IMG/VR virus record: IMGVR_UViG_3300032007_000113 | DNA: 56,062 nucleotides | Source of the DNA: a virus | Strand: one strand, 5' to 3' | Part shown: piece after piece, positions 1 to 56,062 of the stretch | How positions within the stretch are numbered: the first letter of the stretch is position 1 | How the letters are laid out: each line of letters begins with the position of its first letter | Program-made: the position numbers and the translations under genes | The notes under the pieces: model-generated | What the model saw: only the letters and a program-made list of their open reading frames with translations | Databases searched by the model: none | Told to the model about the DNA's origin: nothing

Positions 1-30
1 TGGTGAAGAAGGGCGGTCGTGCCGTCCGCC
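1..30. repeat. terminal overlap identical to 56033..56062 (circular closure of the assembly)
   Basis: tggtgaagaagggcggtcgtgccgtccgcc occurs at both ends of the window. Confidence 0.9.
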
Positions 31-104
31 ACTTCATGATAGACGGCAAAGTGTATAAATCGAAGAAGAAATTCCTCGAAGCAATCAAGGACTACAACCC
101 GTAA
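1..104 (+). CDS. 3' part of a small hypothetical CDS that wraps the circular junction (5' part at 55894..56062)
   Basis: Frame opened by ATG 55894 runs through the terminal overlap and stops at TAA 102-104; in-window frame begins at nt 3. Confidence 0.55.
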   Translation, partial: VKKGGRAVRHFMIDGKVYKSKKKFLEAIKDYNP

Positions 105-109
105 AATCT

Positions 110-2140
110 ATGCAAGATTTCGACGAACTTAAACAAACCAAGGCGCAGTGCCTGCGGGACATCACCGAGGCACTGCCCGACTACGTGAACCGACTGAACA
201 GCATCGACACGCGACTGCTGACGTATATCGAGGACGCTATCTCCGGCAATGCCAGCCACGCCAACCTCATGGAGCTGCTCGGCATCCGCAAGGAAATGCG
301 ACTGATGGACTCCTACGACCTCGACCCTCAGCGCGTGAAGCGGTCGCTCCGAGCCATCGAGGGACAGTGGGCGAACGGGCGACATGTGAAGGGTGGTCTG
401 CGGTTCTCCACACCGCGAGGCTCGCAGCACGTCCGGCTGATGCCGTTCCAGGTGTGGCTCATCTTCGAGATTTACGCCTTCAAGGTGGACGTAAGCATGG
501 AGCGCGAATACCACGAGGGCGACATGCTGCTGCCTACCGAATGGGTGAAGGACGGCTGGGTGTGGGACACGCGACGGCTGACGCAGGAGGCGCACTGGTT
601 CGTTACTCGTAAGAGTGGAAAGACGGAACTTGGTGCGGCGGTCGATTTCGTAGAGGCGTGCTTCCTCGGCGACGTGAATGGTCAGGTGCTCATCTGTGCC
701 CCTTCAGCCGAATTGTCGAAAATTTCGTTCAAAGCCGTGCGGAATTTCGCCATGCAAATCGACCCGACATGTACGAACCGCATGGGCGGCAAGTACTTCC
801 GCATGACCAAAAACGAACTGAGCTGGCAACCGGGACAAACGATGAAGGGCGAAATCAAAACGATGGCAGCGGGTAAGGTTCCGAAGGATGGTTATTATGC
901 CAGCGTGGTACATGCCGACGAGCACGGACAGCCAAGCTATGTGAACGGTCATTGCGACATGCAAGCATCGGTTGACACTTGTTGGGGCAGTACAGGCCCA
1001 CGTCGTGAGAAACTGCTGATGCACACCACCACAGCCGGACGTGTCAAAGATGGCCCATACAAGTCGAAGATTGAGAACGACGTGGAACCATCGTTGTTGC
1101 GTGAGATGCAGTACCCCCTGGGACAGCCCCACCGCACGCCCGACGACTACTGGTGCGCATTCCTGCTCCAGCTCGACAAGTGGGAGCTGACCGACGACCT
1201 GACGAAGCTCGACGACCCCGAACTGTTCAAGAAGGTGAACCGCAGCATCGGCACCACCGTGCAGCCCACCTACTACCGCGAGCGACTGCACGAAGCCGCC
1301 ACCGGCACCGAAGACACCAAGCAGGAGGTGCTGACGAAGGACTTTAATATGTGGCAGACGGGCAAGGTGACGAAGTGGATCACGGGCGACCGCATCCGTC
1401 CGCTACAGGTGGCGAAACGCATTGAGGATTGCAAGTACATCGACCAAGGGCGCGAGCGTTGGAAGGTGTTCTGCGGCATGGACTTCTCGCACGGCGACGA
1501 CCTCTACGCCCACGGCTATCTGGCTGTCGATTACATGCCGTCGAACACCATGCGCGGACGCTTCTTCTTCGACTGCGATGCGTGGGTGCTCGAGAAGACC
1601 ATGATGGAAAGCCCGAACCGTCCGCTCTATGAGGAATGGATTGCGGGAGGCTGGCTGAAGGTGTGCCCCGGTGAGGTTTTCGACAGCATCTACAGCGTGA
1701 ACCGTCTGGGCGAACTGACCGAGCAGGGCGTGAACATCGTGATGTTCAACTACGACCCCGCGCAGAGCGTCCAGCCCATCAACCAACTGAAGGCATGGCT
1801 TCAGACCCTCTTCCAGAAGCAGCGCACCGACCTCTCGGCCAAGGACATTGCCGACATGATTCAGCGCATGGTGGTGCCCATCAGTCAGACCGCCATGAGT
1901 CAGAACCCCATCATCGGCCACTTGGAAGAGATGATCCTGCGCCCCGACCCGTGGATAGAGTTCTCGGAGAACCCTCTCATCCCCTGGTGCTTCGGCAACT
2001 GCGCCGTGGAGATGGGCAACAGCGACCTGCGCCGCATCGTGAAGGGCGGTCCCGTGCCGACCCACAAGATAGACATCGTTCACGCCCTGGAAGATGCCCT
2101 ACACGGGTTTGATATTACCGAGGGGAGGGTGAGTGAGTAG
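110..2140 (+). CDS. terL: terminase large subunit (Terminase_1-like)
   Basis: 676-aa ORF; Walker-A-like TRKSGKTELGAAV and overall layout typical of HK97/P27-type TerL. Confidence 0.85.
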   Translation: MQDFDELKQTKAQCLRDITEALPDYVNRLNSIDTRLLTYIEDAISGNASHANLMELLGIRKEMRLMDSYDLDPQRVKRSLRAIEGQWANGRHVKGGLRFSTPRGSQHVRLMPFQVWLIFEIYAFKVDVSMEREYHEGDMLLPTEWVKDGWVWDTRRLTQEAHWFVTRKSGKTELGAAVDFVEACFLGDVNGQVLICAPSAELSKISFKAVRNFAMQIDPTCTNRMGGKYFRMTKNELSWQPGQTMKGEIKTMAAGKVPKDGYYASVVHADEHGQPSYVNGHCDMQASVDTCWGSTGPRREKLLMHTTTAGRVKDGPYKSKIENDVEPSLLREMQYPLGQPHRTPDDYWCAFLLQLDKWELTDDLTKLDDPELFKKVNRSIGTTVQPTYYRERLHEAATGTEDTKQEVLTKDFNMWQTGKVTKWITGDRIRPLQVAKRIEDCKYIDQGRERWKVFCGMDFSHGDDLYAHGYLAVDYMPSNTMRGRFFFDCDAWVLEKTMMESPNRPLYEEWIAGGWLKVCPGEVFDSIYSVNRLGELTEQGVNIVMFNYDPAQSVQPINQLKAWLQTLFQKQRTDLSAKDIADMIQRMVVPISQTAMSQNPIIGHLEEMILRPDPWIEFSENPLIPWCFGNCAVEMGNSDLRRIVKGGPVPTHKIDIVHALEDALHGFDITEGRVSE

Positions 2141-2158
2141 GGCTTGAAATGTTAAAAA

Positions 2159-2198
2159 GTACCAAATAAGACACATTTCTTTGTGTTTTATTTGGTAC
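2159..2198 (+). terminator. 17-bp perfect hairpin downstream of terL
   Basis: gtaccaaataagacaca / tgtgttttatttggtac around loop tttctt; no long T-run, so termination is inferred. Confidence 0.5.
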
Positions 2199-2222
2199 AT
2201 TCAAAGAAAATGATTATCTTTG
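2191..2222 (+). promoter_or_regulatory. Bacteroidota-type promoter (-33 TTTG, -7 TATCTTTG)
   Basis: TTTG at 2191-2194 and TAnnTTTG match at 2215-2222, 24 nt apart 5'-to-5', upstream of the 2289 operon. Confidence 0.5.
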
Positions 2223-2288
2223 CATCGTAAACATTAAACAAATAACAATTAGAACACCGGCGGCAACGGGTAACAGCGGCTAAAGACA

Positions 2289-2642
2289 ATGAAGTACAAC
2301 GATTACAAAATCTCAAAGACATTCCAGACGGCAAGTAGCGGAGTTTATAACGCATTCAAGAATGAGGCCGCTACGGTCAACGGAATCACATTCAGCCACC
2401 ACTTCTATTTTCAGTATTGCAAGGAGAGCCACGATGACGATTATGTCAACGGAAAGGCTTGCATCCCCTTCAAGCCAAGTTACGACGATAACTACTACAT
2501 GGCTGTTGTCAATGGCGGTGTCATCCTGAGCACAGACTTGAAGACGTTCTCATTCCAGGATTCAAGCCTTGGTTACGTCAACTATGCCCACATCGACATC
2601 GAAGACCTGAAGAAGTATCACAACGTAGAGGTGGAGGACTAA
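2289..2642 (+). CDS. hypothetical protein
   Basis: 117-aa ORF, first gene after the promoter; no recognised motif. Confidence 0.55.
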   Translation: MKYNDYKISKTFQTASSGVYNAFKNEAATVNGITFSHHFYFQYCKESHDDDYVNGKACIPFKPSYDDNYYMAVVNGGVILSTDLKTFSFQDSSLGYVNYAHIDIEDLKKYHNVEVED

Positions 2643-2645
2643 CCC

Positions 2646-2966
2646 ATGAGAACTTTATGCTACAGCGTTAGGCTGGAGAGCCTTGTCCGCATCAGTGACA
2701 AGGCTTTCAAGGCCACCGCCTTCGACGGTTCACAAGACATTATACCTGCCAGTCAGGTGTTCGGACGTGACTACGAGGTGATGAAGAGCGATGCCTGGTG
2801 GATCAGCGCGTGGATATTGGGGAAGAAAAACATCCAGTACAGCGGCAAGAAGCAGGCATGGTTCGACGAGAACGGCCACCAGTTGCCGACGTACACCATC
2901 GAGCGGCACACGCCTGAGAAGAAGGAGGCAAAGGAATCAAATGTTATTAACGACTTAAAAAGATAA
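2646..2966 (+). CDS. hypothetical protein with C-terminal IERHTPEK..KESN motif (paralog of 3301..3633)
   Basis: 106-aa ORF; C-terminus TIERHTPEKKEAKESNVINDLKR. Confidence 0.6.
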   Translation: MRTLCYSVRLESLVRISDKAFKATAFDGSQDIIPASQVFGRDYEVMKSDAWWISAWILGKKNIQYSGKKQAWFDENGHQLPTYTIERHTPEKKEAKESNVINDLKR

Positions 2967-2972
2967 GGAACT

Positions 2973-3326
2973 ATGGCACAGAAGAATTGGAAAGAGAAAC
3001 TCAACGACATGGGTATTGAGATAAAGGAAGTACGCCGCACCGACGGCTCAGTGATTGATGGCTGGTACACATTCGAGCACAAGGGACTACCCGTGTTCAC
3101 CTATGCAATGGACAATCAGCGTACCTATCAGGTAGGCGTTCCACCATTCCCGCCATACGCTGACGAATACAAGAGCGATGTGAAAGGACGATTTGCTTGC
3201 ACGAAGTTTGACCACTTCATGGAGCATATCGAGGACTACGTTGTCGGCACACCTGGCAACGAGCGTATAGCCGAAGAATTGAGACAAGCATTGCACCGTG
3301 ATGGAATCAGACCTATTGGAAAATGA
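2973..3326 (+). CDS. hypothetical protein
   Basis: 117-aa ORF preceded by taaggaactATG context. Confidence 0.6.
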   Translation: MAQKNWKEKLNDMGIEIKEVRRTDGSVIDGWYTFEHKGLPVFTYAMDNQRTYQVGVPPFPPYADEYKSDVKGRFACTKFDHFMEHIEDYVVGTPGNERIAEELRQALHRDGIRPIGK

Positions 3327-3633
3327 AATCCTCTGCCCAGCTCAGCGTGTGAAGTACCACCGCATTGAGTACCACGACGGCTACGTCACCATTGAGCAGA
3401 ACAGAACGAGACGGAGGGTGCCGGACGGCTACCATTTCGAGGATGACGGACAGTACATCGCCGTCTCGACGTTCTACTCCCACATCTTCCAGCACAAGGC
3501 GACCATCCGCCACTTCGTGCTGAACAAGGAAACGAAGGAGTGGCGCGACTGGCAGACGGTGATCATAGAGCGGCACACGCCTGAGAAACTTACACCAAAG
3601 GAAAGCAACATCATAGAAGAATTGAAAGTATGA
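3301..3633 (+). CDS. hypothetical protein with C-terminal IERHTPEK..KESN motif
   Basis: ATG 3301 (GTG 3298 also possible); C-terminus IIERHTPEKLTPKESNIIEELKV; stop overlaps the SNF2 start (ATGA). Confidence 0.6.
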   Translation: MESDLLENEILCPAQRVKYHRIEYHDGYVTIEQNRTRRRVPDGYHFEDDGQYIAVSTFYSHIFQHKATIRHFVLNKETKEWRDWQTVIIERHTPEKLTPKESNIIEELKV

Positions 3634-4826
3634 ACACCCTCACACAACAGCAACAGGCAGCCATCGAACACTTGAACGAGTGGCGCGTGGGTGCGCTCTT
3701 CATGGAGCCGGGGACGGGCAAGACGCGGGCAGCTCTCACGCTCGCCAACTCGACACCCGCCACCGACGTGTTCTGGGTGGGACCGCTGCGCACACTCGAC
3801 GCTATCAGGCAGGAGGCTGAGAAGTGGGGAGGGTTCACGATGACGGCACACTACTACGGTGTGGAATCGCTCAGCGGCTCAGACCGCATCTACATGGAAC
3901 TGCTCAACGGCGTGGAGTCGGCACGGGTGCCAATGGTCATCGTTGACGAGAGCCTGAAGGTGAAGAATGCCGAAGCCAAGCGCACACGGCGCATCCTGGA
4001 AGTGGGCAAGCGGGCAGAGTGGAAGCTGGTGCTTAACGGCACACCCGTCTCGCGCAACCTGCTCGACATGTGGCCGCAGATGGAGTTCCTGTCGCCGAAG
4101 ATACTCGGCATGAGCCTGACGGAGTACAAGAACACCTTCACCAAGTGGACGCGAGTCACCAAGCGCATCGGCATGAGGTCGTACACGAAGGAATATGTCA
4201 CGGGAATGGAGAATGTGGACTATCTGCATTCGCTGATTCGTCACTACGTCTATGAGTGCGACCTTCGACTGAACATCACCCAGAAGTGGCACACGGTGAA
4301 CTACTGCATCACCGACGAGAGCCGCCAGCGGTACAACGACATCAAGGAAGACTACCTGAGCGACGAGACGATGGAGTGGAAGAACAACAACATCTTCCTC
4401 GCCATGACCACCGAGATGCAAGTGGCGTACACCATCGACGAAGGCAAGATGGAGGCCGTTGACCGTCTGCTGCAAGACCTGCCGCAAGACGAGACGATCA
4501 TCTTCTGCCGCTTCATCGTGGCGCAAGAGGAATGCCGCAAGCGTTGGCCAATGGTCACGGTGCTGTCGATGCAGAAAGAGTCCCTGGGGCTGAACCTTCA
4601 GCAGTACCGCCACACGATATTCTTCGACCGCGTATGGGACTACGCCCTGCTGTTGCAAGCCTCGCGCAGAACCTACCGAACAGGACAAGAGCAAGATTGC
4701 CACTACTACGAACTGACGGGCAACGTGGGACTGGAGCACATGATGGCCGAGAACATCAAGAAGAAAGTTAGCATGAGCGAATATCTGAAGAAAATCACGA
4801 AGGAGGAACTATATGAACGTCTTTGA
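3630..4826 (+). CDS. SNF2-family helicase-like ATPase
   Basis: Motif I EPGTGKT, motif II VIVDESLKV, LNGTPVSRNLLDMW, C-terminal QASRRTYRTGQ. Confidence 0.8.
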   Translation: MNTLTQQQQAAIEHLNEWRVGALFMEPGTGKTRAALTLANSTPATDVFWVGPLRTLDAIRQEAEKWGGFTMTAHYYGVESLSGSDRIYMELLNGVESARVPMVIVDESLKVKNAEAKRTRRILEVGKRAEWKLVLNGTPVSRNLLDMWPQMEFLSPKILGMSLTEYKNTFTKWTRVTKRIGMRSYTKEYVTGMENVDYLHSLIRHYVYECDLRLNITQKWHTVNYCITDESRQRYNDIKEDYLSDETMEWKNNNIFLAMTTEMQVAYTIDEGKMEAVDRLLQDLPQDETIIFCRFIVAQEECRKRWPMVTVLSMQKESLGLNLQQYRHTIFFDRVWDYALLLQASRRTYRTGQEQDCHYYELTGNVGLEHMMAENIKKKVSMSEYLKKITKEELYERL

Positions 4827-6090
4827 AGCAGCCACACGGCGCATAGCCTACATCTTTGACGAGTTTGAGCACATTATGGTGTCGTTCTCAGGCGGCAAGG
4901 ACTCAGGCGTGGTACTGAATATGACCATCGACGAAGCCCGCAGGCGTGGTCGTCGCATAGGTGTATGGTTCATCGACCTCGAAGCATGGTATAAGAAGAC
5001 CATTGAGTTCATTGAGCGCATGATCCAGGACAACAGCGACGTGGTTGACCCCTACTGGGTATGCCTGCCGATGAAGAGCGACAACAGCCTGTCGTACTTC
5101 GAGCCGTTCTGGACGTGGTGGGAGCCTGGCAAAGAGGACATCTGGGTAAGACCTATGCCGAAGCACCCCTTTGTCATCAACCTAAAGAACCATAAGTTTC
5201 CGTTCTACCACGAGGGCATCACCTTTGAGGCGTTTGTCCCACAGATGGGCAACTGGTACGGACATGGCGAGAAGACCGCCTGCCTGCTGGGAATCCGCAC
5301 ACAAGAGAGTCTGAACCGATACCGGGCAATGGTGATGGAGAAAGCCACCTACCAAGGCCGTCAGTGGTCAACGCTTGTCAAGAACGAGACATACAATTTC
5401 TACCCCATCTACGACTGGACGGTGGAGGACATCTGGACGTACAACGGCAAGTTCGGCAAGGACTACAACCACCTGTACGACCTATTCTATAAGGCTGGCA
5501 TCAGCATCCACAAGATGCGAGTAGATGAACCATTCGGCGACACGTGCAAGGCAGGGCTGAACATGTTCAAGGTCATTGAGCCTGAGACGTGGGCAAGGGT
5601 GTGCAACCGAGTATCAGGTGCCAACATGGGTGCGCTCTACAACCACAACAAGATGATGAACGCCAACTACACCCTGCCGAAAGGCCACACATGGAAGACG
5701 TTCACGGAATTTCTGCTTGACACCCTGCCGCAAGAGACAGCCGACCACTACCGCGTGAAGTTCTACAAGTTCGCAAAGTATTGGCAGGAGGTGGGCTGTG
5801 GACTGCCAGCCGACGAAATCAAGCTGCTGGAGGAGAAATACGGCGACCATATCATCAACACCCACCAGACCAACAACCGAGGCAAGCGCGACAAAGAGGT
5901 CATCCTGTTCCGCGACATCGTGGACGAGATTGCCGAACTTGACACCCGCAGCGAACTGCTTACGTGGAAGCGCATGGCCATGTGTATCATCAAGAACGAC
6001 TACCTTTGCACACGTCTGAACTTCAGCGTCACCAAAGACCTGACAGCACGTCAGCAGCAACTGGTAGATAAATACCGTACACTATTATGA
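4813..6090 (+). CDS. PAPS-reductase-like PP-loop ATPase (IbrA-like)
   Basis: PP-loop VSFSGGKDSGV near the N-terminus, 425 aa, overlaps both neighbours. Confidence 0.75.
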   Translation: MNVFEAATRRIAYIFDEFEHIMVSFSGGKDSGVVLNMTIDEARRRGRRIGVWFIDLEAWYKKTIEFIERMIQDNSDVVDPYWVCLPMKSDNSLSYFEPFWTWWEPGKEDIWVRPMPKHPFVINLKNHKFPFYHEGITFEAFVPQMGNWYGHGEKTACLLGIRTQESLNRYRAMVMEKATYQGRQWSTLVKNETYNFYPIYDWTVEDIWTYNGKFGKDYNHLYDLFYKAGISIHKMRVDEPFGDTCKAGLNMFKVIEPETWARVCNRVSGANMGALYNHNKMMNANYTLPKGHTWKTFTEFLLDTLPQETADHYRVKFYKFAKYWQEVGCGLPADEIKLLEEKYGDHIINTHQTNNRGKRDKEVILFRDIVDEIAELDTRSELLTWKRMAMCIIKNDYLCTRLNFSVTKDLTARQQQLVDKYRTLL

Positions 6091-6611
6091 GCGAGAAATT
6101 CATAAGCCCCGTTTACGGAGTCAGGGCAGTACCCATCGAAAAGATACGTGCCAACTCCTACAACCCCAATGCCGTAGCACCCACCGAAATGAAGCTGCTC
6201 TACGACAGCATCAAGGAGGACGGCTACACCATGCCGACGGTGTGCTACTACATCGAGGAAGAGGACATCTACGAAATCGTTGACGGCTTCCACCGCTACA
6301 TGATTATGAAGACCCACCGCGACATCTACGAGCGCGAGGGCGGCAAGTTGCCAGTGTCAGTTATCGACAAACCCCTGGGCGAGCGCATGGCATCGACCAT
6401 CCGCCACAACCGCGCACGAGGCACCCACAATGTTGACCTCATGAGCGGCATCGTGGGCGAACTGCACGAACTCGGCAAGACCGACCACTGGATAATGAAG
6501 CACCTGGGCATGGATGCCGACGAGGTGTTACGACTGAAACAAATCAGCGGCCTCGCGTCGCTGTTCAAGGACAAGGATTTTTCAAAAGCAAAGGAACTTT
6601 CGGAGCAGTGA
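6087..6611 (+). CDS. ParB N-terminal-domain protein (IbrB-like)
   Basis: IEKIRANSYNPN ... YEIVDGFHRY ParB/Srx motifs; ATGA overlap with upstream gene. Confidence 0.75.
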   Translation: MSEKFISPVYGVRAVPIEKIRANSYNPNAVAPTEMKLLYDSIKEDGYTMPTVCYYIEEEDIYEIVDGFHRYMIMKTHRDIYEREGGKLPVSVIDKPLGERMASTIRHNRARGTHNVDLMSGIVGELHELGKTDHWIMKHLGMDADEVLRLKQISGLASLFKDKDFSKAKELSEQ

Positions 6612-6670
6612 GAGCCATGATGCTTGCATCTTTGGCCGAGTCGTGACGAAAGTCATAACAAGTTATAACT

Positions 6671-6880
6671 ATGATAAAGAACGAGCAAGAGAGGCAGCGC
6701 ATCGGGCAGGACATCGCCCAGCTGCGAAAGGAAAAAGGAATGACCCAGCAAGACCTCGCCGATCGCGTGGAGATGCAGCGGGCACACATTGCCCGCATCG
6801 AGGCAGGCCGTTATTCGGTAGGACTCGACACCCTCACCGCCATCGGCCAAGCCCTCGGCAAACGCCTGGCATTCGTATAA
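6671..6880 (+). CDS. XRE-family helix-turn-helix regulator
   Basis: MTQQDLADRVEMQRAHIARIEAGR classic HTH_3 pattern. Confidence 0.75.
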   Translation: MIKNEQERQRIGQDIAQLRKEKGMTQQDLADRVEMQRAHIARIEAGRYSVGLDTLTAIGQALGKRLAFV

Positions 6881-6902
6881 GACATCACGAACAACTCACT
6901 AA

Positions 6903-6939
6903 GAGAGACATCCCCCGACGGGATGCCTCTCTTTTTTTT
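6903..6939 (+). terminator. rho-independent terminator
   Basis: 12-bp stem gagagacatccc/gggatgcctctc (1 mismatch) followed by T8. Confidence 0.75.
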
Positions 6940-6943
6940 GAAC

Positions 6944-6961
6944 ACGAATTGAAGGAATTAT
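6944..6961 (+). promoter_or_regulatory. ACGAATTNA-type tandem 9-mers (2 copies) abutting the ATG at 6960
   Basis: acgaattga aggaattat. Confidence 0.45.
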
Positions 6962-7250
6962 GGCAAAAATAGAATCACCATTTGTAATACCGCCTCACAA
7001 GTATCAAGAACTTGCACAACCTGACATGTGCTACTATATCGTAGTGGCAAAGGAGGATGAAGCAAAGGTAAAGGAGGCGATGAAGCATTACCCAGAGATT
7101 GAAGTCGCTGGTTATGCTGAATGGTTTATGAACATCGCGGCTGTGCCTGGCGAAGTTTGGTTTGTCGGTGCAAAGAAGACTCCACCCATCCGATGGGAGG
7201 CGCGACGCGACAGCGCAATATCAGCGTATTTAAACAGACCAATATATTAA
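6960..7250 (+). CDS. hypothetical protein
   Basis: 96-aa ORF. Confidence 0.55.
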   Translation: MAKIESPFVIPPHKYQELAQPDMCYYIVVAKEDEAKVKEAMKHYPEIEVAGYAEWFMNIAAVPGEVWFVGAKKTPPIRWEARRDSAISAYLNRPIY

Positions 7251-7258
7251 AAGGAACT

Positions 7259-7483
7259 ATGAAGCAAGTCACGTTCAAAGGCTTAAACCCTGAAGACTTG
7301 CACACATGCCAACACTGCCAGCACTCGTTTCATGACATCGGCATGAATCGGAAGGTGTGCGCCAGGTCAGGACAACCCATCGCACCGATGGACTTCATAT
7401 CGGTGAACGACTGCGAGGAATACAAGTCGCCGTATCTATCGGACTATCGGCGCAGGACGGATTTAGAAAACGAACTTAAATAA
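7259..7483 (+). CDS. small Cys/His-rich hypothetical protein
   Basis: Start chosen at aaaggaactATG (in frame with track ORF 7121..7483); HTCQHCQH..C..C pattern. Confidence 0.55.
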   Translation: MKQVTFKGLNPEDLHTCQHCQHSFHDIGMNRKVCARSGQPIAPMDFISVNDCEEYKSPYLSDYRRRTDLENELK

Positions 7484-7491
7484 AAGGAACT

Positions 7492-8073
7492 ATGATTATT
7501 GTAAAGACAAAGAATGGCGACCGATTCATCAACGACAAGGCGGTCACGATGGTTGCGCACGACCGTGAAAAGGCCGTGGTGAATGCTCATGGTGAAAATG
7601 GTGCGTATTACCACATCGAGGACGTGGAGGGTATTATCTACACCAACGACGCACAGCCTATGCACTGGAAGGATGAGGGCTCGGAAATCCAACGGCTGAA
7701 GAAGGAGCTCGACGAACAAAGGGAGTGGGCCGACAAGATGCGTTACGAACACTTGCAGATGATGCAGGAGCGCGACGAACTGAAAGAACGTGTTGCGCAG
7801 TTGGAACCAAAGGCAGACCCAGACCGATGGTGGCCTGACAATGTTGACATTGCACCCGTTGATCTCATTCTCTTTCACATAGGCAATAGAGAGTACCACA
7901 CAGGCTACGGTGTAAGGCTCGGGAAGATTTTCGAGATGAACAACATCAAGACCGTGGGCGACCTGTTGCGCATTGGTCGTCGTAACTTCAGGAAGTACAG
8001 CTCCGTAGGTGGCGGCAGCATTAGCCGGATAGACGATGCCTTAGAAGATTTGTACAACATCAAAGGATGGTAG
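7492..8073 (+). CDS. hypothetical protein with C-terminal RpoA-alpha-CTD-like helix-hairpin-helix
   Basis: NNIKTVGDLLRIGRRNFRKYSSVGGGSISRIDDALEDL resembles the alpha-CTD HhH pattern; central coiled coil. Confidence 0.55.
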   Translation: MIIVKTKNGDRFINDKAVTMVAHDREKAVVNAHGENGAYYHIEDVEGIIYTNDAQPMHWKDEGSEIQRLKKELDEQREWADKMRYEHLQMMQERDELKERVAQLEPKADPDRWWPDNVDIAPVDLILFHIGNREYHTGYGVRLGKIFEMNNIKTVGDLLRIGRRNFRKYSSVGGGSISRIDDALEDLYNIKGW

Positions 8074-8075
8074 CG

Positions 8076-8117
8076 GAAGATGTAAGATGGCTGATGGCTG
8101 ATGGAAGAGGGCTGATA
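8076..8117 (+). repeat. six tandem heptads NNNGATG
   Basis: gaagatg taagatg gctgatg gctgatg gaagagg gctgata directly after the stop codon. Confidence 0.7.
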
Positions 8118-8142
8118 TGACCGTCGGCTCTCTTTCTTTTTT
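8105..8142 (+). terminator. rho-independent terminator
   Basis: 11-bp stem aagagggctga/tcggctctctt (2 G-U) then T-rich tail. Confidence 0.7.
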
Positions 8143-8146
8143 GAAC

Positions 8147-8173
8147 ACGAATTTAACGAATTTAACGAATTAA
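8147..8173 (+). promoter_or_regulatory. three tandem 9-mers ACGAATTNA
   Basis: acgaattta acgaattta acgaattaa, 13 nt upstream of ATG 8186. Confidence 0.5.
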
Positions 8174-8185
8174 ATAAAAAGAACT

Positions 8186-8623
8186 ATGACGGAACAGGAA
8201 TTTGACCAGCAGGTGTGGCGGAGGTTCGATGTTGTGACTACCGACACGGGAATTGAGACGACAGTGATGAATGTATGCTTTTCCACCAGGAGCGTGCGAA
8301 TCTATGTTAAGAATGCACCGGCGGAGTGGTTACCGTTCAAACGTATTGTGGCGCATACCACGCGCAAGGGTGACACGGCAGACGAAGGTACTATCATCGA
8401 GGAATTGCACAACCGAATCCTGAAGCAGGACGAGAAGATTGCCAGGCTGGAGAATGAGAAGGCGGCTCTCGCCGAGAAGATCAGCAGGAACTACCTTGGC
8501 GAGCTGTTGAAGTCCGTGAACATGCTGAAAGAGGGGCTGACAGAGAAAAAGAGCAAACTGGAGAAGATAGAGCGCGGACTGGAATTGATAGTCAGCACGC
8601 TGGCAGCAATTAATAATGAATAG
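8186..8623 (+). CDS. hypothetical coiled-coil protein
   Basis: 145-aa ORF, heptad-rich C-terminal half. Confidence 0.6.
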   Translation: MTEQEFDQQVWRRFDVVTTDTGIETTVMNVCFSTRSVRIYVKNAPAEWLPFKRIVAHTTRKGDTADEGTIIEELHNRILKQDEKIARLENEKAALAEKISRNYLGELLKSVNMLKEGLTEKKSKLEKIERGLELIVSTLAAINNE

Positions 8624-8625
8624 GC

Positions 8626-8672
8626 GGCACATAGTGCCTAATTTATAATTAATAATTAATAATTAATAAATA
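8626..8672 (+). repeat. AT-rich intergenic element (short GC hairpin + TAATTTATAATTAATAAT...)
   Basis: ggcac-ata-gtgcc followed by taatttataattaataattaataattaataaataATG. Confidence 0.7.
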
Positions 8673-8924
8673 ATGACAAACAAGGAAGCAATCGACGGCT
8701 GGGCTAACAGTATCATCCCAGCGGTATTCAGGGCGGAGGACGCACTGCAAAAGGCGGTGCCCGAGTGGAAAGAACGGTTGGCAGCACTGAACGCAGGAAC
8801 ATCGCAAGAGGAGGGCGCAAAGGTGGCCAAGGAGTATTGTCAGGCCATTGCCCATATCATCGTGACGCAGGCCATCGACTACGAGCCCGACGGGACAATA
8901 GACGGCGAGGCAGACTTTACTTGA
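8673..8924 (+). CDS. hypothetical protein
   Basis: 83-aa ORF. Confidence 0.55.
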   Translation: MTNKEAIDGWANSIIPAVFRAEDALQKAVPEWKERLAALNAGTSQEEGAKVAKEYCQAIAHIIVTQAIDYEPDGTIDGEADFT

Positions 8925-8926
8925 AC

Positions 8927-8953
8927 ACGAATTGAACGAATTAAACGAATTAA
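8927..8953 (+). promoter_or_regulatory. three tandem 9-mers ACGAATTNA
   Basis: acgaattga acgaattaa acgaattaa. Confidence 0.5.
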
Positions 8954-9048
8954 CTTTGTGCCAGGCGTGGCACCATGATTTTAATTATATTAAATTCAAT
9001 GGCTGTCCGTTGTGAAACGCACGGCCTTTTAATTAAACAAAAGGAACT

Positions 9049-9555
9049 ATGAACAAGTATCAAGAATTATTGGAAAGACCCGAATGGAAGGAGAAACGAG
9101 AGCGAATACTTGAAAGAGACGGGCACACATGTCAGTTTTGCGGTTCAACCGACAAACAACTCCAAGTGCATCATTTCAATTATGATGCGCCAACTCCCTG
9201 GGATGTCCCCGACAAGTATCTAATCACATTATGTAAAGACTGCCACAAGAATTATCACTTCATACCACTTGGTCTTCGTGAATGTGACAAACATCTACCT
9301 GATTGTGACTGGGAAGGATTCTCCATTGAACGACTCAAAAAGCAAGGATTCAATGTCAACGGAAACCATGCCACGCTAAAATTAAATGGTTTTACCTTGT
9401 TCCTTACTCATCAAGGGGATGGAGAAAATACGGCTGTGGCAACTTTATTCAAGGATGGAAGCCCAAAACGTTATCATGAAGATGTTTTAGTAACACATCT
9501 TGAGCTTGATGATTATCTTGAGGATTATCTTGATTTTGACTTTTCAACATTATAA
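9049..9555 (+). CDS. HNH endonuclease-domain protein
   Basis: CQFCGS..QVHHFNY...CKDCHKNYH. Confidence 0.7.
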   Translation: MNKYQELLERPEWKEKRERILERDGHTCQFCGSTDKQLQVHHFNYDAPTPWDVPDKYLITLCKDCHKNYHFIPLGLRECDKHLPDCDWEGFSIERLKKQGFNVNGNHATLKLNGFTLFLTHQGDGENTAVATLFKDGSPKRYHEDVLVTHLELDDYLEDYLDFDFSTL

Positions 9556-9561
9556 GGAACA

Positions 9562-9729
9562 ATGAAAACAGCAGCTTACATCATCATGCTTGCGCTTTGC
9601 GCTGGCATCGTAGTCATGAACTACAAATTGAACGGACAGCCCCGAAAGGAGCAAGTGTATAACTACAAGAAAGGCTTGGTGAGTGCCATCATCATTGCGG
9701 TGCTCACATCGCTCATCTATTGGTTATGA
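9562..9729 (+). CDS. small two-TM membrane protein (55 aa, below the ORF-track cut-off)
   Basis: aaggaacaATG context; hydrophobic N- and C-terminal segments; ATGA overlap with the next gene. Confidence 0.45.
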   Translation: MKTAAYIIMLALCAGIVVMNYKLNGQPRKEQVYNYKKGLVSAIIIAVLTSLIYWL

Positions 9730-9929
9730 GAAAGTATCACGTAGCAGTCGAGGCATCGCCAAGTGAAAGCATCATGAGCATGGTTGGCGGTGGCTTCGGC
9801 ATCAAGTATTACACGGCAACTATCGACGACGGACAGCCCGTGAACGCTGAAACGCTCTACAATCTCATCAACGAGAATCAGGAGCGCAAGACGGGACCCG
9901 TTATCGCTTGGTCGAAGATAGAGGAATAA
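9726..9929 (+). CDS. hypothetical protein
   Basis: 67-aa ORF from ATG 9726 (track start 9720 is TTG). Confidence 0.5.
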   Translation: MRKYHVAVEASPSESIMSMVGGGFGIKYYTATIDDGQPVNAETLYNLINENQERKTGPVIAWSKIEE

Positions 9930-9962
9930 TTATTCATTATTAATTATTTATTATTCATTAGG
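9927..9962 (-). repeat. AT-rich intergenic element, inverted orientation
   Basis: taattattcattattaattatttattattcattagg. Confidence 0.65.
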
Positions 9963-10072
9963 AACGCAACGGGTAAACCACCGACGGCATATCGCCGTAT
10001 AGATAGCCGAAGGTGGCGACGGCTTACAGGTTCGCCACAATCCATGCATTACGATTAAACTTCTAAAGAGAG

Positions 10073-10843
10073 ATGAAGAAAATCAAGATGAAGGACACCA
10101 TTCTGAGTCATTACCAGAAAGTCCATGAGTTAGAGATGGACGGGTACACCGTCCGAGTGTTTAAACCCCGCACCATGCAGCGGCTGCCGGCATACATGAT
10201 GCTGGGATGGATTAAGGACAGAGCCGAGAGTGCCATCCACTACATGATTATGGAGCAGAAGGCTGAATGGAGGCTTGGCAATCCAGACTACGGCATGTGG
10301 GATGCACAGACGGTCTATCACTACGACCCGCGAGGCAAGGCTTTCAACATCTACATTGCAGCCATCCTGGTACACCCGTTCAGTCGGGAGGCTTACGAGA
10401 CCTATTGCGATATGCACGAGAGCATCTGTGACGTGAACCAGCGACTGATGATGATGTGGGACTCGCGTGAGTTCGACCGCATAGGTGGCTATGACACCAG
10501 CTACGGAGCCTACAAGGATCAGAAGAAAGCCGACGCTATGATGTACACGGTGCATGACGAAGAGGACGACGTAGAAGACCTGTCGCCCGACTTCTACCAT
10601 GAAGGCGAAACGCGGCATCCAGGACTGACGCTGAAGTTCAAGCACGATGGCGACCATGTGAAGAGTTCTGCATCGTGGCCAAAGCACGACCCGTCGTTGG
10701 TTGTGGATATGCCGGAGCGCATGGGCACCTGTGGCGAAGAGTTCGTGAAGTTCACCGAGGCGCACCCGGAGTTCAAGGAGATGCACTTCTACACGGAGCC
10801 GACGGAGTGGGAAGAGGACGAGGACGGCGGGCCTAATGAATAA
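10073..10843 (+). CDS. hypothetical acidic protein
   Basis: 256-aa ORF; last codons (CCT AAT GAA TAA) are part of the next AT-rich element. Confidence 0.6.
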   Translation: MKKIKMKDTILSHYQKVHELEMDGYTVRVFKPRTMQRLPAYMMLGWIKDRAESAIHYMIMEQKAEWRLGNPDYGMWDAQTVYHYDPRGKAFNIYIAAILVHPFSREAYETYCDMHESICDVNQRLMMMWDSREFDRIGGYDTSYGAYKDQKKADAMMYTVHDEEDDVEDLSPDFYHEGETRHPGLTLKFKHDGDHVKSSASWPKHDPSLVVDMPERMGTCGEEFVKFTEAHPEFKEMHFYTEPTEWEEDEDGGPNE

Positions 10844-10870
10844 TTTATAATTAATAATTAATAATTAATC
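10831..10870 (+). repeat. AT-rich intergenic element
   Basis: gcctaatgaataatttataattaataattaataattaatc. Confidence 0.65.
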
Positions 10871-10892
10871 AACTCATAAAAATAAAATAACT

Positions 10893-11420
10893 ATGTCAAT
10901 GATTAATTACAACGACCCCAACCAATCGTGGCTACCTAATGGGTACGACCCATACAAGGGTATGAACGAAAAGGAACGGATGATGGCTGGATGCTTGCAA
11001 GGTGTGGCCTTTGTGCTCATGATCATCTTTGCGCTGGCTATGTGCGCTTTGTTAGGTTCGTGTACCACCACGAAGTATGTTCCGATTCCTGAATACCACA
11101 CGGACACCGTGCGCATCGTTCAGCATCAGCGCGACAGCATTTACCTGTCGGACAGCATCTACGTCAACGACTTTGTGCGTGACGACACGGTGTATAAGAC
11201 CGTGGAACGCTGGCACACCCAGTACCGCGACCGCTGGCGCACGGACACCATCTATCAATCGAAGCTCGACAGCATCCCCTACCCTGTGGAGGTCACTAAG
11301 GAGGTTCCGGCAGAACTGACGTGGTGGCAACAGACACGGCTACATCTGGCTAACATCGTGATGGTTGTGCTGGGCTTGATTGGAATCGGATGGGTGGTGA
11401 AGAAACGATTGTCTTGGTAA
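10893..11420 (+). CDS. lipoprotein with C-terminal TM anchor (unimolecular-spanin-like architecture)
   Basis: Lipobox ALLGSC after a hydrophobic segment, ~100-aa beta-rich middle, C-terminal TMD IVMVVLGLIGIGWVV. Confidence 0.55.
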   Translation: MSMINYNDPNQSWLPNGYDPYKGMNEKERMMAGCLQGVAFVLMIIFALAMCALLGSCTTTKYVPIPEYHTDTVRIVQHQRDSIYLSDSIYVNDFVRDDTVYKTVERWHTQYRDRWRTDTIYQSKLDSIPYPVEVTKEVPAELTWWQQTRLHLANIVMVVLGLIGIGWVVKKRLSW

Positions 11421-11452
11421 ACCGATGGCGCGGTTTTGACCGCTATACAGAC

Positions 11453-11494
11453 GGCACGGCCTAATTTATAATTAATAATGAATAATTAATAATT
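11453..11494 (+). repeat. AT-rich intergenic element
   Basis: ggcacggcctaatttataattaataatgaataattaataatt. Confidence 0.65.
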
Positions 11495-11522
11495 CAGCCA
11501 TCAGACATCATACATCAGACAT
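11495..11522 (-). repeat. four tandem heptads CAGNCAT (reverse complement of the ATGNCTG heptads at 8.1 kb)
   Basis: cagccat cagacat catacat cagacat, 10 nt upstream of ATG 11532. Confidence 0.65.
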
Positions 11523-11531
11523 CGAAACACT

Positions 11532-13601
11532 ATGAGCTACGCAAGACACTATATCATTCCTTTCAAATCGCTCCGTGGCGGAACATCCTACAGGCTCTGC
11601 ATCTGGGATCAGACTGGAGCGGAGCAGGTGGAGCTGACGCCTGCTGCCGAGCCCTTTGTGACGCAGGAGGATGACGACGAGGATGCCTTTGCCTTCATCC
11701 GCACACAGACGGGCAGCATCAAGGTCGTTGACACCGGCGATGTGAACTGGCGTAGCATCATGCCGCAGAACGACTTGCAGAAGCCTGTGACGCTGGAGGT
11801 GATGAACTCGCCTGTATGGGTTGGCTATCTGCAGTCGGAGAGCTACGGCGGCGAGCTGTACGGCAATCCACAAGAGCGCGAGTTTGCCGTACAATGTCCT
11901 TTGTCGGTGCTAAGGGCTGTGCAGGTGACTACCCAGGAAACGGAACTGCACAACTTCGCCTACATCCTGAAGTACATTCTCGACTCGCTGCCAAGTTACA
12001 CCAATACGGCCAACGATCCCGTTGTGAACCGCGTCATAGTACAGGGAGGCTCGTACGCCCGCCAATGGCTGCTTAATCTGGTGGACTGGCAGAACTTCAT
12101 CAACCAAAGCGACGAGGACGGCGACACGGCCAAGTACAATCTCTACGAGATACTGGAGGACATCTGCCGATTCTGGGGATGGACGGCTCGCATCTTGCAA
12201 CGCACACTCTATCTGACGCGCAACGATGACAGCCAGAACAGCGGTCTGCTGACGCTGACCTATAGCCAGTTGACATCGCTTGCCAATGGCAGCACGTCGG
12301 CAGGCTCCACCAGCAGTCGTCAGTCTGCCATCCAAATCAGCAGCGGAAGCCTTGTCAGCACCGACAATGACGATTTCCAACTGCGCGGGCCGTCGAAGGC
12401 TACGGTCAAGAGCGACTGTAACGCCGAGAGCACGGTGGTCAAGTTTGCACCAAAGGCAGTGCGCGAAGAGCTGGGTGACACCTGGACGTGGGTGCAAGGA
12501 GAGGAATTCATGACGGGCTACTTCACCACACCCAATGTCCGTTCGTTCGGTCAGTCGCCATCGTCGCCGGCATACAACGTCATGCGTGGTACGTCTGCCG
12601 ATATATCAGGAGGATTCTTCGGGTTCTACTGCCGTCGGCAGATATTCTCGTCGTCGGAGGCTGACAAGGCCGACAAGGTGGACATGATTTGCACCAAAGG
12701 CTACGACTTCTCATCTCCGCTGGCAAGCATCAGCATAGAGCGTTGGCGCAACTACAGTGGCGGTTCGCTGTCGCTGAAGGGATCACTCTATGCAGGCGAA
12801 AAGATGTTCACACCAGACCTTGAATCAACTCTCTGCATGTTTGTTCGAATAGGAATAGGCAGCAGACGTAGCAATGCCAAATGGTACAGTCTTCAGCACA
12901 GCAGCGGTACTATCACCAGCCGGTGGCAGAGCACCCCTGACGTGGTGGCCATGCCAGTGAGCGGCAGTCAGCTGCAAGGCTTCACGGCTGTCAATATCCC
13001 CTCCAGCGTTGAGTTCAGCACTTGGGGCCAGTTCCAAAGCATACCATTAGACGAGAATCTGTCAGGAAAGTTGTTCATCGACTTCATGGGCATGGCCTAC
13101 GGGCCAATAACAACGTTAGGCGGAACTGTCTCAGTACAGATTGGTGACTTTGAGGTGGAGTTCAGCCGTGACGTGACATTCATTCCATCGACTACTGGTG
13201 AAAAGCGTGCGCGAGTGATGACCGAAGAACGAAAGTCGTCGCGTGAATATGTCAGCGAGAGCGACGGCCAGACGCACGACGAATGGAATGCCGACTGCAT
13301 CTATGCCTCCGACAACAACATGGAGTATGGCTACGGCCTGTTGCAGTTGCCTGATGGCGGTTTCATGGAGAAAGCACCATACTACACCGGCAACGAATAT
13401 CCCGAGAAGCATTTGGCAAACCGTGTGGTGGCATACTGGCAGCAAGCCAAGCGCAAACTGTCGTTAGAAGTGACGCAGGAAAGTGCAGCGGTCGTCACTC
13501 CCGTGACACTGGTGGTGATGGACGGCACAACATGCCAAGTGCTCAGCATAGCGCACAACTGGTGCGACGACGTGGTGACGCTGGGCCTTCTTGGATTGTG
13601 A
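11532..13601 (+). CDS. large virion structural protein (tail/baseplate candidate)
   Basis: 689-aa ORF heading the fibre-gene cluster; no specific motif recognised. Confidence 0.5.
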   Translation: MSYARHYIIPFKSLRGGTSYRLCIWDQTGAEQVELTPAAEPFVTQEDDDEDAFAFIRTQTGSIKVVDTGDVNWRSIMPQNDLQKPVTLEVMNSPVWVGYLQSESYGGELYGNPQEREFAVQCPLSVLRAVQVTTQETELHNFAYILKYILDSLPSYTNTANDPVVNRVIVQGGSYARQWLLNLVDWQNFINQSDEDGDTAKYNLYEILEDICRFWGWTARILQRTLYLTRNDDSQNSGLLTLTYSQLTSLANGSTSAGSTSSRQSAIQISSGSLVSTDNDDFQLRGPSKATVKSDCNAESTVVKFAPKAVREELGDTWTWVQGEEFMTGYFTTPNVRSFGQSPSSPAYNVMRGTSADISGGFFGFYCRRQIFSSSEADKADKVDMICTKGYDFSSPLASISIERWRNYSGGSLSLKGSLYAGEKMFTPDLESTLCMFVRIGIGSRRSNAKWYSLQHSSGTITSRWQSTPDVVAMPVSGSQLQGFTAVNIPSSVEFSTWGQFQSIPLDENLSGKLFIDFMGMAYGPITTLGGTVSVQIGDFEVEFSRDVTFIPSTTGEKRARVMTEERKSSREYVSESDGQTHDEWNADCIYASDNNMEYGYGLLQLPDGGFMEKAPYYTGNEYPEKHLANRVVAYWQQAKRKLSLEVTQESAAVVTPVTLVVMDGTTCQVLSIAHNWCDDVVTLGLLGL

Positions 13602-13603
13602 CG

Positions 13604-13657
13604 GCGGCACAAGGCCTAATTTATAATTATTAATTATTAATTATTCATTATTAATTG
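13604..13657 (+). repeat. AT-rich intergenic element
   Basis: ggcacaaggcctaatttataattattaattattaattattcattattaatt. Confidence 0.65.
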
Positions 13658-13664
13658 AAAAAGT

Positions 13665-15221
13665 ATGGTCAAGGTACTAAATAGGGAAGGCATACAGCGC
13701 ATGGTGGGGCGCACGACAGGCAGCGGTGGCTCTGGCGGCAGCAGCGAGGGCGGCGGTGGCATCAGCATCGCCCAAGTCGATGCGGCATACGTCAGCAAGG
13801 CATTCTTTGACCAGCTGTTCACCGTCCACGGCAAGCGCACCTATACTGACCCCGACACGCAGGAGGAGGTGACGGAAGATGTCATCATCAGTCCAAACCA
13901 GATAGCGGAAGGCGAATACAGCCTGTCTAACGTAGAGGTCAGCGTAGGCCTGTGGACGCAGCAGTTCCTTTCGGCCCTCGGACTGAACAGCGGCGGAGGT
14001 GGCGGAGGCGCAACGGCTCTGACGGACCTTGTTGACGTAGCCCTCAGCAACCCGCAGAACGGGCAGGTGCTGATGTATAACAGCAGCACGGGAAAGTGGT
14101 ACAACGGCACCGTGCAGAGCGGAGGTGGCGGCACCGTGACCAGCATCACGGCAGGCACAGGACTGTCTGGTGGCACCATTACATCCAGCGGCACCATTGC
14201 ACTGAACCAAGAGACGCTGACGGCGATTGCTGCTGGAGCAACGGCATACGGTTGGGGCGACCATGCACAGGCCGGCTACCTCAAGCAGTCGGCACTCACT
14301 GGCTATGCCACCCAGCAGTGGGTAGGGCAGCAGGGATTCCTGAAGGCATCAGACCTTAATGGCTATGCCACCCAGCAGTGGGTACAGCAGCAGGGATTCC
14401 TGAAGGCATCAGACCTTAATGGCTATGCCACCCAGCAGTGGGTACAGCAGCAAGGCTATCTGACCAGTCATCAGAGCGTAGACGGCACATTCTGGGGCCA
14501 GTCGTGGAGCAACCACGGAAGTGTGTCGGGCGATATGACCAACGTCGGTGTTATATACCAGACAGGAAATTTCATATTAATGCACCAGGAAGGTATCGGC
14601 CTAATGATTGAAGGAAGTGCCGTAACGGGGAGCGAGTATCGTGCAACATTCGGATTCCATCCAGCGGGAGATTTTTCATGGCTGGACAACAACGTCATCA
14701 TGCAGCTAAAAGCCAACACTTCAACAGGTGAATACCTTGTGCATATAAACAATGGTATCCTACAGATTGGCGATGCCCGTCTGGTATGGGACTATGCCAA
14801 CAACGCACTGAAGGCCATTAAAGCCGATGGTACATCCCTCAACTTTTACGCCACCGGCGGCGTGTCGGCCCTGGGCATGTCGGCAGGTGTGTCCACTGTC
14901 GATGCCATGACGTTCAACTACGTCACCATCAATAACAACCTCGAATTCGGGGCCGCGTCGCGCATAACGCACGCTGTCACCAACGATGACCGCACGCTCT
15001 ATATCGGTAATTCTAACAACTCTGGATGGGTGGCACTCCAAGACGTTTGCTCGCAACGTGGTGAATCTTATTGGAAAATCATGGCCAACGGCGAGGCATT
15101 ATTTGCGGAGAAAGTGCAATCCCCGAAATTCTATCTCGACAGCACGCGATATCTTTACATCAACGGCGGCACGCTCTACTACTACAACGGTTCAACTTCA
15201 CGTCAAATAGCATTCGCATAG
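13665..15221 (+). CDS. tail-fibre-like protein with Gly-runs and 20-aa tandem repeats
   Basis: GSGGSGGSSEGGGG, GGGGGG runs; LNGYATQQWVQQQGFLKASD repeated three times. Confidence 0.65.
   Translation: MVKVLNREGIQRMVGRTTGSGGSGGSSEGGGGISIAQVDAAYVSKAFFDQLFTVHGKRTYTDPDTQEEVTEDVIISPNQIAEGEYSLSNVEVSVGLWTQQFLSALGLNSGGGGGGATALTDLVDVALSNPQNGQVLMYNSSTGKWYNGTVQSGGGGTVTSITAGTGLSGGTITSSGTIALNQETLTAIAAGATAYGWGDHAQAGYLKQSALTGYATQQWVGQQGFLKASDLNGYATQQWVQQQGFLKASDLNGYATQQWVQQQGYLTSHQSVDGTFWGQSWSNHGSVSGDMTNVGVIYQTGNFILMHQEGIGLMIEGSAVTGSEYRATFGFHPAGDFSWLDNNVIMQLKANTSTGEYLVHINNGILQIGDARLVWDYANNALKAIKADGTSLNFYATGGVSALGMSAGVSTVDAMTFNYVTINNNLEFGAASRITHAVTNDDRTLYIGNSNNSGWVALQDVCSQRGESYWKIMANGEALFAEKVQSPKFYLDSTRYLYINGGTLYYYNGSTSRQIAFA
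14301..14455 (+). repeat. 2.6 tandem copies of a 60-bp unit inside the fibre gene
   Basis: ggctatgccacccagcagtgggta(g/c)(g/a)gcagcagggattcctgaaggcatcagaccttaat. Confidence 0.9.
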
Positions 15222-15223
15222 GC

Positions 15224-15260
15224 GACACATAGTGTCTAATTAATAATTAATAATGAATAA
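15224..15260 (+). repeat. AT-rich intergenic element
   Basis: gacac-ata-gtgtc then taattaataattaataatgaataa. Confidence 0.65.
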
Positions 15261-15269
15261 AGAACTATT

Positions 15270-16568
15270 ATGGCATACAATCCAACAACAGGACTCATCA
15301 CTCCACCAGTCAGCATCAATGATGTCCAGCGGGCACTCGGCATCGGAGGAGGCGGCGACGTTGGCACACTGATAAGAAATGGCAACATCAACATGTGGGC
15401 AAAATACAAGCCAGTTCCTTACCGCAAATTCAGTGTGATGACGGACGCAGACTTTGCGGATGCCGAGTACGGACTGAGCATCCCGTTATACTCCAAGCTG
15501 TACGACATGTGTACTGCTGTTGTGAACGGAACCGCAGGATGGTCATACGACAAGCCGGCTGGAGGCCTGAACACATCATACCGCTTGCACGACTTTGCAA
15601 ACTACGATCATGATGTCAGCAAGTGGATGCTCGACAACAAATGGAACATCATACTGGGTGGCACTGTATGGATAGGCAACGGCCCGAAAGATAACATGGA
15701 AGTGTACTACAACGACCGCGTTATCTTCACCGTCCCGAGAAATGATGACGGACAACTGGAATACGGAAAACTGCTGTACATTGACGACTTTGACGACATA
15801 GACCTGTCGTCAGCCGGATACATGAAGGACTGGTATGGTGGCATTGCATTCTATTGCATAGAGGAGCAGACCATGCAGAGGTGTAACTGGATAGTCAGTG
15901 ACCAGAAGATAGGCACAAATGGCATAGACATCTTTGAGCGCATCAAGACCAAGAATGCCATTGGCGGTCTGTCCGTCGGACGCTATGCCGTGATACCTTT
16001 CATCACCGATGGAACAGGAGTGACGAAAGGGCAATGGTATGCGGGTAACTTTACAGCAGGATGTGTAAGTTTGAACAATGCCAAATTCATTGTCGTTCGC
16101 AGTAGTGAGAGCGCACAGCAGGAAAAACTAAAAGACCTGACCATTACCGTCACGTCGCTGACCTCATCAGGAGGCAATTCGGTGGTCACAGTCCAGTTCG
16201 AGAACAACCGAACCACGGCATACAGCCTAAGCGAGGCATACCTGCTGCTGGCATCCTTAGAAAGCTATGACACCTACGACAACCCGTGGGATGCAGGATG
16301 GATAGACCAGACATCGACAGCGTATGGCAGTGTGACCTACGTCGACCAAATACGCCAAGACTCATGCTATACGAGTGCCAATGTAGGCACACGAAAGCGA
16401 TACGCACGGACGCTGAACCTGCAGATGACCAGCATACCAACAGGAACAACCACTCGCACGTTCACCGTTCCTGGCACAGGCGACAGTTATGGCACCTTTG
16501 ACAAAGACTATAGTCCATTCTTCTGCATGGACTTCAATGAGACCGACATAGGTCGTATAGTAATGTAA
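15270..16568 (+). CDS. virion structural protein candidate (fibre/receptor-binding region)
   Basis: 432-aa ORF following the fibre gene. Confidence 0.5.
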   Translation: MAYNPTTGLITPPVSINDVQRALGIGGGGDVGTLIRNGNINMWAKYKPVPYRKFSVMTDADFADAEYGLSIPLYSKLYDMCTAVVNGTAGWSYDKPAGGLNTSYRLHDFANYDHDVSKWMLDNKWNIILGGTVWIGNGPKDNMEVYYNDRVIFTVPRNDDGQLEYGKLLYIDDFDDIDLSSAGYMKDWYGGIAFYCIEEQTMQRCNWIVSDQKIGTNGIDIFERIKTKNAIGGLSVGRYAVIPFITDGTGVTKGQWYAGNFTAGCVSLNNAKFIVVRSSESAQQEKLKDLTITVTSLTSSGGNSVVTVQFENNRTTAYSLSEAYLLLASLESYDTYDNPWDAGWIDQTSTAYGSVTYVDQIRQDSCYTSANVGTRKRYARTLNLQMTSIPTGTTTRTFTVPGTGDSYGTFDKDYSPFFCMDFNETDIGRIVM

Positions 16569-16590
16569 AACCCTTTAAAACTTCAAAATT

Positions 16591-17070
16591 ATGACGACTT
16601 TTTTGGCAACTATTTCCGTTCTACTGATTGCGGCTGCAATGACCGTATCATGTATTCTTAACAAGAAGGCAATACCAATGTCATATTGCGAAACGGCAGA
16701 CTACACAAACTGGCCGCTGAGAACCGTTTGGTACGCCTTCATGATGTCTGCCATCGTGACAGCTGCCTTTCCACTGATGAAGGCCGCTGGCCCAGGCACG
16801 CAGTTTTTGGTGTGGATTGCATGTGCGTCGGCATTGATAGCCGTAGTATGCACGTTTGGAGATGAAAAGATTGACTACATCTGCTACACCATCGCCACCA
16901 TTGCGTTCTATCTGGCGGGGCTGGCCCTGATGCTGTGCAACACTTGGTGGCTGGCAGTGCTGCCGATTGGCGCATTCGTCTATAGCGTCATCAAGAATGA
17001 CTTGCACTGGCGACTCTACACCACAACGGCATTCGTGCTGGCATTATACATCTACGCAATAACGCGGTAG
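16591..17070 (+). CDS. multi-pass membrane protein
   Basis: 159 aa with about five hydrophobic segments. Confidence 0.6.
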   Translation: MTTFLATISVLLIAAAMTVSCILNKKAIPMSYCETADYTNWPLRTVWYAFMMSAIVTAAFPLMKAAGPGTQFLVWIACASALIAVVCTFGDEKIDYICYTIATIAFYLAGLALMLCNTWWLAVLPIGAFVYSVIKNDLHWRLYTTTAFVLALYIYAITR

Positions 17071-17071
17071 C

Positions 17072-17106
17072 TATTTATTCATTATTCATTATTAATTATT
17101 AATTAA
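17072..17106 (-). repeat. AT-rich intergenic element, inverted orientation
   Basis: tatttattcattattcattattaattattaattaa. Confidence 0.6.
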
Positions 17107-17117
17107 CAAAGTGTACT

Positions 17118-17378
17118 ATGAAGAAGGTCAATTTTAAAACAATCACCATCAAGGACATCAACGGCAACGACATCGTGGCCGACTTCCAGAAGCAACTCGG
17201 CAACCAGCTCTACATGCAAGGCCAGAACATCGAGGAGTGCGAACTTGGCAAGAAGATATACTTTACGCCAGACGACGAAGCCACCGAACTGGATGACAAG
17301 GAGGTGGCCATTGTCCGCAAGGCTGTCCAAGGCTACAGCTACGTGGCACGCACGGCCATCGAGCAGGCACTTGGGTAA
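17118..17378 (+). CDS. hypothetical protein
   Basis: 86-aa ORF. Confidence 0.55.
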   Translation: MKKVNFKTITIKDINGNDIVADFQKQLGNQLYMQGQNIEECELGKKIYFTPDDEATELDDKEVAIVRKAVQGYSYVARTAIEQALG

Positions 17379-17418
17379 ACCCCTGCAAGGTTTTCCGTGT
17401 ATTATAAAAAAGAAGGTT

Positions 17419-17643
17419 ATGAAAATATTCACGGACAAAACACGTTGGCAGCACTTCGGTTGGGCAATTCCAATCGGAGCGTTGCTGACCATTCTATGTG
17501 TGCTGGGTGTTGCCACCGGCATGGAGTTCAAGGACTACCAGTGGTGCGGCAAGGCAGATTGGAAGGACTGGCTGTGTACCATGATGGGCGGCACGGTTGG
17601 TCAAGTGGTACAACTTTTAATCATTTTTGCTATATGGAGATAA
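17419..17643 (+). CDS. holin candidate (74 aa, two TM segments)
   Basis: ATG 17419 after aagaagg; WAIPIGALLTILCVLGVATG and GGTVGQVVQLLIIFAIW hydrophobic spans; sits upstream of the endolysin. Confidence 0.5.
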   Translation: MKIFTDKTRWQHFGWAIPIGALLTILCVLGVATGMEFKDYQWCGKADWKDWLCTMMGGTVGQVVQLLIIFAIWR

Positions 17644-18143
17644 CACTGGATGCAATCATCTCGTTCATCGGGCTCTTCCTTAGTGGCGGTGCCGGTGCGT
17701 TCTTTACGTGGAAATGGCAGAAGCGCAAGGCCAAGGCCGAGGCCATGACCGCTGAGGTAGATGCTGCCAAAGACATGCAGGACTTGTATCAGCAGATGCT
17801 CTCTGACACCAAGGAAGAGCGCGAAGACCGCAAAAAGCAGATCGACGAACTACGCAGCGAGCGCGACCACTACAAGGACGAGCGCAACGAACTGCGCGAC
17901 AAGATGGAGCAGCTGACGCGCTCGTTCATGGACTGGCGCATCGAGGCCGACAACGACCGCTCGAAGATGAAGATGGACATTGCCAAGCTGGGCAGAAAGG
18001 TGGAGACCATGGTCCCTTTTATGTGTGGCAACCTAACATGCAAAGACCGTCAGCGCGTAGTACTTGCGGACGACGGAACGGTTAGGCCCAAGAAGACAAG
18101 CAAGAAGCAAGATATTGACCCAGTAGAAAGCGATGCACTATGA
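17634..18143 (+). CDS. N-terminal TM + coiled-coil protein (i-spanin-like)
   Basis: ATG 17634 overlaps the holin end; IISFIGLFLSGGAGAFFTW TM then charged coiled coil; C-terminal PFMCGNLTCKDRQRVV motif. Confidence 0.5.
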   Translation: MEITLDAIISFIGLFLSGGAGAFFTWKWQKRKAKAEAMTAEVDAAKDMQDLYQQMLSDTKEEREDRKKQIDELRSERDHYKDERNELRDKMEQLTRSFMDWRIEADNDRSKMKMDIAKLGRKVETMVPFMCGNLTCKDRQRVVLADDGTVRPKKTSKKQDIDPVESDAL

Positions 18144-18586
18144 GCACACTCGTCACCAAGCACTTCACAATAGAAGAACTATACGCCTCGGCAACGGCCA
18201 AGGCGCGAGGCATCGACAACAAGCCCGACGTTCACCAGATGATCAATCTGGTCTATCTGGCCGTCTACGTGCTCGAACCCTTGCGCAAGGCCGTTGGCGA
18301 ACCCATCAAGATAGGCAGCGGCTTCCGCTCGGAGCGACTGAACAAGGCCGTGGGTGGTGTATCGAACTCACAGCATACGAAGGGCCAAGCGGCAGACCTC
18401 TGCATTGACGGCGACATGAAGAAAGGCCGCAGGTGGTTCGACTACATCCGTCAGCATCTCGACTTCGACCAACTGATATGGGAGAAAAACCCCAAGACGG
18501 GCAACTACTGGGTACACGTCAGCTACGTCCATCCCGACTTCGGTCGCAACCGCCGACAAGTCATCGATGGCCTTCTGAAAAAGTAA
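18140..18586 (+). CDS. endolysin, peptidase M15 (D-Ala-D-Ala carboxypeptidase-like) family
   Basis: SGFRSERLNKAVGGVSNSQHTKGQAADL metal-site pattern. Confidence 0.8.
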   Translation: MSTLVTKHFTIEELYASATAKARGIDNKPDVHQMINLVYLAVYVLEPLRKAVGEPIKIGSGFRSERLNKAVGGVSNSQHTKGQAADLCIDGDMKKGRRWFDYIRQHLDFDQLIWEKNPKTGNYWVHVSYVHPDFGRNRRQVIDGLLKK

Positions 18587-18684
18587 AGTAAGTACATAAG
18601 CATTCCGCAAGCATTCCGTGAGGAAGGAAGGAATTTGGTTTCATAATAAGGTTTTTTTTGTTTTAGTAGTTAGTAATTATTGTC

Positions 18685-18709
18685 AGGCTCGCGGAGGCGA
18701 GCCTTTTTT
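18685..18709 (+). terminator. rho-independent terminator after the lysis cassette
   Basis: aggctcgc-ggag-gcgagcct followed by ttttttgtttt. Confidence 0.8.
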
Positions 18710-18717
18710 GTTTTCAT

Positions 18718-18757
18718 TGCTCATTATTAATTATTCATTATTAATTATTCATTAGGC
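18718..18757 (-). repeat. AT-rich intergenic element, inverted orientation
   Basis: tgctcattattaattattcattattaattattcattaggc. Confidence 0.65.
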
Positions 18758-18823
18758 GCAAGCCGAAAGAGTAAACCCCAAGCCATATTTCGCCAGATTT
18801 ATAGAATTAAAAATCGACGAAAT

Positions 18824-19132
18824 ATGAAATTTCTCACATTTGAACAAATCCAAGCCCAGCTCCGGCTCGACGATGCACAGGCGACGGAAGAGCACGACCT
18901 GCTGGAGTTGTACGGCGAGGCTGCTGAGGATATGGTGCTGAACACACTGAACCGCACCATCACCGACATCTTCGAGCAGTACGGCACAGTGCCGAAGGCG
19001 TTGGTGCAGGCAGGACTCATGCTTGTGGCACAGTCGTACCAGCACCGCGAACCCATGAGTCCGCAGAACCTCTATACCGTGCCCTACGCCTTCGACCTCC
19101 TGCTTAAGCCGTACATCAAGCTGACCACTTAA
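18824..19132 (+). CDS. head-tail adaptor (gp6-like connector)
   Basis: MKFLTFEQIQAQLRLDDAQATEEHDLLELYGEAAEDMV matches the gp6-like N-terminal pattern. Confidence 0.7.
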   Translation: MKFLTFEQIQAQLRLDDAQATEEHDLLELYGEAAEDMVLNTLNRTITDIFEQYGTVPKALVQAGLMLVAQSYQHREPMSPQNLYTVPYAFDLLLKPYIKLTT

Positions 19133-19147
19133 CCACACATAACGAAT

Positions 19148-19822
19148 ATGGAAACAAAAAAGATATTCTATCAGAGTGACTTCCGACTCGTGGAATCAAG
19201 CGATGCCGGATTCGGGGTGCCGTTCCGTTTTACCTACTACACGGCGAACCCCCTGCAAGCATGGGTGGCTACCTTTGACGGCCACGAGTACACGAACTGC
19301 GAGGTGGACGGCGACGGTAGGTTGTGTGTCGGCTTCGATGACCACAAGCTTGGTGTCGGCACGCTCATGGTTGAGCGTCGTTACTACCTCACCGATGAAC
19401 ACTACCAGAGCGGCATCTGCGATGAGGTGATAGAGCCTACGCCTGTCATCATCACTGAGGAAGAGGAAGGCGTGGAAGTGGAGATGAACGTGGTGCTGGG
19501 CTTCGACGGTTGCACGGCACCTACCGTAACCAGTGAGATACCTCCGTACTGGACGAAGGGCGACAAGGGCGACCCAGGCCCCGTCGGTCCACAAGGCCCG
19601 CAGGGTGAACAAGGCCCCGTCGGTCCGCAAGGCCCACAGGGTGAACAAGGCCCGCAAGGTATCCAGGGCGAACAAGGCCCCGAAGGTCCGAGTGGCGGCA
19701 TGCTATTCCCTACGATGTCGTTTAACCCAGAGACAGGCATCCTGACCGTGCGCGGACTTCAGCAAGAGGTGCAGCGCATCAGTTATGATGAGGAAACTGC
19801 CGAGCTGATCATCAGATTGTAA
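19148..19822 (+). CDS. collagen-like repeat protein
   Basis: [46 protein letters not shown] (15 G-X-Y triplets). Confidence 0.7.
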
Positions 19823-19843
19823 AACCAATAAAAACGAAAAGAT

Positions 19844-21766
19844 ATGGCAAACGAAAACATCCAAGAATTGAAGTTCCAGGTGGGTGAGGCATGGAAGGGT
19901 GTCTATTCTTCCAGTACCGCCTACGGACTGGCTAACGTGGTGCAAGACTCTACTGGCCTGAGCATCTATCGCTCATTGAAGAGCGGCAACGTGGGTCATC
20001 CTGTCAGCGACCGCACATGGTGGTTCTGTATCATCGACCTTTCGAGTATCAAGGAAGAGAGTGAACGCATTGCAGCCCTCAATGAGGCCATCGCACAGGA
20101 CGAAGCCTTGCGCGTGGCAGCAGAGGAATTGCGCCAGCAGCATGAATCGGCACGTATCGCCGCTGAAACCCAGCGCAACGAATCGGAGCAGGCACGCATC
20201 AGTGCCGAACAAGCCCGTGTGAATGCTGAAAGCGCAAGGGCAACAGCAGAGCAGCAGCGCATCACGGCTGAACAAGGTCGCGTGAGTGCCGAGTCAGCAC
20301 GAGTGCAAGCAGAGCAAGCCCGTGTATTGGCTGAAACTCTCCGTGCCAATGCCGAGGATGCTCGTGCAGCAGCAGAAATCAACCGCAATGCCGCTGAACA
20401 GCAGCGCATCACCAATGAGCAAGCACGCGAGACGCAGTATGCGGCAGATCATACACAGGCGGTAGCCGACCACGAGACAGCTACCGCCGACCACACACAG
20501 GCAGAACAAGACCATACACAGGCCGAGGAAGACCACACACAGGCAGGTGATGACCATACCCGTGCGGAAAGTGACCATACCACAGCGGCAAGTGACCACA
20601 CCCAGGCAGGCAGTGACCACACCACCGCTGCCGCCGACCACACACAGGCGACAACAGACCATACCCGTGCGGAGAGCGACCACGGCATTGCGGCTGCTGA
20701 CCATCAGCAGGCCGTTCAAGACCATGAGACGCTGGCTCCTACCGTGGCAGAGCATACCCAGCAGATAGCGGGGTTGGGCACCAGTAAGCAGGACGTCATC
20801 GCCAATCTTGCCACTATAGCGATGGGAAGCGGTGTTAGTCACGATGACACCTACTCCGACATTCGCACAGCAACGATTGCCAACTTTATCCTGTTGACTA
20901 ATGCAAAGGTAGATATATTATTCACCACTCCGATTAACGCAGCAGATGCAACGCTCGACGTGAGTCTGACGGGTGCAAAGCCCATCCGCATCCTCGGACA
21001 GAACCTGCCCGCTGGAGTGGTGAAGGCACAGACCTACGTGACAATGGCCTACGACGGCACGGCATGGAATATCACCAACATCTTCTGTCCTGACGCATCG
21101 TTCGACCCCGCTGCACTCGTGGTGGATATGGGTCTGCCTTCAGGCGTGAAGTGGGCTGCCCGTGACATCGACCTGACCAAGCCTGGCGGATTCTGCGAGA
21201 CGCCGTTCATCTACGAGAAGAGCTTCTTCAGTTGGGGCAACATCGACGGCCATAACCCCAGCAGCGCGTCGGCCTTCGCCTACGACTGGGGCGGCGTGAA
21301 CGGAGCCGAACCGTGGTATGATGGTCAGGTATATGGCAGTACGCCAGGCAACACGCTGACAGGTAACATCGCCGTGGGTGAAGATTTCGACGCAGCCCGT
21401 GCCAACCTTGGAGAGCCTTGGCGTATGCCAACAAGTGCCGAGTTCGCGGAGCTGTTCGCCAATATCAAGTACATCAATGCTGACGGCACGGAGGTGGACA
21501 CCACAAAGGCCGACAAGCGAGTGACCGTGAATGGCGTGATGGGCCTCTATCTGGAGAGCAAAATCAACGGCGCACGTCTGTTCTTCTCCTGCTCGGGCGA
21601 CGGCAATGGCCGCACGTGGGACAACAGAGGGTCGATCGGCTACTACTGGTCTTCCACTTGGCTCTCAGCCCGCTACGCACGGCTCCTGCACTTCTACTCA
21701 GGCGGAGTCATTCCGCAGAACTACTACTATCGGTACGTCGGTTTCGCCTTGAGGCCTGTGCAGTAA
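19844..21766 (+). CDS. DGR target protein: coiled-coil fibre-like protein with C-terminal lectin/FGE-like variable domain
   Basis: Last 188 nt before the stop are the VR; AEQAR and DHTQA low-complexity repeats; C-terminus GYYWSS...GFALRPVQ. Confidence 0.85.
   Translation: MANENIQELKFQVGEAWKGVYSSSTAYGLANVVQDSTGLSIYRSLKSGNVGHPVSDRTWWFCIIDLSSIKEESERIAALNEAIAQDEALRVAAEELRQQHESARIAAETQRNESEQARISAEQARVNAESARATAEQQRITAEQGRVSAESARVQAEQARVLAETLRANAEDARAAAEINRNAAEQQRITNEQARETQYAADHTQAVADHETATADHTQAEQDHTQAEEDHTQAGDDHTRAESDHTTAASDHTQAGSDHTTAAADHTQATTDHTRAESDHGIAAADHQQAVQDHETLAPTVAEHTQQIAGLGTSKQDVIANLATIAMGSGVSHDDTYSDIRTATIANFILLTNAKVDILFTTPINAADATLDVSLTGAKPIRILGQNLPAGVVKAQTYVTMAYDGTAWNITNIFCPDASFDPAALVVDMGLPSGVKWAARDIDLTKPGGFCETPFIYEKSFFSWGNIDGHNPSSASAFAYDWGGVNGAEPWYDGQVYGSTPGNTLTGNIAVGEDFDAARANLGEPWRMPTSAEFAELFANIKYINADGTEVDTTKADKRVTVNGVMGLYLESKINGARLFFSCSGDGNGRTWDNRGSIGYYWSSTWLSARYARLLHFYSGGVIPQNYYYRYVGFALRPVQ
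21576..21763 (+). repeat. DGR variable repeat (VR)
   Basis: 188-nt match to 22736..22923 with 17 mismatches, every one opposite a TR adenine. Confidence 0.92.
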
Positions 21767-21782
21767 CTTAACTTTTTCGTTC
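21765..21782 (+). repeat. left arm of an 18-nt perfect inverted repeat (partner 22581..22598)
   Basis: aacttaactttttcgttc, reverse complement gaacgaaaaagttaagtt. Confidence 0.85.
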
Positions 21783-21797
21783 ACCCGAAAGAGTTCA

Positions 21798-21863
21798 ATC
21801 TATTTCTGTCTTGTCGCGCGTCCAACGCGCCGACAGGCGCGGCGCGACAAGGCGGGAATAGAT
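21798..21863 (+). other. GC-rich nested hairpin/cruciform 35 nt downstream of VR
   Basis: atctatt/aatagat, cttgtcgcgc/gcgcgacaag and cgcgcc-gaca-ggcgcg stems. Confidence 0.75.
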
Positions 21864-21895
21864 GCTAAGAATGGATAGAAAAGATACATAAAGAT

Positions 21896-22540
21896 ATGGC
21901 AAAATTAGCAGACATCCTGCAACAAGAACGCGAACGCGACACAGCAGATCAGTGGGGCATCATCCACCTCTACAAGACTGGCTCGTTTTATTCGGCATAC
22001 GAGTGGAGCGCGTGGCTCATCTCCGTCATCACATTCAACGACGAGGTGCGCATGGCGACGAAAGACCGCAGGCCAATAGCCGTGACGCGCCTCCCGATGA
22101 AGGATAGCAACGAGACCTTCTGCCGCGTTGGATTTCCGCTAAAGAGCATTGAGAAGTATATCCCCACACGACTTGACTTCAACAGCGAGGACGATAAGCA
22201 TATTGTTATCACCGTAGCCTTGCCACAACCGCAGGACGGCAGCGAAGTAACCTACGAGCGGTTGTCAGAAGCGATAAAGAAGTGGAAGGAGGCACAGCCG
22301 ATGAAGCAACCAAAGGACAAGAAGGATAGCGACCCGCAGGAAGACACCGACCGCCAGCCCGCACAAGGTAAGCCGAAGCGGACGCTGCTGTCGCTGATAC
22401 AAGAGGCACAACAGCAGCAGGCACCGGCGCAAGGCGGTCTGATCATGCAGATTATGTCATATCAACTCTCACAGCATACGCCAGCGGAAAACTACGATTT
22501 TATCCAACGGCTGCAACAACAGATAGCATCCATTCTCTAA
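21896..22540 (+). CDS. DGR accessory protein, MutS-domain-I-like N-terminus (not a canonical Avd)
   Basis: IIHLYKTGSFYSAYEWSA...RLPMK...RVGFPLKSIEKYIP parallels the MutS pattern LFYRMGDFYELF..DA...IPMAGIP....YL; lies between VR and TR. Confidence 0.55.
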   Translation: MAKLADILQQERERDTADQWGIIHLYKTGSFYSAYEWSAWLISVITFNDEVRMATKDRRPIAVTRLPMKDSNETFCRVGFPLKSIEKYIPTRLDFNSEDDKHIVITVALPQPQDGSEVTYERLSEAIKKWKEAQPMKQPKDKKDSDPQEDTDRQPAQGKPKRTLLSLIQEAQQQQAPAQGGLIMQIMSYQLSQHTPAENYDFIQRLQQQIASIL

Positions 22541-22580
22541 CAGCAAGCACACCTCAGATGAGTCCGTCACACCAAAAGCA

Positions 22581-22598
22581 GAACGAAAAAGTTAAGTT
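22581..22598 (+). repeat. right arm of the 18-nt inverted repeat (partner 21765..21782)
   Basis: gaacgaaaaagttaagtt. Confidence 0.85.
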
Positions 22599-22735
22599 CA
22601 TAGGTTGCCCGTCATACCTCCGTGGGAGGCGTGAAAAAAGAAAGACGAGCAGTGGCTTCCGCCTCATGGATTCCGCAGCACCAGTCGTATAGGTGGCAAC
22701 CGACGCAAAAACATCAACAGTACACAGCCTTCAGG

Positions 22736-22923
22736 GTCTGTTCTTCTCCTGCTCGGGCAACGGCAATGGCCGCACGTGGAACAACAGAGGGTCGAACGGC
22801 AACTACTGGTCTTCCACTTGGAACTCAGCCCGCAACGCACGGAACCTGAACTTCAACTCAGGCGGAGTCAATCCGCAGAACAACAACAATCGGTACAACG
22901 GTTTCGCCTTGAGGCCTGTGCAG
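22736..22923 (+). repeat. DGR template repeat (TR)
   Basis: Carries 17 AAC/AAT codons in the VR-equivalent frame; lies 29 nt upstream of the RT start. Confidence 0.92.
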
Positions 22924-22952
22924 CACTTCTCAATTTCTTCTGAACATTCTTA

Positions 22953-24143
22953 ATGACGAACCAACTTGCTGCCGGATGCTATCATCTTACACGCTCGCAA
23001 CTGCTCTACGACCTCTATGTGGCCTTCTACGATGCTGCAAGGCATAAACACAAGATGTCGTATGTACAGAAGTTCGAGCAAAACCTGCGCCAGAACCTCG
23101 AAGAACTTTGCGACGATCTGCTGACACGCAGATATAAGGCACTTCCCTCGAAGTGCTTTATTGTTTCTTACCCCAAGAAGCGCGAGGTGTTTTGCGCTGC
23201 CTTCCGCGACCGCATCATACATCACCTTTATTTCCGCTACACACACCAACTATTCGAGCGCACCTTCATTGCCGACAGTTATTCCTGCATCGAAGGGCGC
23301 GGCACCCACTACGGCATCAGTCGTATTCGTCAGCATATCCGCGAAGCCTCGCTCAACTGGCAAGAACCCGCCTATGCCATGAGCCTTGACATTCGTGGCT
23401 ATTTCATGCACATCAATCGTGAGAAACTGCTGAAGATAGCCACCGATTCGCTCCGCAAGATGAGCACCCACCGCGTAGGACTGAGCGAAGACATAGAGGG
23501 CATACCAAGCGGCGTGCTGCTGAAACCTGCAACACGTTGGTGTGACATCCGAGACTTTGACTTCATCCTGTGGCTCACCGAGCAGATAGTCATGCTTGAC
23601 CCGATGGAACATTGCATCATCGTTGGCGACCTCCATGATTGGGACGATATAGACCATGCCAAATGTATGCGCTTCGCAGAGCCAGGTGTGGCATTGCCCA
23701 TCGGTAATCTTACCTCGCAACTCTTCAGCAACGTCTATTTGAACGTCTTCGACCAATTCATCAAGCGCGACATCAAGTGTCGTCACTATGGACGCTATGT
23801 GGATGATTCGGTACAGATAGACACTGACCGCGAATGGCTCATCCAGCAAGTGCCACAAGAACGGGAGTTCCTGGCTGATGAATTAGGCTTACAACTGCAC
23901 ATGGGTAAACTCCACATTCAGGAGATACACAGCGGCGTGGAATTTCTTGGTTCTTTTGTGAAACCCTACCGCGACTACGTGAGCAATAAGACGCTGGAGC
24001 GCATGACTAAGAAGATACAGGAGATAGACCTTCGCAACGAAGAGAAAGCACGGCGCACAATAGATTCATACCTCGGCATTTTGAGCCACACGGCAAGTCG
24101 TTGCATCACACAAGATTTACTGAGTAAACCCCTGGCAGCATAA
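22953..24143 (+). CDS. DGR reverse transcriptase
   Basis: LPIGNLTSQLFSNVYLN (I/LGxxxSQ hallmark), GRYVDDSV (YxDD), 396 aa. Confidence 0.9.
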   Translation: MTNQLAAGCYHLTRSQLLYDLYVAFYDAARHKHKMSYVQKFEQNLRQNLEELCDDLLTRRYKALPSKCFIVSYPKKREVFCAAFRDRIIHHLYFRYTHQLFERTFIADSYSCIEGRGTHYGISRIRQHIREASLNWQEPAYAMSLDIRGYFMHINREKLLKIATDSLRKMSTHRVGLSEDIEGIPSGVLLKPATRWCDIRDFDFILWLTEQIVMLDPMEHCIIVGDLHDWDDIDHAKCMRFAEPGVALPIGNLTSQLFSNVYLNVFDQFIKRDIKCRHYGRYVDDSVQIDTDREWLIQQVPQEREFLADELGLQLHMGKLHIQEIHSGVEFLGSFVKPYRDYVSNKTLERMTKKIQEIDLRNEEKARRTIDSYLGILSHTASRCITQDLLSKPLAA

Positions 24144-24178
24144 TGCACGATAAGTAGAGACTTTAAACGCAAACGATT

Positions 24179-24721
24179 ATGAATAAAGTAAACGGAAAGA
24201 AGACCTCCTTCGCACCGATACGCGAAGATGGCAGCCGTATCACCATCTGCTACGGCATGACCAAGGCGAGTGGCGACCTATATGAGTGGTATGAAATCTA
24301 TCTGCCAAAGAAGCAGAACGCGCAACTGACGTTACAGCTGGTGAAGGATGCTATTGAGAATGACATCAACAGCCGCGTGGACGAAAAAATCCTTTGTAGC
24401 TATCCTTGGACTGTGCTGCATGGTGATGATGCAGGCAAGGACGTGAAGGTATGGCTGTCGAAGGAGAACCAAAGCAACTTCAAGGCAAAGTATGACTTGC
24501 ACTTCACCAAGCCGGAGGCTCTGACCTTCCCCACCATCTACAAGATAGCAGAGGACGATGACCACAATGCCGTGTTTGAGGTCTTCCAGAACTTCGAGGA
24601 GCTGGAAGCATTCTATCTCGGCGGTATTGCCTACATCGAGCAATGCTATCAGGCCGGCTGGCAGGAGAAGGGCGGCATAGACTGGACACCCTACGAGGAC
24701 TATTTCAAGACCGAAGAGTAA
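24179..24721 (+). CDS. hypothetical protein
   Basis: 180-aa ORF. Confidence 0.55.
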   Translation: MNKVNGKKTSFAPIREDGSRITICYGMTKASGDLYEWYEIYLPKKQNAQLTLQLVKDAIENDINSRVDEKILCSYPWTVLHGDDAGKDVKVWLSKENQSNFKAKYDLHFTKPEALTFPTIYKIAEDDDHNAVFEVFQNFEELEAFYLGGIAYIEQCYQAGWQEKGGIDWTPYEDYFKTEE

Positions 24722-25039
24722 ATGGCATACACAAGTGGACTATTGAAGTACCGCGTGACGATCCTGAACAAGCAGGTGGCGAGTGGGTTTGGTGAGACTA
24801 CTTCTTACCAGCCTGCTGCTACCGTTTGGGCGGATGTGACGTGGTCAAAGGGTGTGAAGGCTTTGCGTGAGGGTGCCCTCGATGCCTATGACACGGTGCT
24901 CATTCGCATGAGGTATAACGACGTGGTGACGCGTGACTCCCGGTTGCAACATGATGGCGTGACGTATCAGATTCAATCGCTACACGCTGACCGTCAGGAG
25001 AACACCATTCAGATCACAGCTACGGAAATCGTAAAATAG
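24722..25039 (+). CDS. head closure protein (SPP1 gp16 / HK97 gp7-like)
   Basis: TVWADVTWSKG...LIRMRYNDVVTRDSRLQHDGVTYQIQS fits the head-tail joining family pattern. Confidence 0.7.
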   Translation: MAYTSGLLKYRVTILNKQVASGFGETTSYQPAATVWADVTWSKGVKALREGALDAYDTVLIRMRYNDVVTRDSRLQHDGVTYQIQSLHADRQENTIQITATEIVK

Positions 25040-25044
25040 AGACT

Positions 25045-25920
25045 ATGAAACAGACAATCGCAATTATTCATTTCAACACGCCAGAACTGACGGAGGCTTG
25101 CATCCTGTCAATCAGGAAGCAGGGCATAGACTGGCCTATTGTATTGTTTGACAATTCGGCAGACATCACCATCCCGGCTGGCACCAACGGCAACGGTCCC
25201 AAGGAGGAGACCGTCATCAAGGCGCGACCCTTCAAGCAGAAGATGAAGGGCGTGAAGGTCATCGACAACACGAAGGGACAGGTAATCGACTTCGAGCAGT
25301 TCCTGTCGCTCTACCCAGACCGCAACCGGCAGCTGGGCGTATGGAAATCATCGGTGTGGGGCTCAGCCAAGCACATCGTGACGGTGCAGAAGTTATGGGA
25401 GTTGCTGCCCGACGGGTTCATCCTCGTGGAGAGTGACACACTCATCAAACGCGACATCAGCGAGCTGTGGAAAGAGCAGTATTCCTTCTGCGGATATGTG
25501 CAGAAGAACCAGCACGGCAACCGCTTCAAGGTGCCAAGGATTCTGCCAATGCTCTGCTACATGAACGTGCCGAAGCTGACGAAAGAGGGCGCACGATACT
25601 TTGACCCCGAAAGATGCTGGGGACTGAAGGCCGATGCCAACCTGCGCGGCAACTGGTTCGACACAGGTGCATGTCTGCTGGACGACGTGCTGCGTATGCG
25701 TCCCAGACTGAAAGGCTTGAACGTAGATATTCGGCTCTTCATCGAGCACTACGGCGGCGGGTCATGGCACCAGGGAGATCTCCAGCGGCAGTCGGCATGG
25801 CTGAAACAGCACGAGGCATTATGGTCAACACCGGGAAAGACTCAGACATCAGCCATCAGCCATCAGACATCTCCCAGTAAACCCAAAACAGCAAAACGCA
25901 CGAATAGTAAAAGCAAGTAA
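25045..25920 (+). CDS. glycosyltransferase-like protein (GT-A/GT2-like N-terminus)
   Basis: IAIIHFNTPELTEACILSIRKQG and ESDTL (DxD-like); basic S/T/K tail. Confidence 0.45.
   Translation: MKQTIAIIHFNTPELTEACILSIRKQGIDWPIVLFDNSADITIPAGTNGNGPKEETVIKARPFKQKMKGVKVIDNTKGQVIDFEQFLSLYPDRNRQLGVWKSSVWGSAKHIVTVQKLWELLPDGFILVESDTLIKRDISELWKEQYSFCGYVQKNQHGNRFKVPRILPMLCYMNVPKLTKEGARYFDPERCWGLKADANLRGNWFDTGACLLDDVLRMRPRLKGLNVDIRLFIEHYGGGSWHQGDLQRQSAWLKQHEALWSTPGKTQTSAISHQTSPSKPKTAKRTNSKSK
25843..25870 (-). repeat. four tandem heptads CAGNCAT inside the 3' end of the glycosyltransferase-like CDS
   Basis: cagacat cagccat cagccat cagacat. Confidence 0.65.
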
Positions 25921-25923
25921 GAT

Positions 25924-27288
25924 ATGAGTTTTTTCAGTAATCTTTTCAAAGCGGCTACGCCCGAGAACACCATCATGTTGCGCGAGGCACCACAGACCCC
26001 CGGTGTTCCTTCGAGCACCATGCCACCTGAACCTCCGAAGGTGGAGGGCGGCGACTACATGGAGCGCATCGTGGCGACGCGAAGCCCCGAGGCGGCTTGT
26101 TCCGTGTCGGCGGTCTATCGTGCCGTGACGCTGCGTGGCGACACGATGGGCGTGATGCCGGTTCAGTACCGCAAAAAAGACTTCGAGGGCGGCAACTTCG
26201 TACAGGACATGCGCGGCCTGGGCAAGCGTATCAACTATCTGTTGCAGGAGGAAGCGAACCCCATCATGACGGCTCCCGACCTGTGGAACCTCGTGGAACT
26301 GAACCGCACACTGACGGGCAACGGCTTCGTGTATATCGAGCGCGACGAGTTCGGTTTCCCGCTTCACTTGTGGCTCGTGAAGGAGTGCGGCTACAACATC
26401 AACACCGCGACCTACGCCAGCATCGTGTTCCTGACCGACAAGGGCTACAGGACGGAGGTGAACGTGCCGACCTCGGACGTGCTGCACTTCCCGAACAACT
26501 TCCGCTACCCGAACGGCTGGGGCAAATCGACGTTGCTCTACGCTTTCGAGGCTCTGACGCTGAACCGCACCCTGCGCTCGCAGGCACTCGACACGGCGGC
26601 AAAGGGCGGTCGTATCAAGGGTATCATCTCGGAGAAACAGCCGACGCAGGGACAAGGCACACTGGCCTTCGGACTGCTGAATCAGGACGAGGTGCACAAG
26701 ACTGCCCAGGAGATGCAGAAGAAGTTCTACTCAGGTCACGACATCGTGTCGATGCACGGCCTCGAATCGTTCCAGAACCTCTCGATGACCGCACAGGATA
26801 TGCAGATGCTGGAGCAACTGGGTATCACCTACGACGACGTGGCCCGCTATTGGGGCGTACCGCGTCCGCTGCTGATGCTTGACACCAACTCGCACTACAA
26901 CGACTATCAGAACGCCACGATGGAGTTCCACACCCGTACCATCCTGCCGCTGAAGAACCGCAACGAGAAGGAGATTGCCCGCAAGCTCATCGGCATGAAG
27001 GACTACGGCACCCGCGACATCCACATCTGCGAAGACCCGCTGATGGTGATGGACCCCGAACGCCGCGCGAAGGTGGCACAGCTGAAGATGCAGGCAGGAC
27101 TCTGCACCGTGAACGAAGCCCGCCGCGACTTCGATATGCCTGCCGTGGAGGATGGCGACGTGCCAATGGCATCGGCAAACCTCATGACGCTGAAAGCCCT
27201 CATCGCCAAGAGCGACGCTGCCCAGCAGCTGAAGCCCGGCAACTACACCGTGGGCGAATCGCCAAAGGAGGGCGAGGAAACCGCATGA
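25924..27288 (+). CDS. portal protein (HK97 family)
   Basis: 454-aa ORF directly upstream of protease and MCP; typical length and position. Confidence 0.8.
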   Translation: MSFFSNLFKAATPENTIMLREAPQTPGVPSSTMPPEPPKVEGGDYMERIVATRSPEAACSVSAVYRAVTLRGDTMGVMPVQYRKKDFEGGNFVQDMRGLGKRINYLLQEEANPIMTAPDLWNLVELNRTLTGNGFVYIERDEFGFPLHLWLVKECGYNINTATYASIVFLTDKGYRTEVNVPTSDVLHFPNNFRYPNGWGKSTLLYAFEALTLNRTLRSQALDTAAKGGRIKGIISEKQPTQGQGTLAFGLLNQDEVHKTAQEMQKKFYSGHDIVSMHGLESFQNLSMTAQDMQMLEQLGITYDDVARYWGVPRPLLMLDTNSHYNDYQNATMEFHTRTILPLKNRNEKEIARKLIGMKDYGTRDIHICEDPLMVMDPERRAKVAQLKMQAGLCTVNEARRDFDMPAVEDGDVPMASANLMTLKALIAKSDAAQQLKPGNYTVGESPKEGEETA

Positions 27289-27289
27289 A

Positions 27290-27397
27290 GTTAGTATAGC
27301 AAACCGCATAAGGTTAGTATATCAAACCGCAGCGGTTTAATATAGAAAACCCAAGCGGTTGAGTATAGTAAACCCAAGCGATAAAATATAGCAAAAG
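27290..27397 (+). repeat. 4.7 tandem copies of a 22-23-bp iteron
   Basis: gttagtatagcaaaccgcataag / gttagtatatcaaaccgcagcg / gtttaatatagaaaacccaagcg / gttgagtatagtaaacccaagcg / ataaaatatagcaaaag. Confidence 0.85.
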
Positions 27398-27398
27398 T

Positions 27399-27509
27399 AT
27401 GACACCAAACCCGACAAAAGAGGAAATCGACGCTCTGGAGCGCGAGATTCAGCAACAGAGAAAGAATCGCGAAAGCCGTGTGCATCGCGCAGTAAACCCC
27501 AGGTACTAA
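27399..27509 (+). CDS. possible 36-aa ORF
   Basis: MTPNPTKEEIDALEREIQQQRKNRESRVHRAVNPRY; weak support only. Confidence 0.25.
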   Translation: MTPNPTKEEIDALEREIQQQRKNRESRVHRAVNPRY

Positions 27510-27548
27510 AACGGGGGTATAGTAGATAACATTTTCAAAACAGAGAAT

Positions 27549-28397
27549 ATGAAACAGACAAGATTCATCCCAACCGACACTTGCGGGCTGCATGTCCGTG
27601 AAACGGAGGACGGTCAGCAGAGCCGCACCATCGAGGGCAAGCCCATCGTGTTCGGTGTGCGTTCCGTAAACCTGACACCGTGGAGCGAAACCCGCGAGGT
27701 GTATGAGGTGCTGGAGCCTGGATGTATCACCAACGAGTTGTTGCAACGCTCCGACGTGATCCTCAATCTGAACCACTCCAGTATGGTTCCCGACGTGCTG
27801 GGTCGCTGCAAGAACGGCAACGGCACACTCTCTCTGCGGCTTGCAGGCGACCACATCGAGTGCCGCTGCGAACTGCCCAACACCAACAACGCCAACGATG
27901 CACTGGAGTTGATGAAGCGCGGCGACATCAGCGGCATGTCCTTCGCATTCCAGGACGACTACCAGGACAGCGAGAACGGTGTAAGTTACGAGCGCACCGC
28001 CGAGACCCACGACGGCAAGGAAGTGTGGCTTCGTCATGTGAAGCGCATCACCGGGCTGTACGATGTCGCCATCGTCACACACCCTGCCTACGAGCAGACC
28101 AGTGTCGCCACCCGTGAGGCATCGGAGGCTATCGACAAGGCGATTGAGGAGCAGCTGAAGCGCGAGTGTGGCGACGACGAAGCCAAGAAGAAGGCTGAGG
28201 AAGAAGCCAAGGCCGAAGAGGAGCGCAAAGCAGCCGAGGAAGCCGCCAAGCGTGAAGCCGAGGCAAAGGCCAAGGAGGAGGAAGAGCAGCGTCAGCTCGA
28301 AGAGCAGGAGCAGCGATTCCGCGAACAGCAGGCCATGCGTCTGCGTGCCAAGGCCCGCCGACTCAACGACGAAATTTTATCATCACTCGAATATTAA
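27549..28397 (+). CDS. prohead serine protease (HK97 family) with E/K/A-rich coiled-coil C-terminal extension
   Basis: NLNHS..VLGRC...GDISGMSFAF protease core; C-terminal KKKAEEEAKAEEERKAAEEAAKREAEAKAKEEEEQRQLEEQE. Confidence 0.8.
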   Translation: MKQTRFIPTDTCGLHVRETEDGQQSRTIEGKPIVFGVRSVNLTPWSETREVYEVLEPGCITNELLQRSDVILNLNHSSMVPDVLGRCKNGNGTLSLRLAGDHIECRCELPNTNNANDALELMKRGDISGMSFAFQDDYQDSENGVSYERTAETHDGKEVWLRHVKRITGLYDVAIVTHPAYEQTSVATREASEAIDKAIEEQLKRECGDDEAKKKAEEEAKAEEERKAAEEAAKREAEAKAKEEEEQRQLEEQEQRFREQQAMRLRAKARRLNDEILSSLEY

Positions 28398-28418
28398 CCA
28401 ATTAAAAGTTTTTGCATC

Positions 28419-29666
28419 ATGAAAGAAATGACAAAGACCCAGATTCAGGAGCGTCAACTCGCTATCATGAATCGCATGCACGAGATGGAGGAGAAGTCTC
28501 GTGAGGCTAACAACGGCAACATCCTCTTCACCGAGGCCGAGTCTGCCGAGTATCGTTCACTCGTTGATGAGTCTGCCGGACTCAGCGCACGTGCCAAGGC
28601 TATGGCCAGCGGCAAGGAGCTGGAGCAGATTCGTGAGCGCGAGGACTTGGGCAAGAAGCTCCGTGAGCGCATCAAGGAGTGCTCACAGAAGCGTGAGAAC
28701 GCCACCACCGTACTGGCTAACAAGGTGACTGGCGATGCTGGTGGCGACAACAACACCTATGCCAACCTCGAGGCTGGTGGCTTGATCCCCGTGACCATCA
28801 AGGAAATCATCGACACCAAGGTTGCAGGCATCGAACTGCCCGACGACCTGAAGCTGGTGATGGGTGTGACTGGCACCGAGATTATCCCCTACAGCACCAA
28901 CGACGTGGTGTTCTCTGTTGAGGGCGAGGTGACTAAGGTAGGCGAGCAGGCTCTGAACTTCGCCAACATCAAGGCACAGCCGCAGCGTATCGCTGCCAGC
29001 GTTCCCGTGAGCTTCCGTGCTATCGACAACGCCGCCTTCGACATCATCGCCTTCATCACCTACAAGTTCCAGAAGGGCTGGGCTATCTTCCGTGCTCTCC
29101 ACGTCTATGCACACGGTGAGTATCAGCCCGTTCAGGGTCCATTCGCCAAGGTGGAGGTTGTAGAGCTGACCAACGACGAGAATCTACCTAAGAATCTCGC
29201 TAAGGAGGCTGCCAAGATGTATGACCTCGGCTTCGAGGGCGATCCTGTGTTCATCATGGACAAGGTGACTGAGGTTGACCTGAAGTTCAAGGCTCTCATC
29301 CCCGGCTCTACTGGTGAGCGTACTGCCATCGAGGACGGCCTGTGCTTGGGCTACAAGTACGTCGTATCTCCTTACATCGACTACGCTATCGCCAGCAACG
29401 GCACTGCCACCAAGGACGGCCAGTACCGCTACATCGGTATCGGTCACTTCGGCTATCTGGCAGAGCAGCAGCACGGTGAGTTCCGCTTCAACATCGACGG
29501 CACCAGCCAGGCCAACTTCGACCGTGGCACGGTTGCTATCGGCATGACCACCGACTACTCGCTGACCGAGCTCTCCGGCAAGGTGAACAACGGCAACGGC
29601 ACTCCCCAGGCCTTCAAGCTCATCAAACTCGTTGAGCCCGCTTCTTCTAACGAGATTGGCGGCTAA
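28419..29666 (+). CDS. major capsid protein (HK97 fold family)
   Basis: 415 aa, N-terminal coiled delta-like region, position after the protease. Confidence 0.8.
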   Translation: MKEMTKTQIQERQLAIMNRMHEMEEKSREANNGNILFTEAESAEYRSLVDESAGLSARAKAMASGKELEQIREREDLGKKLRERIKECSQKRENATTVLANKVTGDAGGDNNTYANLEAGGLIPVTIKEIIDTKVAGIELPDDLKLVMGVTGTEIIPYSTNDVVFSVEGEVTKVGEQALNFANIKAQPQRIAASVPVSFRAIDNAAFDIIAFITYKFQKGWAIFRALHVYAHGEYQPVQGPFAKVEVVELTNDENLPKNLAKEAAKMYDLGFEGDPVFIMDKVTEVDLKFKALIPGSTGERTAIEDGLCLGYKYVVSPYIDYAIASNGTATKDGQYRYIGIGHFGYLAEQQHGEFRFNIDGTSQANFDRGTVAIGMTTDYSLTELSGKVNNGNGTPQAFKLIKLVEPASSNEIGG

Positions 29667-29719
29667 GAGTAGGATTCTCTCTCATCAAGTCTTTGACTCA
29701 ATCATAGTTCACTTTAAAG

Positions 29720-29775
29720 CCCGTCGGTGGCGGCAATGCAACAGCAAAGCGACAGTCCACTGGCGGGTTTCTTTG
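29720..29775 (+). terminator. hairpin terminator after the capsid gene
   Basis: cccgtcggtgg/ccactggcggg (2 G-U) then tttctttg. Confidence 0.55.
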
Positions 29776-29843
29776 TGCCCCAAAGTAAACCGATAGCGGC
29801 ATTTTGCCAGAATAGTAAGACCAACTAATCGGGCAATTTCATT

Positions 29844-30437
29844 ATGGCACAAGACGCAATCACCGTAACAGGAATCGAGCAGTACCAAGAGCAACTACGC
29901 AAGATGCAGACCGACAACCATCGCACCAAGCGGGTGTTGCAGGCTATCATCCGTCGTGCCATCGGCGAAGCCCGCAAGAATGTCATCAAGGATGCGCAGG
30001 ATGTGCTAAGCACAAAACCAGAAGGTGCGCCCGATAATTGGGTAGCAGACCCCCGCCATGCTTACAAGGCCGTCCGTAACTCGGTATATAAGCAGATATT
30101 CGGCGGTCAGATCAACATCCTCAGTAGCCGCCATCGTGGTGCAGCCACCAGGTACGTGCGCAAAGGAACACTGCAAGAGGGACAGCGTGGCGGCAACCGC
30201 CGTAAACGTTCTGAGCGCACCATGCAGATAGACAGCTACGAAGGCGTAGACCGTGGCTTCATACTCCGCTTCCTGAATGCGGGTACTGTTGAGCGTGAGA
30301 CGCGCTACGGCTCCCGTGGCTCACTTCGTGCCCGCCACTGGTTCGGCCGCTCGTCAGCATTCCAGATGGATGCAGCAGCCAGCCGTGTGGCCGAGGAAAT
30401 AGAAAAACTGCTCCAACAAGAATTTCAACTGATGTAA
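29844..30437 (+). CDS. neck/tail-completion candidate (HK97 gp10-like position)
   Basis: 197-aa ORF between MCP and the tape measure gene; assignment by position only. Confidence 0.35.
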   Translation: MAQDAITVTGIEQYQEQLRKMQTDNHRTKRVLQAIIRRAIGEARKNVIKDAQDVLSTKPEGAPDNWVADPRHAYKAVRNSVYKQIFGGQINILSSRHRGAATRYVRKGTLQEGQRGGNRRKRSERTMQIDSYEGVDRGFILRFLNAGTVERETRYGSRGSLRARHWFGRSSAFQMDAAASRVAEEIEKLLQQEFQLM

Positions 30438-30440
30438 GAT

Positions 30441-32945
30441 ATGGCAAAAGACATAATAACCAGGTTCAAACTTGAAACCACCGGCTTTGACTCCAAGATA
30501 AAAGAGGCGGCCAAGAACTTGTCTGCGTACAGCAAGACCGCCACCCAAGCCAAAGAGGGTTTCAACCAGTTCACCAAGGCTAACGTGGATGCAGCCCGTG
30601 CGCTCGGCTCGATGGCCACCAGCACCACCAACGTCAAGGATAGGGTAAAGGAGCTGGTGGGTGCATACAATGATGCCGCCAAAGCATACGAAGCCCTGAC
30701 CAAGGAACAGCAGCAGAGTGACTGGGCAAAGGCTCTCGCCGGTTCGCTGACGCAGTTGCAGCAGCGCATCCGTGAAGCCAAAACCGAGATGCAAGGTCTC
30801 AGTACTGACACCAAAGGCGGCATCTTCAGCGGACTGAGCGGCAAGATGGAGGGTGCATTGGCTGTCTTTGGCGGTAACATGATGACCAAGGCGGCTGGGG
30901 CCATTGCCAGCCTGGGCACTGAGATGTTCAACTCCGTGCAGCAGGGCATTGAACTTGCCAAGCAGGGTGAGGGCATCCGCGTAGCCTTTGAGCGTCTGGG
31001 CAATGGTCAGATACTTGACGGACTGCGTGAAGCCACCCACGGCACCGTGACAGACATCGAACTGATGAAAGCTGCCGTGAAGTTCAACGACTTCAAGCTG
31101 CCTGTGGAAGAGTTGGGCACCATGCTCGCATTCGCTCAACAGAAAGCCAAGGACACCGGGCAAAGCGTTGACTACATGGTGGACAGCATCGTGACTGGAC
31201 TCGGTCGTAAGTCGCTCATGATACTCGACAACCTCGGACTATCAGCCAATGAGGTCAAGGAGAAGATGAAGGAAACGGGCGACATGACCAAGGCCGTCGG
31301 TTCCATCATCCGTGAGCAAATGGCATCAGCAGGCGACTATGTGGAGACCGCAGCCGACCGTGCCGCACAAGCCAACGTGAGCCTGCAAAACAAGATGGAG
31401 GAGTTGGGCCGCAAGTTTGCACCACTCGAAGAAGCCAGCAACAGCCTGTGGACTTCTATGAAGATTGGCATCCTCGACATCATCGGTGGCCCGCTCGCTA
31501 CGCTGCTGAACCAGCTCACGCAGGCCGGACGCATGGCTAATGCCTACGGACTGATGGGTGGCAATGCCAAGGTGGGGCGCATGACCGCCAACCTTGCAGG
31601 CGCAAGCGAAGGGAAACGGCAAAGCATCTACCAACAGCAGCAGGAACAGTTCTGGCGGTATATCAATCCACGCGAGCAGCAGATTAGAGATATACGTGCA
31701 TGGCAAAGTGGTGATCGCAACGAAGCGTTACAGAAGCGTATCGGTGCAATCACAAAGAAGTACGGCTCACTCGACGCTACCAAGATTCAGGCCGAAGTGG
31801 ATGCAGCCAAGAAGATGCTCTCCGACTATCAGGCAGCGGCCAAACAGATTCTTCAGCCCGTCAATATCAACACCAAGCAGGCTGAACAGAACGTCGCATC
31901 GCTCCGCAAGCAGCTAAAGGAACTGGAGGAACAGCGAAAGAAAGCAATCAAAGCTGGCGACCAGGAACAGGTGGAAAACCTGACCAAACAAATCAGCCAG
32001 GTCAAGAACAACATAGGTTATCTCGATCCTAATGCTTTGAAGTCGAATAAGACTATTAAAACAGAGATACAGAAAAACGAGGAAAAAATAAAAAAGCTGT
32101 CGGTGGAGTATGCCAAACTTGGTGATTCAGAGACCGAGGCAGCACGTAAGCGTCAGGCGGAGATACAGAAGGAAATCGAACTGCTGAAACAGCGCAACGG
32201 CCTACTTGGACTGCGTGCAGAACAGGCACAAGGACGATTAACACTTAAAACCAGTGACTTTGCCTTTGGAGGGGCTTCAGGCGACGGCCTGCTTGCTAAC
32301 CCGTTTGCGTCTGACGACAAGTCAATGAACATCAAAGGCTCACTTGGTCTACAACTCGACCCATCGGTATTGGCAGAAGCGCAGAAGGATGCCGATTCGT
32401 ATATTGACCAGCTGGTCAAGGGTGCCAAGCAGACTGAGAAAGCGTGGGGAATGGCAGGCCAGGCCGTTCAAGGCATCGGTTCGGCATTCGCCATGATTGA
32501 CGACCCAGCGGCAAAGGTTGCCGGCACTGTCATGCAGGCCATCGCCAGCGTCGCACTGGGTTTCGCTATGGCTTCTAAATCCGCCGACACGGTGGCTTCT
32601 GGTTGGGGATGGTTGGCGTGGTTGGGAGCAGGTGCTACGGCAATGGCTACCACCATCGCAACCATCCACTCGTTGACCGGCTACGCCTCTGGTGGTGTCA
32701 TCAAGGGCAATAGCTACAGCGGCGACAACATTATGGGCATGGTGGACGGCGGCGGCATCGTCGGACTGAATGCTGGAGAAATTGTGCTCAACAAAGCGCA
32801 GACTGCGAACGTGGCCAACGAACTGACGAACAATCAGCCAAGGTCTATGCGCGTAAACGGTCGAATCAGCGGCCATGACATCGTGCTGGCGGCTGACCGC
32901 TCGCTGGCACAGGAGGGAAAAGGGCACATAGTAACGTGGAAGTAG
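30441..32945 (+). CDS. tail tape measure protein
   Basis: 834 aa, long helical/coiled regions, TP901-type core (ELMKAAVKFNDF...VDSIVTGLGRKSLMILDNLGL), Gly/Ala-rich TM-like C-terminal segment. Confidence 0.8.
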   Translation: MAKDIITRFKLETTGFDSKIKEAAKNLSAYSKTATQAKEGFNQFTKANVDAARALGSMATSTTNVKDRVKELVGAYNDAAKAYEALTKEQQQSDWAKALAGSLTQLQQRIREAKTEMQGLSTDTKGGIFSGLSGKMEGALAVFGGNMMTKAAGAIASLGTEMFNSVQQGIELAKQGEGIRVAFERLGNGQILDGLREATHGTVTDIELMKAAVKFNDFKLPVEELGTMLAFAQQKAKDTGQSVDYMVDSIVTGLGRKSLMILDNLGLSANEVKEKMKETGDMTKAVGSIIREQMASAGDYVETAADRAAQANVSLQNKMEELGRKFAPLEEASNSLWTSMKIGILDIIGGPLATLLNQLTQAGRMANAYGLMGGNAKVGRMTANLAGASEGKRQSIYQQQQEQFWRYINPREQQIRDIRAWQSGDRNEALQKRIGAITKKYGSLDATKIQAEVDAAKKMLSDYQAAAKQILQPVNINTKQAEQNVASLRKQLKELEEQRKKAIKAGDQEQVENLTKQISQVKNNIGYLDPNALKSNKTIKTEIQKNEEKIKKLSVEYAKLGDSETEAARKRQAEIQKEIELLKQRNGLLGLRAEQAQGRLTLKTSDFAFGGASGDGLLANPFASDDKSMNIKGSLGLQLDPSVLAEAQKDADSYIDQLVKGAKQTEKAWGMAGQAVQGIGSAFAMIDDPAAKVAGTVMQAIASVALGFAMASKSADTVASGWGWLAWLGAGATAMATTIATIHSLTGYASGGVIKGNSYSGDNIMGMVDGGGIVGLNAGEIVLNKAQTANVANELTNNQPRSMRVNGRISGHDIVLAADRSLAQEGKGHIVTWK

Positions 32946-32951
32946 CATGAC

Positions 32952-32993
32952 GGCCAGATGGCCTAATTAATAATTAATAATGAATAATTAATA
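32952..32993 (+). repeat. AT-rich intergenic element
   Basis: ggcc-agat-ggcc then taattaataattaataatgaataattaataATG. Confidence 0.65.
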
Positions 32994-33362
32994 ATGGATG
33001 CAATACTTGGGAAAAATCTCATAGTGAGCGTAAACGGTACGGCTATAGCGGGTGCCAAGTCTTGTCGCCTCCAAATCAGTGGCGAGAATATTGAGCGAGC
33101 CAGCGCAACGAACGCTACATGGCGTGAGTTCATAGCTGGGCGCAAGACATGGACGGTGGCTTGTGATCATTTGCTACCGAGGACTGGCACTCCGCTTCGC
33201 TCTTCTGCAGCCATGGTCAACACCGTGGTGACGCTGACCGTAGGTGTCGAACAGGACGTGCTGTCAGGGAGTGCTCTCGTCAAGACGTGGGAGGTCAGCG
33301 GGGCCGTCGGAACGCTGGCGGTCGGTTCATTCCAGTTTCAAGGCTCCGGGCCGCTTCAGTAA
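32994..33362 (+). CDS. tail-tube-like protein, paralog 1
   Basis: G..L.VSVNG.....KSC.L..S.E..E.....W.E...G.K.W......; ends FQFQGSGPLQ. Confidence 0.55.
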   Translation: MDAILGKNLIVSVNGTAIAGAKSCRLQISGENIERASATNATWREFIAGRKTWTVACDHLLPRTGTPLRSSAAMVNTVVTLTVGVEQDVLSGSALVKTWEVSGAVGTLAVGSFQFQGSGPLQ

Positions 33363-33390
33363 ACCATGAACCATATTTCAGCCGATTAGT

Positions 33391-33840
33391 ATGAAGGACA
33401 TTGACGAAATCATCTACGACGCTCTGCGAGCAGACGAAAGCCTCATGGAGGCGGTCGGTGGCAGGATAGTCTCTACCTGCTTCGAGGTGGGACCTGACGG
33501 AAAGGACAACACGCCACTGCCGTGCATCATCGTCACGGACGACGGATGGCAGAACCAGCCAGCCAACAAGGACGACGACTGGGAGACAGACGAAGACCGC
33601 GTGACGGCCAGCATCGAAGTGGACGCAGACAGCCCCAAGGAGGTGAAGCGTATAGTCAGGATGTGTCGCAGTGTTGTGGCTGCGTACATTGCCCAGATGA
33701 TGGACAATGATGAAGAAACACCAGAGCTGGACTCGTTGCAAGCATCACAGTTGGCGTGGGATTGGATGAAACCCTGCTACTGGCAGACTTTGACATATAA
33801 TTGTACAACTAATATAACAGACGATCATGAGCAAAATTAA
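33391..33840 (+). CDS. tail completion/terminator-like protein
   Basis: N-terminus IYDALRADESLMEAVGGRI resembles DUF3168-type tail completion proteins. Confidence 0.4.
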   Translation: MKDIDEIIYDALRADESLMEAVGGRIVSTCFEVGPDGKDNTPLPCIIVTDDGWQNQPANKDDDWETDEDRVTASIEVDADSPKEVKRIVRMCRSVVAAYIAQMMDNDEETPELDSLQASQLAWDWMKPCYWQTLTYNCTTNITDDHEQN

Positions 33841-34204
33841 AGGCCAAAACGTTACCATTAATTCGACTCTCGTTGCAGACGAGACGAATTGCACCGTTAC
33901 CGTCACCGGCAATACCGAGGACGTAACAACAAAGGGAGAAGCCTCGTTGTTCAGCCGGGACACCATGACGAGCAAGTCATGGCAAGTCCAGGTAGACACA
34001 TACCAGGCAGAAGCCTCTCAGTTGCAAGCTATCCTGACGGCGTTCATCGGAGCCGCACCCGTAGCGGTAGGATGGAATGTCGCAGGAGCCTCCGATGCCA
34101 ACGGCAGCGGTCAGGCATTGCTGAACGACTTCACTATGAACTTTAACGACCGCGAGACGGTTGCCGTTTCACTTCAATTCCAGGGAACCGGAGCCCTTAG
34201 CTAA
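33827..34204 (+). CDS. tail-tube-like protein, paralog 2
   Basis: NCTVTVTGNTEDVTTKG....SKSWQV; ends LQFQGTGALS. Confidence 0.55.
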   Translation: MSKIKGQNVTINSTLVADETNCTVTVTGNTEDVTTKGEASLFSRDTMTSKSWQVQVDTYQAEASQLQAILTAFIGAAPVAVGWNVAGASDANGSGQALLNDFTMNFNDRETVAVSLQFQGTGALS

Positions 34205-34210
34205 ACCACT

Positions 34211-34687
34211 ATGAAAAGAGGACAATACATCAGATTGCTGTTGGCTACTGCTGCCAACCCCACGGCGGTTATTGCTGCCGCAAAACAGATGTCTTTGCAC
34301 GGCAGTGCTACCGTGGAAGACTCGAGTACCAAGGACACCACCGGCGACTACACCGAGCAGGAGGTCACAGGACTGTCGTATGACATCACCGGCAACGCCC
34401 AGCTGCTGACATCGAACGACCCGCTGGCCACTGGTTCGAACACGGCAGGCGGTATGCTCGCAAAGTTGCAAGACACTCCACTCTACTGGCGCATCTGTGT
34501 GATGGAGGGTGAGAACAACCGCACCATCGTGAGCACCATCTGCTCTGGACAGGCCAAGCTGACGCAATGGAGTCTGCAAGGACAAAACAAGCAGGTGGCT
34601 ACATTTAGCTACACGCTGACTGGTTTTGGTCCAATCGTGTCTGGTGGCGCAACGCAGAGCGCACCTGCTTCAAGTGGCAACGATTAA
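34211..34687 (+). CDS. tail-tube-like protein, paralog 3
   Basis: MSLHGSATVEDSSTKDTTGD...; ends YTLTGFGPIV + tail. Confidence 0.5.
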   Translation: MKRGQYIRLLLATAANPTAVIAAAKQMSLHGSATVEDSSTKDTTGDYTEQEVTGLSYDITGNAQLLTSNDPLATGSNTAGGMLAKLQDTPLYWRICVMEGENNRTIVSTICSGQAKLTQWSLQGQNKQVATFSYTLTGFGPIVSGGATQSAPASSGND

Positions 34688-34785
34688 ATTGCGTGACATA
34701 AGTTCCTTTTGTGGCCGTCTGTCCGTTTTTCATGGTTTGACTTGCTGACGGACGGCCCTTTTCAACAACTAAAACATTCACAACT

Positions 34786-35166
34786 ATGATTACGAGAGAA
34801 GTAACACTTTGCGGCAAGCAAGTCACGCTTGCCTATTGCTACGCTACAGAGATTGCGTACAAAGATTTAACCAACGAAGACATCATCAAGTACATTCGCT
34901 ATGCGATAGAATGCATTCAGAGTAAAGAAGACCCGGACATCAAGCAGTCCGTCTTTGCCATTGTTGCCTGCATGATTGCCTACTCGCAGAGCAAGGATGA
35001 GGAAGAAACTCCTGTCACCGACAAAGAACTCATGTTGCACATGTCTCCTCTTGAACTCGGCAAGGCTGTCCTGGCCATCATCAGCATGCGGTTGGAGTTC
35101 TACAAGGTGCCTGATCAAGAGTCCGGCGAGAAGAAAACCGAAAAGAAGGGAAAGGGAAAAAACTAA
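34786..35166 (+). CDS. tail assembly chaperone (gpG analogue)
   Basis: 126 aa; ends in a K/E-rich tail that contains the slippery heptamer. Confidence 0.65.
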   Translation: MITREVTLCGKQVTLAYCYATEIAYKDLTNEDIIKYIRYAIECIQSKEDPDIKQSVFAIVACMIAYSQSKDEEETPVTDKELMLHMSPLELGKAVLAIISMRLEFYKVPDQESGEKKTEKKGKGKN

Positions 35167-35495
35167 CCACAGCCCACGAGATATATCAGTTGCTCGTGGG
35201 CGAGATAGGTATATCGCGCAGGGAGTTTCTGTACGAGCTCCGCTTCTGGGAGGTTGATTGCATCATCAAGGGATATCGCAGGCGTAACAGACTGACGCAC
35301 CAACTGCTGGCAGAAATCGTCTACACCACCACGTATTCTATGCGTGACCCCAAGGGGAAAACGGTGGAGGGCATGTTCCCGATGTTGTTTGACGATGAAG
35401 ACGACAGCGACGAGCCCATCATGACGAAGGAGGACAGCGACGAACTGCAGCAACTCATGGAAGACCTGAATAGTCAACAAAATCCAGATAAGTAA
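34786..35495 (+). CDS. tail assembly chaperone G-T fusion product (via -1 frameshift at 35157-35163)
   Basis: Downstream ORF 35190..35495 is in the -1 frame, has no ATG start, and has no stop between the slip site and 35190. Confidence 0.6.
35157..35163 (+). promoter_or_regulatory. -1 programmed ribosomal frameshift site A_AAA_AAC
   Basis: Zero-frame codons AAA AAC then TAA; the -1 frame is open from 35157 to 35495. Confidence 0.65.
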
Positions 35496-35527
35496 AGTTC
35501 ATTTCAGTTCATTTTCATTCTTTTGTA

Positions 35528-35557
35528 AGGACGGCCGGCAGTGATGCCAGCCGTCCT
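35528..35557. terminator. hairpin between convergent transcription units
   Basis: aggacggc/gccgtcct 8-bp stem, 14-nt loop. Confidence 0.4.
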
Positions 35558-35574
35558 ATCTTAATGGCCTCTCC

Positions 35575-35636
35575 TATTAATTATTCATTATTATTTATTC
35601 ATTATTAATTATTAATTATTCGTTAGGCACAGAGTG
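35575..35636 (-). repeat. AT-rich intergenic element (oriented with the minus-strand gene)
   Basis: ...attattaattattaattattcgttaggcacagagtgc. Confidence 0.65.
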
Positions 35637-35644
35637 CAGTCTGG

Positions 35645-35698
35645 TTCATTATTAATTATTCATTATTAATTATTAATTATTCGTTAGGCACTTGTGCC
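35645..35698 (-). repeat. AT-rich intergenic element, second tandem copy, directly after the lipoprotein stop
   Basis: ttcattattaattattcattattaattattaattattcgttaggcacttgtgcc. Confidence 0.7.
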
Positions 35699-35699
35699 G

Positions 35700-36557
35700 T
35701 TACCATTCTATGACCTGGCTGTCCAGCCATTCGTCGTTCAAGGTCAGACCAAACACCCTGACTCCAGCAAAGAGGTTGCCGCTGGCTGATGTCGTCATAT
35801 TGCGGCGGAAAGGCGCATCTTGCAACTCCGCACTACCAAGACTATTGCCGTCGGCATCTTTGGCGTTGATGGTAACATCTGTCGTCCATTCATCGGAGTT
35901 ACTGAGCCCGTAGATGGAGGCGACCAACTGGCCCTGTGTGCCAATGTACGATGCAGGCACCGTGATAACACGTTCGGTAGACTGCTGGCCAACGGCACTG
36001 CCAGTCTTATAGTCGAGACCGTAGTACCACACGGAAGGGGTAATGCACAGCTTTTCGACACCATCTGGCACTTCATCATTGATGGTGGCTTTAAATTTTG
36101 TCACCACGCGGTCTAATGTCACGGCGACATTGCTTGTGTTGGTGCCGACGGTCAACTGCAACGACTTCCAGAAAGTGTCGGAGGGTTGTGCCCAGGTTAT
36201 TTCATTGCCTGAAAAGGTAGGTGTCTTACCACGACTGGCAACGAAGTAAACGGTGTGCTCTCCATGCTTCATGATGAGTGTTGGTGCGTCAAAGTCTGAA
36301 TCGTCTTGGGTCTTGTGTACAGTCCTGACCAGTTGGTCACCCACATAGTCGAACAGCCACAAATCCGTCATGCTGGAGCCATCGGCTACAAGTCCACGGG
36401 TAGTAGCTTCCCATCCTGCGTTGCTAACGTCAAACGTCACACGCTGGTAGGCTACTGCCCCACCCCATTCTGGTTCTTCTTCACTTTCTTCATTCACTGA
36501 AGCCTCACAGCCGCACATCATGGCAGCGGCCATCGCCATTACAATCATCTTTTTCAT
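35700..36557 (-). CDS. lipoprotein (possibly fimbrillin-like), lysogeny-module moron
   Basis: Start taken at MKKMIVMAMAAAMMCGC (signal peptide plus lipobox Cys); the fimbrillin-like label is a weak impression only. Confidence 0.6.
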   Translation of the reverse strand: MKKMIVMAMAAAMMCGCEASVNEESEEEPEWGGAVAYQRVTFDVSNAGWEATTRGLVADGSSMTDLWLFDYVGDQLVRTVHKTQDDSDFDAPTLIMKHGEHTVYFVASRGKTPTFSGNEITWAQPSDTFWKSLQLTVGTNTSNVAVTLDRVVTKFKATINDEVPDGVEKLCITPSVWYYGLDYKTGSAVGQQSTERVITVPASYIGTQGQLVASIYGLSNSDEWTTDVTINAKDADGNSLGSAELQDAPFRRNMTTSASGNLFAGVRVFGLTLNDEWLDSQVIEW

Positions 36558-36567
36558 AGTCTTTTTT

Positions 36568-37776
36568 TTAATTATTATTGTTAAAAAGTCTCGATACTTT
36601 TGCAAAGTCTTCATGCACCATCGTAGCGGTCACCTTGGCATACTTCTGCGTCTCGCGTGTCGTCGTGTGGCCCATCATCTTCGCAAGACTCTCCATCGAC
36701 ACACCGTTGCGCAGCATCCACGTAGCGAAAGAGTGACGTGCCAGGTGCGAGTGCAATCGGGTAGTGATGCCCGTCGCCATCTGGATAGCCTTCAGCGCAT
36801 GGTTGTAGTCGGCGTTACCGATCTTTGGAGCCTGCATACCGTATCGCTCAAGCACGTCAACCACGGGAGGCAGTAGCACGCTGACGTATGCCACACCAGT
36901 CTTCACGCGCTCCTGGTTCGATGTCCACACTCCGTCCACCTTCTTGTATTGCCGAATATCAAACCGCTGCGTGTCCGAATAACTCATGCCTGTATATAAT
37001 TGGAAGACGAACAGGTCACGGGCCACACACATCGGAGAACCTGCCATAGGTCTGAGACTGACAATGGCCTGCATCTCTTCGTCGGTGAGGTATTCCAGGT
37101 TCTCACGCACGCCTCGCTTGATCTCTCCGTTGCCTATCCTGTCATAAGGATTTTTGTCTATTCGTCCTACCCGCATCGCACGGCCAATCATATACTTCAT
37201 GTACTTGTGGTAGTTATACACAGCCCCGTCACTGAGACGTGCCGGTTCCTTGCCAGCCTGTTTGTCGGCTGTTCGCTGACGGCATGGAAGAGCATGAAGC
37301 CAGGTATCCCACTCGTATATGCGCTCAACAGTCAGATCGCACCAGCGCGTCATCTTCCCAAACTGCACCAGACGGTCATACAGCAATTCATAGTGCTGCC
37401 GAGTCCCTTCTGCCATATTCAGCATGGGTATTTCTTTTTTCATCCATTCCAGCAACGTCTCCACGCGCACAGGCTCCTTGGTGCCTTCGAAGCATCGCTC
37501 CTTGATAATATTCACGTCTATGGGTATCCGCTCTTCAATGCACTTGTTGATTTCTTCATTCACCCTGCGAACAATCAGCCCAAGCCGATTATTAAGCGCA
37601 TCCGCGTCAGGACGGGCCACAATCGCCCCTGCCCAGTGCTTTGCACGCACGCGCATACCAGTATTAATATAATACGACTTCCTATCAATGGTCACTCTCA
37701 CTTCGAGCGTCCCTTCTGCGTTCTTATCTTCTTGCGCCACTTTACGACGGTCAAATATTATTCTGGTCGAAAACAT
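36568..37776 (-). CDS. int: tyrosine integrase (Bacteroides phage/CTn type)
   Basis: ARHSFATWMLRNGVSMESLAKMMGHTTTRETQKYAKV catalytic C-terminus (R..H..R/Y); N-terminal arm-binding-like domain. Confidence 0.9.
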   Translation of the reverse strand: MFSTRIIFDRRKVAQEDKNAEGTLEVRVTIDRKSYYINTGMRVRAKHWAGAIVARPDADALNNRLGLIVRRVNEEINKCIEERIPIDVNIIKERCFEGTKEPVRVETLLEWMKKEIPMLNMAEGTRQHYELLYDRLVQFGKMTRWCDLTVERIYEWDTWLHALPCRQRTADKQAGKEPARLSDGAVYNYHKYMKYMIGRAMRVGRIDKNPYDRIGNGEIKRGVRENLEYLTDEEMQAIVSLRPMAGSPMCVARDLFVFQLYTGMSYSDTQRFDIRQYKKVDGVWTSNQERVKTGVAYVSVLLPPVVDVLERYGMQAPKIGNADYNHALKAIQMATGITTRLHSHLARHSFATWMLRNGVSMESLAKMMGHTTTRETQKYAKVTATMVHEDFAKVSRLFNNNN

Positions 37777-37804
37777 ACTTTTTCTTGGTTTTAATGTTAT
37801 TAAC

Positions 37805-37839
37805 TGTTAATTATTCATTATTAATTATTAATTATTCGT
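37805..37839 (-). repeat. AT-rich intergenic element upstream of int
   Basis: gttaattattcattattaattattaattattcg. Confidence 0.6.
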
Positions 37840-37933
37840 TTCTCCACCGTTTTCAGTCCCTTCAGTCTCACTTTCTCATTGGTCGGTGTAAAACATAGTA
37901 AAACTGTAAAACATGTGTAAAACATTCGGGGTA

Positions 37934-37963
37934 AAAATCCGAGAAAATCCGAGAAAATCCCGA
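37934..37963. repeat. three tandem 10-mers AAAATCC(C)GAG (candidate integrase arm-type sites)
   Basis: aaaatccgag aaaatccgag aaaatcccga. Confidence 0.6.
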
Positions 37964-38143
37964 AATACCAAAACCGCCCTCCAGCAGCCACAAACCCCGA
38001 TAAACAAAGAGGATGCCGCCATTTCCTGCGTCATCCTCTCTCAATTTCAGTGATTCCGGCGGGGTTTGGATTGGAGAGGGGATTTTCCTTTGTTTATGGC
38101 GGTTTTGCGCGTTTGACGAAAATGAAGTGTAAAACATTTGCAT

Positions 38144-38710
38144 TCATCTTGATTCTTTTTTAATATAACAATCAGTGAAATACATGCCGTCGTTTGTGCC
38201 GATATAACAGTAGCAACGGCAAGGGAGAGTGGCGAACTCACGGACGTAGGTGGTTTGGTCTTTAGGGACGTAGCCGACACGGTGCCCTTCACTGGTGACT
38301 ATCTTGACGGCGTTCTGGTCGTAGGGGTTGGTCGGGTCGGGTTCCATGGTGGCAGCGAACTCGCCGAGGTGTTCATCAATGTGTTCGCCATGTGTGATGC
38401 CTGCAATGGTGAATTCGAGGTAGTCACCTATGCCTTGATCCTTGGGCCAGACGCTGACGTGGTAGCCTTTGTCCTTGATGCAGAAGTAACGGAGACGTTG
38501 AACACTGGGTTCGTCAATGGGATGAGGAGCAGATGCCCGAGAACGGTCATCCGATGAATGAATCGGGTCACCATTGTCGTCAAGGAGGTCGAAGTGGGTA
38601 GGCTGTTCTACTGTCTTTTGCTTTTCTGATTCTTCTTTGTTTCTGCGTGAAACTTTAACAGCATAAACAATCAGACATACTGCAATAATGAATAAAATTA
38701 AGAGACTCAT
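38144..38710 (-). CDS. membrane-anchored HIRAN-domain protein
   Basis: Start at MSLLILFIIAVCLIVYAV (TM); C-terminal EPDPTNPYDQNAVKIVTSEGHRVGYVPKD HIRAN signature. Confidence 0.65.
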   Translation of the reverse strand: MSLLILFIIAVCLIVYAVKVSRRNKEESEKQKTVEQPTHFDLLDDNGDPIHSSDDRSRASAPHPIDEPSVQRLRYFCIKDKGYHVSVWPKDQGIGDYLEFTIAGITHGEHIDEHLGEFAATMEPDPTNPYDQNAVKIVTSEGHRVGYVPKDQTTYVREFATLPCRCYCYIGTNDGMYFTDCYIKKESR

Positions 38711-38714
38711 AAAC

Positions 38715-39290
38715 TTATATATTAGGTTGTTTGTTATCTTCAGCAGCTCCCATAGTAAAAGGATAGCGTGATAGGTCGCCAGTGGTAGCAGCGGCCAGTT
38801 TGCGCTCCAGTTCAATGATTTGGGCATCTTGCGCTTTGATGATTTCTTCTTTGTCGGCAATGGTACGCTGCAGGTCTGCGATGCGAGACTTTAAGGCGGA
38901 AATAGTTTCATCTTTTGCTGCAAGTGCAGAATTGAACACACTCGACACATCAATGAACTGCTCGTGCGGCATATCTGATGAATGTTGCTGTGACCGCTCG
39001 AAAACCAGCCGCTCTCCTGGGTGCTGCTGATAGTAGGCCAAATCTTCCATCAGCATGCAATTTGGATCTTCACCACGAAGCCACTGAAGGTTAAATATGC
39101 AGCCGGAAGCCGTTTGCAACTTTGTAATGATGTCCTCGGTGACCTCTGTATAATCTTTAAGTATGCGCGTGATAGTGTTTTCCGTCACGCCCATACGATG
39201 TGCCAGTTCTTTTTGCGTCTTTATGTCTGTGTTGCGTTTAAGATAATCGAACGCAGCGGCAAAAATATTATTCCTTAATCTCATAAGCAA
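38715..39290 (-). CDS. CI-like repressor (HTH + coiled coil)
   Basis: KTQKELAHRMGVTENTITRILKD HTH; divergent from the early operon. Confidence 0.6.
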   Translation of the reverse strand: MLMRLRNNIFAAAFDYLKRNTDIKTQKELAHRMGVTENTITRILKDYTEVTEDIITKLQTASGCIFNLQWLRGEDPNCMLMEDLAYYQQHPGERLVFERSQQHSSDMPHEQFIDVSSVFNSALAAKDETISALKSRIADLQRTIADKEEIIKAQDAQIIELERKLAAATTGDLSRYPFTMGAAEDNKQPNI

Positions 39291-39468
39291 AACACATTAA
39301 TACCTTAAACATTGTTAAAAATCACCACCAATCTACACAAGTACCAAAATAAGTTTGTATATTTGCACCCGAAAGTAACTAACAAATACGGGGCATAGAA
39401 ATAGCCGTCAGACGTTGAGCGTCTTTTCGCATAAAGCGCACACGGCACTTTGCAAAGGGTTTGGAATG

Positions 39469-39503
39469 CAAATATACGGCTTTTTCTTCCTCGTTGTTAC
39501 AAA
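39469..39503 (-). promoter_or_regulatory. Bacteroidota-type promoter reading toward the repressor
   Basis: On the minus strand, TTTG (39503-39500) and TATATTTG (39476-39469), 27 nt apart 5'-to-5'. Confidence 0.45.
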
Positions 39504-39534
39504 CTAACAAAAAGTTTAAGCAAAATTAAAATTT

Positions 39535-39756
39535 ATGGTAATCGAGAAAATGACAAAAGACATCCTGATGAAGTTCCTGCCAGGTGACCAACAGGTGTTC
39601 ACTCTACCGAGTTTTGAGAAGGCACAGAGCGCAGCTGTTCAGGCTTACAGGGCCAAGAACTTCACAGAAACTTACGGATGGAAGTTCAGTGCCCGTATCG
39701 GTGATCCTATGGAGGGCACAAGACAGAGAACTGTGACTATTACGAGAATTTCGTAA
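39535..39756 (+). CDS. hypothetical early protein
   Basis: 73-aa ORF, first gene of the rightward operon. Confidence 0.5.
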   Translation: MVIEKMTKDILMKFLPGDQQVFTLPSFEKAQSAAVQAYRAKNFTETYGWKFSARIGDPMEGTRQRTVTITRIS

Positions 39757-39772
39757 ATAAAAAAAAGGAACT

Positions 39773-40561
39773 ATGACAAACGATTTGATTCAATTCGGAG
39801 AGAGCAGGCAGACGATGAGCAGTTTGGAGATTGCCAAACTGACAGGTAAGCCACACAATGACGTGATGAAGGCCATCCGCAAGATGGAGCCAGCATGGGA
39901 GAAAGTACATGAGGGAAAATTTTCCCTGATGTATCGTGAGACTGAAATCGGCAATGGTGCAACAAGAAAAGACCCATATTACGAACTGACCAAGACCGAG
40001 TGTCTTTATGTCGCCACGAAGTTCAACGACGAAGCTCGTGCAAAGTTGGTGCTCCGTTGGGAAGAGTTAGAGCAGAAGCAGCGTTCTCAGATGCTCCATT
40101 TGCCGGACTTCACCGATCCTGCCGAGGCTGCAATAGCATGGGCAAAGGAATATAAGGAGAAGAAGGTGCTGGCCATCGAGAACAAGAAGCTCGAAGAAGA
40201 GAATATCCAACTCGCTGCCGAGAACCAGGAACTGAAGCACGACAAGAACTATCTCGACCTGATTATGAGGTCTAAGGCTTTGCTCACTATCAGCCAGATT
40301 GCACAGGACTACGGCATGAGCGGCAAGGCACTGAACAAGAAGTTGGCCGAGATGGGCATACAGTACAGCATCAACGGCCAGTGGATACTCTATGCTAAGT
40401 ATAAGGATTGCGGCTACGTGTCGAGTCGTTCTATCGACATCACCCGCACTGATGGTCGCCCAGACGTGGTGCTTCACACCGAATGGACGCAGGCAGGCCG
40501 CAAGTTCCTGTATGAGGAATTGAAGAAGCAAGGTATCATACCAATGTTGGAAAGGGATTGA
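39773..40561 (+). CDS. Rha-family regulator with KilAC/ANT-like C-terminal domain (antirepressor)
   Basis: MSSLEIAKLTGKPHNDVMKAIRKM Rha N-terminus; ISQIAQDYGMSGKALNKKLAEMGI C-terminal domain. Confidence 0.75.
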   Translation: MTNDLIQFGESRQTMSSLEIAKLTGKPHNDVMKAIRKMEPAWEKVHEGKFSLMYRETEIGNGATRKDPYYELTKTECLYVATKFNDEARAKLVLRWEELEQKQRSQMLHLPDFTDPAEAAIAWAKEYKEKKVLAIENKKLEEENIQLAAENQELKHDKNYLDLIMRSKALLTISQIAQDYGMSGKALNKKLAEMGIQYSINGQWILYAKYKDCGYVSSRSIDITRTDGRPDVVLHTEWTQAGRKFLYEELKKQGIIPMLERD

Positions 40562-40564
40562 GCT

Positions 40565-40780
40565 ATGACGAAAGAAGAGCAGCAGAAATTAGAGGCCCTC
40601 ATTATATCATGTAAAGAATTCCGGGAAGCAGCAGATGCAGAAATTGAATCGCTGAGAGCAACTGTTGCCAGGATAGGGAGAGTTAATGAGGCTAACAGAC
40701 CATTCATGTGTTCAAACATATCATGCAAAAATCGTGAGAGAGTTGTAACATGTCCGCACTGTGGGGCAGTAATCAAATAA
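40565..40780 (+). CDS. small coiled-coil / zinc-ribbon protein
   Basis: PFMCSNISCKNRERVVTCPHCG. Confidence 0.55.
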   Translation: MTKEEQQKLEALIISCKEFREAADAEIESLRATVARIGRVNEANRPFMCSNISCKNRERVVTCPHCGAVIK

Positions 40781-40784
40781 TACT

Positions 40785-41072
40785 ATGGACAGGAAGTTGA
40801 GAGAAGAGATATTGGCCACGGTGCAGAAGGCTACCGAGGCGGCTCTGGTGAAGGCTGGTGAGCGTTGGATCACGGCGGACGAATTGTGCAAGCAGTTCCA
40901 GATGTTCACCAAGGACTGGTTGGAGAAATATGGGGATATACTTCCACATAAGCGGATAATGGTGACACACCTGAACGGAAAGACAAGAAAGACGCGGGTG
41001 ACATATCCACAGCATGAGATTGCGATTAATATTTCCGAGGGGCTTTACGACGACATGAAGCTGTTGAGGTGA
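40785..41072 (+). CDS. small DNA-binding (excisionase/HTH_17-like) candidate
   Basis: ERWITADELCKQFQMFTKDWL pattern; weak. Confidence 0.4.
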   Translation: MDRKLREEILATVQKATEAALVKAGERWITADELCKQFQMFTKDWLEKYGDILPHKRIMVTHLNGKTRKTRVTYPQHEIAINISEGLYDDMKLLR

Positions 41073-41118
41073 TGACTGTTGACGTGACACGGCAACAGAC
41101 TTGACAAAATCAATATAA

Positions 41119-41245
41119 GGAAGGTAAAAGCCGGAATAGTTGGCGCAAACCGGCATTGGAATAAGTGGGCATCTCCTTCACCAGCGTTTAGCGGTGGTCC
41201 ACGAATAGAATAGATGAGCAGGCGGTTCGAGTCCGCCACCTTCCA
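41119..41245 (+). ncRNA. atypical 127-nt tRNA-like element
   Basis: Perfect 7-bp acceptor GGAAGGT/ACCTTCC; canonical T-arm ggcgg-TTCGAGT-ccgcc; the ~95-nt interior does not fold as D and anticodon arms. Confidence 0.5.
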
Positions 41246-41679
41246 CAAACGCCGAGGGACGTGCAGCGTGCAATCCCGGCAAGTAGGCTGACATATTGTA
41301 ACACTGGGGAAGCCGATTGGTGGAACCGAAACGGCATCGAAAGAGACCAAACCGATGAGCGAGTGGAAAGAGGCGACATGAAAAAGGGTCGCGAGTACAA
41401 CAATCTGACGCAGGTAATTTCCGAATCTGTAAGACCCACGGGATGGGTTATGGTTGCGACTGAGTTGCAACATACGGGACAGATAGGTAGTAGTGTAAGG
41501 CCGAGGGAAGTGTGGGACGTGAGACGTTGGCTGAATGGTTGCTGTAACGCAGCAACAGACGAAATGAATTGAAATACGGAATCCTGATTGCAAGTCCAAT
41601 AATGCGGATGGGCTCTGCGTCGTATGTCGTAGGCTGGTGTGGCTGCCAGCTGCTTGTATGAGGGATAAATTATATGGTA
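41246..41679 (+). ncRNA. candidate large structured RNA between the two tRNA-like modules
   Basis: No convincing ORF; many local stems, e.g. gttgctg-taacg-cagcaac, gcgac..gtcgc, catcg..cgatg, ccg-aaa-cgg. Confidence 0.4.
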
Positions 41680-41768
41680 TGCCGTGTAGTTCAACATGGT
41701 GGAGCAGCGGGCAGTACTGAAAGACGTGCTGCTGTCGAGCGGAGCTGGTTCGAGCCCAGCCACGGCAA
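41680..41768 (+). tRNA. atypical 89-nt tRNA-like gene, isotype undetermined
   Basis: Acceptor TGCCGTG/CACGGCA, U8, D-arm gttc-aacatGGtg-gagc, T-arm gctgg-TTCGAGC-ccagc; the anticodon region forms a ~26-nt bulged arm rather than a 5-bp stem with a 7-nt loop. Confidence 0.45.
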
Positions 41769-41817
41769 CGTGTTTTTCATGGTTATTTAGTTTATAAGAT
41801 TCTTATTTATTTTGCGT

Positions 41818-41840
41818 AACCTCAGCGGAGGTTGTTTTCT
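41818..41840 (+). terminator. rho-independent terminator T1
   Basis: aacctc-agcg-gaggtt then gttttct. Confidence 0.7.
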
Positions 41841-41877
41841 GTTGTTATAACATACCTAAAGAGTAATGTTTATTTTT

Positions 41878-41913
41878 ACCTGCCCGCCGTGAGGCTCTCA
41901 GGTTTTTCTTTTT
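41878..41913 (+). terminator. rho-independent terminator T2
   Basis: acctgcccgcc-gtga-ggctctcaggt then ttttctttttc. Confidence 0.7.
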
Positions 41914-41938
41914 CATCATTTTGTATGATTATTTGTAT

Positions 41939-41969
41939 ACCTGCCAGCCGCGAGGCTCGCAGGTTTTTT
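41939..41969 (+). terminator. rho-independent terminator T3 (paralog of T2)
   Basis: acctgccagcc-gcga-ggctcgcaggt then tttttt. Confidence 0.8.
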
Positions 41970-42007
41970 ATTACTGAACATCATTAACAACTAAAATAAA
42001 TACGATT

Positions 42008-42136
42008 ATGAAAGAACTTATTGACATTTTGATGAGCGAAGACAAGTCTTTTGATGGAATGCCTTGGTGGATGTACGCATTGGTGATGCCGGCAGCACTG
42101 GTGCTGATGTGCTTAATCGGAGGTACGCTGTCATGA
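42008..42136 (+). CDS. 42-aa single-TM peptide (paralog of 52240..52368)
   Basis: MKELIDILMSEDKSFDGMPWWMYALVMPAALVLMCLIGGTLS; ATGA overlap with the next gene. Confidence 0.5.
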   Translation: MKELIDILMSEDKSFDGMPWWMYALVMPAALVLMCLIGGTLS

Positions 42137-42600
42137 GAAAGCGTTTTGGCGAAAATGTACCTGTGTACACAGTCGATTCGGTAACCACAAACGATGACGA
42201 CAAGAAAAAGCAGGTCATCATAGACAAATGGACTGATGAGTTGGCCTGCAAGATGGCCGAGAAGACCGACTACGATCTGCTGGACGATGGTACGGTGCGC
42301 TTCAAGCGCAAATCCAGTCGAGGCGGTCACAATCGGCAGACCATCGAAGTGCTGAATGACGAGGGCTATGTGGTAAGGGTTTTCAATTCTCTGGCCGATA
42401 CCGCCATGTATTTCGGAGTGTATCCAGAAAAGATAGCACGCCTGCTGAACGGCACAACCAAGACGCCTGTTGCTCCTGGCTATTACGTCAGACGGCGTGA
42501 GACTGAGAGCGAGCGAATGAAGCGTGAAAGTCTTAATAGAAAAATGAACTTAACAAGAATCAAAAACAAAAGGAACAATGGCAAAGGAAAAATTAATTAA
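42133..42600 (+). CDS. hypothetical DNA-binding candidate
   Basis: ATG 42133 in frame with track ORF 42064..42600; IEVLNDEGYVVRVFNSLADTAMYFGV..IARLLNG resembles NUMOD1-like HTH modules; basic tail. Confidence 0.4.
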   Translation: MRKRFGENVPVYTVDSVTTNDDDKKKQVIIDKWTDELACKMAEKTDYDLLDDGTVRFKRKSSRGGHNRQTIEVLNDEGYVVRVFNSLADTAMYFGVYPEKIARLLNGTTKTPVAPGYYVRRRETESERMKRESLNRKMNLTRIKNKRNNGKGKIN

Positions 42601-43411
42601 AATCAACGTCCGAAATCTGCCAAACGGCTATTCACTGACGGTTGGTTCGCAGGAATACATGTATTACAACCCCATGGACCTGCTGGCAGGATTCATGGTA
42701 CACGTAGGACTGCAGCAAACTGAGTATATGGAAAAGGGCAACATCCTGACGATGCTGTTCCAGATATTGGTCGGCGAACAATGGGAAGACAACGTCAATG
42801 CCATGTACGGCAAGATCAACGACATGGACAGCAGGCTCACTTATACGCTCAACAATCTGAATAAGACTGCCAAGTTGGGCGAAAGGCTGGAGCCTCGCAT
42901 CAATGAGATAGACGAAACCATCAGTACCTTGACCGAAAGCATTACCAAGCAGAAAGACATTAATCACAAGACATTGATGGACGTGAGAGAGTCAGTCCAT
43001 ATAGTCAAGGATGCCAAAGCGGAATACAAGAAAGAATCGGCAGCCTACAAGGAAAACTTCAAATTGTTCTCATCATCCATCAAGGACGTGAGGGCCATGC
43101 GCGAGGAAGCAGAGAAGCACTTGAAAACCATCAAGCTGTTGGAACATCGGCTTGTGGGTATGACAGGCGACACTGGCGACATTGAGCTCAACGATGACGA
43201 CGAAAGTGTCACGGCAAGCGAAAAGCCTGCCAAAAGCACTAAATCAACAAAGACCACCAAGTCCACCAAGTCTGCTAAAACCACAAAGACCACAAAGACC
43301 AAGAAAGTGGCAAAGAAAGGTGAAGGCAATCGTACAAATCGTGCAAAAAACGATTTGGCTATTCTGGCAGAGATTGAGCGACAATCTAAAGAAAATCCTA
43401 ATTTAATATAG
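42578..43411 (+). CDS. coiled-coil protein with Lys/Thr/Ser-rich basic tail
   Basis: KSTKSTKTTKSTKSAKTTKTTKTKKVAKK near the C-terminus. Confidence 0.6.
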   Translation: MAKEKLIKINVRNLPNGYSLTVGSQEYMYYNPMDLLAGFMVHVGLQQTEYMEKGNILTMLFQILVGEQWEDNVNAMYGKINDMDSRLTYTLNNLNKTAKLGERLEPRINEIDETISTLTESITKQKDINHKTLMDVRESVHIVKDAKAEYKKESAAYKENFKLFSSSIKDVRAMREEAEKHLKTIKLLEHRLVGMTGDTGDIELNDDDESVTASEKPAKSTKSTKTTKSTKSAKTTKTTKTKKVAKKGEGNRTNRAKNDLAILAEIERQSKENPNLI

Positions 43412-43418
43412 TATATAT

Positions 43419-43733
43419 ATGGAAGTAACAGGTAAGATTATTGCGGTGATGCCTGCACAGAGCGGCACATCGCAGCGGACGGGCAATGCTTGGATGACTC
43501 AGCAGTACGTGCTGGAGGTTCCTGGTATGTACCCTAAGAAAATGGTGTTTGAAGTGTTCGGCGAGGACAAAATCAAGAGTTTCAATGTCCAGCAGGGCAT
43601 GGAAGTAACGGTGAGCTTTGAGATTGACGCTCACGAATACAACGGACGTTGGTTCAACGAAGTACGTGCATGGAACGTGAAGCCAGCCGGACAGCAGCAG
43701 CCGACAGCGCAAAGCGTGGCATCAACGCTGTAG
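43419..43733 (+). CDS. DUF3127-like OB-fold protein (ssDNA-binding candidate)
   Basis: MEVTGKIIAV.P.QSG.S..G..W..Q.YVLE......K...F.V.G; recalled family pattern, not searched. Confidence 0.5.
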   Translation: MEVTGKIIAVMPAQSGTSQRTGNAWMTQQYVLEVPGMYPKKMVFEVFGEDKIKSFNVQQGMEVTVSFEIDAHEYNGRWFNEVRAWNVKPAGQQQPTAQSVASTL

Positions 43734-43736
43734 CCT

Positions 43737-44075
43737 ATGGACGTTGACCCCATCTGGCAACCTGGTAGCGTGTGGCCAGACAAGGCTGACGATGGCTACG
43801 ACCAGCAGGCGGTGGTACAGATATACTCGCAACAACTTGGCCGCGGGTATATCACCACTGTGCCTACGCATGGCAAGACCAACCCGTTCATCGACTGCTA
43901 CGATGACGAAATCATGTGGGCCTATATGCGTGACATCGAGGCTCGGTTGATTGAAGAAGGCAACTACTGGCAGCGATGGGCGCAAGAACACAAACCAATA
44001 GCCGAAGTGCCACAGGAGCGTGAAGCGGTTGCAGAGCCGACACAGGCAAAACAACTTAGCTTCGACTTCGGCTAA
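43737..44075 (+). CDS. hypothetical protein
   Basis: 112-aa ORF. Confidence 0.55.
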   Translation: MDVDPIWQPGSVWPDKADDGYDQQAVVQIYSQQLGRGYITTVPTHGKTNPFIDCYDDEIMWAYMRDIEARLIEEGNYWQRWAQEHKPIAEVPQEREAVAEPTQAKQLSFDFG

Positions 44076-44088
44076 ATTATTATGAACT

Positions 44089-45342
44089 ATGAACGAAGAG
44101 AGTAACAATTTACAACCACAAGACGCGGCGACGCTACCCAATGCACCCGACCTATTGAGGCAGGACGGATGGTTCGGCACTGACTTGTCGGGATACTGGT
44201 TGCAAGACGACGACAAGTATGAGCAGCCAGTTTGGACGCTATCGTGGTGCGGCATCCCGTTTGCACCACTCGGCAACATCCACGCGCTGACAGGTCAGTC
44301 GGGACACGGCAAGACGATGACCTTCTCGCAGATCATTGCGGCGATACTTGGCGGTCAGTTCGGCAACCTCCGCTGCATCCTGCCGGAAGACGTGAAGCGC
44401 ACGGTGCTCTACATCGACACCGAGATGTCGAAGAACGACACCCTGCGAGTCCGTGAGCGTATCTTCAGGCTGTTGGGCTGGCGATGGGGCGACCATCACC
44501 CAGAACTGCGAATTTTGCGCCTACGAGACGTTCAACCCCCGGAGGTGGCACAACAGCCCACACCGAACGGACAAACGCCACAGCGGGCAGAAAAAGCGGC
44601 AAAAACGGGACTTCCGTTGCAAGAGGCTCGCATTGCCGTGCTACGTTGGAAGATGGTATTGCAAGCCATTTGGGAAATACGACCGACGGTGGCCGTCATT
44701 GACGGTATGTTGGACGTTATCCGTGACTACAACGACATCGAGGAATGTCAGGAGATTATCACCAAGTGCATGCAAGTGAGCAGCTTCTACAACTGTTCGG
44801 TGTGGTGCCTGGTGCATCAGAACCCAGGGCGCAACGACAAGATGGCCGGTTCGCTTGGTTCCATCCTGGAGCGCAAGGTGACTGACATTCTCGCCACGGT
44901 CAAGACCAAGGATGAGAAGACCAGTGCGGTGACGTTCAAGGTGACACAGCTGAAAGCCCGTGGTGCTGACGTTCCCGACTGGCAATACTTCGTCGAAGAT
45001 GACCGTGACCACATCGGTATGCCGAAGATGTTCAGCAACGACACGGAGGCGATGCCCGACGACAAGCGCGATGCATACCGAAAGGAGCTTGACGAGATAT
45101 TCAAGCAGACAGGTGTCGCCAACATGGGCGGCATGAGATACACCGACCTGACTGAGGCACTAAAGAAACTTGGATATACCAGCAACCGCAAGATTGACAA
45201 GATCATGAAGGACGGCATGGCCGAGGGTCTTATCAGGCATGAGACCAACGGACGCTACTACTACAACGGCATCAGCCAACAGCCCAAGGCTGAAGAACAG
45301 CAGATGACGTTCACACAATCAGACGAAAAAGCACCATTCTAA
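44089..45342 (+). CDS. RecA/DnaB-like P-loop ATPase (replicative helicase or loader candidate)
   Basis: Walker A TGQSGHGKTMT, Walker B VLYIDTEM. Confidence 0.65.
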   Translation: MNEESNNLQPQDAATLPNAPDLLRQDGWFGTDLSGYWLQDDDKYEQPVWTLSWCGIPFAPLGNIHALTGQSGHGKTMTFSQIIAAILGGQFGNLRCILPEDVKRTVLYIDTEMSKNDTLRVRERIFRLLGWRWGDHHPELRILRLRDVQPPEVAQQPTPNGQTPQRAEKAAKTGLPLQEARIAVLRWKMVLQAIWEIRPTVAVIDGMLDVIRDYNDIEECQEIITKCMQVSSFYNCSVWCLVHQNPGRNDKMAGSLGSILERKVTDILATVKTKDEKTSAVTFKVTQLKARGADVPDWQYFVEDDRDHIGMPKMFSNDTEAMPDDKRDAYRKELDEIFKQTGVANMGGMRYTDLTEALKKLGYTSNRKIDKIMKDGMAEGLIRHETNGRYYYNGISQQPKAEEQQMTFTQSDEKAPF

Positions 45343-45372
45343 AATGTCACTCCCACTCTTAGCTCCGTACCC

Positions 45373-45417
45373 CCGCCCCCTGTTATCTATCTTTAGATAG
45401 ATAGATAACTGGGGCGG
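45373..45417. other. 18-bp-stem palindrome with GATA repeats between the helicase-like and primase genes (origin candidate)
   Basis: ccgcccc(ctg)ttatctatct-ttag-atagatagataac(t)ggggcgg. Confidence 0.5.
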
Positions 45418-45571
45418 AAGAGGTACCAAGCCAGAGAGCGACGCGCACGCGCAAAAATCAAATAGCAGACCCTATGGCATTAACCGCAGTGTGATTAACA
45501 TTGAACTCAAAGCCGTCCATTCTGACTATCACGACGGGCGGCGGCGCGGGACTAAACGAAACCAAACGACT

Positions 45572-46759
45572 ATGGACAAGATAATCGAACAGAAAATCAA
45601 GGACGCTGCCAGCGTGGTGGACGTCATCGGCGACTTCTATGAGTTGAAGAAGAAGGGCGTGAATTATCAGTGCCTTTGTCCCTTCCACGATGACCGGCAC
45701 ATGGGCTCGTTTGTGGTGAGTCCGCGAAAGAACACCTACAGCTGCTATTCGTGTGGTGCTCATGGCGACGCCATCGAGTTCCTGATGATGAAGCAGGGAC
45801 TCACCTACACCGACGCGCTGAGGTGGCTGGCCAAGAAGTACAACATCGTGATACCAGACGACGCTCACGACGAATGGAGCGACCGGCTGAACAACATCAT
45901 CGAGAAGGCCAAGCAAGCCGAGGCAAGGCGACATGAGCAGATGCAACAGGTCAAGACGCTGTACCTACCAGTCGAGACCCCTGCCGCCATGATGAAGCAA
46001 GCCGCCAACTCCACGTTTGTCATCTGGCTCTACTCACTACCCTGGGACGATAAGCAACGGGCGCGACTGCCGAAGATGCTCAACAACTATGCCATCGGTG
46101 TCAGCCGAGACGGGCTCACGGTGTTCTGGCAGATTGATGAGCAGGCACGGGTACACACCGGAAAGATGATGCGCTACAAGCCGGACGGTCATCGTGACAA
46201 GGACTCGGACTACAACTTCGACTGGGTACACAGCAAGCTCTTCCGGCAGCGCGTGTATAACGAGGAGGAATACGACTACGAGACGTGCCTGTTCGGACAG
46301 CACCTGTTGCCGTTCTGTCCCGATGCCCAGATACACCTCGTGGAGAGCGAGAAGACAGCACTCATCATGGCCACCTACTACGGCAACATGAGCCGCAATC
46401 TATGGCTGGCAACAGGAGGTCTGCAGTTCTTCGACCGCAAGCATATCCAGGTGCTCATCGACCAAGGCCGTGACATCGTAGTCTATCCCGACAAGGACGG
46501 CTCACAGGCGTGGTCAGAACGTACCTACCAGCTATGCAAGGAGACGGGATACAAAAAGTTGAAGGTCAACCCTACCATCGTCAGCAACGAGTGGCGCGAA
46601 GAGGACGGCAAGAAGGCCGACATTGCCGACATCACCATCCGAAAGATGACCAACGACCGCCGCACCAAGGGCAAGGCAGTGCTGACCGACATGATCAGCG
46701 AGAACCCATTGATAGGACAACTGGTAGAGAAGTTGAACTTAGAAGTAGTAGACCTATGA
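45572..46759 (+). CDS. DNA primase (CHC2 zinc finger)
   Basis: CLCPFHDDRHMGSFVVSPRKNTYSCYSCGAHGDAIEFLM; start at ATG 45572 (track start 45491 is GTG). Confidence 0.8.
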   Translation: MDKIIEQKIKDAASVVDVIGDFYELKKKGVNYQCLCPFHDDRHMGSFVVSPRKNTYSCYSCGAHGDAIEFLMMKQGLTYTDALRWLAKKYNIVIPDDAHDEWSDRLNNIIEKAKQAEARRHEQMQQVKTLYLPVETPAAMMKQAANSTFVIWLYSLPWDDKQRARLPKMLNNYAIGVSRDGLTVFWQIDEQARVHTGKMMRYKPDGHRDKDSDYNFDWVHSKLFRQRVYNEEEYDYETCLFGQHLLPFCPDAQIHLVESEKTALIMATYYGNMSRNLWLATGGLQFFDRKHIQVLIDQGRDIVVYPDKDGSQAWSERTYQLCKETGYKKLKVNPTIVSNEWREEDGKKADIADITIRKMTNDRRTKGKAVLTDMISENPLIGQLVEKLNLEVVDL

Positions 46760-46917
46760 GCAGACAACGCACAGCATACTTTTATATGACACCAGACGAG
46801 CGGCGGGAGTACCATCGCCGCAAGGTATGGGAGAGCCAAGAGCGCATTTCTGCACTACGTGGCAAAACCATCAAGCACCGAGTATTCTACAACAATTCAA
46901 CATCAACTAACCAATAG
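46756..46917 (+). CDS. small hypothetical protein (53 aa)
   Basis: ATGA overlap with the primase stop. Confidence 0.45.
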   Translation: MSRQRTAYFYMTPDERREYHRRKVWESQERISALRGKTIKHRVFYNNSTSTNQ

Positions 46918-46920
46918 ACC

Positions 46921-47679
46921 ATGAGCAATCAGAAACAAGTTAAAGAAGGTGGCAATGCAACGCTGTCGGTGAAGGTGTCGCAGGAGACCTACGAGCTGCT
47001 GAACATCCTGGCAGAGGGCATGGAGCACGGCACCAATGCCAACGACCTGCTGAAGATGTTCGTCCAAGCCTTCATCGAGAGTGCTAAGCACACGGGACCT
47101 ATCAGTTCAGAGATGAGCATGCTTCTCAATATGCTGAAGGTAGATGCCGGCTGGAATCAGGCTTTTAACTTTGCCGACGTTACCAAGCAGAAACAGGTGG
47201 CCCAGGTGATACTCATTCTTGAGCAACCCGGACGCGAGGGGTTTGGTGCTGTCATGATCAACCGACCGTTCATCGCAGGCAAAAAGCCATACATGACCTA
47301 CTGCGTTGACGAGATACTGGAACGTGCAACAGAGGTCACCATGAAAGGACTCTACCAGGAACTGCGCGACATTGGCAACGACATCGGAACAGAATCCATG
47401 CGCGAGACGCTGTTCACGCTTTGCGATGCCTACAAGCTGACGCAAGGCGAGCGCGACATCCGTGACGAAGGGCCACAGCTGGGCAACTACTCGGACTTTG
47501 GGCGTGCCATCGAGTACGGCCAGCGAACCAAGCGCAAGAAGCACGTCAGCCCAGACGACATACAGACGCACATCGTGTTCGGTGACGACGACCGAGAGAT
47601 TGCTGACTATGAAGCGCAAGGTTTTGAAGGAGAGATACGGCAACATGAAGAACCACCAACCGACATGACCGATGATTGA
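46921..47679 (+). CDS. hypothetical protein
   Basis: 252-aa ORF. Confidence 0.6.
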   Translation: MSNQKQVKEGGNATLSVKVSQETYELLNILAEGMEHGTNANDLLKMFVQAFIESAKHTGPISSEMSMLLNMLKVDAGWNQAFNFADVTKQKQVAQVILILEQPGREGFGAVMINRPFIAGKKPYMTYCVDEILERATEVTMKGLYQELRDIGNDIGTESMRETLFTLCDAYKLTQGERDIRDEGPQLGNYSDFGRAIEYGQRTKRKKHVSPDDIQTHIVFGDDDREIADYEAQGFEGEIRQHEEPPTDMTDD

Positions 47680-47797
47680 ACCACAGGACTACAAGCTGCC
47701 GACCAAGCAGCAGGAGAAACCAAAAGAAAAGGCCGACCCGGAAACGCTCGACTACTTGGAGAGCCTTCCGTGGCGACCGTTCACTGAAGAATGGTAA
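47672..47797 (+). CDS. small hypothetical protein (41 aa)
   Basis: Start overlaps the upstream stop and its stop overlaps the next start (chain of coupled ORFs). Confidence 0.4.
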   Translation: MIEPQDYKLPTKQQEKPKEKADPETLDYLESLPWRPFTEEW

Positions 47798-47934
47798 CAC
47801 TGAAGATAGACCGCAAGGCGAAGGACTGCTGGCTGATCACCACGACCGACAGCGAGGGATTCCACCGGCAGCTGCCCATCACCTTCGACGATATGCGCGA
47901 ACTGGTAAGACAATGGATAGATGAAGTGATATGA
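47791..47934 (+). CDS. small hypothetical protein (47 aa)
   Basis: ATGGTAA and ATATGA overlaps with neighbours. Confidence 0.4.
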   Translation: MVTLKIDRKAKDCWLITTTDSEGFHRQLPITFDDMRELVRQWIDEVI

Positions 47935-48113
47935 GTAAGAAGCGAGAACCAATACATTTTGTGAATGCCGAAATGATGGCCGACTACCTCGACGAGCATG
48001 ATGGCGAACTGCCGCACCAGTGGCAAGAACGAGAGCCGGACAGACTCAATTATGGTTGTGCCGACATTGATGACATTGACAGTATAATTGCTCAGATGTA
48101 TGGCGACGAATAA
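47931..48113 (+). CDS. small hypothetical acidic protein
   Basis: 60-aa ORF. Confidence 0.5.
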   Translation: MSKKREPIHFVNAEMMADYLDEHDGELPHQWQEREPDRLNYGCADIDDIDSIIAQMYGDE

Positions 48114-48813
48114 GAAACGAAACTGGCGAGGGGTATCTGACAAGGTAGCCAAGGACAAGGCGGACATCTATAACAGCCGAGAGTGGAAGGAGTTGCGCAT
48201 TGCCAAACTCAGGAGCACCGACGGACTGTGCGAAGAATGTCTGAAGCAGGGCATCGTGACCAGTGCCCGATGTGTGCATCATGTGGTGCCGATTGAGACA
48301 GCCAGAACCAAAGACGAGATGCGCCGGCTGGCTATCGACTGCGGACTTCAAGGCTTGAAAGCCCTGTGCTTCGCCTGCCATGCCCGCATCCATAAGGAAC
48401 TGGGCAGCAACACGGCCAAGATAGTCAGACAACGTGCCGAGGCAAGGCAAGACCGATGGGCTGACAACCTACTAAGTAAATTCACAATCAATAATCAAGG
48501 AACTATGCAAGAGAACAAACGACTGGGTATCTTCGGCACCCTGAACTACGACAAGCTGAAGAACATGACAATGGATGAGCGCAAGCTCGCAGTGACTAAC
48601 CATGCAAAGGACGTGCTGAGCCGCAAGACAATGGACGGCAAAGGGCCACAGATACCAGACGACGACCACGATCCATACGACGTGACGGCTGAGTACACCA
48701 TCATGGACTGCCGATACAACAAGCATGGAAAGATTCTCGCCACCTTCAAGGCACAGCGAACCATCGAAGGTGTGAGCATCGAGCTCGTATCGTTCGAGTC
48801 CGTCACCTCATGA
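48100..48813 (+). CDS. HNH endonuclease (packaging-associated position) fused in frame to a ~100-aa C-terminal domain
   Basis: CEECLKQG....HHVVP....CFACHARIH; lies upstream of terS; internal aaggaactATG at 48505. Confidence 0.75.
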   Translation: MATNKKRNWRGVSDKVAKDKADIYNSREWKELRIAKLRSTDGLCEECLKQGIVTSARCVHHVVPIETARTKDEMRRLAIDCGLQGLKALCFACHARIHKELGSNTAKIVRQRAEARQDRWADNLLSKFTINNQGTMQENKRLGIFGTLNYDKLKNMTMDERKLAVTNHAKDVLSRKTMDGKGPQIPDDDHDPYDVTAEYTIMDCRYNKHGKILATFKAQRTIEGVSIELVSFESVTS

Positions 48814-48986
48814 CCCCGGGGACATCGTTTTTCTTGCGACCCCTCTCGGATTCCCAAATCCCCTTGCCCTCTCTTTTATCCACACAGCACATTTCGGGGA
48901 GGGTGCTTTTTTCCGCATCTTAACTTAACGGCGCAAGGTAGCCGAAATGCGCGATATACTCTGAACGCAAAATAATAACGAATAAA

Positions 48987-49361
48987 ATGCCAAAAGCGAT
49001 TTTTACACCTATCCAGCTGCCACCGGAGCAGCCCGACCGGTGCTCACGCTGTCCGCTGCTGGGCAAGCGTCCGCAGTCGGAACTGACCAAGGGCCAACGG
49101 CAGGCGTACTGCTGTCTGGGCGTGTTCACCCACGAAGGCTTCCCGCCCCTCACGTCGAAGGGTGTGGAGCGCAGCGCGTCGGCCTACCGAAAGCAGAAGC
49201 GACTGTTGCACCGCCCCTGCGACGACCAGTGGGAGAAGTGGATGTCGCTGCCTGGTCGCCGTTACCCCATCACGATGGAGGCATGGCGCGAACGTCGCCA
49301 CCCCTACGAACTCGAACAGGAGTTGAAACATTATAAGGACTTATTCAAACAACGTAAATAA
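48987..49361 (+). CDS. hypothetical Cys-rich protein
   Basis: 124-aa ORF between the HNH gene and terS. Confidence 0.5.
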   Translation: MPKAIFTPIQLPPEQPDRCSRCPLLGKRPQSELTKGQRQAYCCLGVFTHEGFPPLTSKGVERSASAYRKQKRLLHRPCDDQWEKWMSLPGRRYPITMEAWRERRHPYELEQELKHYKDLFKQRK

Positions 49362-49363
49362 TC

Positions 49364-49726
49364 ATGGCAAAAGCAGCAACATATCTGAAGGACATCCGCG
49401 CACAGGTCAGGGCGGATCATGGCGGCAAGGTGCCCGACCACTTGAACCTGACCATCCGCAACTATGCGAATGCGCTGGAGATACGCGACCGCTACCGTGA
49501 GAAGATTCTCAGCGACGGCGAGACGATTGTGGAGGTGGGCAGCACGGGGCAGATGACCACCAAGCAGCACCCGCTCTGCGGTCTGCTCTATCAGCAGGAG
49601 ATGCTGTGCCTGAGTTACGCGAAGGCTCTGGGCGGCACGGCGGCGAAGGCGGCAGCGAAGCCGGAGGACAAGGGCGACAAGGATGCCACCAACGCACTCA
49701 ACGAATTTATTGACGGAATGAGATAG
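49364..49726 (+). CDS. terS: terminase small subunit (P27 family-like)
   Basis: 120 aa; KQHPLCGLLYQQEMLCLSYAKALGGTAAKAA resembles the P27 C-terminal pattern; HNH gene upstream. Confidence 0.65.
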   Translation: MAKAATYLKDIRAQVRADHGGKVPDHLNLTIRNYANALEIRDRYREKILSDGETIVEVGSTGQMTTKQHPLCGLLYQQEMLCLSYAKALGGTAAKAAAKPEDKGDKDATNALNEFIDGMR

Positions 49727-49738
49727 ACCACTAATTAC

Positions 49739-49756
49739 ACGAATTGAACGAATAAA
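49739..49756 (+). promoter_or_regulatory. two tandem 9-mers ACGAATNNA
   Basis: acgaattga acgaataaa. Confidence 0.4.
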
Positions 49757-49925
49757 TACGGGGCAGTATTGAGGCGATGACTACAACCTCTTTACTCGGA
49801 GAAACAGCACATGAGAAGCAGTCCTGCCGCCAATAGTCAGGTGTGCAAGGTGACAATAGGTGTGCAATGAGGCAGAAAGCAAAGTACACGCAAGTATGTA
49901 ATACATATTCCGTTCCCGTACTTTT

Positions 49926-50229
49926 GGGGGTATTTTGGTTTTGATTGCTGATGGAAGGCAAGAAATCGTGCAAGCAGTCATGCTTTGAAATGGCAAAACA
50001 AATAAACGCTAAGGTTGTCAATATGACTCCCCGTGCTAACATGCTGGCAGCAGCATAAGCACCTCGCGGGTGACTTGCGAAGGAACATAAAGGTCACGTC
50101 TCACGTTTTCCGCGTTTTCTCAAAATGCGGTGGTGGAACGCTCGTCCAGCTATCTGGTCAGCCCCAACGCACGTAACAAAGTTTCTATAATAAGTCAGTA
50201 AGACGAGGGTTCGACTCCCTCTACCTCCA
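49926..50229 (+). ncRNA. ssrA: transfer-messenger RNA (tmRNA)
   Basis: Acceptor GGGGGTA/TACCTCC with G3:U70; T-arm gaggg-TTCGACT-ccctc; helix 2a ttgctga (49945-51)/tcagtaa (50195-201); tag frame GCA 49993 to TAA 50056-58 encodes AKQINAKVVNMTPRANMLAAA. Confidence 0.85.
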
Positions 50230-50256
50230 CTATCAAACATTAAGCATTATAAAGTT

Positions 50257-50460
50257 ATGGCAAAAGAAACGGAACAACAGACAATGGAGGAGTATCTGCT
50301 CTCGCAGCTGGATACGCCCGTGGTGCTGAAGGACGGCACGATGATGACGAAGCCGGACGGCTCGCCGATGACGAAGCAGGAGGCGATTGCCACGAACATC
50401 CTGAACCTGGCGATGAACCGACGGAGCAGCGAGAGTAGAGCCAAACGGCTTGCCGCTTGA
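50257..50460 (+). CDS. hypothetical protein (67 aa, ends ...AKRLAA)
   Basis: ORF directly downstream of the tmRNA. Confidence 0.5.
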   Translation: MAKETEQQTMEEYLLSQLDTPVVLKDGTMMTKPDGSPMTKQEAIATNILNLAMNRRSSESRAKRLAA

Positions 50461-50505
50461 GCTATGCCGAGTCGCGACGGAGGAAGGCCGATAGGCCAAG
50501 GGCGA
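50457..50505 (+). repeat. divergent copy of the TTGAGCTAT...AAGGGC element
   Basis: cttgagctatgccg...ggcc-gata-ggcc-aagggcga. Confidence 0.35.
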
Positions 50506-50529
50506 CGTGAAGGCAAGCAGTCAGACAGA

Positions 50530-50576
50530 TTTGAGCTATCCCGATAAACGGGATTGCGGCGTAAGCCAAAGGGCAA
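50530..50576 (+). repeat. 47-nt conserved structured element, copy 1
   Basis: tttgagctatcccgataaacgggattgcggcgtaagccaaagggcaa; 45/47 identical to 55000..55046. Confidence 0.85.
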
Positions 50577-50585
50577 AAAACGAAC

Positions 50586-50612
50586 ACGAATTTCACGAAT
50601 TGAACGAATTAG
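50586..50612 (+). promoter_or_regulatory. three tandem 9-mers ACGAATTNN
   Basis: acgaatttc acgaattga acgaattag, 9 nt upstream of ATG 50621. Confidence 0.5.
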
Positions 50613-50620
50613 GAAGGCGT

Positions 50621-50974
50621 ATGAGACTGACATTAAACCATTGTTGCATCGCCGACGTGGAGATGCAAGAGCCTAAGCCGACGGACAACCAACGGAAAGG
50701 CAGACGGGTGTTTATCAACATCGACGAAGAGGATTTCTTTGAAATGCTCGACCATGTGAACCCGAAGAACATCATCAAGTATCTCGACATGCGACGCATA
50801 CCGCACCGCGATAGTCTGGAGATTAACGTGTCGGAAGTCAAAGTGAACTTGAACCACTCGAAGCACATCGACCGAGTGAAGCATGGACTTTATCAGGCGA
50901 ACGTGACGAACCGAAAGAAACTGAATCGGGCACTTGAACTACTCGATAATCTGAAAACGGAAGGAAAGGCATGA
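50621..50974 (+). CDS. hypothetical protein
   Basis: Start at ATG 50621 after aggaagg; the track N-terminal extension covers the repeat elements. Confidence 0.55.
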   Translation: MRLTLNHCCIADVEMQEPKPTDNQRKGRRVFINIDEEDFFEMLDHVNPKNIIKYLDMRRIPHRDSLEINVSEVKVNLNHSKHIDRVKHGLYQANVTNRKKLNRALELLDNLKTEGKA

Positions 50975-51630
50975 CATCGGAAGTATTTAACGTGGATTGC
51001 ATGGACTTCATGCGAGACCAACCCGACAAAGCGTTTGCACTCGCCATCGCTGACCCACCCTACGGCATAAGAGACGCAGGAGGGCAGACGGGAGGAAGCG
51101 GCAAACTGAAAGGCAGGGTGTTCAATAACGGCTACATTGACCGATGGGACAAGGCACCCGACAAGGCTTTCTTCGACGAACTGCGACGGGTAGCCGAGAA
51201 CGTCATCATTTGGGGTGGAAACTACTTCGACCTACCGCCCACGCGGTGCTTCATCTGCTGGGACAAGGTTCAGCCGTGGGAGAACTTCTCGCAAGTGGAG
51301 TTTGCATGGACTTCGTTTGAATCGCCAGCGCAGTTGTTCCGCTTCGACAATCGGACGGGCGACAAGATACACCCAACGCAGAAGCCCGTCGAACTCTATG
51401 CCTATCTGCTGAAGAAGTACGCAAAGGAGGGCGACCGCATCTTTGACCCTATGATGGGAAGTCAGTCGTCACGCATAGCAGCCTACAAACTCGGCTTTGA
51501 TTATGTCGGCTGTGAGATAGACGAGAAATTCTTTGCCGATGGTTGCGCCCGCTTCAATGAGGAGTGCAAGGGCGAAATCAAGTTGAAAGACGGATCAATC
51601 GTCAAACAAGCATCCTTGTTCGACCTTTAA
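50971..51630 (+). CDS. DNA methyltransferase (N6-adenine/N4-cytosine family)
   Basis: AIADPPYGI catalytic motif and DPMMGSQSS AdoMet motif. Confidence 0.8.
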   Translation: MTSEVFNVDCMDFMRDQPDKAFALAIADPPYGIRDAGGQTGGSGKLKGRVFNNGYIDRWDKAPDKAFFDELRRVAENVIIWGGNYFDLPPTRCFICWDKVQPWENFSQVEFAWTSFESPAQLFRFDNRTGDKIHPTQKPVELYAYLLKKYAKEGDRIFDPMMGSQSSRIAAYKLGFDYVGCEIDEKFFADGCARFNEECKGEIKLKDGSIVKQASLFDL

Positions 51631-51688
51631 GATTTTTTATATATCATAGATATATCCCGAAAACCCAAGAAAAATAATGCTGAAAATA

Positions 51689-51720
51689 TTTGTGTAGATA
51701 GAAAAAAGTGCTTATCTTTG
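51689..51720 (+). promoter_or_regulatory. Bacteroidota-type promoter (-33 TTTG, -7 TATCTTTG)
   Basis: TTTG 51689-92 and TATCTTTG 51713-20, 24 nt apart 5'-to-5'. Confidence 0.55.
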
Positions 51721-51725
51721 CCACC

Positions 51726-51906
51726 GCTTACAATATCACGGGAGTATTGTTCTCCTTGCGGTGGCCTCGCATAAAAGTTGGCCGACAAGTCTTACAGCCA
51801 ACGACCATGCGTGGTAAAGAGAGGCACTTTGATGGAATTAAGTCATAGCGACTACCATTGAGCGTAACATTCTCTCTCCACTACAAGGAGCCGTGATGTT
51901 GTAAGC
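51726..51906 (+). ncRNA. structured 5' leader or sRNA candidate closed by a 16-bp long-range helix
   Basis: 51726-51741 gcttacaatatcacgg pairs with 51891-51906 ccgtgatgttgtaagc (one G-U); internal hairpins ttggc..gccaa and ggag..ctcc. Confidence 0.45.
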
Positions 51907-51959
51907 AGCGCAAAATGGCAGTCGCTTTCCTTTGCCTACAACTTAATTCTATTTCAATC

Positions 51960-52235
51960 ATGGGTAAGCAAAAGAAAATCGTGGAGGTTCCCGTAACCTC
52001 AAAAGAAGAACGTGAAGAGTTGCAAACGATTCGCATGACGTTTGTGTGTCTGCTGATGATGATTGTCAATGGCGGTCAAGATGAAGTCGTGAACTTCCTC
52101 AAAGACAAGGATGCCAAGGCAATCAAGGAGTATGCCGAGATTTGGGACAGATGTGCCACCGACCCAGTTGGTGCAATCTTCCAACGTCCGGCATTTGAAC
52201 TATTAGCGAACATTAAGGACACCATAAAGAAGTAG
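51960..52235 (+). CDS. hypothetical protein
   Basis: ATG 51960 (alternative ATG 51915). Confidence 0.5.
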   Translation: MGKQKKIVEVPVTSKEEREELQTIRMTFVCLLMMIVNGGQDEVVNFLKDKDAKAIKEYAEIWDRCATDPVGAIFQRPAFELLANIKDTIKK

Positions 52236-52239
52236 CAAC

Positions 52240-52368
52240 ATGAAAGCGTTCTTTGAAATTATGATGCAAGACTACAAAGCGGAGGGCTTTAGTCTTTGCG
52301 AGTGGGTAGTGTATGGGGTGGTTGCTCCCCTGGTGTTAATCCTCTTATGCGGTTTGTGTCATGGATAA
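52240..52368 (+). CDS. 42-aa single-TM peptide (paralog of 42008..42136)
   Basis: MKAFFEIMMQDYKAEGFSLCEWVVYGVVAPLVLILLCGLCHG. Confidence 0.5.
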   Translation: MKAFFEIMMQDYKAEGFSLCEWVVYGVVAPLVLILLCGLCHG

Positions 52369-52467
52369 CAGACCGAGAGTTAGGCCGAAAGTTCCCGAAT
52401 ACGGGAGCATCGGCAGTATTGTGAAAACTGAATGGGGTTATTTGTTTAACATTTGCCAAAGACCATC

Positions 52468-53259
52468 ATGAACGAAATTCAAGTATTCAACAATCCTCAG
52501 TTCGGAGCAGTCCGAACCGCAGGAACGGCAGACAATCCGATGTTCTGCCTTTCTGATGTCTGCCAAGCCATCGGGATAACCAATGCCCGAAACGTGAAGA
52601 GCAGACTTGACGAAGAGGATGTCCATCTGGTGGACACCCCTACCAACGGAGGTACGCAACAGATAACGTTCGTAACCGAAAGTGGACTCTATGACGTAAT
52701 CATCCGCTCGGACAGCGAGCAAGCCAAGCCTTTCCGCAAGTGGGTAACATCGGAAGTATTGCCCAGCATCCGCAAGCATGGCATGTATGCGACCGAAGCA
52801 ACGGTTGAAAGTATGCTGAACGACCCCGAAAACGCTATCCTCATGCTCCAAGCCTACCAAAGGGAGCGCAAGGAACGACTGGCAGCACAGCAGCAGGTCG
52901 AGAAGTTGGAAGCGCAAGCCATCGAGGACAAGCCGAAAATCATCTATGCCGATGCCGTGAAAGGCTCTACATCGTCGTGCCTAATCGGTGAACTCGCCAA
53001 GATGATTGCACAAAACGGCTATCCCATCGGTGAGAAGCGGTTGTTTCAGTGGTTGCGCGATAATCATTACCTTTGCTCTTATGGTGAAAGGTTTAATCAG
53101 CCTTATCAGCAGTACATCGAGCAAGGATTGTTCACGATGAAGCAAAACGTGTTCAGCGTGGACGGAGAAATGAGAACGCGCAACACTACGAAGGTCACGG
53201 GCAAGGGTCAGATATACTTTATCAACAAGTTCATCGGCCAGCCTCTCGCTTCCGAGTAA
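52468..53259 (+). CDS. Bro-N / KilAC antirepressor-like protein
   Basis: IQVFNNPQFGAVRT....MFCLSDVCQAIG Bro-N; C-terminal IGELAKMIAQNGYPIGEKRLFQWLRDNHYL. Confidence 0.75.
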   Translation: MNEIQVFNNPQFGAVRTAGTADNPMFCLSDVCQAIGITNARNVKSRLDEEDVHLVDTPTNGGTQQITFVTESGLYDVIIRSDSEQAKPFRKWVTSEVLPSIRKHGMYATEATVESMLNDPENAILMLQAYQRERKERLAAQQQVEKLEAQAIEDKPKIIYADAVKGSTSSCLIGELAKMIAQNGYPIGEKRLFQWLRDNHYLCSYGERFNQPYQQYIEQGLFTMKQNVFSVDGEMRTRNTTKVTGKGQIYFINKFIGQPLASE

Positions 53260-53292
53260 ACCCCCGACCGCAAAACAGCCGATATATGAACC

Positions 53293-53345
53293 GTTACCTA
53301 ACAACTTGGCAACTGTTACCTAATAGTTGCGCGATTGTTACCTAA
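53293..53345 (+). repeat. three direct GTTACCTAA repeats with 22-bp spacing
   Basis: GTTACCTAA at 53293, 53315 and 53337, upstream of the HU-like gene. Confidence 0.8.
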
Positions 53346-53389
53346 TGACGGAATCACGACATAATGTTTCATCAATAAAATTTCATGCA

Positions 53390-53875
53390 ATGGCACTGAA
53401 ACTTAAAATCAAAAAGACTCTCCTGAAGCGCAAGGTGGAGGGAGTGACCAAAGAGGGCTACTATGGCCGAGTAATCACCAACGGCACCAAGTCGTTTGAG
53501 GACATCGTGAAGCAGAGCACCCACGGCTCTACGCTCGACTACCGCGAGGCTGAGCTGGCTTGCAAGATGATGATCGACGGCATTGCCGACAGCATCAAGC
53601 AGGGTTACATCGTTGACCTGGGCGTGCTTGGCAAACTCTACCCCGCCGTGAATGGCAAGTGGGACGAGAACGCCGACAACCTCCAGTTGGCCGACATGAA
53701 ACCCAAAGTGAACTACAAGGCCGGTGACGACATCGCCGCAGCCGTGAAGGGTGCATCGCTTTCGTGGACTACCGAGGCAGAGACCGACGAGAACACCGTG
53801 ACCGACGATGACAACACCCAGACGGGCGGCAACGGTGGTAACAACAACCCGCCAAGCGGGGAGCTGGAGGGATAA
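53390..53875 (+). CDS. Bacteroidota HU-like (HU-HIG-type) DNA-binding protein with Gly/Asn-rich tail
   Basis: GYYGRVITNGTKSFEDIVKQ...IKQGYIVDLGVLGKLY pattern; ends SGELEG. Confidence 0.55.
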   Translation: MALKLKIKKTLLKRKVEGVTKEGYYGRVITNGTKSFEDIVKQSTHGSTLDYREAELACKMMIDGIADSIKQGYIVDLGVLGKLYPAVNGKWDENADNLQLADMKPKVNYKAGDDIAAAVKGASLSWTTEAETDENTVTDDDNTQTGGNGGNNNPPSGELEG

Positions 53876-54163
53876 AGGAGACCCACCCCCTGCCCCTCCC
53901 TGCTGAGGGAGGGGAGTAGATAGGACATCGGGGCGTGCGGTATGTCCGCAACGGAGTAACATTTCCCACCTTACCATCGTCAGCGAGACGCTACGGCTGA
54001 CACCCCAGGGGAATGCCGAGAGTTGGGTAACGCCAAACCGCGCCCTGCGTTATTGGAGAAATAAGTGGATTAAAACCTGCTTATTTCTCCATTTATTTAC
54101 ACATTAAGCGAAAAACGCCCGAAAATCGGGCTTATTTATTTTCAATATTCGGAATAAGGAACT

Positions 54164-54397
54164 ATGGCAAAGAAAAAGACACTATCAGAGTACCAAGCCG
54201 CATTTAAGCAGCTGGTGAGAGAAATGGAGCAGGACTTCGGCATACCATGCACGGGAGTTTATATCCGAGTACAAACGCACGTTGACTATGACGAGCCGAA
54301 CCCATTCACGGCTGCGGACTCAGCATCAAGGCGACGTGAACGGCGCGAGGTTCAATGTGAGATTCAGTTTGGCGACTCTTATGCTTTGAAGTTATGA
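54164..54397 (+). CDS. hypothetical protein
   Basis: 77-aa ORF after ataaggaactATG. Confidence 0.55.
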   Translation: MAKKKTLSEYQAAFKQLVREMEQDFGIPCTGVYIRVQTHVDYDEPNPFTAADSASRRRERREVQCEIQFGDSYALKL

Positions 54398-54843
54398 AGA
54401 TAACCATTGACTACAACGGAGCCTTTGCCGTGTGCAACATCGAACTGATGGAAGAGCCTGGCAAGATGGTGAACTTCAACGATGCCGACACCAAGAGTCA
54501 GACCTATGCGATGAGTGCATTCCGCACTATCGAGGAACATTGGCGACGTGAGAAGCAGTTGGAGAAATGGAAGAAACACCCAGTAATGCACATTCAGCGA
54601 GAGTTCCAAGTGCATCCCATGAACTTTGAGCAGATTCAGGAGTTGTCGCAGAAGGGCGTGATACTTCAATGGTCGTATGACGTGAGCCGCAATCCTACAA
54701 TCAGCATCATGTTGAACGACAACCATACGACGGTGGAAGACCACGGGTGGCTGTTGCAAGACATGGAAGGCCGTTGGTGGGGCATGGATAGCGGCTACCA
54801 TCGTATGTTAGAAGAATATAAGAAAATCGTCATCGAGCGGTAG
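54394..54843 (+). CDS. hypothetical protein
   Basis: 149-aa ORF, ATGA overlap. Confidence 0.55.
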   Translation: MKITIDYNGAFAVCNIELMEEPGKMVNFNDADTKSQTYAMSAFRTIEEHWRREKQLEKWKKHPVMHIQREFQVHPMNFEQIQELSQKGVILQWSYDVSRNPTISIMLNDNHTTVEDHGWLLQDMEGRWWGMDSGYHRMLEEYKKIVIER

Positions 54844-54902
54844 CAAATTCTTCACTTTTCACTCTTCACTTCTAAAGTTAAACCCATAAAATCGGATAAG
54901 AA

Positions 54903-55318
54903 ATGGCAAAAGTTAAGTATTATGCCAAGGAGAATTCCACTATCGGAACTCATTCCTTCTATGCCGTACCCATCCCCAACGGCACGCTCACGTTTGACGT
55001 TTGAGCTATCCCGCCAAACGGGATTGCGGCGTAAGCCAAAGGGCAATATATCCCCCTGCATTATAGCCGTCCCCCGATGGGCGGGGGACTCTAAACGTGG
55101 CAACCGCCGAGATGCTCAATGCAGCCAACGGCAAGAGCCGACTGGGTTGCACGGTAGCCGCGAAGTTCAGCCGCCAGTTCTCCGACGAGGTGAGTTGGCA
55201 GAAGGTTGACCCGCAGGCAGCTGCCGCTGCATCTGGCGAGGAGGACATCACCGAGGGTGGCGCTGGCCAAGGTGGCAACCAGGGCGGCGGTACGACTGGC
55301 GGGGAGCTGGAGGGATGA
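54903..55318 (+). pseudogene. interrupted HU-like paralog (N-part 54903..55004, C-part 55097..55318)
   Basis: The N-terminal 33 aa (..HSFYAVPIPNGTLTFDV) stop at TGA 55002; the C-part is in another frame and ends GGELEG like 53390..53875; the central HU core is missing and is replaced by a 95-nt insert. Confidence 0.5.
55000..55046 (+). repeat. 47-nt conserved structured element, copy 2
   Basis: tttgagctatcccgccaaacgggattgcggcgtaagccaaagggcaa; its TGA is the stop of the interrupted HU-like ORF. Confidence 0.85.
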
Positions 55319-55323
55319 CCTTC

Positions 55324-55358
55324 GGGATGTAAGATGTAAGATGTAAGATGTAAGAGGG
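55324..55358 (+). repeat. five tandem heptads (A/G)(A/G)GATGT
   Basis: gggatgt aagatgt aagatgt aagatgt aagaggg. Confidence 0.75.
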
Positions 55359-55386
55359 CTGACGGGTGTCGGCTCTCTTGTTTTTA
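55352..55386 (+). terminator. rho-independent terminator (paralog of 8105..8142)
   Basis: 12-bp stem aagagggctgac/gtcggctctctt, loop gggt, then gttttt. Confidence 0.75.
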
Positions 55387-55389
55387 CCA

Positions 55390-55413
55390 AGAATTTGAGA
55401 ATTGGAGAATTAA
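55390..55413 (+). promoter_or_regulatory. three tandem 8-mers AGAATTNN
   Basis: agaatttg agaattgg agaattaa, 13 nt upstream of ATG 55426. Confidence 0.5.
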
Positions 55414-55425
55414 ACAAAAGGAACT

Positions 55426-55890
55426 ATGAGACAGATTAAATTTAGAGCGCAAGACATTGCGAGCAACAAATGGTTGTATGGTGACCTGAGACACCATAAG
55501 GACGACGTTTGCATCTTCGAGCAAGGAGGCACGAAGGGCGAACAAGTGAAACGTGATACCATCGGGCAGTTTGTCGGGCTGAAAGACAAGAACGGCAAGG
55601 AAATCTACGAGGGCGACATCATCAAATCGACCGACTACCCGTTTATGGATGAGGGCAAAGTGAACTATCTGGGCATCGTGTCATGCGACACCCACGACAC
55701 TATTGGCGAGTTCTATGTGATGCTCTACGTAACCAAGGAATCGGAAAGGCGCGGCATCAGCAACTTCACCAACAAATCGTTCTACGACTTGCAGATGGAA
55801 AACGTGGAGGTGGTCGGCAACATCTTCGACAACAAGGGAATGTTCCGCGATAGCGACGATGTAATCATGCTTTGGTATTTGGAGGACTGA
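55426..55890 (+). CDS. YopX-family protein
   Basis: MRQIKFRA....GQFVGLKDKNGKEIYEGDII....VVGNIFDN. Confidence 0.75.
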   Translation: MRQIKFRAQDIASNKWLYGDLRHHKDDVCIFEQGGTKGEQVKRDTIGQFVGLKDKNGKEIYEGDIIKSTDYPFMDEGKVNYLGIVSCDTHDTIGEFYVMLYVTKESERRGISNFTNKSFYDLQMENVEVVGNIFDNKGMFRDSDDVIMLWYLED

Positions 55891-55893
55891 CGT

Positions 55894-56062
55894 ATGACAG
55901 AAGAAGAACTGAAGAAAGTACCCTTCCGTGAGACCTGCCACATGGCTATGGAAGGCGAATACACAACGACGTACATGAGCAAGGACGGACGGCTGGGCTT
56001 CTGCGACCATGTGCCACGCGACAAGTATGGCATGGTGAAGAAGGGCGGTCGTGCCGTCCGCC
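55894..56062 (+). CDS. 5' part of the small hypothetical CDS that wraps the junction (continues at 31..104)
   Basis: ATG 55894; frame is continuous through the terminal overlap. Confidence 0.55.
   Translation, partial: MTEEELKKVPFRETCHMAMEGEYTTTYMSKDGRLGFCDHVPRDKYGMVKKGGRAVR

Follow-up and report, generated by a model that had tools for sequence, protein, structure and literature searches.

A phage diversity-generating retroelement with a MutS-like accessory protein and a candidate RNA anchor 5' of its template repeat

We consider it very probable that the window analysed here, a 56,062-nt stretch of viral DNA, carries a complete and active phage diversity-generating retroelement (DGR) that works with an Msl-type accessory protein, lacks Avd and uses an RNA anchor located 5' of its template repeat (TR). 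Taken as a whole, this reading explains the evidence best.

The gene order is target with variable repeat (VR), accessory gene, TR and reverse transcriptase (RT), all co-oriented on the + strand. The original prediction had named these parts in this order, and each lies where it had been placed: a 640-aa target whose last 188 coding nucleotides are the VR, directly before the TAA stop, an accessory ORF, a 188-nt TR and an RT with the DGR hallmarks LPIGNLTSQ and YVDD. Its description of the parts as canonical was overstated; the parts are present, but the accessory protein resembles MutS domain I and no Avd is detectable. The coding features and repeats are as follows.

19844-21766, + strand: target gene, an ORF of 640 aa with a variable N-terminal part, a heptad-repeat coiled coil and a putatively lectin-like C-terminal domain ending in the VR
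20159-20712, + strand: heptad (21-nt) repeats of AEQAR and DHTQA type (direct-repeat families D1 and D4-D6, 21-nt spacing)
21056-21763, + strand: C-terminal domain of ~236 aa, Fib_succ_major / Lcl_C (DUF1566) type, from weak Pfam and NCBIfam matches
21576-21763, + strand: VR, 188 nt, 17 mismatches to the TR, all at TR adenines
21896-22540, + strand: accessory gene, 214-aa MutS-domain-I-like (Msl-type) protein, from Foldseek, BFVD and Pfam MutS_I
22736-22923, + strand: TR, 188 nt, with 47 adenines and 17 AAY codons
22953-24143, + strand: DGR RT, 396 aa, from Pfam RVT_1, phrog_1423 ('reverse transcriptase') and motifs
24179-24721, + strand: ORF of 180 aa, always 3' of the RT, phrog_19239, of unknown function

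Diversification of a phage structural protein

The VR is 91% identical to the TR at a constant offset of 1160 nt. All 17 mismatches replace a TR adenine with G, T or C, and in the target frame they affect the first and second codon positions only. Because adenine makes up 25% of the TR (47/188), the chance that 17 of 17 mismatches would hit adenines is below 1e-10. Codon positions 1 and 2 hold 42 of the 47 TR adenines, and each of the 14 amino-acid differences exchanges an Asn of the TR for another residue. The VR codes for the final 62 residues of the target. Its last mismatch is at 21738, and the following 25 nt are identical to the TR, giving an invariant, IMH-like 3' end (21739-21763, + strand; GGTTTCGCCTTGAGGCCTGTGCAG). 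No second VR was found on either strand of the whole 56-kb window. The RT matches phrog_1423 at 1.7e-75, as well as Pfam RVT_1, and carries IGNLTSQ (IGN at residue 250, SQ at 255) and YVDD (at 282); no RT of an isolated phage, Bordetella BPP-1-type phages included, exceeds 35.5% identity to it.

Related loci further support the DGR reading through adenine-specific VR variation. A-biased TR/VR pairs occur in 34 of them. Among four close metagenome relatives, VR variation touches 31 of the 43 invariant TR-A columns versus 2 of 106 non-A columns, which implies an actively diversifying lineage; their TRs are identical at 154-158 of 163 positions and their VRs at 132-136 of 163. Between contigs with 90-94% identical RTs and near-identical TRs, VR differences are confined almost entirely to adenine positions, about 30 of them, a pattern that requires recent, repeated homing. 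The DGR is thus apparently active in its lineage, as judged from differences between contigs rather than within one population. That same scope would suit a fossil element, in which TR, VR and RT were inherited, mutagenic homing ceased in this phage and the VR differences are old. In one relative (L050), deletion has removed the TR and most of the accessory and RT genes, which shows that DGRs are sometimes lost within the phage group. Even so, we judge a fossil highly improbable: against it stand the VR differences between contigs with such similar RTs, the intact ORFs, the catalytic YVDD and IGNLTSQ motifs, the 17 AAY codons kept in the TR, and the selection on the RNA element and its pairing described below.

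The window also encodes terminase, portal, protease, major head protein, tape-measure-like protein, endolysin and integrase, and its contig ends overlap, indicating a circular assembly. The carrier would be a temperate, siphovirus-like phage of rumen Prevotella; we infer the host from two Prevotella MAGs that contain the same RNA element and cassette and from one homologue named as Prevotella. Whether the 180-aa ORF belongs to the DGR is uncertain: it follows the RT in nearly all related loci and has diverged far more than the RT has.

Conservation of the target among related loci is confined to its final ~320 residues, the N-terminal part being mosaic. The predicted AEQAR and DHTQA coiled-coil repeats are borne out by a 21-nt periodicity, with AEQAR-type units at about 20159-20436 and ten copies of the DHTQA-type unit at 20447-20712. 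The coiled-coil region matches phrog_17134 and phrog_23208, annotated 'virion structural protein'. The C-terminal domain had been predicted to adopt a lectin/FGE-like fold. Its lectin-like part gains weak backing from matches to Fib_succ_major (E 0.0037) and Lcl_C/DUF1566 (E 0.0083), both below Pfam cut-offs, and FGE falls away, as the domain has no FGE-sulfatase match. Fib_succ_major is matched by 24 of 31 homologues. An AlphaFold model has pLDDT 22-30 across the VR part and gave no meaningful fold matches. The matches weakly suggest a lectin-like domain of the CLec2 class (as defined by Wu et al. 2017), whose binding surface would have a potential repertoire of up to roughly 6e24 variants.

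The target is plausibly a fibre or a host-binding tip. Favouring this are the heptad repeats, the PHROG match to virion structural proteins and the gene directly upstream, which encodes collagen repeats and matches many PHROG tail-fibre families. Position speaks against a simple tail fibre: the cassette is flanked by genes for a gp6-like head-tail connector (Phage_connect_1) and for head closure (Phage_HCP / phrog_25), outside any obvious tail-fibre module, with the portal, protease and major head protein genes shortly downstream and the tape-measure-like gene (30441-32945) distant. This placement, together with a long N-terminal coiled coil in which no tail-fibre attachment domain was recognised, would also suit a head, neck or collar fibre or another decoration protein rather than a tail-tip receptor-binding protein; such a protein would provide loose adherence, for instance to mucus, plant material or cell-surface glycans, and not primary receptor recognition. 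We hold this alternative to be possible but rather unlikely, given the adjoining tail-fibre-type gene, a Pfam 'Phage tail tip domain' in one homologue of the variable domain and the precedent of characterised phages, whose DGR targets are tail fibres (BPP-1 Mtd; literature). The diversified surface most likely serves adsorption to varying host surface structures.

A MutS-like protein as sole accessory

In the accessory protein (pI 5.98), a variable linker joins an N-terminal domain (residues ~1-135) to a conserved C-terminal helix. Its structural model (pLDDT 63) includes beta-strands and so is not a four-helix bundle. In a Foldseek search against the PDB, the top 13 matches to this model are all MutS (probability 0.77-0.98), as are the top two in a BFVD structure search. 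Pfam MutS_I (PF01624) is matched by 36 of 77 family representatives, at best with 9.9e-5; the window protein itself has no Pfam match, and hhalign gives it a probability of 2-9% against MutS_I. These comparisons suggest a divergent, Msl-like MutS domain I, with similarity that is weak for the window protein itself. A tblastn search of the protein against 50,697 phage records returned no match.

The accessory gene is kept in every related locus. A search of the 56-kb phage for Avd found none (48 small ORFs; 22 Pfam families matched, none of them Avd), and the cassette holds no further gene, since its conserved order leaves no room for one. Msl is the sole accessory gene here and in all 50-odd relatives.

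A structured RNA and its complement beyond the VR

The noncoding features of the cassette lie after the VR and on either side of the TR.

21765-21782, + strand: target flank directly 3' of the VR, AACTTAACTTTTTCGTTC, exact reverse complement of 22581-22598
21770-21795, + strand: local hairpin just past the stop codon, its 5' arm part of the VR flank, from DNA folding
21798-21863, + strand: long inverted repeat (I1), a hairpin/cruciform element downstream of the VR, from repeat search and folding
22581-22598, + strand: 'guide' segment at the 5' edge of the RNA element, GAACGAAAAAGTTAAGTT, complementary to the VR flank 21765-21782
22591-22710, + strand: structured non-coding RNA element, 120 nt, 5' of the TR, from covariation and covariance model R1
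22924-22952, + strand: TR-to-RT spacer, 29 nt, starting with conserved CACTTC (IMH*-like flank), from an alignment of 29 loci

The RNA element folds into three helices (P1-P3) and contains invariant AAGUUCAUAGG and GAAAAA..AAAGA motifs. By RNAalifold and pair counts, 96.9% of cells are paired and 16 of 23 pairs show compensatory changes, values that none of 500 shuffles reached. Covariance model R1 scores 120.5 bits at the window element and matches 47 of 52 sources, once each and on the + strand; Rfam holds no match. In the spacer on the other side of the TR, CAGCACTYNTC is conserved across the 29 aligned loci and the remainder is variable.

The guide is perfectly complementary to the VR flank over 18 nt, whereas shuffles average 7.4 and never exceed 11. 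Pairing begins at the second base of the target stop codon and recurs in the same register, with covarying pairs, in about 30 of 34 loci. It covaries across 22 distinct lineage variants, with perfect complementarity of 12-18 nt, and is weak or absent in three lineages (L025, L045 and L048). Of the 18 guide positions, 15.0 on average match the VR flank and 9.0 the TR flank; in the TR 3' flank the match is short and imperfect, covering about 6-7 of its first 8 nt. By these comparative measures, both purifying and compensatory selection act on the RNA element and on the pairing of guide and flank.

Covariation tells only that this pairing matters, not between which molecules, and the match could instead fold a single polycistronic transcript of target, accessory gene, TR and RT into a long-range RNA-RNA stem. 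The accessory ORF would then be looped out and the stem would act as a processing or stability site, for example for RNase III making the 5' end of the DGR RNA, and not as a device for DNA target recognition. A co-transcript is plausible, as both segments lie on one strand ~800 nt apart among co-oriented genes; the stretch separating them showed no convincing promoter or terminator, and in many loci the flank also pairs with a local partner, which allows alternative RNA conformations. Yet G-U-type pairs are almost absent from the duplex (a G-T wobble in 2 of about 30 non-Watson-Crick cells), though adjacent RNA helices use them freely, which fits RNA-DNA or DNA-level pairing. In every lineage the duplex is fixed precisely to the edge of the VR, and the invariant AAGUUCAUAGG motif directly adjoins its RNA strand, a placement expected of a homing anchor and unnecessary for a processing stem. 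The TR flank, moreover, has kept a degenerate version of the complement in matching register, a pattern like that of IMH*. On balance we give the RNA-RNA stem a minority chance and favour an anchor for homing.

The DNA beyond the VR is itself structured (21764-21895; fold z-score -6.55). The local hairpin also scored as a weak terminator-like site. The tip of the inverted repeat (21826-21841) forms a GC-rich 6-bp stem with a GACA tetraloop. In relatives, GC stems of 5-7 bp with differing sequences follow the VR; the tetraloop is G-initial in 21 of 34 loci and of GNNA type in 19 of those 21. This hairpin resembles that of Guo et al. 2011, which has a 5'-GRNA loop and lies 4-34 nt from the VR, yet here the distance is 62 nt.

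A proposed anchor mechanism and related systems

In the RNA-anchor model, the 5' RNA element would bind the RT and, by analogy with BPP-1 only, take the role of the 3' spacer (Sp) RNA. The guide 3' end would be placed on the TR 3' flank, where cDNA synthesis would start, a priming site likewise proposed by BPP-1 analogy alone; the GUUCAUAGG region is the expected site of cDNA 5' ends or branch points. The RT would copy the TR, misincorporating opposite adenines, to yield an RNA-cDNA molecule collinear with the target bottom strand (flank plus VR). The mismatch-free guide and the invariant 25-nt VR end would then anchor this molecule on the target sense strand rather than on the TR. Such anchoring would provide directionality, the equivalent of IMH versus IMH*, and so may send cDNA to the VR and not the TR. 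Msl may bind the mismatched cDNA:VR heteroduplex, or DNA or RNA, and could thereby let the heteroduplex escape mismatch repair or aid installation.

The prototype DGR of BPP-1 (order mtd-avd-TR-Sp-brt), whose retrohoming step is still not understood in the literature, shares with this element the order of target with C-terminal VR, accessory gene, TR and RT, the adenine-specific TR-to-VR differences, the invariant IMH-like VR end and a GC-rich tetraloop hairpin after the VR (GRNA consensus); a short RNA duplex at the TR 3' boundary is plausible in both. Unlike BPP-1, the window element has Msl in place of Avd, and its structured RNA lies 5' of the TR with a 3' gap of 29 nt, whereas the BPP-1 Sp is 140 nt long and 3' of the TR. 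Covarying complementarity of 12-18 nt joins RNA to DNA beyond the VR here; in BPP-1 the match is limited to 9 nt (Sp about 48-56 with the VR IMH), not above chance, and the hairpin is 4 nt from the VR rather than 62.

The Msl class (Architecture D of Wu et al. 2017, the Legionella DGR and the Bacteroides Bfr/Bth/Bun DGRs), compared here by features, likewise has small accessory proteins (112-283 aa versus 214 aa) of near-neutral pI that resemble the MutS mismatch-recognition domain I, and CLec2 / DUF1566 / Fib_succ_major-type targets in Bacteroidota. Published Msl DGRs also encode Avd, whereas the window and its 50-odd relatives have Msl only; the Bacteroides Msl DGRs diversify cellular pilus proteins on ICEs, while this one lies in a phage structural region. 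Bacteroides uniformis Bacuni phages F1, F2 and F4, also Bacteroidota siphophages, have a DUF1566/Fib_succ_major target with C-terminal VR, the same order of target, accessory gene, TR and RT with the TR abutting the RT gene, and a GC hairpin after the VR (loop GAAA). Their accessory is Avd, however, RT identity is about 30%, and they lack guide-flank complementarity (longest run 8, equal to shuffles).

Group IIC introns offer a purely functional analogy. They use a DNA stem-loop plus short EBS-IBS RNA-DNA pairing, and thus also combine an RT-associated structured RNA with a short target-DNA complement beside a DNA hairpin; the hairpin analogy was already drawn by Guo et al. 2011. Ribozyme, splicing and intron insertion are absent here, the pairing partner lies 3' of the replaced region, and the RNA-DNA pairing itself is putative.

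This element departs from the canonical DGR in the absence of a detectable Avd with Msl as sole accessory, in the structured RNA 5' of the TR and in the guide-flank complementarity. The last of these may offer a clue to how such elements find their targets.

The retroelement, its target and its phage

The region 19844–24143 is a complete diversity-generating retroelement (DGR), a system of known kind. The original prediction described a target gene ending in a variable repeat (VR), an accessory gene, a template repeat (TR) and a reverse transcriptase (RT). The ORF map, the repeat comparison and the RT motif and family matches confirm this arrangement, including the 188-nt TR and a VR formed by the last 188 coding nucleotides of a 640-aa target:

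19844–24143, plus strand: the DGR
19844–21766, plus strand: target ORF, 640 aa
21896–22540, plus strand: accessory ORF, 214 aa
22953–24143, plus strand: RT ORF, 396 aa

These ORFs are co-oriented with one another and with an 86-aa ORF at 22693–22953. We rejected the latter as a gene; it is the TR read in the VR frame.

The repeat finder returned one long direct repeat, the VR–TR pair (21576–21763 and 22736–22923; 188 nt, 91% identical). Base by base, all 17 mismatches are an A in TR and a G, T or C in VR. Adenines occupy 47 of the 188 TR positions (25%), and the random expectation for 17 of 17 mismatches falling on them is below 1e-10. Every mismatch lies on target codon position 1 or 2, as do 42 of the 47 TR adenines in the target frame, and 17 TR codons are AAY. 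The resulting 14 amino-acid differences all replace Asn with another residue, and the theoretical repertoire computed from TR is about 6e24 target proteins. TR homology ends exactly at the last sense codon of the target. Over its final 25 nt VR does not differ from TR, which gives it a tail like the IMH, the invariant 3' end of a VR. A-tolerant matching of TR found no second VR on either strand of the window.

The RT carries both DGR hallmarks of the original prediction: IGNLTSQ at residues 250–256, which fits motif 4 ([I/L]GxxxSQ), and YVDD at residue 282, which fits the catalytic YxDD. It matches Pfam RVT_1 and the PHROG reverse-transcriptase family phrog_1423 (1.7e-75). Its relatives in isolated phages include those of Bordetella, Bacteroides and crAss-type DGR phages, a class assignment made by motifs and family matches rather than by RT phylogeny, and the best identity among them is at most 35.5%. 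Adenine-confined TR/VR differences, a DGR-type RT, a coding VR, an IMH-like end with a hairpin, and, as read between related contigs, ongoing adenine mutagenesis are all found here.

Using the RT as query, we retrieved 50 related loci from IMG/VR. An adenine-biased TR/VR pair is present in every locus with enough upstream sequence (34 loci), and an alignment of 15 pairs shows conserved TRs alongside VRs that differ at AAY codons. Among the four closest phages, whose RTs are 90–94% identical, TRs agree at 154–158 of 163 positions and VRs at 132–136 of 163. At columns where TR is invariant, VR varies in 31 of 43 adenine columns and 2 of 106 non-adenine columns. The A-site hypervariation that the original prediction proposed to look for is thus found between related contigs. 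As read from these alignments, in which contigs are compared and not the reads of a single sample, diversification in the lineage is adenine-specific.

One relative, L050 (IMGVR_UViG_3300021426_000761), carries at 4812–5065 a clean deletion that fuses accessory residues 1–41 to RT residues 348–396, taking out the TR, most of the accessory and RT genes and the RNA element described below. It keeps the target gene, whose C-terminal domain is 77% identical. L050 is a natural DGR-loss derivative, so loss of the element also happens in this group.

Conservation across relatives is limited to the last ~320 target residues; the N-terminal coiled coil has been swapped among the phages. The repeat finder confirmed the heptad-coding 21-nt repeats behind that coiled coil, for which the original prediction had noted AEQAR and DHTQA repeats. 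More than 1,100 homologues were found for the C-terminal 236 residues, and Fib_succ_major, Lcl_C/DUF1566 or phage tail-tip domains occur in some of them. The window's own domain matches Fib_succ_major (E 0.0037), Lcl_C (E 0.0083) and TIGR02145 (E 0.013) below curated cut-offs, and its homologues match Fib_succ_major in 24 of 31 cases and Lcl_C in 17 of 31. Matches of ‘category d / CLec2’ DGR targets are typically ‘weak and mixed’ (Wu et al.). The sub-threshold matches hint that the window's domain belongs to this DUF1566 / Fib_succ_major class.

AlphaFold2 modeled the C-terminal domain with a mean pLDDT of 55 (22–30 in the VR-encoded part), and Foldseek with this low-confidence model returned only noise, nothing better than E = 3. 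A lectin fold is likely from the family matches. Of the lectin/FGE-like domain first proposed, the lectin part has the weak Fib_succ_major and Lcl_C matches; the domain has no FGE-sulfatase match. The target most likely acts in adsorption. It may instead be a neck or head fibre, given that its gene sits with a connector gene on one side and a head-closure gene on the other.

PHROG and Pfam scans show phage genes across the window, identifying it as phage DNA:

110–2140: large terminase
18140–18586: endolysin
18824–19132: gp6-like head-tail connector
19148–19822, plus strand: collagen-repeat protein with many tail-fibre family matches (PHROG)
24179–24721, plus strand: 180-aa ORF of phrog_19239, a family with no assigned function (PHROG)
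24722–25039: head closure
25924–27288: portal
27549–28397: protease
28419–29666: major head protein
30441–32945: tape-measure-like protein
36568–37776, minus strand: integrase

The scans also found primase and anti-repressor genes. The window starts and finishes with one shared stretch of ~30 nt: its first 25 nt are found again at 56033, and its last 25 nt at position 6. This indicates a circular assembly of ~56.03 kb, and the window is probably a complete phage genome. The predicted integrase suggests a temperate lifestyle. Homologues of window proteins are abundant in metagenomes, some labelled Prevotella, and the same cassette occurs in two Prevotella MAG contigs (reticulum of roe deer and of goat); on these grounds we regard the phage as a temperate phage of rumen Prevotella. 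Across 50,697 phage records, neither a nucleotide search with the 4.3-kb cassette nor tblastn with the accessory protein gave a match, so the element is not in an isolated, annotated phage.

The genes bordering the cassette differ in their distribution. The collagen-like protein immediately upstream of the target, with GPxG / Gly-X-Y repeats and a 9/18-nt periodicity at 19550–19690, occurs in few relatives (L007, L008, L050, L051). Nearly all related loci carry the acidic 180-aa ORF directly after the RT, but its sequence has diverged far more (one example is 46–61% identity where the RT has 91–93%). It may serve as another accessory gene, or it may just open the adjoining mosaic module of the phage. 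Elsewhere, a tmRNA gene lies at 49926–50232 on the plus strand (Rfam RF00023, 69.7 bits, gathering score 47, E 4e-25), with an ARAGORN-predicted tag peptide of AKVVNMTPRANMLAAA* and a 3' end of CCACUA rather than CCACCA. A helicase-like gene (phrog_62, 1.3e-63) and then a PAPS-reductase-like gene (phrog_2302, 1.1e-109) occupy 3630–6090 on the plus strand; together with HNH, DNA methylase, ParB_N and HIRAN domains among small ORFs elsewhere in the window, they may form a DNA-modification or anti-restriction module.

Accessory protein and template RNA

Avd, a basic four-helix bundle, is typical of most DGRs and absent from a large minority. The accessory protein encoded here is of another kind. 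It has no Pfam, PHROG or NCBIfam match, 238 close homologues, and a family of at least 559 clusters at 50% identity in an exhaustive profile search; the best 150 of the 559 clusters are short proteins of 62–221 aa, mostly ~170–220 aa. In alignment, the accessory protein shows two conserved parts, an N-terminal domain (~1–135) and a C-terminal helix, joined by a charged linker that varies; Phe31 and Glu36 are among the conserved residues. AlphaFold2 predicts a mixed alpha/beta protein with beta-strands and no helical bundle (pLDDT 63; N-terminal domain 60–83).

Structure and family searches of this protein converge on MutS. All 13 top PDB Foldseek matches are MutS/MSH proteins, aligned on domain I (prob 0.77–0.98, E 0.02–0.12), and the top two matches among viral models (BFVD) are a MutS from a giant virus and a protein labelled ‘MutS-like N-terminal domain’. 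Pfam MutS_I (PF01624) is matched by 36 of 77 diverse family representatives (best 9.9e-5), every other family by at most two. For the window protein alone, MutS is below detection by sequence, and a profile search against PDB sequences found nothing relevant. With the E. coli MutS reference, verified as 1e3m_A, hhalign over residues 1–118 gave 2–9% probability, yet aligned the expected GxFY and GFP motifs. The MutS link rests on the fold search and the family Pfam matches because these sequence-only links are weak.

The protein has 214 aa and a pI of 5.98, and it is encoded between target and TR in all loci. Msl proteins, a class of DGR accessory proteins, have 112–283 aa and a near-neutral pI and are encoded inside DGR cassettes (Wu et al. 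2017). Judged by its predicted fold and family matches, the accessory protein belongs to this ‘MSL/Msl’ class, which Wu et al. 2017 and the Bacteroides study describe. Those two studies report Msl together with Avd, and all published Msl DGRs carry avd in the cassette; here neither the cassette nor the rest of the phage has one. The accessory ORF and the phage's other small ORFs (48) gave no Avd-family Pfam match, and the conserved order of target, Msl, RNA element, TR and RT leaves no room for avd in any relative. The original claim of a full canonical set therefore holds for an accessory ORF of 214 aa in the right place but not for a canonical Avd, in whose stead stands a MutS_I-like protein. 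A missing Avd does not exclude DGR membership, since Avd-less DGRs were reported by Wu et al. 2017.

Between the accessory gene and TR lies a structured RNA:

22591–22710, plus strand: RNA element, 120 nt, 120.5 bits with covariance model R1

When the 230 nt preceding TR are aligned across 29 loci, a non-coding block stands out that is conserved even at 56% RT identity. RNAalifold places three helices in it, a 7–8-bp closing stem (P1), a 9-bp hairpin (P2) and a 7–8-bp hairpin (P3), separated by the invariant motifs AAGUUCAUAGG and GAAAAA..AAAGA; the minimum-free-energy fold of the window sequence agrees. Across the alignment, 96.9% of cells are paired, against at most 62% with slid partners. 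Compensatory double changes occur in 16 of 23 pairs (82 cells in total), a covariation that none of 500 shuffles reached. G-U pairs occur in the helices (19 sequences have U-G at one such position) and identify the plus-strand RNA as the one that folds.

R1, built from 20 sequences, matched 47 of 52 sources, once each, on the plus strand upstream of TR; the other five either have no sequence upstream of the RT or carry the L050 deletion. A GTDB pattern scan with AAGTTCATAGGNNNNNCGTC gave at least 120 matching stretches, and among the 80 GTDB loci listed (L052–L131) only the two Prevotella MAG contigs passed R1. Rfam 15, including its RT-associated motifs, holds no counterpart (no match at E <= 5 in 21700–23400), and at gathering score only the tmRNA matched in the whole window.

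In BPP-1, the Bordetella phage with the prototype DGR, a 140-nt spacer RNA (Sp) 3' of TR envelops the RT and primes cDNA synthesis. By analogy, the 5' RNA element would be the functional counterpart of Sp on the opposite side of TR. The gap from TR to the RT start codon is 29 nt in the window, and only CAGCACTYNTC is conserved there. In seven relatives (L011, L012, L014, L016, L018, L019, L023), an additional ~100 nt of conserved sequence lies between the RNA element and TR, which are 25 nt apart in the window; the distance is therefore flexible. A scan of 19000–24800 for sigma-70 promoters and intrinsic terminators, which does not cover Bacteroidota promoters, gave counts no higher than shuffles.

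Complementarity and hairpins at the VR boundary

The 5' edge of the RNA element is complementary to the DNA just 3' of VR:

22581–22598, plus strand: guide, GAACGAAAAAGTTAAGTT, 18 nt, exact reverse complement of 21765–21782
21765–21782, plus strand: flank, AACTTAACTTTTTCGTTC, starting at the second base of the target stop codon

Against this 18-nt run, the longest run in shuffled flanks averaged 7.4 and never exceeded 11. The complementarity is shown by about 30 of 34 loci in constant register, with uninterrupted runs of 8–18 nt. They hold 22 distinct guide/flank sequence combinations, whose anchored runs average 12.9 nt for cognate and 6.5 nt for non-cognate pairs, and positions 5–15 each show up to four Watson-Crick pair types. 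Compared across loci in this way, guide–flank pairing is covariation rather than shared ancestry of a fixed motif. In three relatives (L025, L045, L048), VR/TR homology continues through CAGCAC and the target ends two residues later; their complementarity is weak or bulged, making them exceptions for any pairing model.

In the same register, the guide matches the VR flank at 15.0 of 18 positions and the TR 3' flank at 9.0 of 18, the latter retaining matches at ~6–7 of the first 8 positions. This is the pattern to be expected of a decoy resembling IMH*, the TR counterpart of the IMH, and of a short priming duplex. Because the guide's 3' end abuts the VR boundary, a strand of guide RNA and then TR-templated cDNA would run collinear with flank plus VR on the bottom strand. 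An RNA–cDNA primed beside the guide could then anneal to the target sense strand through a mismatch-free anchor that TR lacks. cDNA 5' ends would be joined at or beside GUUCAUAGG (22596–22604), and the DGR RNA would have its 5' end at or upstream of 22581.

Tentatively, and as a possibility short of probable, we propose a template RNA reversed relative to BPP-1, with the RT-binding and priming structure 5' of TR and a 12–18-nt guide pairing with sense-strand DNA directly 3' of VR. RNA-to-target-flank complementarity may in this way explain target choice. The duplex contains almost no G-T wobble, unlike P1–P3. The main rival reads the same complementarity as a long-range RNA–RNA stem that marks a processing site within one polycistronic transcript; it too is a possibility short of probable.

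Bacuni_F1, an Avd-type Bacteroides phage DGR, has no guide–flank complementarity. BPP-1 has only a 9-nt match, between Sp ~48–56 and the VR IMH, which is not above shuffles (mean 7.8, maximum 13). We therefore treat the complementarity as lineage-specific. In BPP-1 (L172, NC_005357) the Sp segment AGGUGGUCA, ~47–55 nt after TR, complements exactly the VR IMH sequence TGACCACCT, where the TR IMH* reads TGCCCATCACCT. The segment adjoins the published priming adenosine, Sp A56, a parallel to guide–flank pairing in the window. Recent BPP-1 work proposes that cDNA anneals to single-stranded target DNA at replication forks, and calls the homing step not understood.

Folded as DNA, the 132 nt after the target stop codon are more stable than shuffles (z = -6.55) and contain two structures:

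21770–21795, plus strand: small hairpin using part of the flank (DNA fold)
21798–21863, plus strand: long inverted repeat with tip CGCGCC-GACA-GGCGCG at 21826–21841 (DNA fold)

In relatives the tip keeps a 5–7-bp GC stem of varying sequence whose sides covary. Its tetraloop begins with G in 21 of 34 loci (GACA in ten, also GTAA, GGAA, GTCA, GAAA, GATA and GATG), and more distant loci have a CCCA loop. Homing in BPP-1 requires a hairpin or cruciform with a 5'-GRNA loop, at a published distance of 4–34 nt from VR. The hairpin here resembles it in its GC stem and GRNA-like loop but lies 62 nt from VR in the window (41–67 nt). We rejected intrinsic termination as the main role of the inverted repeat, since no T-run follows it.

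A distinct variant and its implications

DGRs are, to our knowledge, the most powerful natural protein diversifiers known, and they are being developed as directed-evolution tools. How mutagenized cDNA finds and replaces VR, and why TR is spared, the literature still calls not understood. The DGR described here is a distinct variant, with Msl only and no Avd, a structured template RNA 5' of TR and a covarying complementarity between that RNA and the target flank. These last features have no counterpart that we found in Rfam or in the open-access literature searched. The lineage amounts to a natural experiment in which Avd is lost, a MutS-domain-I-like protein alone is kept, and template RNA and VR flank covary in their complementarity. 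As the sole accessory, such a protein would link homing to the handling of mismatched heteroduplex DNA.

If guide–flank pairing targets the cDNA, the RNA–cDNA would be anchored by RNA–DNA pairing, so that target choice and the discrimination of VR from TR would be programmed by RNA rather than by protein. This would be the first sequence-level explanation of DGR retrohoming specificity. Specificity would be reprogrammable by a simple retargeting rule, changing guide and flank together over ~15 nt. Independently of the targeting model, three findings are new for these rumen Prevotella phages, which form a large, uncultured group: the accessory family of at least 559 clusters, the 120-nt RNA without an Rfam match, and an Msl-only cassette architecture conserved throughout the group.

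Follow-up and report, generated by a model that had tools for sequence, protein, structure and literature searches.

What is encoded at positions 41246-41679 of this phage DNA? The window, by which we mean the whole 56,062-nt stretch of DNA analyzed, is that of a temperate phage, with integrase, terminase, Rha/Ant, and primase genes present. The original prediction placed a large structured RNA of ~430 nt at these boundaries, and an RNA of about this size and extent was borne out by strong covariation and by the lack of a coding signal: the plus strand of 41246-41679 is a member of a conserved family of structured noncoding RNAs. A metagenome search for homologs, proposed along with the prediction, recovered well over 100 sequences. 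Found with the near-invariant block AGGUAGUAGUGUAAGGCCGAGGGAAG as a search motif, the family comprises ~135 loci (22 + 13 in IMG/VR, 98 in metagenomes, and 2 in MAGs). The homologs are 58-81% identical to the window, and family members are about 430-500 nt long, with 434 nt for the member in the window. In a search with CM R1, the window has one match, which scores 124.6 bits (E = 1.6e-31). Among the 41 hits of a second motif scan, 6 matched by chance and were set aside.

Could this be a known RNA? The original prediction regarded the region as unassignable to a known family, and this still holds, as a check against Rfam 15 that included ROOL, GOLLD, HEARO, OLE, and raiA gave no match. Across the whole window at the gathering threshold, Rfam 15 returned a tmRNA at 49926-50232 and nothing in the core RNA. 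When positions 40900-42100 were searched at E ≤ 10, no ROOL, GOLLD, OLE, raiA, HEARO, RNase P, intron, or tmRNA appeared in the core, and the group I and group II intron models gave no match at E ≤ 10 within 41246-41679. At 12 homologous loci (E ≤ 1), the Rfam matches were to tRNA, in the flanks only. There was no blastn match among GenBank phages, and literature searches found no description of the core RNA family; a 2023 catalogue of viral csRNAs contains motifs of ≤151 nt only. The family is previously uncatalogued, and it is carried by temperate phages of Prevotellaceae/Bacteroidales-type hosts.

We then considered that the region might be a protein-coding gene, read either from a GTG start on the plus strand or as a long ORF on the minus strand. 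All three candidate ORFs are present in the sequence: the weak 103-codon GTG ORF of the original prediction, at 41261-41572 (plus strand), and minus-strand ORFs at 41188-41763 (191 aa) and 41045-41599 (184 aa). In the corresponding region of homologs, public gene callers also sometimes annotate minus-strand ORFs (162 and 221 aa). The homologs, however, argue against translation. Where they align to the GTG ORF, its frame is broken by at least one stop (median of 5), and they have at least 8 indel runs whose length is not a multiple of three, which shift the frame on either strand. Diversity at codon positions 1, 2, and 3 is flat (0.24, 0.29, and 0.25), so that the test for codon-like substitution, with its expected excess at the third position, was negative and the noncoding claim was upheld; changes inside helices are compensatory. 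No conserved ORF was found across the core RNA homologs, and searches of Pfam and PHROGs with all three translations gave no match. Long minus-strand ORFs are expected opposite a purine-rich plus strand, and here they run across the T-arms of both flanking tRNA-like elements described below. The plus strand of 41246-41679 is noncoding, and the coding reading, to which we give practically no chance, is effectively refuted already. If the RNA reading holds up, it corrects the annotation of a kilobase that gene callers leave empty or fill with spurious antisense ORFs.

The evidence for structure beyond chance comes from the comparison of homologs, not from single-sequence thermodynamics. The MFE z-score of 41246-41679 against shuffles was +0.28 on the plus strand and -1.26 on the minus strand, no better than chance, and that of the whole unit, including the flanking elements TL1 and TL2, was an uninformative -0.21. 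The sole thermodynamic outlier inside the core is a sub-element at 41424-41486 (z = -3.3). A covariation test, also proposed with the original prediction, gave a strong signal beyond shuffles when run on homolog alignments. In alignment A3, which covers the 5′ half, double changes occurred in 19/43 pairs (13 ± 1.4 in shuffles), 93.1% of cells were paired (85.4 ± 0.4% in shuffles; 23 to 38% in slid controls), and the covariation score was 0.191 (0.096 in shuffles); each of these three values was reached by 0/500 shuffles. In the CM alignment A7 of 74 sequences, 15 of the 21 pairs showed double changes, with a covariation score of 0.343 versus 0.146 (0/500 shuffles) and slid controls at ≤0.084. 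G-U is freely exchanged for G-C or A-U, as in GC:28/GU:26 and CG:36/UG:26, a pattern that points to pairing of the plus-strand RNA rather than of duplex DNA or the minus strand. Altogether, the 434-nt core has at least 10 helices, one three-way element among them. Methods that start from the MAFFT alignment recovered little of this: averaged base-pair probabilities over 59 homologs gave a weak signal for four local hairpins only, RNAalifold on the alignment halves returned fragments only, and misalignment of the variable hairpins made a naive helix scan noisy.

Five helices had been listed in the original prediction, and all five are literally present: gttgctg-taacg-cagcaac (41538-41556), gttgcgac..gttgcaac (41453-41471), gcgac..gtcgc (41373-41392), catcg..cgatg (41335-39/41353-57), and ccg-aaa-cgg (41326-34). 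Three of the five, at 41538-56, 41453-71, and 41373-92, covary. The catcg/cgatg helix is lost in homologs, its three inner pairs being compatible in just 16 to 27 of 59 sequences, and was rejected. Covariation is also present in several helices absent from that list.

The RNA has a 5′ core (41246-41560, ~315 nt) that is conserved and contains multiple helices, a 3′ domain that varies, and, abutting TL2, a short leader that is again conserved. Near-invariant blocks of 20 to 26 nt stand out amid the 58-81% overall identity, and the long joining strands of the 5′ core are purine rich and near-invariant, without covariation support. The repeated motif noted originally, CCGAGGGA(C/A)GUG, is indeed found at 41252-63 and 41501-12, and both copies are near-invariant across the family. 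The first copy forms the 5′ strand of stem P1 (41251-41280), in which GCC 41251-53 pairs with GGC 41278-80, GGGA 41256-59 with UCCC 41274-77, and UGC 41262-64 with GCA 41270-72. In 9 sequences, pair 41259-41274 has U-A in place of A-U; pairs 41263-71 and 41264-70 change from G-C and C-G to A-U and U-A in 3 and 5 sequences, and pair 41251-41280 is G-C in 28 sequences and G-U in 26. We kept the local partner for GCC 41251-53; the GGC of AAACGGC fits the data equally. P1 is followed by V1 (41285-41328), a stem-loop domain of 43 nt in the window and 65 to 110 nt in other lineages. By folding, V1 is a stem-loop in every lineage, made from differing sequences; it could not be aligned by MAFFT, and its pairs were left out of the formal pair counts.

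The long-range helix P4 (41346-41415; ACC 41346-48/GGU 41413-15) is compatible in 51/51 sequences and encloses the block GUGGAAAGAG, the V3 hairpin (GCGA 41373-76/UCGC 41389-92), and AGUACA. Its extension reads UC/GA in ~25 sequences and GC/GC in 3; the others have purine-purine combinations (GA/AA) there. V3 shows double changes in 4/4 pairs, with 99.6% of cells paired. Next comes the three-way element V5 (41425-41484; z = -3.3 in the window), whose outer helix (AUCUG 41425-29/CAGAU 41480-84) has double changes in 3/5 pairs. The inner hairpin of V5 (41433-38/41444-49) has a conserved ACGRG-type loop and double changes in 5/6 pairs, such as CG:41, GC:17, AU:8, and its pairs are also the top mutual-information pairs of the whole alignment. 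An optional second hairpin (41453-60/41464-71) occurs in 17/54 sequences, with double changes in 4/8 pairs.

The most conserved block of the RNA, AGGUAGUAGUGUAAGGCCGAGGGAAG (41485-41510), includes the second CCGAGGGA copy. Within it, GGU.GUA 41486-92 is a candidate pseudoknot partner of UAC.ACC 41396-41402; the pairing is 98.8% compatible, in columns that are invariant or changed on one side only, so that covariation gives no verdict. UUUCC 41418-22 is likewise compatible with both GGAAA 41365-69 and GGGAA 41505-09, all columns being invariant. Two other candidate pairings were rejected: GGCC 41499-502 with GGCU 41529-32, where variation is inconsistent, and the V3 loop with V4, where one covarying column pair gets no support from its neighbors. 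The V7 hairpin (41538-41556; GUUGCUG-UAACG-CAGCAAC) has at least 7 Watson-Crick-compatible stem variants in the family, which include, besides that of the window, GUUGCGA/UCGCAAC, GUUGCCG/CGGCAAC, CCGCA/UGCGG, CCAC/GUGG, CCAUG/..AUGG, and CCACC/GGUGG; pair 41540-41555 is U-A in 30 sequences and C-G in 26. The 3′ domain that follows is of type A in the window (41560-41668, ~100 nt) and contains the hairpin GCUGG 41633-37/CCAGC 41646-50, which becomes GCAGG/CCUGC in type C (U-A in 16 sequences, A-U in 16, and G-C in 3). Across the family, the same core is joined to at least four mutually unrelated 3′ domains.

What lies at the ends of the RNA? According to the original prediction, it sits next to tRNA genes. 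Elements of tRNA type do adjoin it; they are, however, degenerate mimics, with no ARAGORN call and no Rfam tRNA match. TL1 (plus strand, 41119-41245) has an acceptor stem (GGAAGGU 41119-25/ACCUUCC 41238-44), a discriminator base, A41245, and a T-arm (GGCGG-UUCGAGU-CCGCC, 41221-37) identified by sequence and fold. It also has a D-like hairpin, GCCGG..CCGGC, and a long irregular arm with a 5-nt loop in the place of the anticodon arm. TL2 (plus strand, 41680-41768) has the acceptor stem UGCCGUG 41680-86/CACGGCA 41761-67, discriminator A41768, T-arm GCUGG-UUCGAGC-CCAGC (41744-60), and D-arm GUUC..GAGC; here an 8-bp stem with an 8-nt loop takes the place of the anticodon arm. Thus, both elements have the 7-bp acceptor stem and the 5-bp T-stem with a UUCGAnn loop (UUCRAnn in the tRNA consensus) together with a GG-containing D-type loop, as in tRNA (RF00005), and neither has the 5-bp anticodon stem and 7-nt loop used in decoding. 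They also differ from tRNA in length (127 and 89 nt) and score below every tRNA threshold in the window. ARAGORN did not call them at default settings and gave odd calls only in forced or relaxed modes; RF00005 did not match them in the window at ≥29 bits, and the best Rfam score of TL2 was 15.8 bits, to tRNA-Sec (gathering score of 47). An exact-match search of IMG/VR for the TL2 T-arm returned nothing.

TL1 and TL2 are part of the conserved unit and not chance neighbors. An upstream tRNA-like element is found in 69/74 family members (~2.8 in shuffles), a downstream one in 69/74 (~1.6 in shuffles), and both together in 64/74, compared with ~2 to 3 of 74 in shuffles. The distances from T-arm to core are near-fixed across the family. 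Core conservation begins 1 nt past the TL1 discriminator (CAAACGCC...) and extends to the first acceptor base of TL2 (..UAUAUGGUA|UGCCGUG). The D-like stem of TL1 has a compensatory change (GCCGG/CCGGC versus GCCUG/CAGGC), the acceptor stem of TL2 covaries (UGUCGUG/CACGACA and UGCCGCG/CGCGGCA), and the 5′ half of TL2, UGCCGUGUAGCUCAGUUGGUAGAGC, is conserved. Across the family, the acceptor stem, T-arm, and D-arm of the flanks are kept, and the anticodon arms are hypervariable or tetraloop capped; in most homologs, TL2 has a long stem at this place that ends in a tetraloop, either UUCG or a different one. TL1 and TL2 are tRNA mimics, which keep an acceptor stem, a D/T elbow, and a canonical T-loop and have lost a usable anticodon loop. 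Homologous flanks elsewhere match RF00005 at 34 to 65 bits. Elements at TL1-equivalent positions (84 to 138 nt) receive tRNA scores, often with tRNA-Ser(GCU) character, and in some members, TL1 resembles a genuine tRNA-Ser(GCU) and TL2 a 72- to 74-nt tRNA at ~60 bits. These genuine-looking tRNAs suggest that the flanks may be decaying real tRNAs that were kept for another reason.

The RNA gene ends an early rightward operon, which consists of the Rha/Ant antirepressor, small proteins, p95, the RNA, and terminators. Bacteroidetes-type -7 boxes are found at the head of this operon (39350-39365); a sigma-70 promoter scan is uninformative in a phage of Bacteroidota type. The p95 gene (plus strand, 40785-41072) encodes 95 aa and is the upstream neighbor of the RNA unit. 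This synteny is conserved, with p95 directly upstream in 100/123 loci at a mean identity of 43% (tblastn). No p95 family was found in Pfam, PHROG, or NCBIfam. Its AF2 model (pLDDT of 74.6) has the topology H-E-H-H-E-E-H, and Foldseek gave weak winged-helix matches only (best E = 0.05), so the predicted fold is winged-helix-like. The link is not specific to the RNA, which is present at only 3 of the 17 p95 loci of one locus set, and p95 also adjoins other noncoding stretches that are not homologous to the core RNA. A CM search of these "alternative cargo" loci found no significant homology (15.1 bits and E = 0.06 at L010). Because p95 occurs beside other noncoding stretches, a specific partnership between p95 and the RNA is unproven. 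Between the p95 stop codon and TL1 is a hairpin, CUGUUG-ACGUGACACGG-CAACAG (41076-41100; MFE of -8.7 kcal/mol, z = -3.0), and homologs have hairpins of other sequence at this position, such as GUCGCUAUGACAUAGCGAC and CCUUGCGGGAAAACCGCAAGG. Past TL2, a terminator scan found a terminator-like hairpin at 41816-41835. Two near-duplicate, GC-rich hairpins followed by U5-6 were read from the sequence at ~41868-41905 and 41940-41969 and were also seen as stems in weak Rfam alignments. The three are not conserved in homologs. The genes after the RNA vary, with a 42-aa protein in 22 loci and DUF3127 in 51/123; a search for related loci with the downstream 155-aa protein gave no match.

Taken together, the best explanation, and one we think has a fair prospect of being right, is a new phage RNA family with a ~315-nt core, a lineage-specific 3′ domain, and a bracket of tRNA mimics, from which a trans-acting RNA is excised. 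TL1 and TL2 probably act as cutting signals that free the core RNA, and a stable trans-acting RNA is most likely excised by RNase P and RNase Z. RNase P would cleave immediately 5′ of TL1 and of TL2, and a tRNA 3′-end nuclease (of RNase Z type, no CCA being encoded) would cut after the discriminator base of TL1. These cuts would free a stable core RNA from the p95 mRNA, with ends near 41246 and 41679, and, once free, the RNA would work in trans, either early in infection or upon induction.

Could the RNA act in cis instead? As an element of the early transcript, it would serve as a 3′ UTR or stabilizer of the p95 mRNA or as a processive antiterminator or an attenuator for read-through into the downstream replication genes. 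Its position inside the operon right after p95, the conserved hairpin before TL1, the three terminator-like hairpins that directly follow in the window, and the same strand of the next genes all agree with such a role. Many homologs, however, lack terminators, with the next gene beginning ~60 nt past TL2, and the variation in downstream genes also speaks against it; a swappable 3′ domain fits poorly with one fixed cis target, and the antiterminator RNAs known so far are far smaller. With two tRNA mimics exactly at the boundaries, excision is favored over a cis element, which we regard as unlikely.

A different possibility is that this is a highly divergent ROOL or GOLLD, missed because the Rfam models are too narrow. 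Many source metagenomes of the family are presumably rumen, where ROOL was first found. The context, a phage or prophage beside tRNA-type genes, is shared as well, and so is the character of a large multi-helix RNA (PMC5737381, PMC12286853). Yet neither model matched, whether in the window at E ≤ 10 or at the 12 homologous loci at E ≤ 1, the conserved blocks are matched by no Rfam model, and 434 nt is short next to ROOL, which averages 581 nt, and to GOLLD, which is frequently >800 nt in length; we consider such kinship very unlikely. It might also be argued that pseudo-tRNAs surround a nonfunctional spacer, as in a decaying phage tRNA array or an attP-type region of tRNA fragments. The flanks are degenerate tRNAs, temperate phages with a tyrosine integrase, as here, often hold attP tRNA fragments, and related phages hold ordinary tRNAs in the slot, such as a tRNA-Trp (65 bits) at L009. 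Against this, the supposed spacer is the most conserved part, with its near-invariant 20- to 26-nt blocks and strong covariation, and the 58-81% identity range means that conservation is no artifact of near-identical genomes. Both flanks are full cloverleaf-like units with covarying acceptor and T stems, not 3′ fragments, and the integrase gene is >3 kb from the RNA. We strongly disfavor a decaying array and find it extremely improbable.

A bolder and distinctly tentative idea, which we hold to be possible but rather doubtful, is a new class of phage RNA machine in which the anticodon-less tRNA mimics are integral working parts. The mimics could serve as processing handles and possibly also dock partners that bind a tRNA elbow; RNase P, the ribosome, tRNA enzymes, and the core itself would be candidates. 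The conserved purine-rich core might build a higher-order structure of RNA alone, like those of ROOL and GOLLD, or an RNP with the 95-aa, winged-helix-like p95, or it might be catalytic or have a tRNA-directed activity that is used early in infection; lineage-specific targeting could then come from the swappable 3′ domain.

RNAs that are large, highly structured, and of obscure function are rare in bacteria and phages. The main examples, OLE, GOLLD, ROOL, and raiA, each opened new biology, and ROOL and GOLLD have most recently been shown to form RNA-only nanocages. Our family adds an example from phages of Bacteroidota (Prevotellaceae type), with an unusually clean architecture: a conserved core with a dedicated tRNA mimic on either side, a 3′ domain that is modular, and a fixed protein neighbor, p95. 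If this holds up, the family would be a natural system for learning why large phage RNAs recur in tRNA islands and would show, in a natural bacterial or phage setting, tRNA mimics used as punctuation to free a long noncoding RNA. Well over 100 sequences are available for structure determination.

How does this RNA compare with known systems? By context, its closest analogues are ROOL and GOLLD, phage or prophage RNAs found beside tRNA islands (PMC5737381, PMC12286853), and in this contextual sense, it is their Bacteroidota-phage counterpart. For ROOL, we used Rfam RF03087, the description of Weinberg et al. 2017 (PMC5737381), and the cryo-EM work (PMC12286853) as a reference. Like ROOL, the core RNA is a large multi-helix noncoding RNA encoded by a phage or prophage, needs no known protein partner, and has conserved nucleotides concentrated in joining regions. 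ROOL typically lies beside tRNA genes, and our RNA has tRNA-like elements on both sides in a temperate phage. It differs from ROOL in having no match to RF03087, in being shorter (434 nt, and about 390-510 nt across the family, versus the 581-nt average), and in its host, which is Bacteroidota by the MAG matches, whereas ROOL is known mainly from Bacillota prophages. Moreover, its tRNA-type neighbors are obligatory, present on both sides, abutting, and degenerate. GOLLD (RF01998) resembles the core RNA in its phage association, its tRNA arrays, and its division into a conserved and a variable part, and GOLLD transcripts can have tRNAs covalently attached to them or lying within them (PMC12286853). 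The core RNA does not match the RF01998 model, and it is 434 nt rather than the >800 nt often seen in GOLLD. In GOLLD, the 3′ half is conserved and the linker tRNAs are real; in our RNA, conservation lies in the 5′ core, the 3′ domain is the part that is swapped, and anticodon-less mimics stand at both ends.

Finally, TL1 and TL2 resemble the tRNA punctuation seen at the MALAT1-mascRNA and MEN-beta 3′ ends, in mitochondrial tRNAs, and in bacterial tRNA-linked spacer RNAs. A phage RNA with dedicated tRNA mimics on both sides was not found in the literature searched. Those punctuation systems either belong to eukaryotes or organelles or rely on genuine tRNAs, and cleavage at TL1 and TL2 is a prediction. 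What they have in common with our RNA is an acceptor stem plus T-arm/elbow module placed precisely at the edge of a longer RNA. This module is what RNase P and RNase Z require for defining ends. Decoding is dispensable in such punctuation modules, which matches the loss of the anticodon loop in TL1 and TL2.

The core RNA occupies 41246-41679 on the + strand, between a 95-codon ORF (40785-41072) and a 42-codon ORF (42008-42136), both also on the + strand. The original prediction had picked it out by eye as a candidate large structured RNA, and the helices it listed, its repeated CCGAGGGA(C/A)GUG motif and its 103-codon GTG ORF (41261-41572) are all present in the window sequence. It had suggested a comparison with ROOL, GOLLD, HEARO, OLE and raiA in Rfam; we ran this check and found no match. 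Across the whole window, Rfam 15 at gathering thresholds reported a tmRNA (69.7 bits) and nothing besides, and ARAGORN called one tmRNA (49926-50230) and no tRNA. A permissive scan of 40900-42100 (E ≤ 10) returned no ROOL, GOLLD, OLE, raiA, HEARO, RNase P or intron; the matches were at chance level, the best relevant one being tRNA-Sec at 41680-41767 (15.8 bits). The MFE of 41246-41679 was no better than that of dinucleotide shuffles (z = +0.28 on the + strand, -1.26 on the - strand). The only outliers were 41424-41486 (z = -3.3) and a hairpin at 41076-41100 (z = -3.0), upstream of TL1, the tRNA-like element on the 5′ side of the core. Since single-sequence folding did no better than chance, the case for structure rests on the comparison of homologs.

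GenBank phages contained nothing similar to the core RNA. An exact search with the T-arm of TL1 gave two IMG/VR contigs with a related TL1 and a different noncoding stretch downstream. With p95, the 95-aa protein of the upstream gene, as query we obtained 17 loci, three of which (L008, L012 and L013) align to the core RNA at 69-79% identity. Using its most conserved block, GGTAGTAGYGYAAGNCCGAGGGAAG (41486-41510), we recovered 22 IMG/VR loci, 98 metagenome loci and two genome-collection contigs. Both of these contigs are MAGs of uncultured bacteria, one from Prevotellaceae and the other from Bacteroidales. A second block, AAACGGYANCGAAANAGAC, brought in 13 further viral loci. Removal of duplicates left 97 distinct cores, 74 of them with full flanks. 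Family members vary in length and share 58-81% identity with the window; a large number of their JGI sample identifiers belong to rumen metagenomes. From the central 170 nt (41327-41496) we built a covariance model, CM R1 (154 positions, 21 pairs), which finds a single copy in the window (124.6 bits, E = 1.6e-31) and recovers all independent family members at 83-155 bits. We found no description of the family in the searchable literature. The core RNA is a member of an uncatalogued RNA family.

The GTG ORF and two longer ORFs that cross the region on the - strand raise the alternative of a protein-coding region, which the homologs reject. In the frame aligned to the GTG ORF, stop codons interrupt all homologs (one or more in each; median, five), and relative to the window each shows eight or more frameshifting indel runs, of lengths not divisible by three. 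Column diversity at codon positions 1, 2 and 3 is 0.24, 0.29 and 0.25, so there is no third-position excess; codon-like substitution, which the original prediction had named as evidence against an RNA, was not found. The - strand ORFs are broken by the same frameshifting indels and owe their length to the purine-rich + strand. None of the three translations matched Pfam or PHROGs. In public gene calls the RNA unit is either a blank of about 1 kb (L161 and L162, 1788-2750) or is covered by spurious antisense ORFs, 162 and 221 aa long (L163:958-1446 and L164:848-1513, both on the - strand).

We then cut the homologs at conserved anchor blocks and folded the variable stretches separately. The same hairpins recurred, built from different sequences. 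For V3, the window has the stem GCGAC/GUCGC where other members have ACGG/CCGU, GCAGC/GCUGU or GCGGC/GCCGC; V7 has at least seven stem variants; and in V5 an outer helix always closes an inner hairpin with a conserved ACGRG-type loop, with a second hairpin in some homologs. Mutual information over the whole alignment ranked the Watson-Crick pairs of exactly these hairpins first. It also revealed a long-range helix, P4 (ACC 41346-48/GGU 41413-15), lengthened by lineage-specific extensions (UC/GA, GC/GC or UCGCG/CGUGA) for which purine-purine pairs stand in among the remaining lineages. Two alignments were scored for covariation. In A3, a hand-built structure of the 5′ half (43 pairs, 54 sequences), 93.1% of cells were paired versus 85.4 ± 0.4 after shuffling, 19 pairs had double changes (13 ± 1.4 shuffled), double-changed cells numbered 146 (46 shuffled), and the covariation score was 0.191 (0.096 shuffled); on all four measures the observed value exceeded that of every one of 500 shuffles, and slid controls were 23-38% paired. 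In A7, the CM R1 alignment (21 pairs, 74 sequences), the corresponding values were 87.8% versus 75.1, 15 of 21 pairs, 186 versus 68 cells and a score of 0.343 versus 0.146, the last reached by 0 of 500 shuffles; slid controls scored at most 0.084. Many pairs switch between G-C or A-U and G-U, which fits a + strand RNA and excludes a structure in duplex DNA or on the - strand. The catcg/cgatg helix of the original prediction is present in the window, yet it is not maintained in homologs. Long purine-rich strands of the core (GAAACGGCAUCGAAAGAGACC, GGAGUGGAAAGAG, GGUAAUUUCCGAAUC and AGGUAGUAGUGUAAGGCCGAGGGAAG) are near-invariant and lack an assigned pairing partner. A possible pseudoknot, UAC.ACC 41396-402/GGU.GUA 41486-92, is compatible in homologs, but its columns are invariant. 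With covariation among homologs and no coding signal, the original observation is confirmed and its interpretation supported: the core RNA is very likely noncoding and structured.

The first ~315 nt (41246-41560) form a 5′ core common to all members, which includes V1 (41285-41328), an expandable stem-loop domain of 43 to ~110 nt. Behind this same core, the last ~100 nt (41560-41668) occur in at least four unrelated versions, two of which have one covarying hairpin in common (GCUGG/CCAGC versus GCAGG/CCUGC). A short conserved leader, AUAUAUGGUA, runs directly into TL2, the tRNA-like element on the 3′ side.

TL1 (41119-41245, +) and TL2 (41680-41768, +) were recognized by reading the window sequence; both are cloverleaf-like and abut the core RNA. 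TL1 has the acceptor GGAAGGU/ACCUUCC, the T-arm GGCGG-UUCGAGU-CCGCC and discriminator A41245, and its anticodon arm is replaced by an irregular long arm with a 5-nt loop. TL2 has the acceptor UGCCGUG/CACGGCA, the D-arm GUUC..GAGC, the T-arm GCUGG-UUCGAGC-CCAGC and discriminator A41768, with an 8-bp stem and 8-nt loop in place of the anticodon arm. Of the tRNA context originally proposed, cloverleaf-like elements stand on both sides, but ordinary tRNA genes were called by neither ARAGORN nor Rfam. Nearly all loci have a T-arm on each side of the conserved motif, 246-316 nt ahead of it and 210-300 nt behind it. A stricter criterion required, besides the T-arm, that a 3′ acceptor strand pair with a 5′ strand at six or more of seven positions; with it, the upstream element was found in 69 of 74 loci, the downstream element in 69 and both in 64 (shuffled, ~2-3 of 74). 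Rfam recognizes their equivalents in other loci as tRNA, at 34-65 bits, many of them longer than usual (84-138 nt). ARAGORN is erratic on them: it often reports TL1 as tRNA-Ser(GCU), and for TL2 it often gives "tRNA-???" with anticodons of two or four bases, or anticodons that disagree with one another despite a near-identical acceptor stem and D-arm. This reflects a hypervariable anticodon arm, commonly a lengthened stem that ends in UUCG or a different tetraloop, beside acceptor, D and T parts that are conserved or covarying (for example, UGUCGUG/CACGACA). Core conservation starts 1 nt after the TL1 discriminator and stops at the first TL2 base. The tRNA-mimic bracket is part of the conserved RNA unit. 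In the simplest reading, the mimics would be kept as substrates of RNase P and RNase Z, setting the ends of the core RNA. Judging from the anatomy and established enzyme specificity, such excision is the best-supported mechanism, and we consider it reasonably probable.

Two further pairings lie beside these elements. Within 41669-41686, the leader AUAUGG just 5′ of TL2 can form 6 bp with the 5′ acceptor strand CCGUGU, and stays compatible in homologs through one-sided changes; if real, this pairing and the TL2 acceptor stem would compete, possibly as a switch for processing. The hairpin at 41076-41100, between the p95 stop codon and TL1, has no U-run after it; homologs have a hairpin of unrelated stem sequence at the equivalent position. 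A role in processing or in protein binding is possible for it.

The window is the genome of a temperate phage, whose products include a large terminase (110-2140), a tyrosine integrase (36568-37776, -), a Rha/KilAC antirepressor (39773-40561), a DUF3127 SSB-like protein (43419-43733), an AAA_25 protein and a DnaG-type primase. Bacteroidetes-type -7 boxes (TAnnTTTG) at 39350-39365 head a rightward early operon. Downstream of TL2 are a terminator (41816-41835) and two tandem terminator-like GC-rich hairpins read from the sequence (41868-41905 and 41940-41969), near-duplicates ~70 nt apart, each followed by a U-run (ACCUGCC[C/A]GCCG[U/C]GAGGCUC[U/G]CAGGUUUUU); a simple terminator scan did not flag these two. 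The RNA therefore closes the immediate-early rightward transcription unit. The p95 gene lies directly upstream of the RNA unit in 100 of 123 loci. Pfam, PHROGs and NCBIfam assign p95 to no family; its AF2 model (pLDDT 74.6) resembles a winged helix in topology, and its PDB matches are weak (best E = 0.05). In related phages p95 can equally be followed by ordinary tRNAs or by different noncoding stretches, so its link with the RNA is syntenic, not demonstrably functional. Adjoining the divergent early promoter region, a 238-aa protein (38144-38860, -) matches HIRAN (E = 1.2e-7), an unusual domain for a position at which one would look for a repressor-type gene.

Other known or possible RNAs occur in this slot or elsewhere in the window. 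In related phages, the p95 gene and a TL1-type element are followed, in the same slot, by other noncoding stretches, purine-rich and ~270-480 nt long (L001:470-1000, L002:2715-3150 on the - strand, and also L004, L005, L010, L011 and L015). They do not align to the core RNA family, Rfam gives only tRNA, and CM R1 finds no match save L010 (15.1 bits, E = 0.06), so one or more further uncatalogued RNAs may share the tRNA-mimic "cassette" position. Right after TL2, 41770-41844 opens with GUGUUUUUCAUGGU, which matches the Bacteroidetes FopS sRNA consensus exactly over the latter's first 14 nt, and closes with a terminator hairpin; it scores 21.7 bits against FopS in Rfam (gathering score 56, E = 1.4) and was not seen after TL2 among the homologs inspected. 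A full-length tmRNA gene lies at 49926-50232 (+; Rfam, 69.7 bits; ARAGORN tag peptide AKVVNMTPRANMLAAA*), with a Bacteroidetes-type -7 box, TACTTTTG, at 49919-49926 ending on its first base. Situated amid small phage ORFs, 12 kb from the integrase gene, it looks phage encoded rather than the remains of a host attB.

The proposed processing by RNase P and RNase Z at TL1 and TL2 has analogues in mitochondrial tRNA punctuation and in the MALAT1-mascRNA 3′ end. Like ROOL and GOLLD, the core RNA is phage borne, sits in a tRNA island and is large, multihelix and of unknown function (PMC5737381, PMC12286853). It very probably belongs to neither, because their Rfam covariance models matched neither the window nor 12 homologous loci. 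Size and host phylum set it further apart from them, as do the 5′ position of its conserved part and the tRNA mimics, lacking anticodons, that obligatorily bracket it on both sides.

Follow-up and report, generated by a model that had tools for sequence, protein, structure and literature searches.

The window, that is, the whole stretch of 56,062 nt that was analyzed, is a circular phage genome of 56,032 bp with a 30-bp terminal repeat. A tmRNA gene was called by ARAGORN at 49926-50230 on the plus strand (Table 1). The Rfam covariance model RF00023 matched 49926-50232 over model positions 1-374, which is the full model, with 69.7 bits (E = 4.1e-25) compared with a gathering score of 47 bits. 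The average posterior probability of the alignment was low (0.59), and the alignment contained one large gap. An earlier note on this DNA had placed a full-length, phage-encoded tmRNA here, between terS and terL, and had proposed these two kinds of search. Both searches accept the gene, and coverage of the full model bears out its length. The gene does not encode CCA, and its 3' end reads ...CCUCCA-C-UA.

The circular assembly, together with the internal position of the gene, shows that the tmRNA belongs to the phage and rules out a host flank or an assembly artefact. The phage origin is further confirmed by the clean 522-bp insertion found relative to the related phage L035 (L numbers are our handles). 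An HNH gene and terS lie upstream of the tmRNA and terL lies downstream, in agreement with the position between terS and terL given in the note; portal, tape measure, and integrase genes are located elsewhere in the genome. On the circular genome terL follows terS by ~6.4 kb, with cargo genes between them. In L028/L029, a homologous 120-aa gene overlaps terL directly. The 67-aa ORF at 50257-50460 is 90-96% identical in nucleotide sequence to 67-aa genes of L035 and L037, both of which are devoid of the tmRNA. A minus-strand ORF at 49731-50042 (103 aa) was rejected as a gene, since its tblastn matches only reflect the conserved tmRNA sequence on the opposite strand.

A scan of the surroundings of the gene, covering sigma-70-type sites only, recognized neither a promoter nor a terminator of its own. 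The one predicted terminator, at 49912-49931, was traced to the G-run and T-run found at the tmRNA 5' end, and a TAnnTTTG-like motif (TACTTTTG) was dismissed as a promoter because it ends at +1 of the mature RNA, which is too close. In many members of the tmRNA family, a GC hairpin plus T-run was observed 2-5 nt 5' of the mature end. The carrier is a 56-kb temperate phage without tRNAs. SmpB was also absent from the phage by tblastn with an E. coli SmpB sequence as the query (best E = 0.76); the same query finds SmpB in L005 with E = 2e-23. The host is probably a rumen Bacteroidota, Prevotella, as suggested by a relative of terL in a Prevotella MAG and by Bacteroidota-type domains. The terL product is only 25% identical to those of the Bacteroides phages F1, F2, and F4, and blastn of 44000-56062 against deposited phage genomes gave no match.

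Table 1. Features of the tmRNA locus and of the phage genome
Feature	Coordinates	Strand	Details
tmRNA gene	49926..50230	+	305 nt; ARAGORN, RF00023; 96.4% of structure cells paired (33 homologues)
Acceptor stem, 5' strand GGGGGUA	49926..49932	+	Pairs with 50222-50228; G3:U alanine identity pair
Helix 2a, 5' strand	49945..49952	+	Pairs with 50194-50201
Helices 2c/2d, 5' strands	49961..49971	+	49961-49966/50181-50186; 49967-49971/50169-50173
Pseudoknot 1 (PK1)	49972..49994	+	Stem 1, 49972-49975/49982-49985; stem 2, 49977-49981/49990-49994
Frame-setting element U(-5), A(-4)	50003..50004	+	Read in the sequence; before the resume codon
Tag reading frame	50008..50058	+	GCU resume codon to UAA stop; ARAGORN coding part 83-133; same start in Rfam
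Helix 5 equivalent	50033..50062	+	50033-50037/50058-50062; encloses tag end and stop codon
Pseudoknot 2 (PK2)	50064..50097	+	50064-50067/50077-50080; 50070-50076/50091-50097
Reduced 3' domain in place of PK3/PK4	50098..50168	+	Hairpin P, 50110-50118/50122-50130; hairpin Q, 50146-50149/50154-50157
T-arm, acceptor 3' strand, and discriminator	50205..50229	+	50205-50209/50217-50221, loop UUCGACU; acceptor 50222-50228; A at 50229
tmRNA cassette	49734..50255	+	522-bp insertion compared with L035; blastn
Probable small terminase subunit (terS)	49364..49726	+	120 aa; weak Pfam Terminase_4 match, E = 0.0055
67-aa ORF	50257..50460	+	Starts 27 nt after the tmRNA
Large terminase subunit (terL)	110..2140	+	PHROG 9, E = 1.5e-57
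Tyrosine integrase	36568..37776	-	Pfam Phage_integrase, Phage_int_SAM_5, Arm-DNA-bind_5; Bacteroidota-type N-terminal domains

Fifty-one copies of the tmRNA, comprising 33 distinct sequences, were found in viral and metagenome contigs, and a structure of 64 proposed base pairs was tested on the 33 distinct homologues. Of the structure cells, 96.4% were paired, compared with 40-48% when the partners were slid, and compensatory changes were detected in 25 of the 64 pairs (112 cells). None of 500 shuffles reached the observed values of pairing and compensation. Three parts of the RNA described in the earlier note held up in this test. The 7-bp acceptor stem GGGGGUA/UACCUCC with the G3:U (G3:U70) alanine pair was invariant in all 33 sequences. 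The T-stem was 100% paired, with three of its five pairs compensatory (GAGGG/CCCUC vs AGCGG/CCGCU), and was accompanied by the discriminator A. Helix 2a, UUGCUGA(U)/(G)UCAGUAA, was also 100% paired and showed compensatory changes in five of eight pairs. Apparent breaks in the acceptor stem are an alignment-register artefact, arising in four rows with one U fewer.

Pairing was likewise 100% in helices 2c and 2d, where one pair changed in a compensatory way (A-U to G-C in seven sequences). The long helix 2 (2a, 2c, and 2d) linking the tRNA-like domain to the body is thus 100% paired with six compensatory pairs. In PK1, the stems were 98-100% paired with four compensatory pairs, one of which is split between A-U and G-C in a 16/17 ratio. 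The helix 5 equivalent was 98.8% paired, including a change from U-A to C-G in 10 sequences, and PK2 was 99-100% paired with five compensatory pairs. These results support the tRNA-like domain, helix 2, PK1, helix 5, and PK2, and indicate that the tmRNA fold is clearly under selection.

The stretch corresponding to PK3/PK4 is reduced to ~70 nt with two hairpins, and 9 nt stand for 103 positions of the Rfam model. Covariation is seen in the stem of hairpin P (CCGCG/UGCGG, CCCUG/CAGGG, GUCCG/CGGAC, and CCAAG/CUUGG), and the 3' domain falls into two subtypes by length and sequence. A search for pseudoknot pairing within 50098-50168 established none, nor any higher-order pairing. The invariant UGGUGGA and CAGCCCC offer candidate pairings, but these were rejected because covariation was absent or because they clash with PK2. 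With PK1 and PK2 covarying and PK3/PK4 contracted in this way, the expectation in the earlier note of fewer pseudoknots than usual is supported. In E. coli, pseudoknots 2-4 can be replaced with activity kept (PMC2481249), and the reduced 3' domain is therefore compatible with function. The parts needed for function, namely, the G3:U pair, T-arm, helix 2, PK1, U(-5)/A(-4), and the resume codon, are all present.

The tag encoded by the tmRNA is AKVVNMTPRANMLAAA, consisting of 16 codons from the resume codon GCU (50008-50010), on which ARAGORN and the Rfam alignment agree, to the stop codon UAA (50056-50058). The resume context reads ...AAAUAAAC-GCU, with U(-5) and A(-4) at the same spacing to the resume codon as U85/A86 in E. 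coli (PMC2481249). The family alignment shows no change at A79 and conservation of at least 90% at U78. The earlier note had instead proposed a 21-codon tag opening at GCA 49993, and this has to be replaced by the shorter frame. Both G49993 and C49994 are part of PK1 stem 2, in which 49977-49981 covary with 49990-49994. Furthermore, the triplet is GUA or ACA in other members of the family, and the 21-codon frame is broken in L022 and L082 by a 1-nt deletion between this triplet and the true resume codon.

The 16-17-codon frame was intact in all 51 genes, which represent 20 distinct coding versions, and ended at the same place in each. The family consensus of the tag is AKVVNMTPRA-x-x-[L/R]-x-A-A, and unrelated phages differ very little in its first ten residues; retrievals that made no use of the tag also recovered only AKVV... 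tags. Synonymous changes were found at codons 1, 5, 9, 10, 13, 14, 15, and 16. Codons 2-4, 7, and 8 are nucleotide-invariant, including their third positions, and conservation there could therefore reflect a constraint on the RNA rather than on the peptide. The tags end in AAA, KAA, IAA, or KVA, with L or R as the preceding residue. The degron end of the LAA type that the earlier note had assigned is found in none of them, and only the terminal A, usually AA, is retained. In E. coli, LAA is considered critical for ClpXP; it is common among tmRNA tags but not universal, since those of Mollicutes end in FA (PMC9382460). The lack of LAA therefore does not exclude membership in the tmRNAs.

Taken as a whole, the molecule shares with bacterial one-piece tmRNA (SsrA, RF00023) the tRNA-like domain with its G3:U pair, T-arm, and discriminator A, a long helix 2, PK1 placed just before the frame, the U(-5)/A(-4) context, PK2, and a short alanine-ending frame whose stop codon lies inside helix 5. 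It differs in its length of 305 nt (E. coli tmRNA is ~363 nt long), in the ~70-nt, two-hairpin region in place of PK3/PK4, and in its 16-codon tag ending in xAA rather than LAA. It is a real, compact, phage-borne tmRNA with its own conserved tag.

Such an RNA could in principle act as a decoy or inhibitor that binds host SmpB, AlaRS, or the ribosome and blocks or competes with host trans-translation without rescuing ribosomes. A TLD-only RNA of mycobacteriophage DS6A has been proposed as an inhibitor, and a TLD-only molecule is strongly inhibitory to tmRNA, perhaps by titrating SmpB (PMC4131195). The phage considered here has no SmpB, so its RNA must compete for the host protein, and the nucleotide-level invariance of the early tag codons fits an RNA-level role. 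However, a decoy needs no reading frame, whereas U(-5)/A(-4), PK1, the 16-17-codon frame, the stop codon, and the alanine-rich end are kept in 33 of 33 sequences, with synonymous changes. The DS6A mimic is without an mRNA-like domain; here the whole domain is kept, and the resume codon, frame, stop codon, PK1, and PK2 are present and conserved. We therefore regard a decoy as improbable.

The distribution of the family was examined in cellular genomes and phage records. A scan with the tag 20-mer found no tmRNA of this family, either as a cellular counterpart or as a prophage copy, among 185,579 species-representative genomes. Two 20-mer matches, in Butyricicoccus and Pristimantibacillus, were not associated with a tmRNA; from the collection size and the pattern length we estimate that ~2 chance matches are expected. 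No match to the tmRNA was obtained by blastn against 50,697 deposited phage records. A pattern based on the PK2 loop gave eight extra loci, none of which had a tmRNA by ARAGORN or Rfam, and members with other tags were not found by this route. Loci that share the 3' 25-mer were set aside: L005, L012, and L017 carry unrelated ~398-nt tmRNAs (Rfam, 65-85 bits), L018 carries a permuted tmRNA (52 bits), and L006 carries a tRNA-Ala.

In the blastn comparison with L035, the window up to 49733 aligned to L035 up to 1310, the window from 50256 aligned to L035 from 1309, and nothing lay between them in L035. The inserted cassette, situated directly after terS within the ~6.4 kb of cargo, starts with a 192-nt leader, continues with the tmRNA, and closes with 25 nt of trailing sequence. 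As judged from this alignment, the cassette is present or absent between near-identical phage backbones, those of the window type and the L035 type. Relatives with 78-87% terL identity are without the tmRNA. By contrast, L003/4, L015, and L016 carry tmRNAs 95-98% identical to that of the window, although identity between the terL proteins is only 46-70%. The carriers comprise at least four unrelated flank groups with flank GC contents of 41-58%, and some copies lie inside tRNA arrays of larger phage contigs. The flanks differ between carriers, and no partner protein travels with the cassette.

Host-type tmRNAs of Bacteroidota carry the tag GENNYALAA and are 395-399 nt long (~397 nt), with one of 336 nt; they were found in viral contigs (34 in one count and 18 in another), several of them close to the locus or contig end. 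The phage tmRNA shares with them the D-loop-like motif GGUUUUGA, 83-90% identity over the last 29 nt, and the unencoded CCA. Nothing else was alignable, the phage tmRNA is ~90 nt shorter, and its acceptor stem is GGGGGUA in place of GGGGCUG and similar stems. Thus, the likeness of the 5' segment to Bacteroidota tmRNA pointed out in the earlier note holds for the GGUUUUGA motif, with the last 29 nt added to it, and does not extend beyond these. The tag also differs from GENNYALAA, being longer, basic rather than acidic, and without LAA (AAKVVNMTPRANMLAAA). With only the last 29 nt aligning to the GENNYALAA type and no match in the 185,579 genomes or the 50,697 phage records, the gene does not appear to be a recent capture from a host.

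These comparisons also bear on decay, in which the gene would be a non-functional fragment of host ssrA left by imprecise excision, a possibility that the earlier note had raised against its own reading. The length of 305 nt compared with ~397 nt, together with the posterior of 0.59 and the gap in the Rfam alignment, would fit such a remnant. However, nucleotide similarity to host-type tmRNAs ends after 29 nt, the tmRNA is spread over unrelated phages, and 33 distinct sequences keep both the fold, with 25 compensating pairs, and the reading frame. Covariation and frame conservation contradict a captured dead fragment, which we consider extremely improbable.

A copy of ssrA could alternatively serve integration, as an attP-type sequence by which the phage would insert itself into the host tmRNA gene while restoring that gene. 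In favor of this, the phage encodes an integrase and is temperate, many temperate phages use the 3' end of ssrA in this way, and a 24-bp core from the tmRNA 3' end is found in cluster K1 mycobacteriophages (PMC3203893). The 83-90% identity of the last 29 nt to Bacteroidota tmRNAs points the same way, and the GENNYALAA tmRNAs near locus or contig ends in viral contigs may reflect prophages beside ssrA. As in cluster K1, a temperate phage here has a sequence matching the T-arm and acceptor end of tmRNA; unlike the K1 attP cores, which are ~24 bp and lie beside the integrase gene (PMC3203893), it is a complete gene under selection, full-length and ~12 kb from int, which attP cores normally adjoin. 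Relatives whose tyrosine integrase matches that of the window in its Pfam domains (Phage_int_SAM_5 and Phage_integrase), as judged by domains only, are without the tmRNA. In larger phage contigs, the same tmRNA occurs within tRNA arrays. The window contains neither tmRNA end a second time, and an att site would require neither body-wide covariation nor a conserved frame. Integration is therefore a very improbable explanation of the gene.

Phage tmRNAs are already known from mycobacteriophage cluster C (Bxz1 and others), Bacillus phage G, huge phages, and, in a two-piece form, Methylophilales phage Melnitz; they are sometimes located beside tRNA genes, and only proposals have been made for their function (PMC4131195, PMC7162821, and PMC9004378). 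We came across no report of a demonstrated function for any phage tmRNA, a point that was not specifically sought. ARAGORN detected tmRNA in 402 of 18,146 isolate phage genomes (2.3%), and the listed carriers include a 78-kb siphovirus (PMC9004378). The description of a tmRNA in a 56-kb temperate phage as unusual, given in the earlier note, is tempered by these figures. The present gene resembles known phage tmRNAs in being a tmRNA gene inside a phage genome; it differs in its 56-kb temperate carrier without tRNAs or SmpB and in its 522-bp cassette between terS and terL. The Melnitz tmRNA is permuted and riboswitch-linked, whereas the present tmRNA is one-piece. Hence, the tmRNA described here represents a well-supported new family of a known kind.

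We consider it likely that the gene specifies a streamlined but functional tmRNA and moves as a small accessory cassette between phages that infect rumen Bacteroidota, probably Prevotella. The way in which it would work is inferred from the established tmRNA pathway. The tmRNA would be transcribed together with neighboring late or cargo genes, its 5' end would be processed by RNase P, and its 3' end would be finished by the host CCA-adding enzyme. Host alanyl-tRNA synthetase would add alanine by means of the G3:U pair, and the charged RNA would be bound by EF-Tu and by SmpB, presumably that of the host, since the phage encodes none. The ribosome would then move to the internal frame at GCU 50008, add A-AKVVNMTPRANMLAAA, and terminate at UAA, followed by its release. 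The benefit to the phage would most likely be added ribosome-rescue capacity. Rescued products would carry a phage-specific tag, and their fate may therefore differ from that of products tagged by the host with GENNYALAA. Ribosome rescue on phage messages, re-tagging, and counter-defence had been offered as candidate roles in the earlier note.

The tag itself might be the main point of the cassette. In that case, the basic AKVVNMTPRA... sequence would give products a different fate from that under the host tag, such as another protease or adaptor, slower decay, or a signal read by the phage; otherwise, the cassette might counter defences that cleave mRNA or tRNA and stall ribosomes. The tag is unrelated to GENNYALAA in length, charge, and ending, its first ten residues hardly vary between unrelated phages, even when these were retrieved independently of the tag, and accessory cargo genes (DNA methyltransferase, Ant, and HU-like) surround the cassette. 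On the other hand, the early codons are conserved at the nucleotide level, and the peptide may not be the selected target; no partner protein accompanies the cassette, whose flanks differ; and an experimental precedent was not found. We judge this reading to be unlikely. A broader proposal would be a phage-only tmRNA lineage, a ~0.5-kb cassette moving between unrelated rumen phages, that reprograms the output of trans-translation through a basic non-LAA tag that gives rescued host or phage products a different fate, or acts as a counter-defence against ribosome-stalling cleavage of mRNA or tRNA; it is conceivable, but we do not expect it to be correct. Added rescue capacity from a functional tmRNA is the reading we prefer.

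The present family offers a clean test of what tmRNAs do for the phages that carry them: the RNA is small, with a fold and a reading frame clearly under selection, and its defined 522-bp cassette is present or absent in near-identical backbones. Moreover, the tag is unlike that of the host, so that tagged products would be distinguishable by mass spectrometry. These findings indicate that tmRNA genes also occur outside the large phages that bring their own sets of translation genes: here, a temperate phage of medium size, from Bacteroidota of the gut or rumen, has a tmRNA as accessory cargo.

ARAGORN's only gene call across the window was a tmRNA on the + strand (49926-50230), and the Rfam tmRNA model RF00023 covered 49926-50232 end to end (69.7 bits, E 4.1e-25; curated threshold, 47 bits). 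No RNA family besides tmRNA scored above threshold in the Rfam scan of the window. These results confirm the tmRNA at the place where the earlier note had put it, and the covariance model proposed there as a check accepts it. The acceptor stem GGGGGUA/UACCUCC with its G3:U pair, helix 2a, the T-arm, and discriminator A, on which that reading was based, are all readable in the sequence.

The structure was drawn from the sequence together with a covariation search and then counted on 18 and on 33 sequences. Across the 33 distinct sequences, standard pairs occupied 96.4% of cells, and both sides had changed in 25 of the 64 pairs (112 cells). When 3' partners were slid by 1-3 columns, pairing fell to 40-48%, and none of 500 shuffles reached the observed values. 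The place of pseudoknots (PK) 3 and 4 is taken by 50098-50168 (9 nt versus 103 model positions in the Rfam alignment). This region occurs in two subtypes and forms two hairpins, the first with a clearly covarying stem; covariation analysis of the region established no pairing beyond them. The E. coli tmRNA tolerates the loss of PK2-4 (PMC2481249).

Positions of features in the window and in contig L005
Feature	Position	Strand	Remark
Acceptor stem	49926-49932 with 50222-50228		invariant, hence uninformative
Helix 2a	49945-49952 with 50194-50201		
Helix 2c	49961-49966 with 50181-50186		
Helix 2d	49967-49971 with 50169-50173		
Pseudoknot 1	49972-49994		
Helix 5	50033-50037 with 50058-50062		contains stop codon
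Pseudoknot 2	50064-50097		
T-arm	50205-50221		
Large terminase (terL)	110-2140		
SNF2-type helicase	3630-4826		terL-portal gap
PAPS-reductase-like protein	4813-6090		terL-portal gap
Portal	25924-27288		
Tape measure	30441-32945		
Tyrosine integrase	36568-37776	-	Arm-DNA-bind_5 and SAM_5 domains
Primase	45491-46759		
HNH endonuclease	48088-48813		
Probable small terminase (terS)	49364-49726		
67-aa ORF			terS-terL cargo
DNA methyltransferase	50971-51630		terS-terL cargo
Ant/Bro	52453-53259		terS-terL cargo
HU-HIG	53327-53875		terS-terL cargo
YopX	55426-55890		terS-terL cargo
L005 GOLLD RNA	269-682		327 bits
L005 SmpB homologue	784-1188		41% identical to E. coli SmpB, E 2e-23
L005 tmRNA, other type	1899-2296	-	~398 nt, 64.7 bits

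The start of the tag, in contrast to its presence, had been misread. The earlier note opened a 21-codon tag at GCA 49993-49995, which is wrong because G49993 and C49994 are paired in PK1 stem 2, the triplet is GUA or ACA in other members, and the frame is broken in loci L022 and L082 by a 1-nt deletion downstream of it. Both ARAGORN and the Rfam alignment instead resume at GCU 50008, a codon with U at -5 and A at -4, spaced as the frame-setting U85/A86 are in E. coli (PMC2481249). Translated from this codon, the tag is AKVVNMTPRANMLAAA, and its stop codon occupies 50056-50058. In all 20 distinct coding versions compared, the frame runs uninterrupted through 16 or 17 codons to a stop codon in a constant position (TAA; TGA once). 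Residues 1-10 are AKVV(N/D)(M/L)TP(R/C)A, residues 11-13 are variable, and the C-terminus is AAA, KAA, IAA, or KVA. Strictly defined, the tag is not of the LAA type (PMC9382460); of that signal just the terminal alanine is kept, usually as two. Synonymous changes at codons 1, 5, 9, 10, 13, 14, 15, and 16 argue, from sequence comparison, for translation of the frame. No version differs at codons 2-4, 7, and 8, third positions included, which may reflect an RNA-level constraint inseparable from peptide-level selection. Selection acts on both the fold and the tag frame, and that the gene is a dead fragment is scarcely credible. A 103-aa ORF antisense to the tmRNA (49731-50042, -) was rejected as a gene; its tblastn "homologues" merely mirror tmRNA conservation.

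Window bases 1-30 and 56033-56062 form an exact direct terminal repeat of 30 bp, indicating that the 56,032-bp genome was assembled as a circle, with the tmRNA in its interior. It belongs to a temperate tailed phage, and cargo interrupts the packaging and head genes: ~6.4 kb (49727-56062 plus 1-109) between terS and terL, holding the tmRNA, the genes listed in the table, and others, and ~24 kb (2141-25923) between terL and portal. In the relatives L028 and L029 (terL 78% identical), terS directly overlaps terL. The alignment with L035 (terL 80% identical) runs to 49733 and resumes at 50256 with nothing intervening in L035, indicating that the tmRNA arrived as a 522-bp cassette (49734-50255). 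No tmRNA was found within up to 10 kb on each side of terL in relatives with 78-87% terL identity. The cargo upstream of terL in this close relative (L035:4702-8789) includes a trio of HU-HIG paralogues, together with one gene that has a Sequestin domain and one that has an S-adenosylmethionine-synthetase-N domain. In this lineage, the terS-terL gap is a hot spot for accessory genes. That the tmRNA gene serves as an integration site is very improbable.

No promoter or terminator was recognised in a scan around the tmRNA, and the first ORF on its 3' side begins 27 nt downstream. About 120 nt of the leader are partly common to L015, a carrier of a near-identical tmRNA. The leader also contains the palindrome TATGTAATACATA at 49895-49907, 19 nt 5' of the tmRNA. 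Within 40 nt upstream of the tmRNA, ten loci (L002, L003, L004, L007, L010, L021, L023, L024, L025, and L026) have a GC-rich hairpin ending 2-5 nt before the mature 5' end, followed in most by a T-run, e.g., GGAGCCGT...ACGGCTC-TACTTTTTC-GGGGG. This arrangement resembles a terminator, yet no promoter would fit between it and the tmRNA. A tRNA-Ala takes the hairpin's place in L008, L013, and L094.

Scanning viral contigs with the 3' 25-mer yielded 12 more tmRNAs of 302-325 nt with near-identical tags, and a tag-based scan added six full-length genes. Two tag-independent retrievals, with a PK2-loop pattern (viral contigs) and a 5' 22-mer (metagenome contigs), returned no other kind of tmRNA. The family totals 51 genes with 33 distinct sequences. 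Deposited phage records gave no match to the window tmRNA, and 185,579 species-representative genomes gave just two chance matches, both without a tmRNA. Carriers fall into at least four flank groups with no proteins in common (flank GC, 41-58%; contigs, 1.3-142 kb), and several family members lie at the end of tRNA arrays. The window tmRNA is 97.7%, 96.1%, and 95.0% identical to those of L016, L015, and L003/L004, while the respective terL proteins are only 46%, 63%, and 63-70% identical. This disparity in sequence points to horizontal cassette transfer between phages, strong purifying selection, or both.

Scanning for ENNYALAA-stop identified 34 viral-contig loci (L047-L080), and all 18 checked with ARAGORN encode a Bacteroidota host-type tmRNA with the tag GENNYALAA (395-399 nt in 17, 336 nt in one). 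Several of the matches are no more than a few hundred bases from the end of a locus or contig and may represent prophages integrated at ssrA. Host-type tmRNAs align with the window tmRNA only over the last 29 nt (83-90% identity); the two share the GGUUUUGA motif, and neither encodes CCA. Since similarity is so confined, recent capture and deletion of a host ssrA was rejected on comparison with these viral-contig sequences. The host is likely a member of the Bacteroidota, probably a Prevotella of the ruminant gut, because a terL 78% identical to the window's is deposited under "MAG: Prevotella sp.", ruminant gut sets are among the samples, the integrase and HU-HIG domains are of Bacteroidota type, and the closest isolate phages infect Bacteroides.

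On the model of the established tmRNA pathway, the 5' end would be processed, CCA supplied by the host, and alanine charged by AlaRS via the G3:U pair. The tmRNA would then bind host SmpB, enter stalled ribosomes, and append A-AKVVNMTPRANMLAAA, with release at UAA. No SmpB was found in the phage by tblastn with E. coli SmpB (best E, 0.76; the same query found L005 SmpB at 2e-23). A role as an SmpB decoy is unlikely. We consider it probable that this is a functional tmRNA performing trans-translation, a judgment that includes the narrower case, itself unlikely though somewhat less so than the decoy, in which the gene serves chiefly to provide a special tag or a counter-defence.

Phage tmRNAs have been on record since the mycobacteriophage cluster C genomes (PMC4131195), occur together with SmpB in huge phages (PMC7162821), and are called by ARAGORN in 2.3% of isolate phage genomes (PMC9004378); the present family therefore adds to a known class. 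Other types were also encountered. L005:269-2296 (IMGVR_UViG_3300032307_000722, a 28.7-kb contig) holds a GOLLD RNA, an SmpB homologue, and a tmRNA within 2.1 kb, and L012 has a near-identical tmRNA. Two viral contigs sharing the 3' 25-mer carry a permuted tmRNA (L018:920-1179, RF04321, 52 bits) and a 397-nt one-piece tmRNA among AT-rich, phage-like genes (L017:107-503, 85 bits). The family is distinguished by its compact two-pseudoknot body, private conserved tag, phage-exclusive distribution, and defined mobile cassette. It will not surprise specialists, and it is solid and provides a good handle for experiments.
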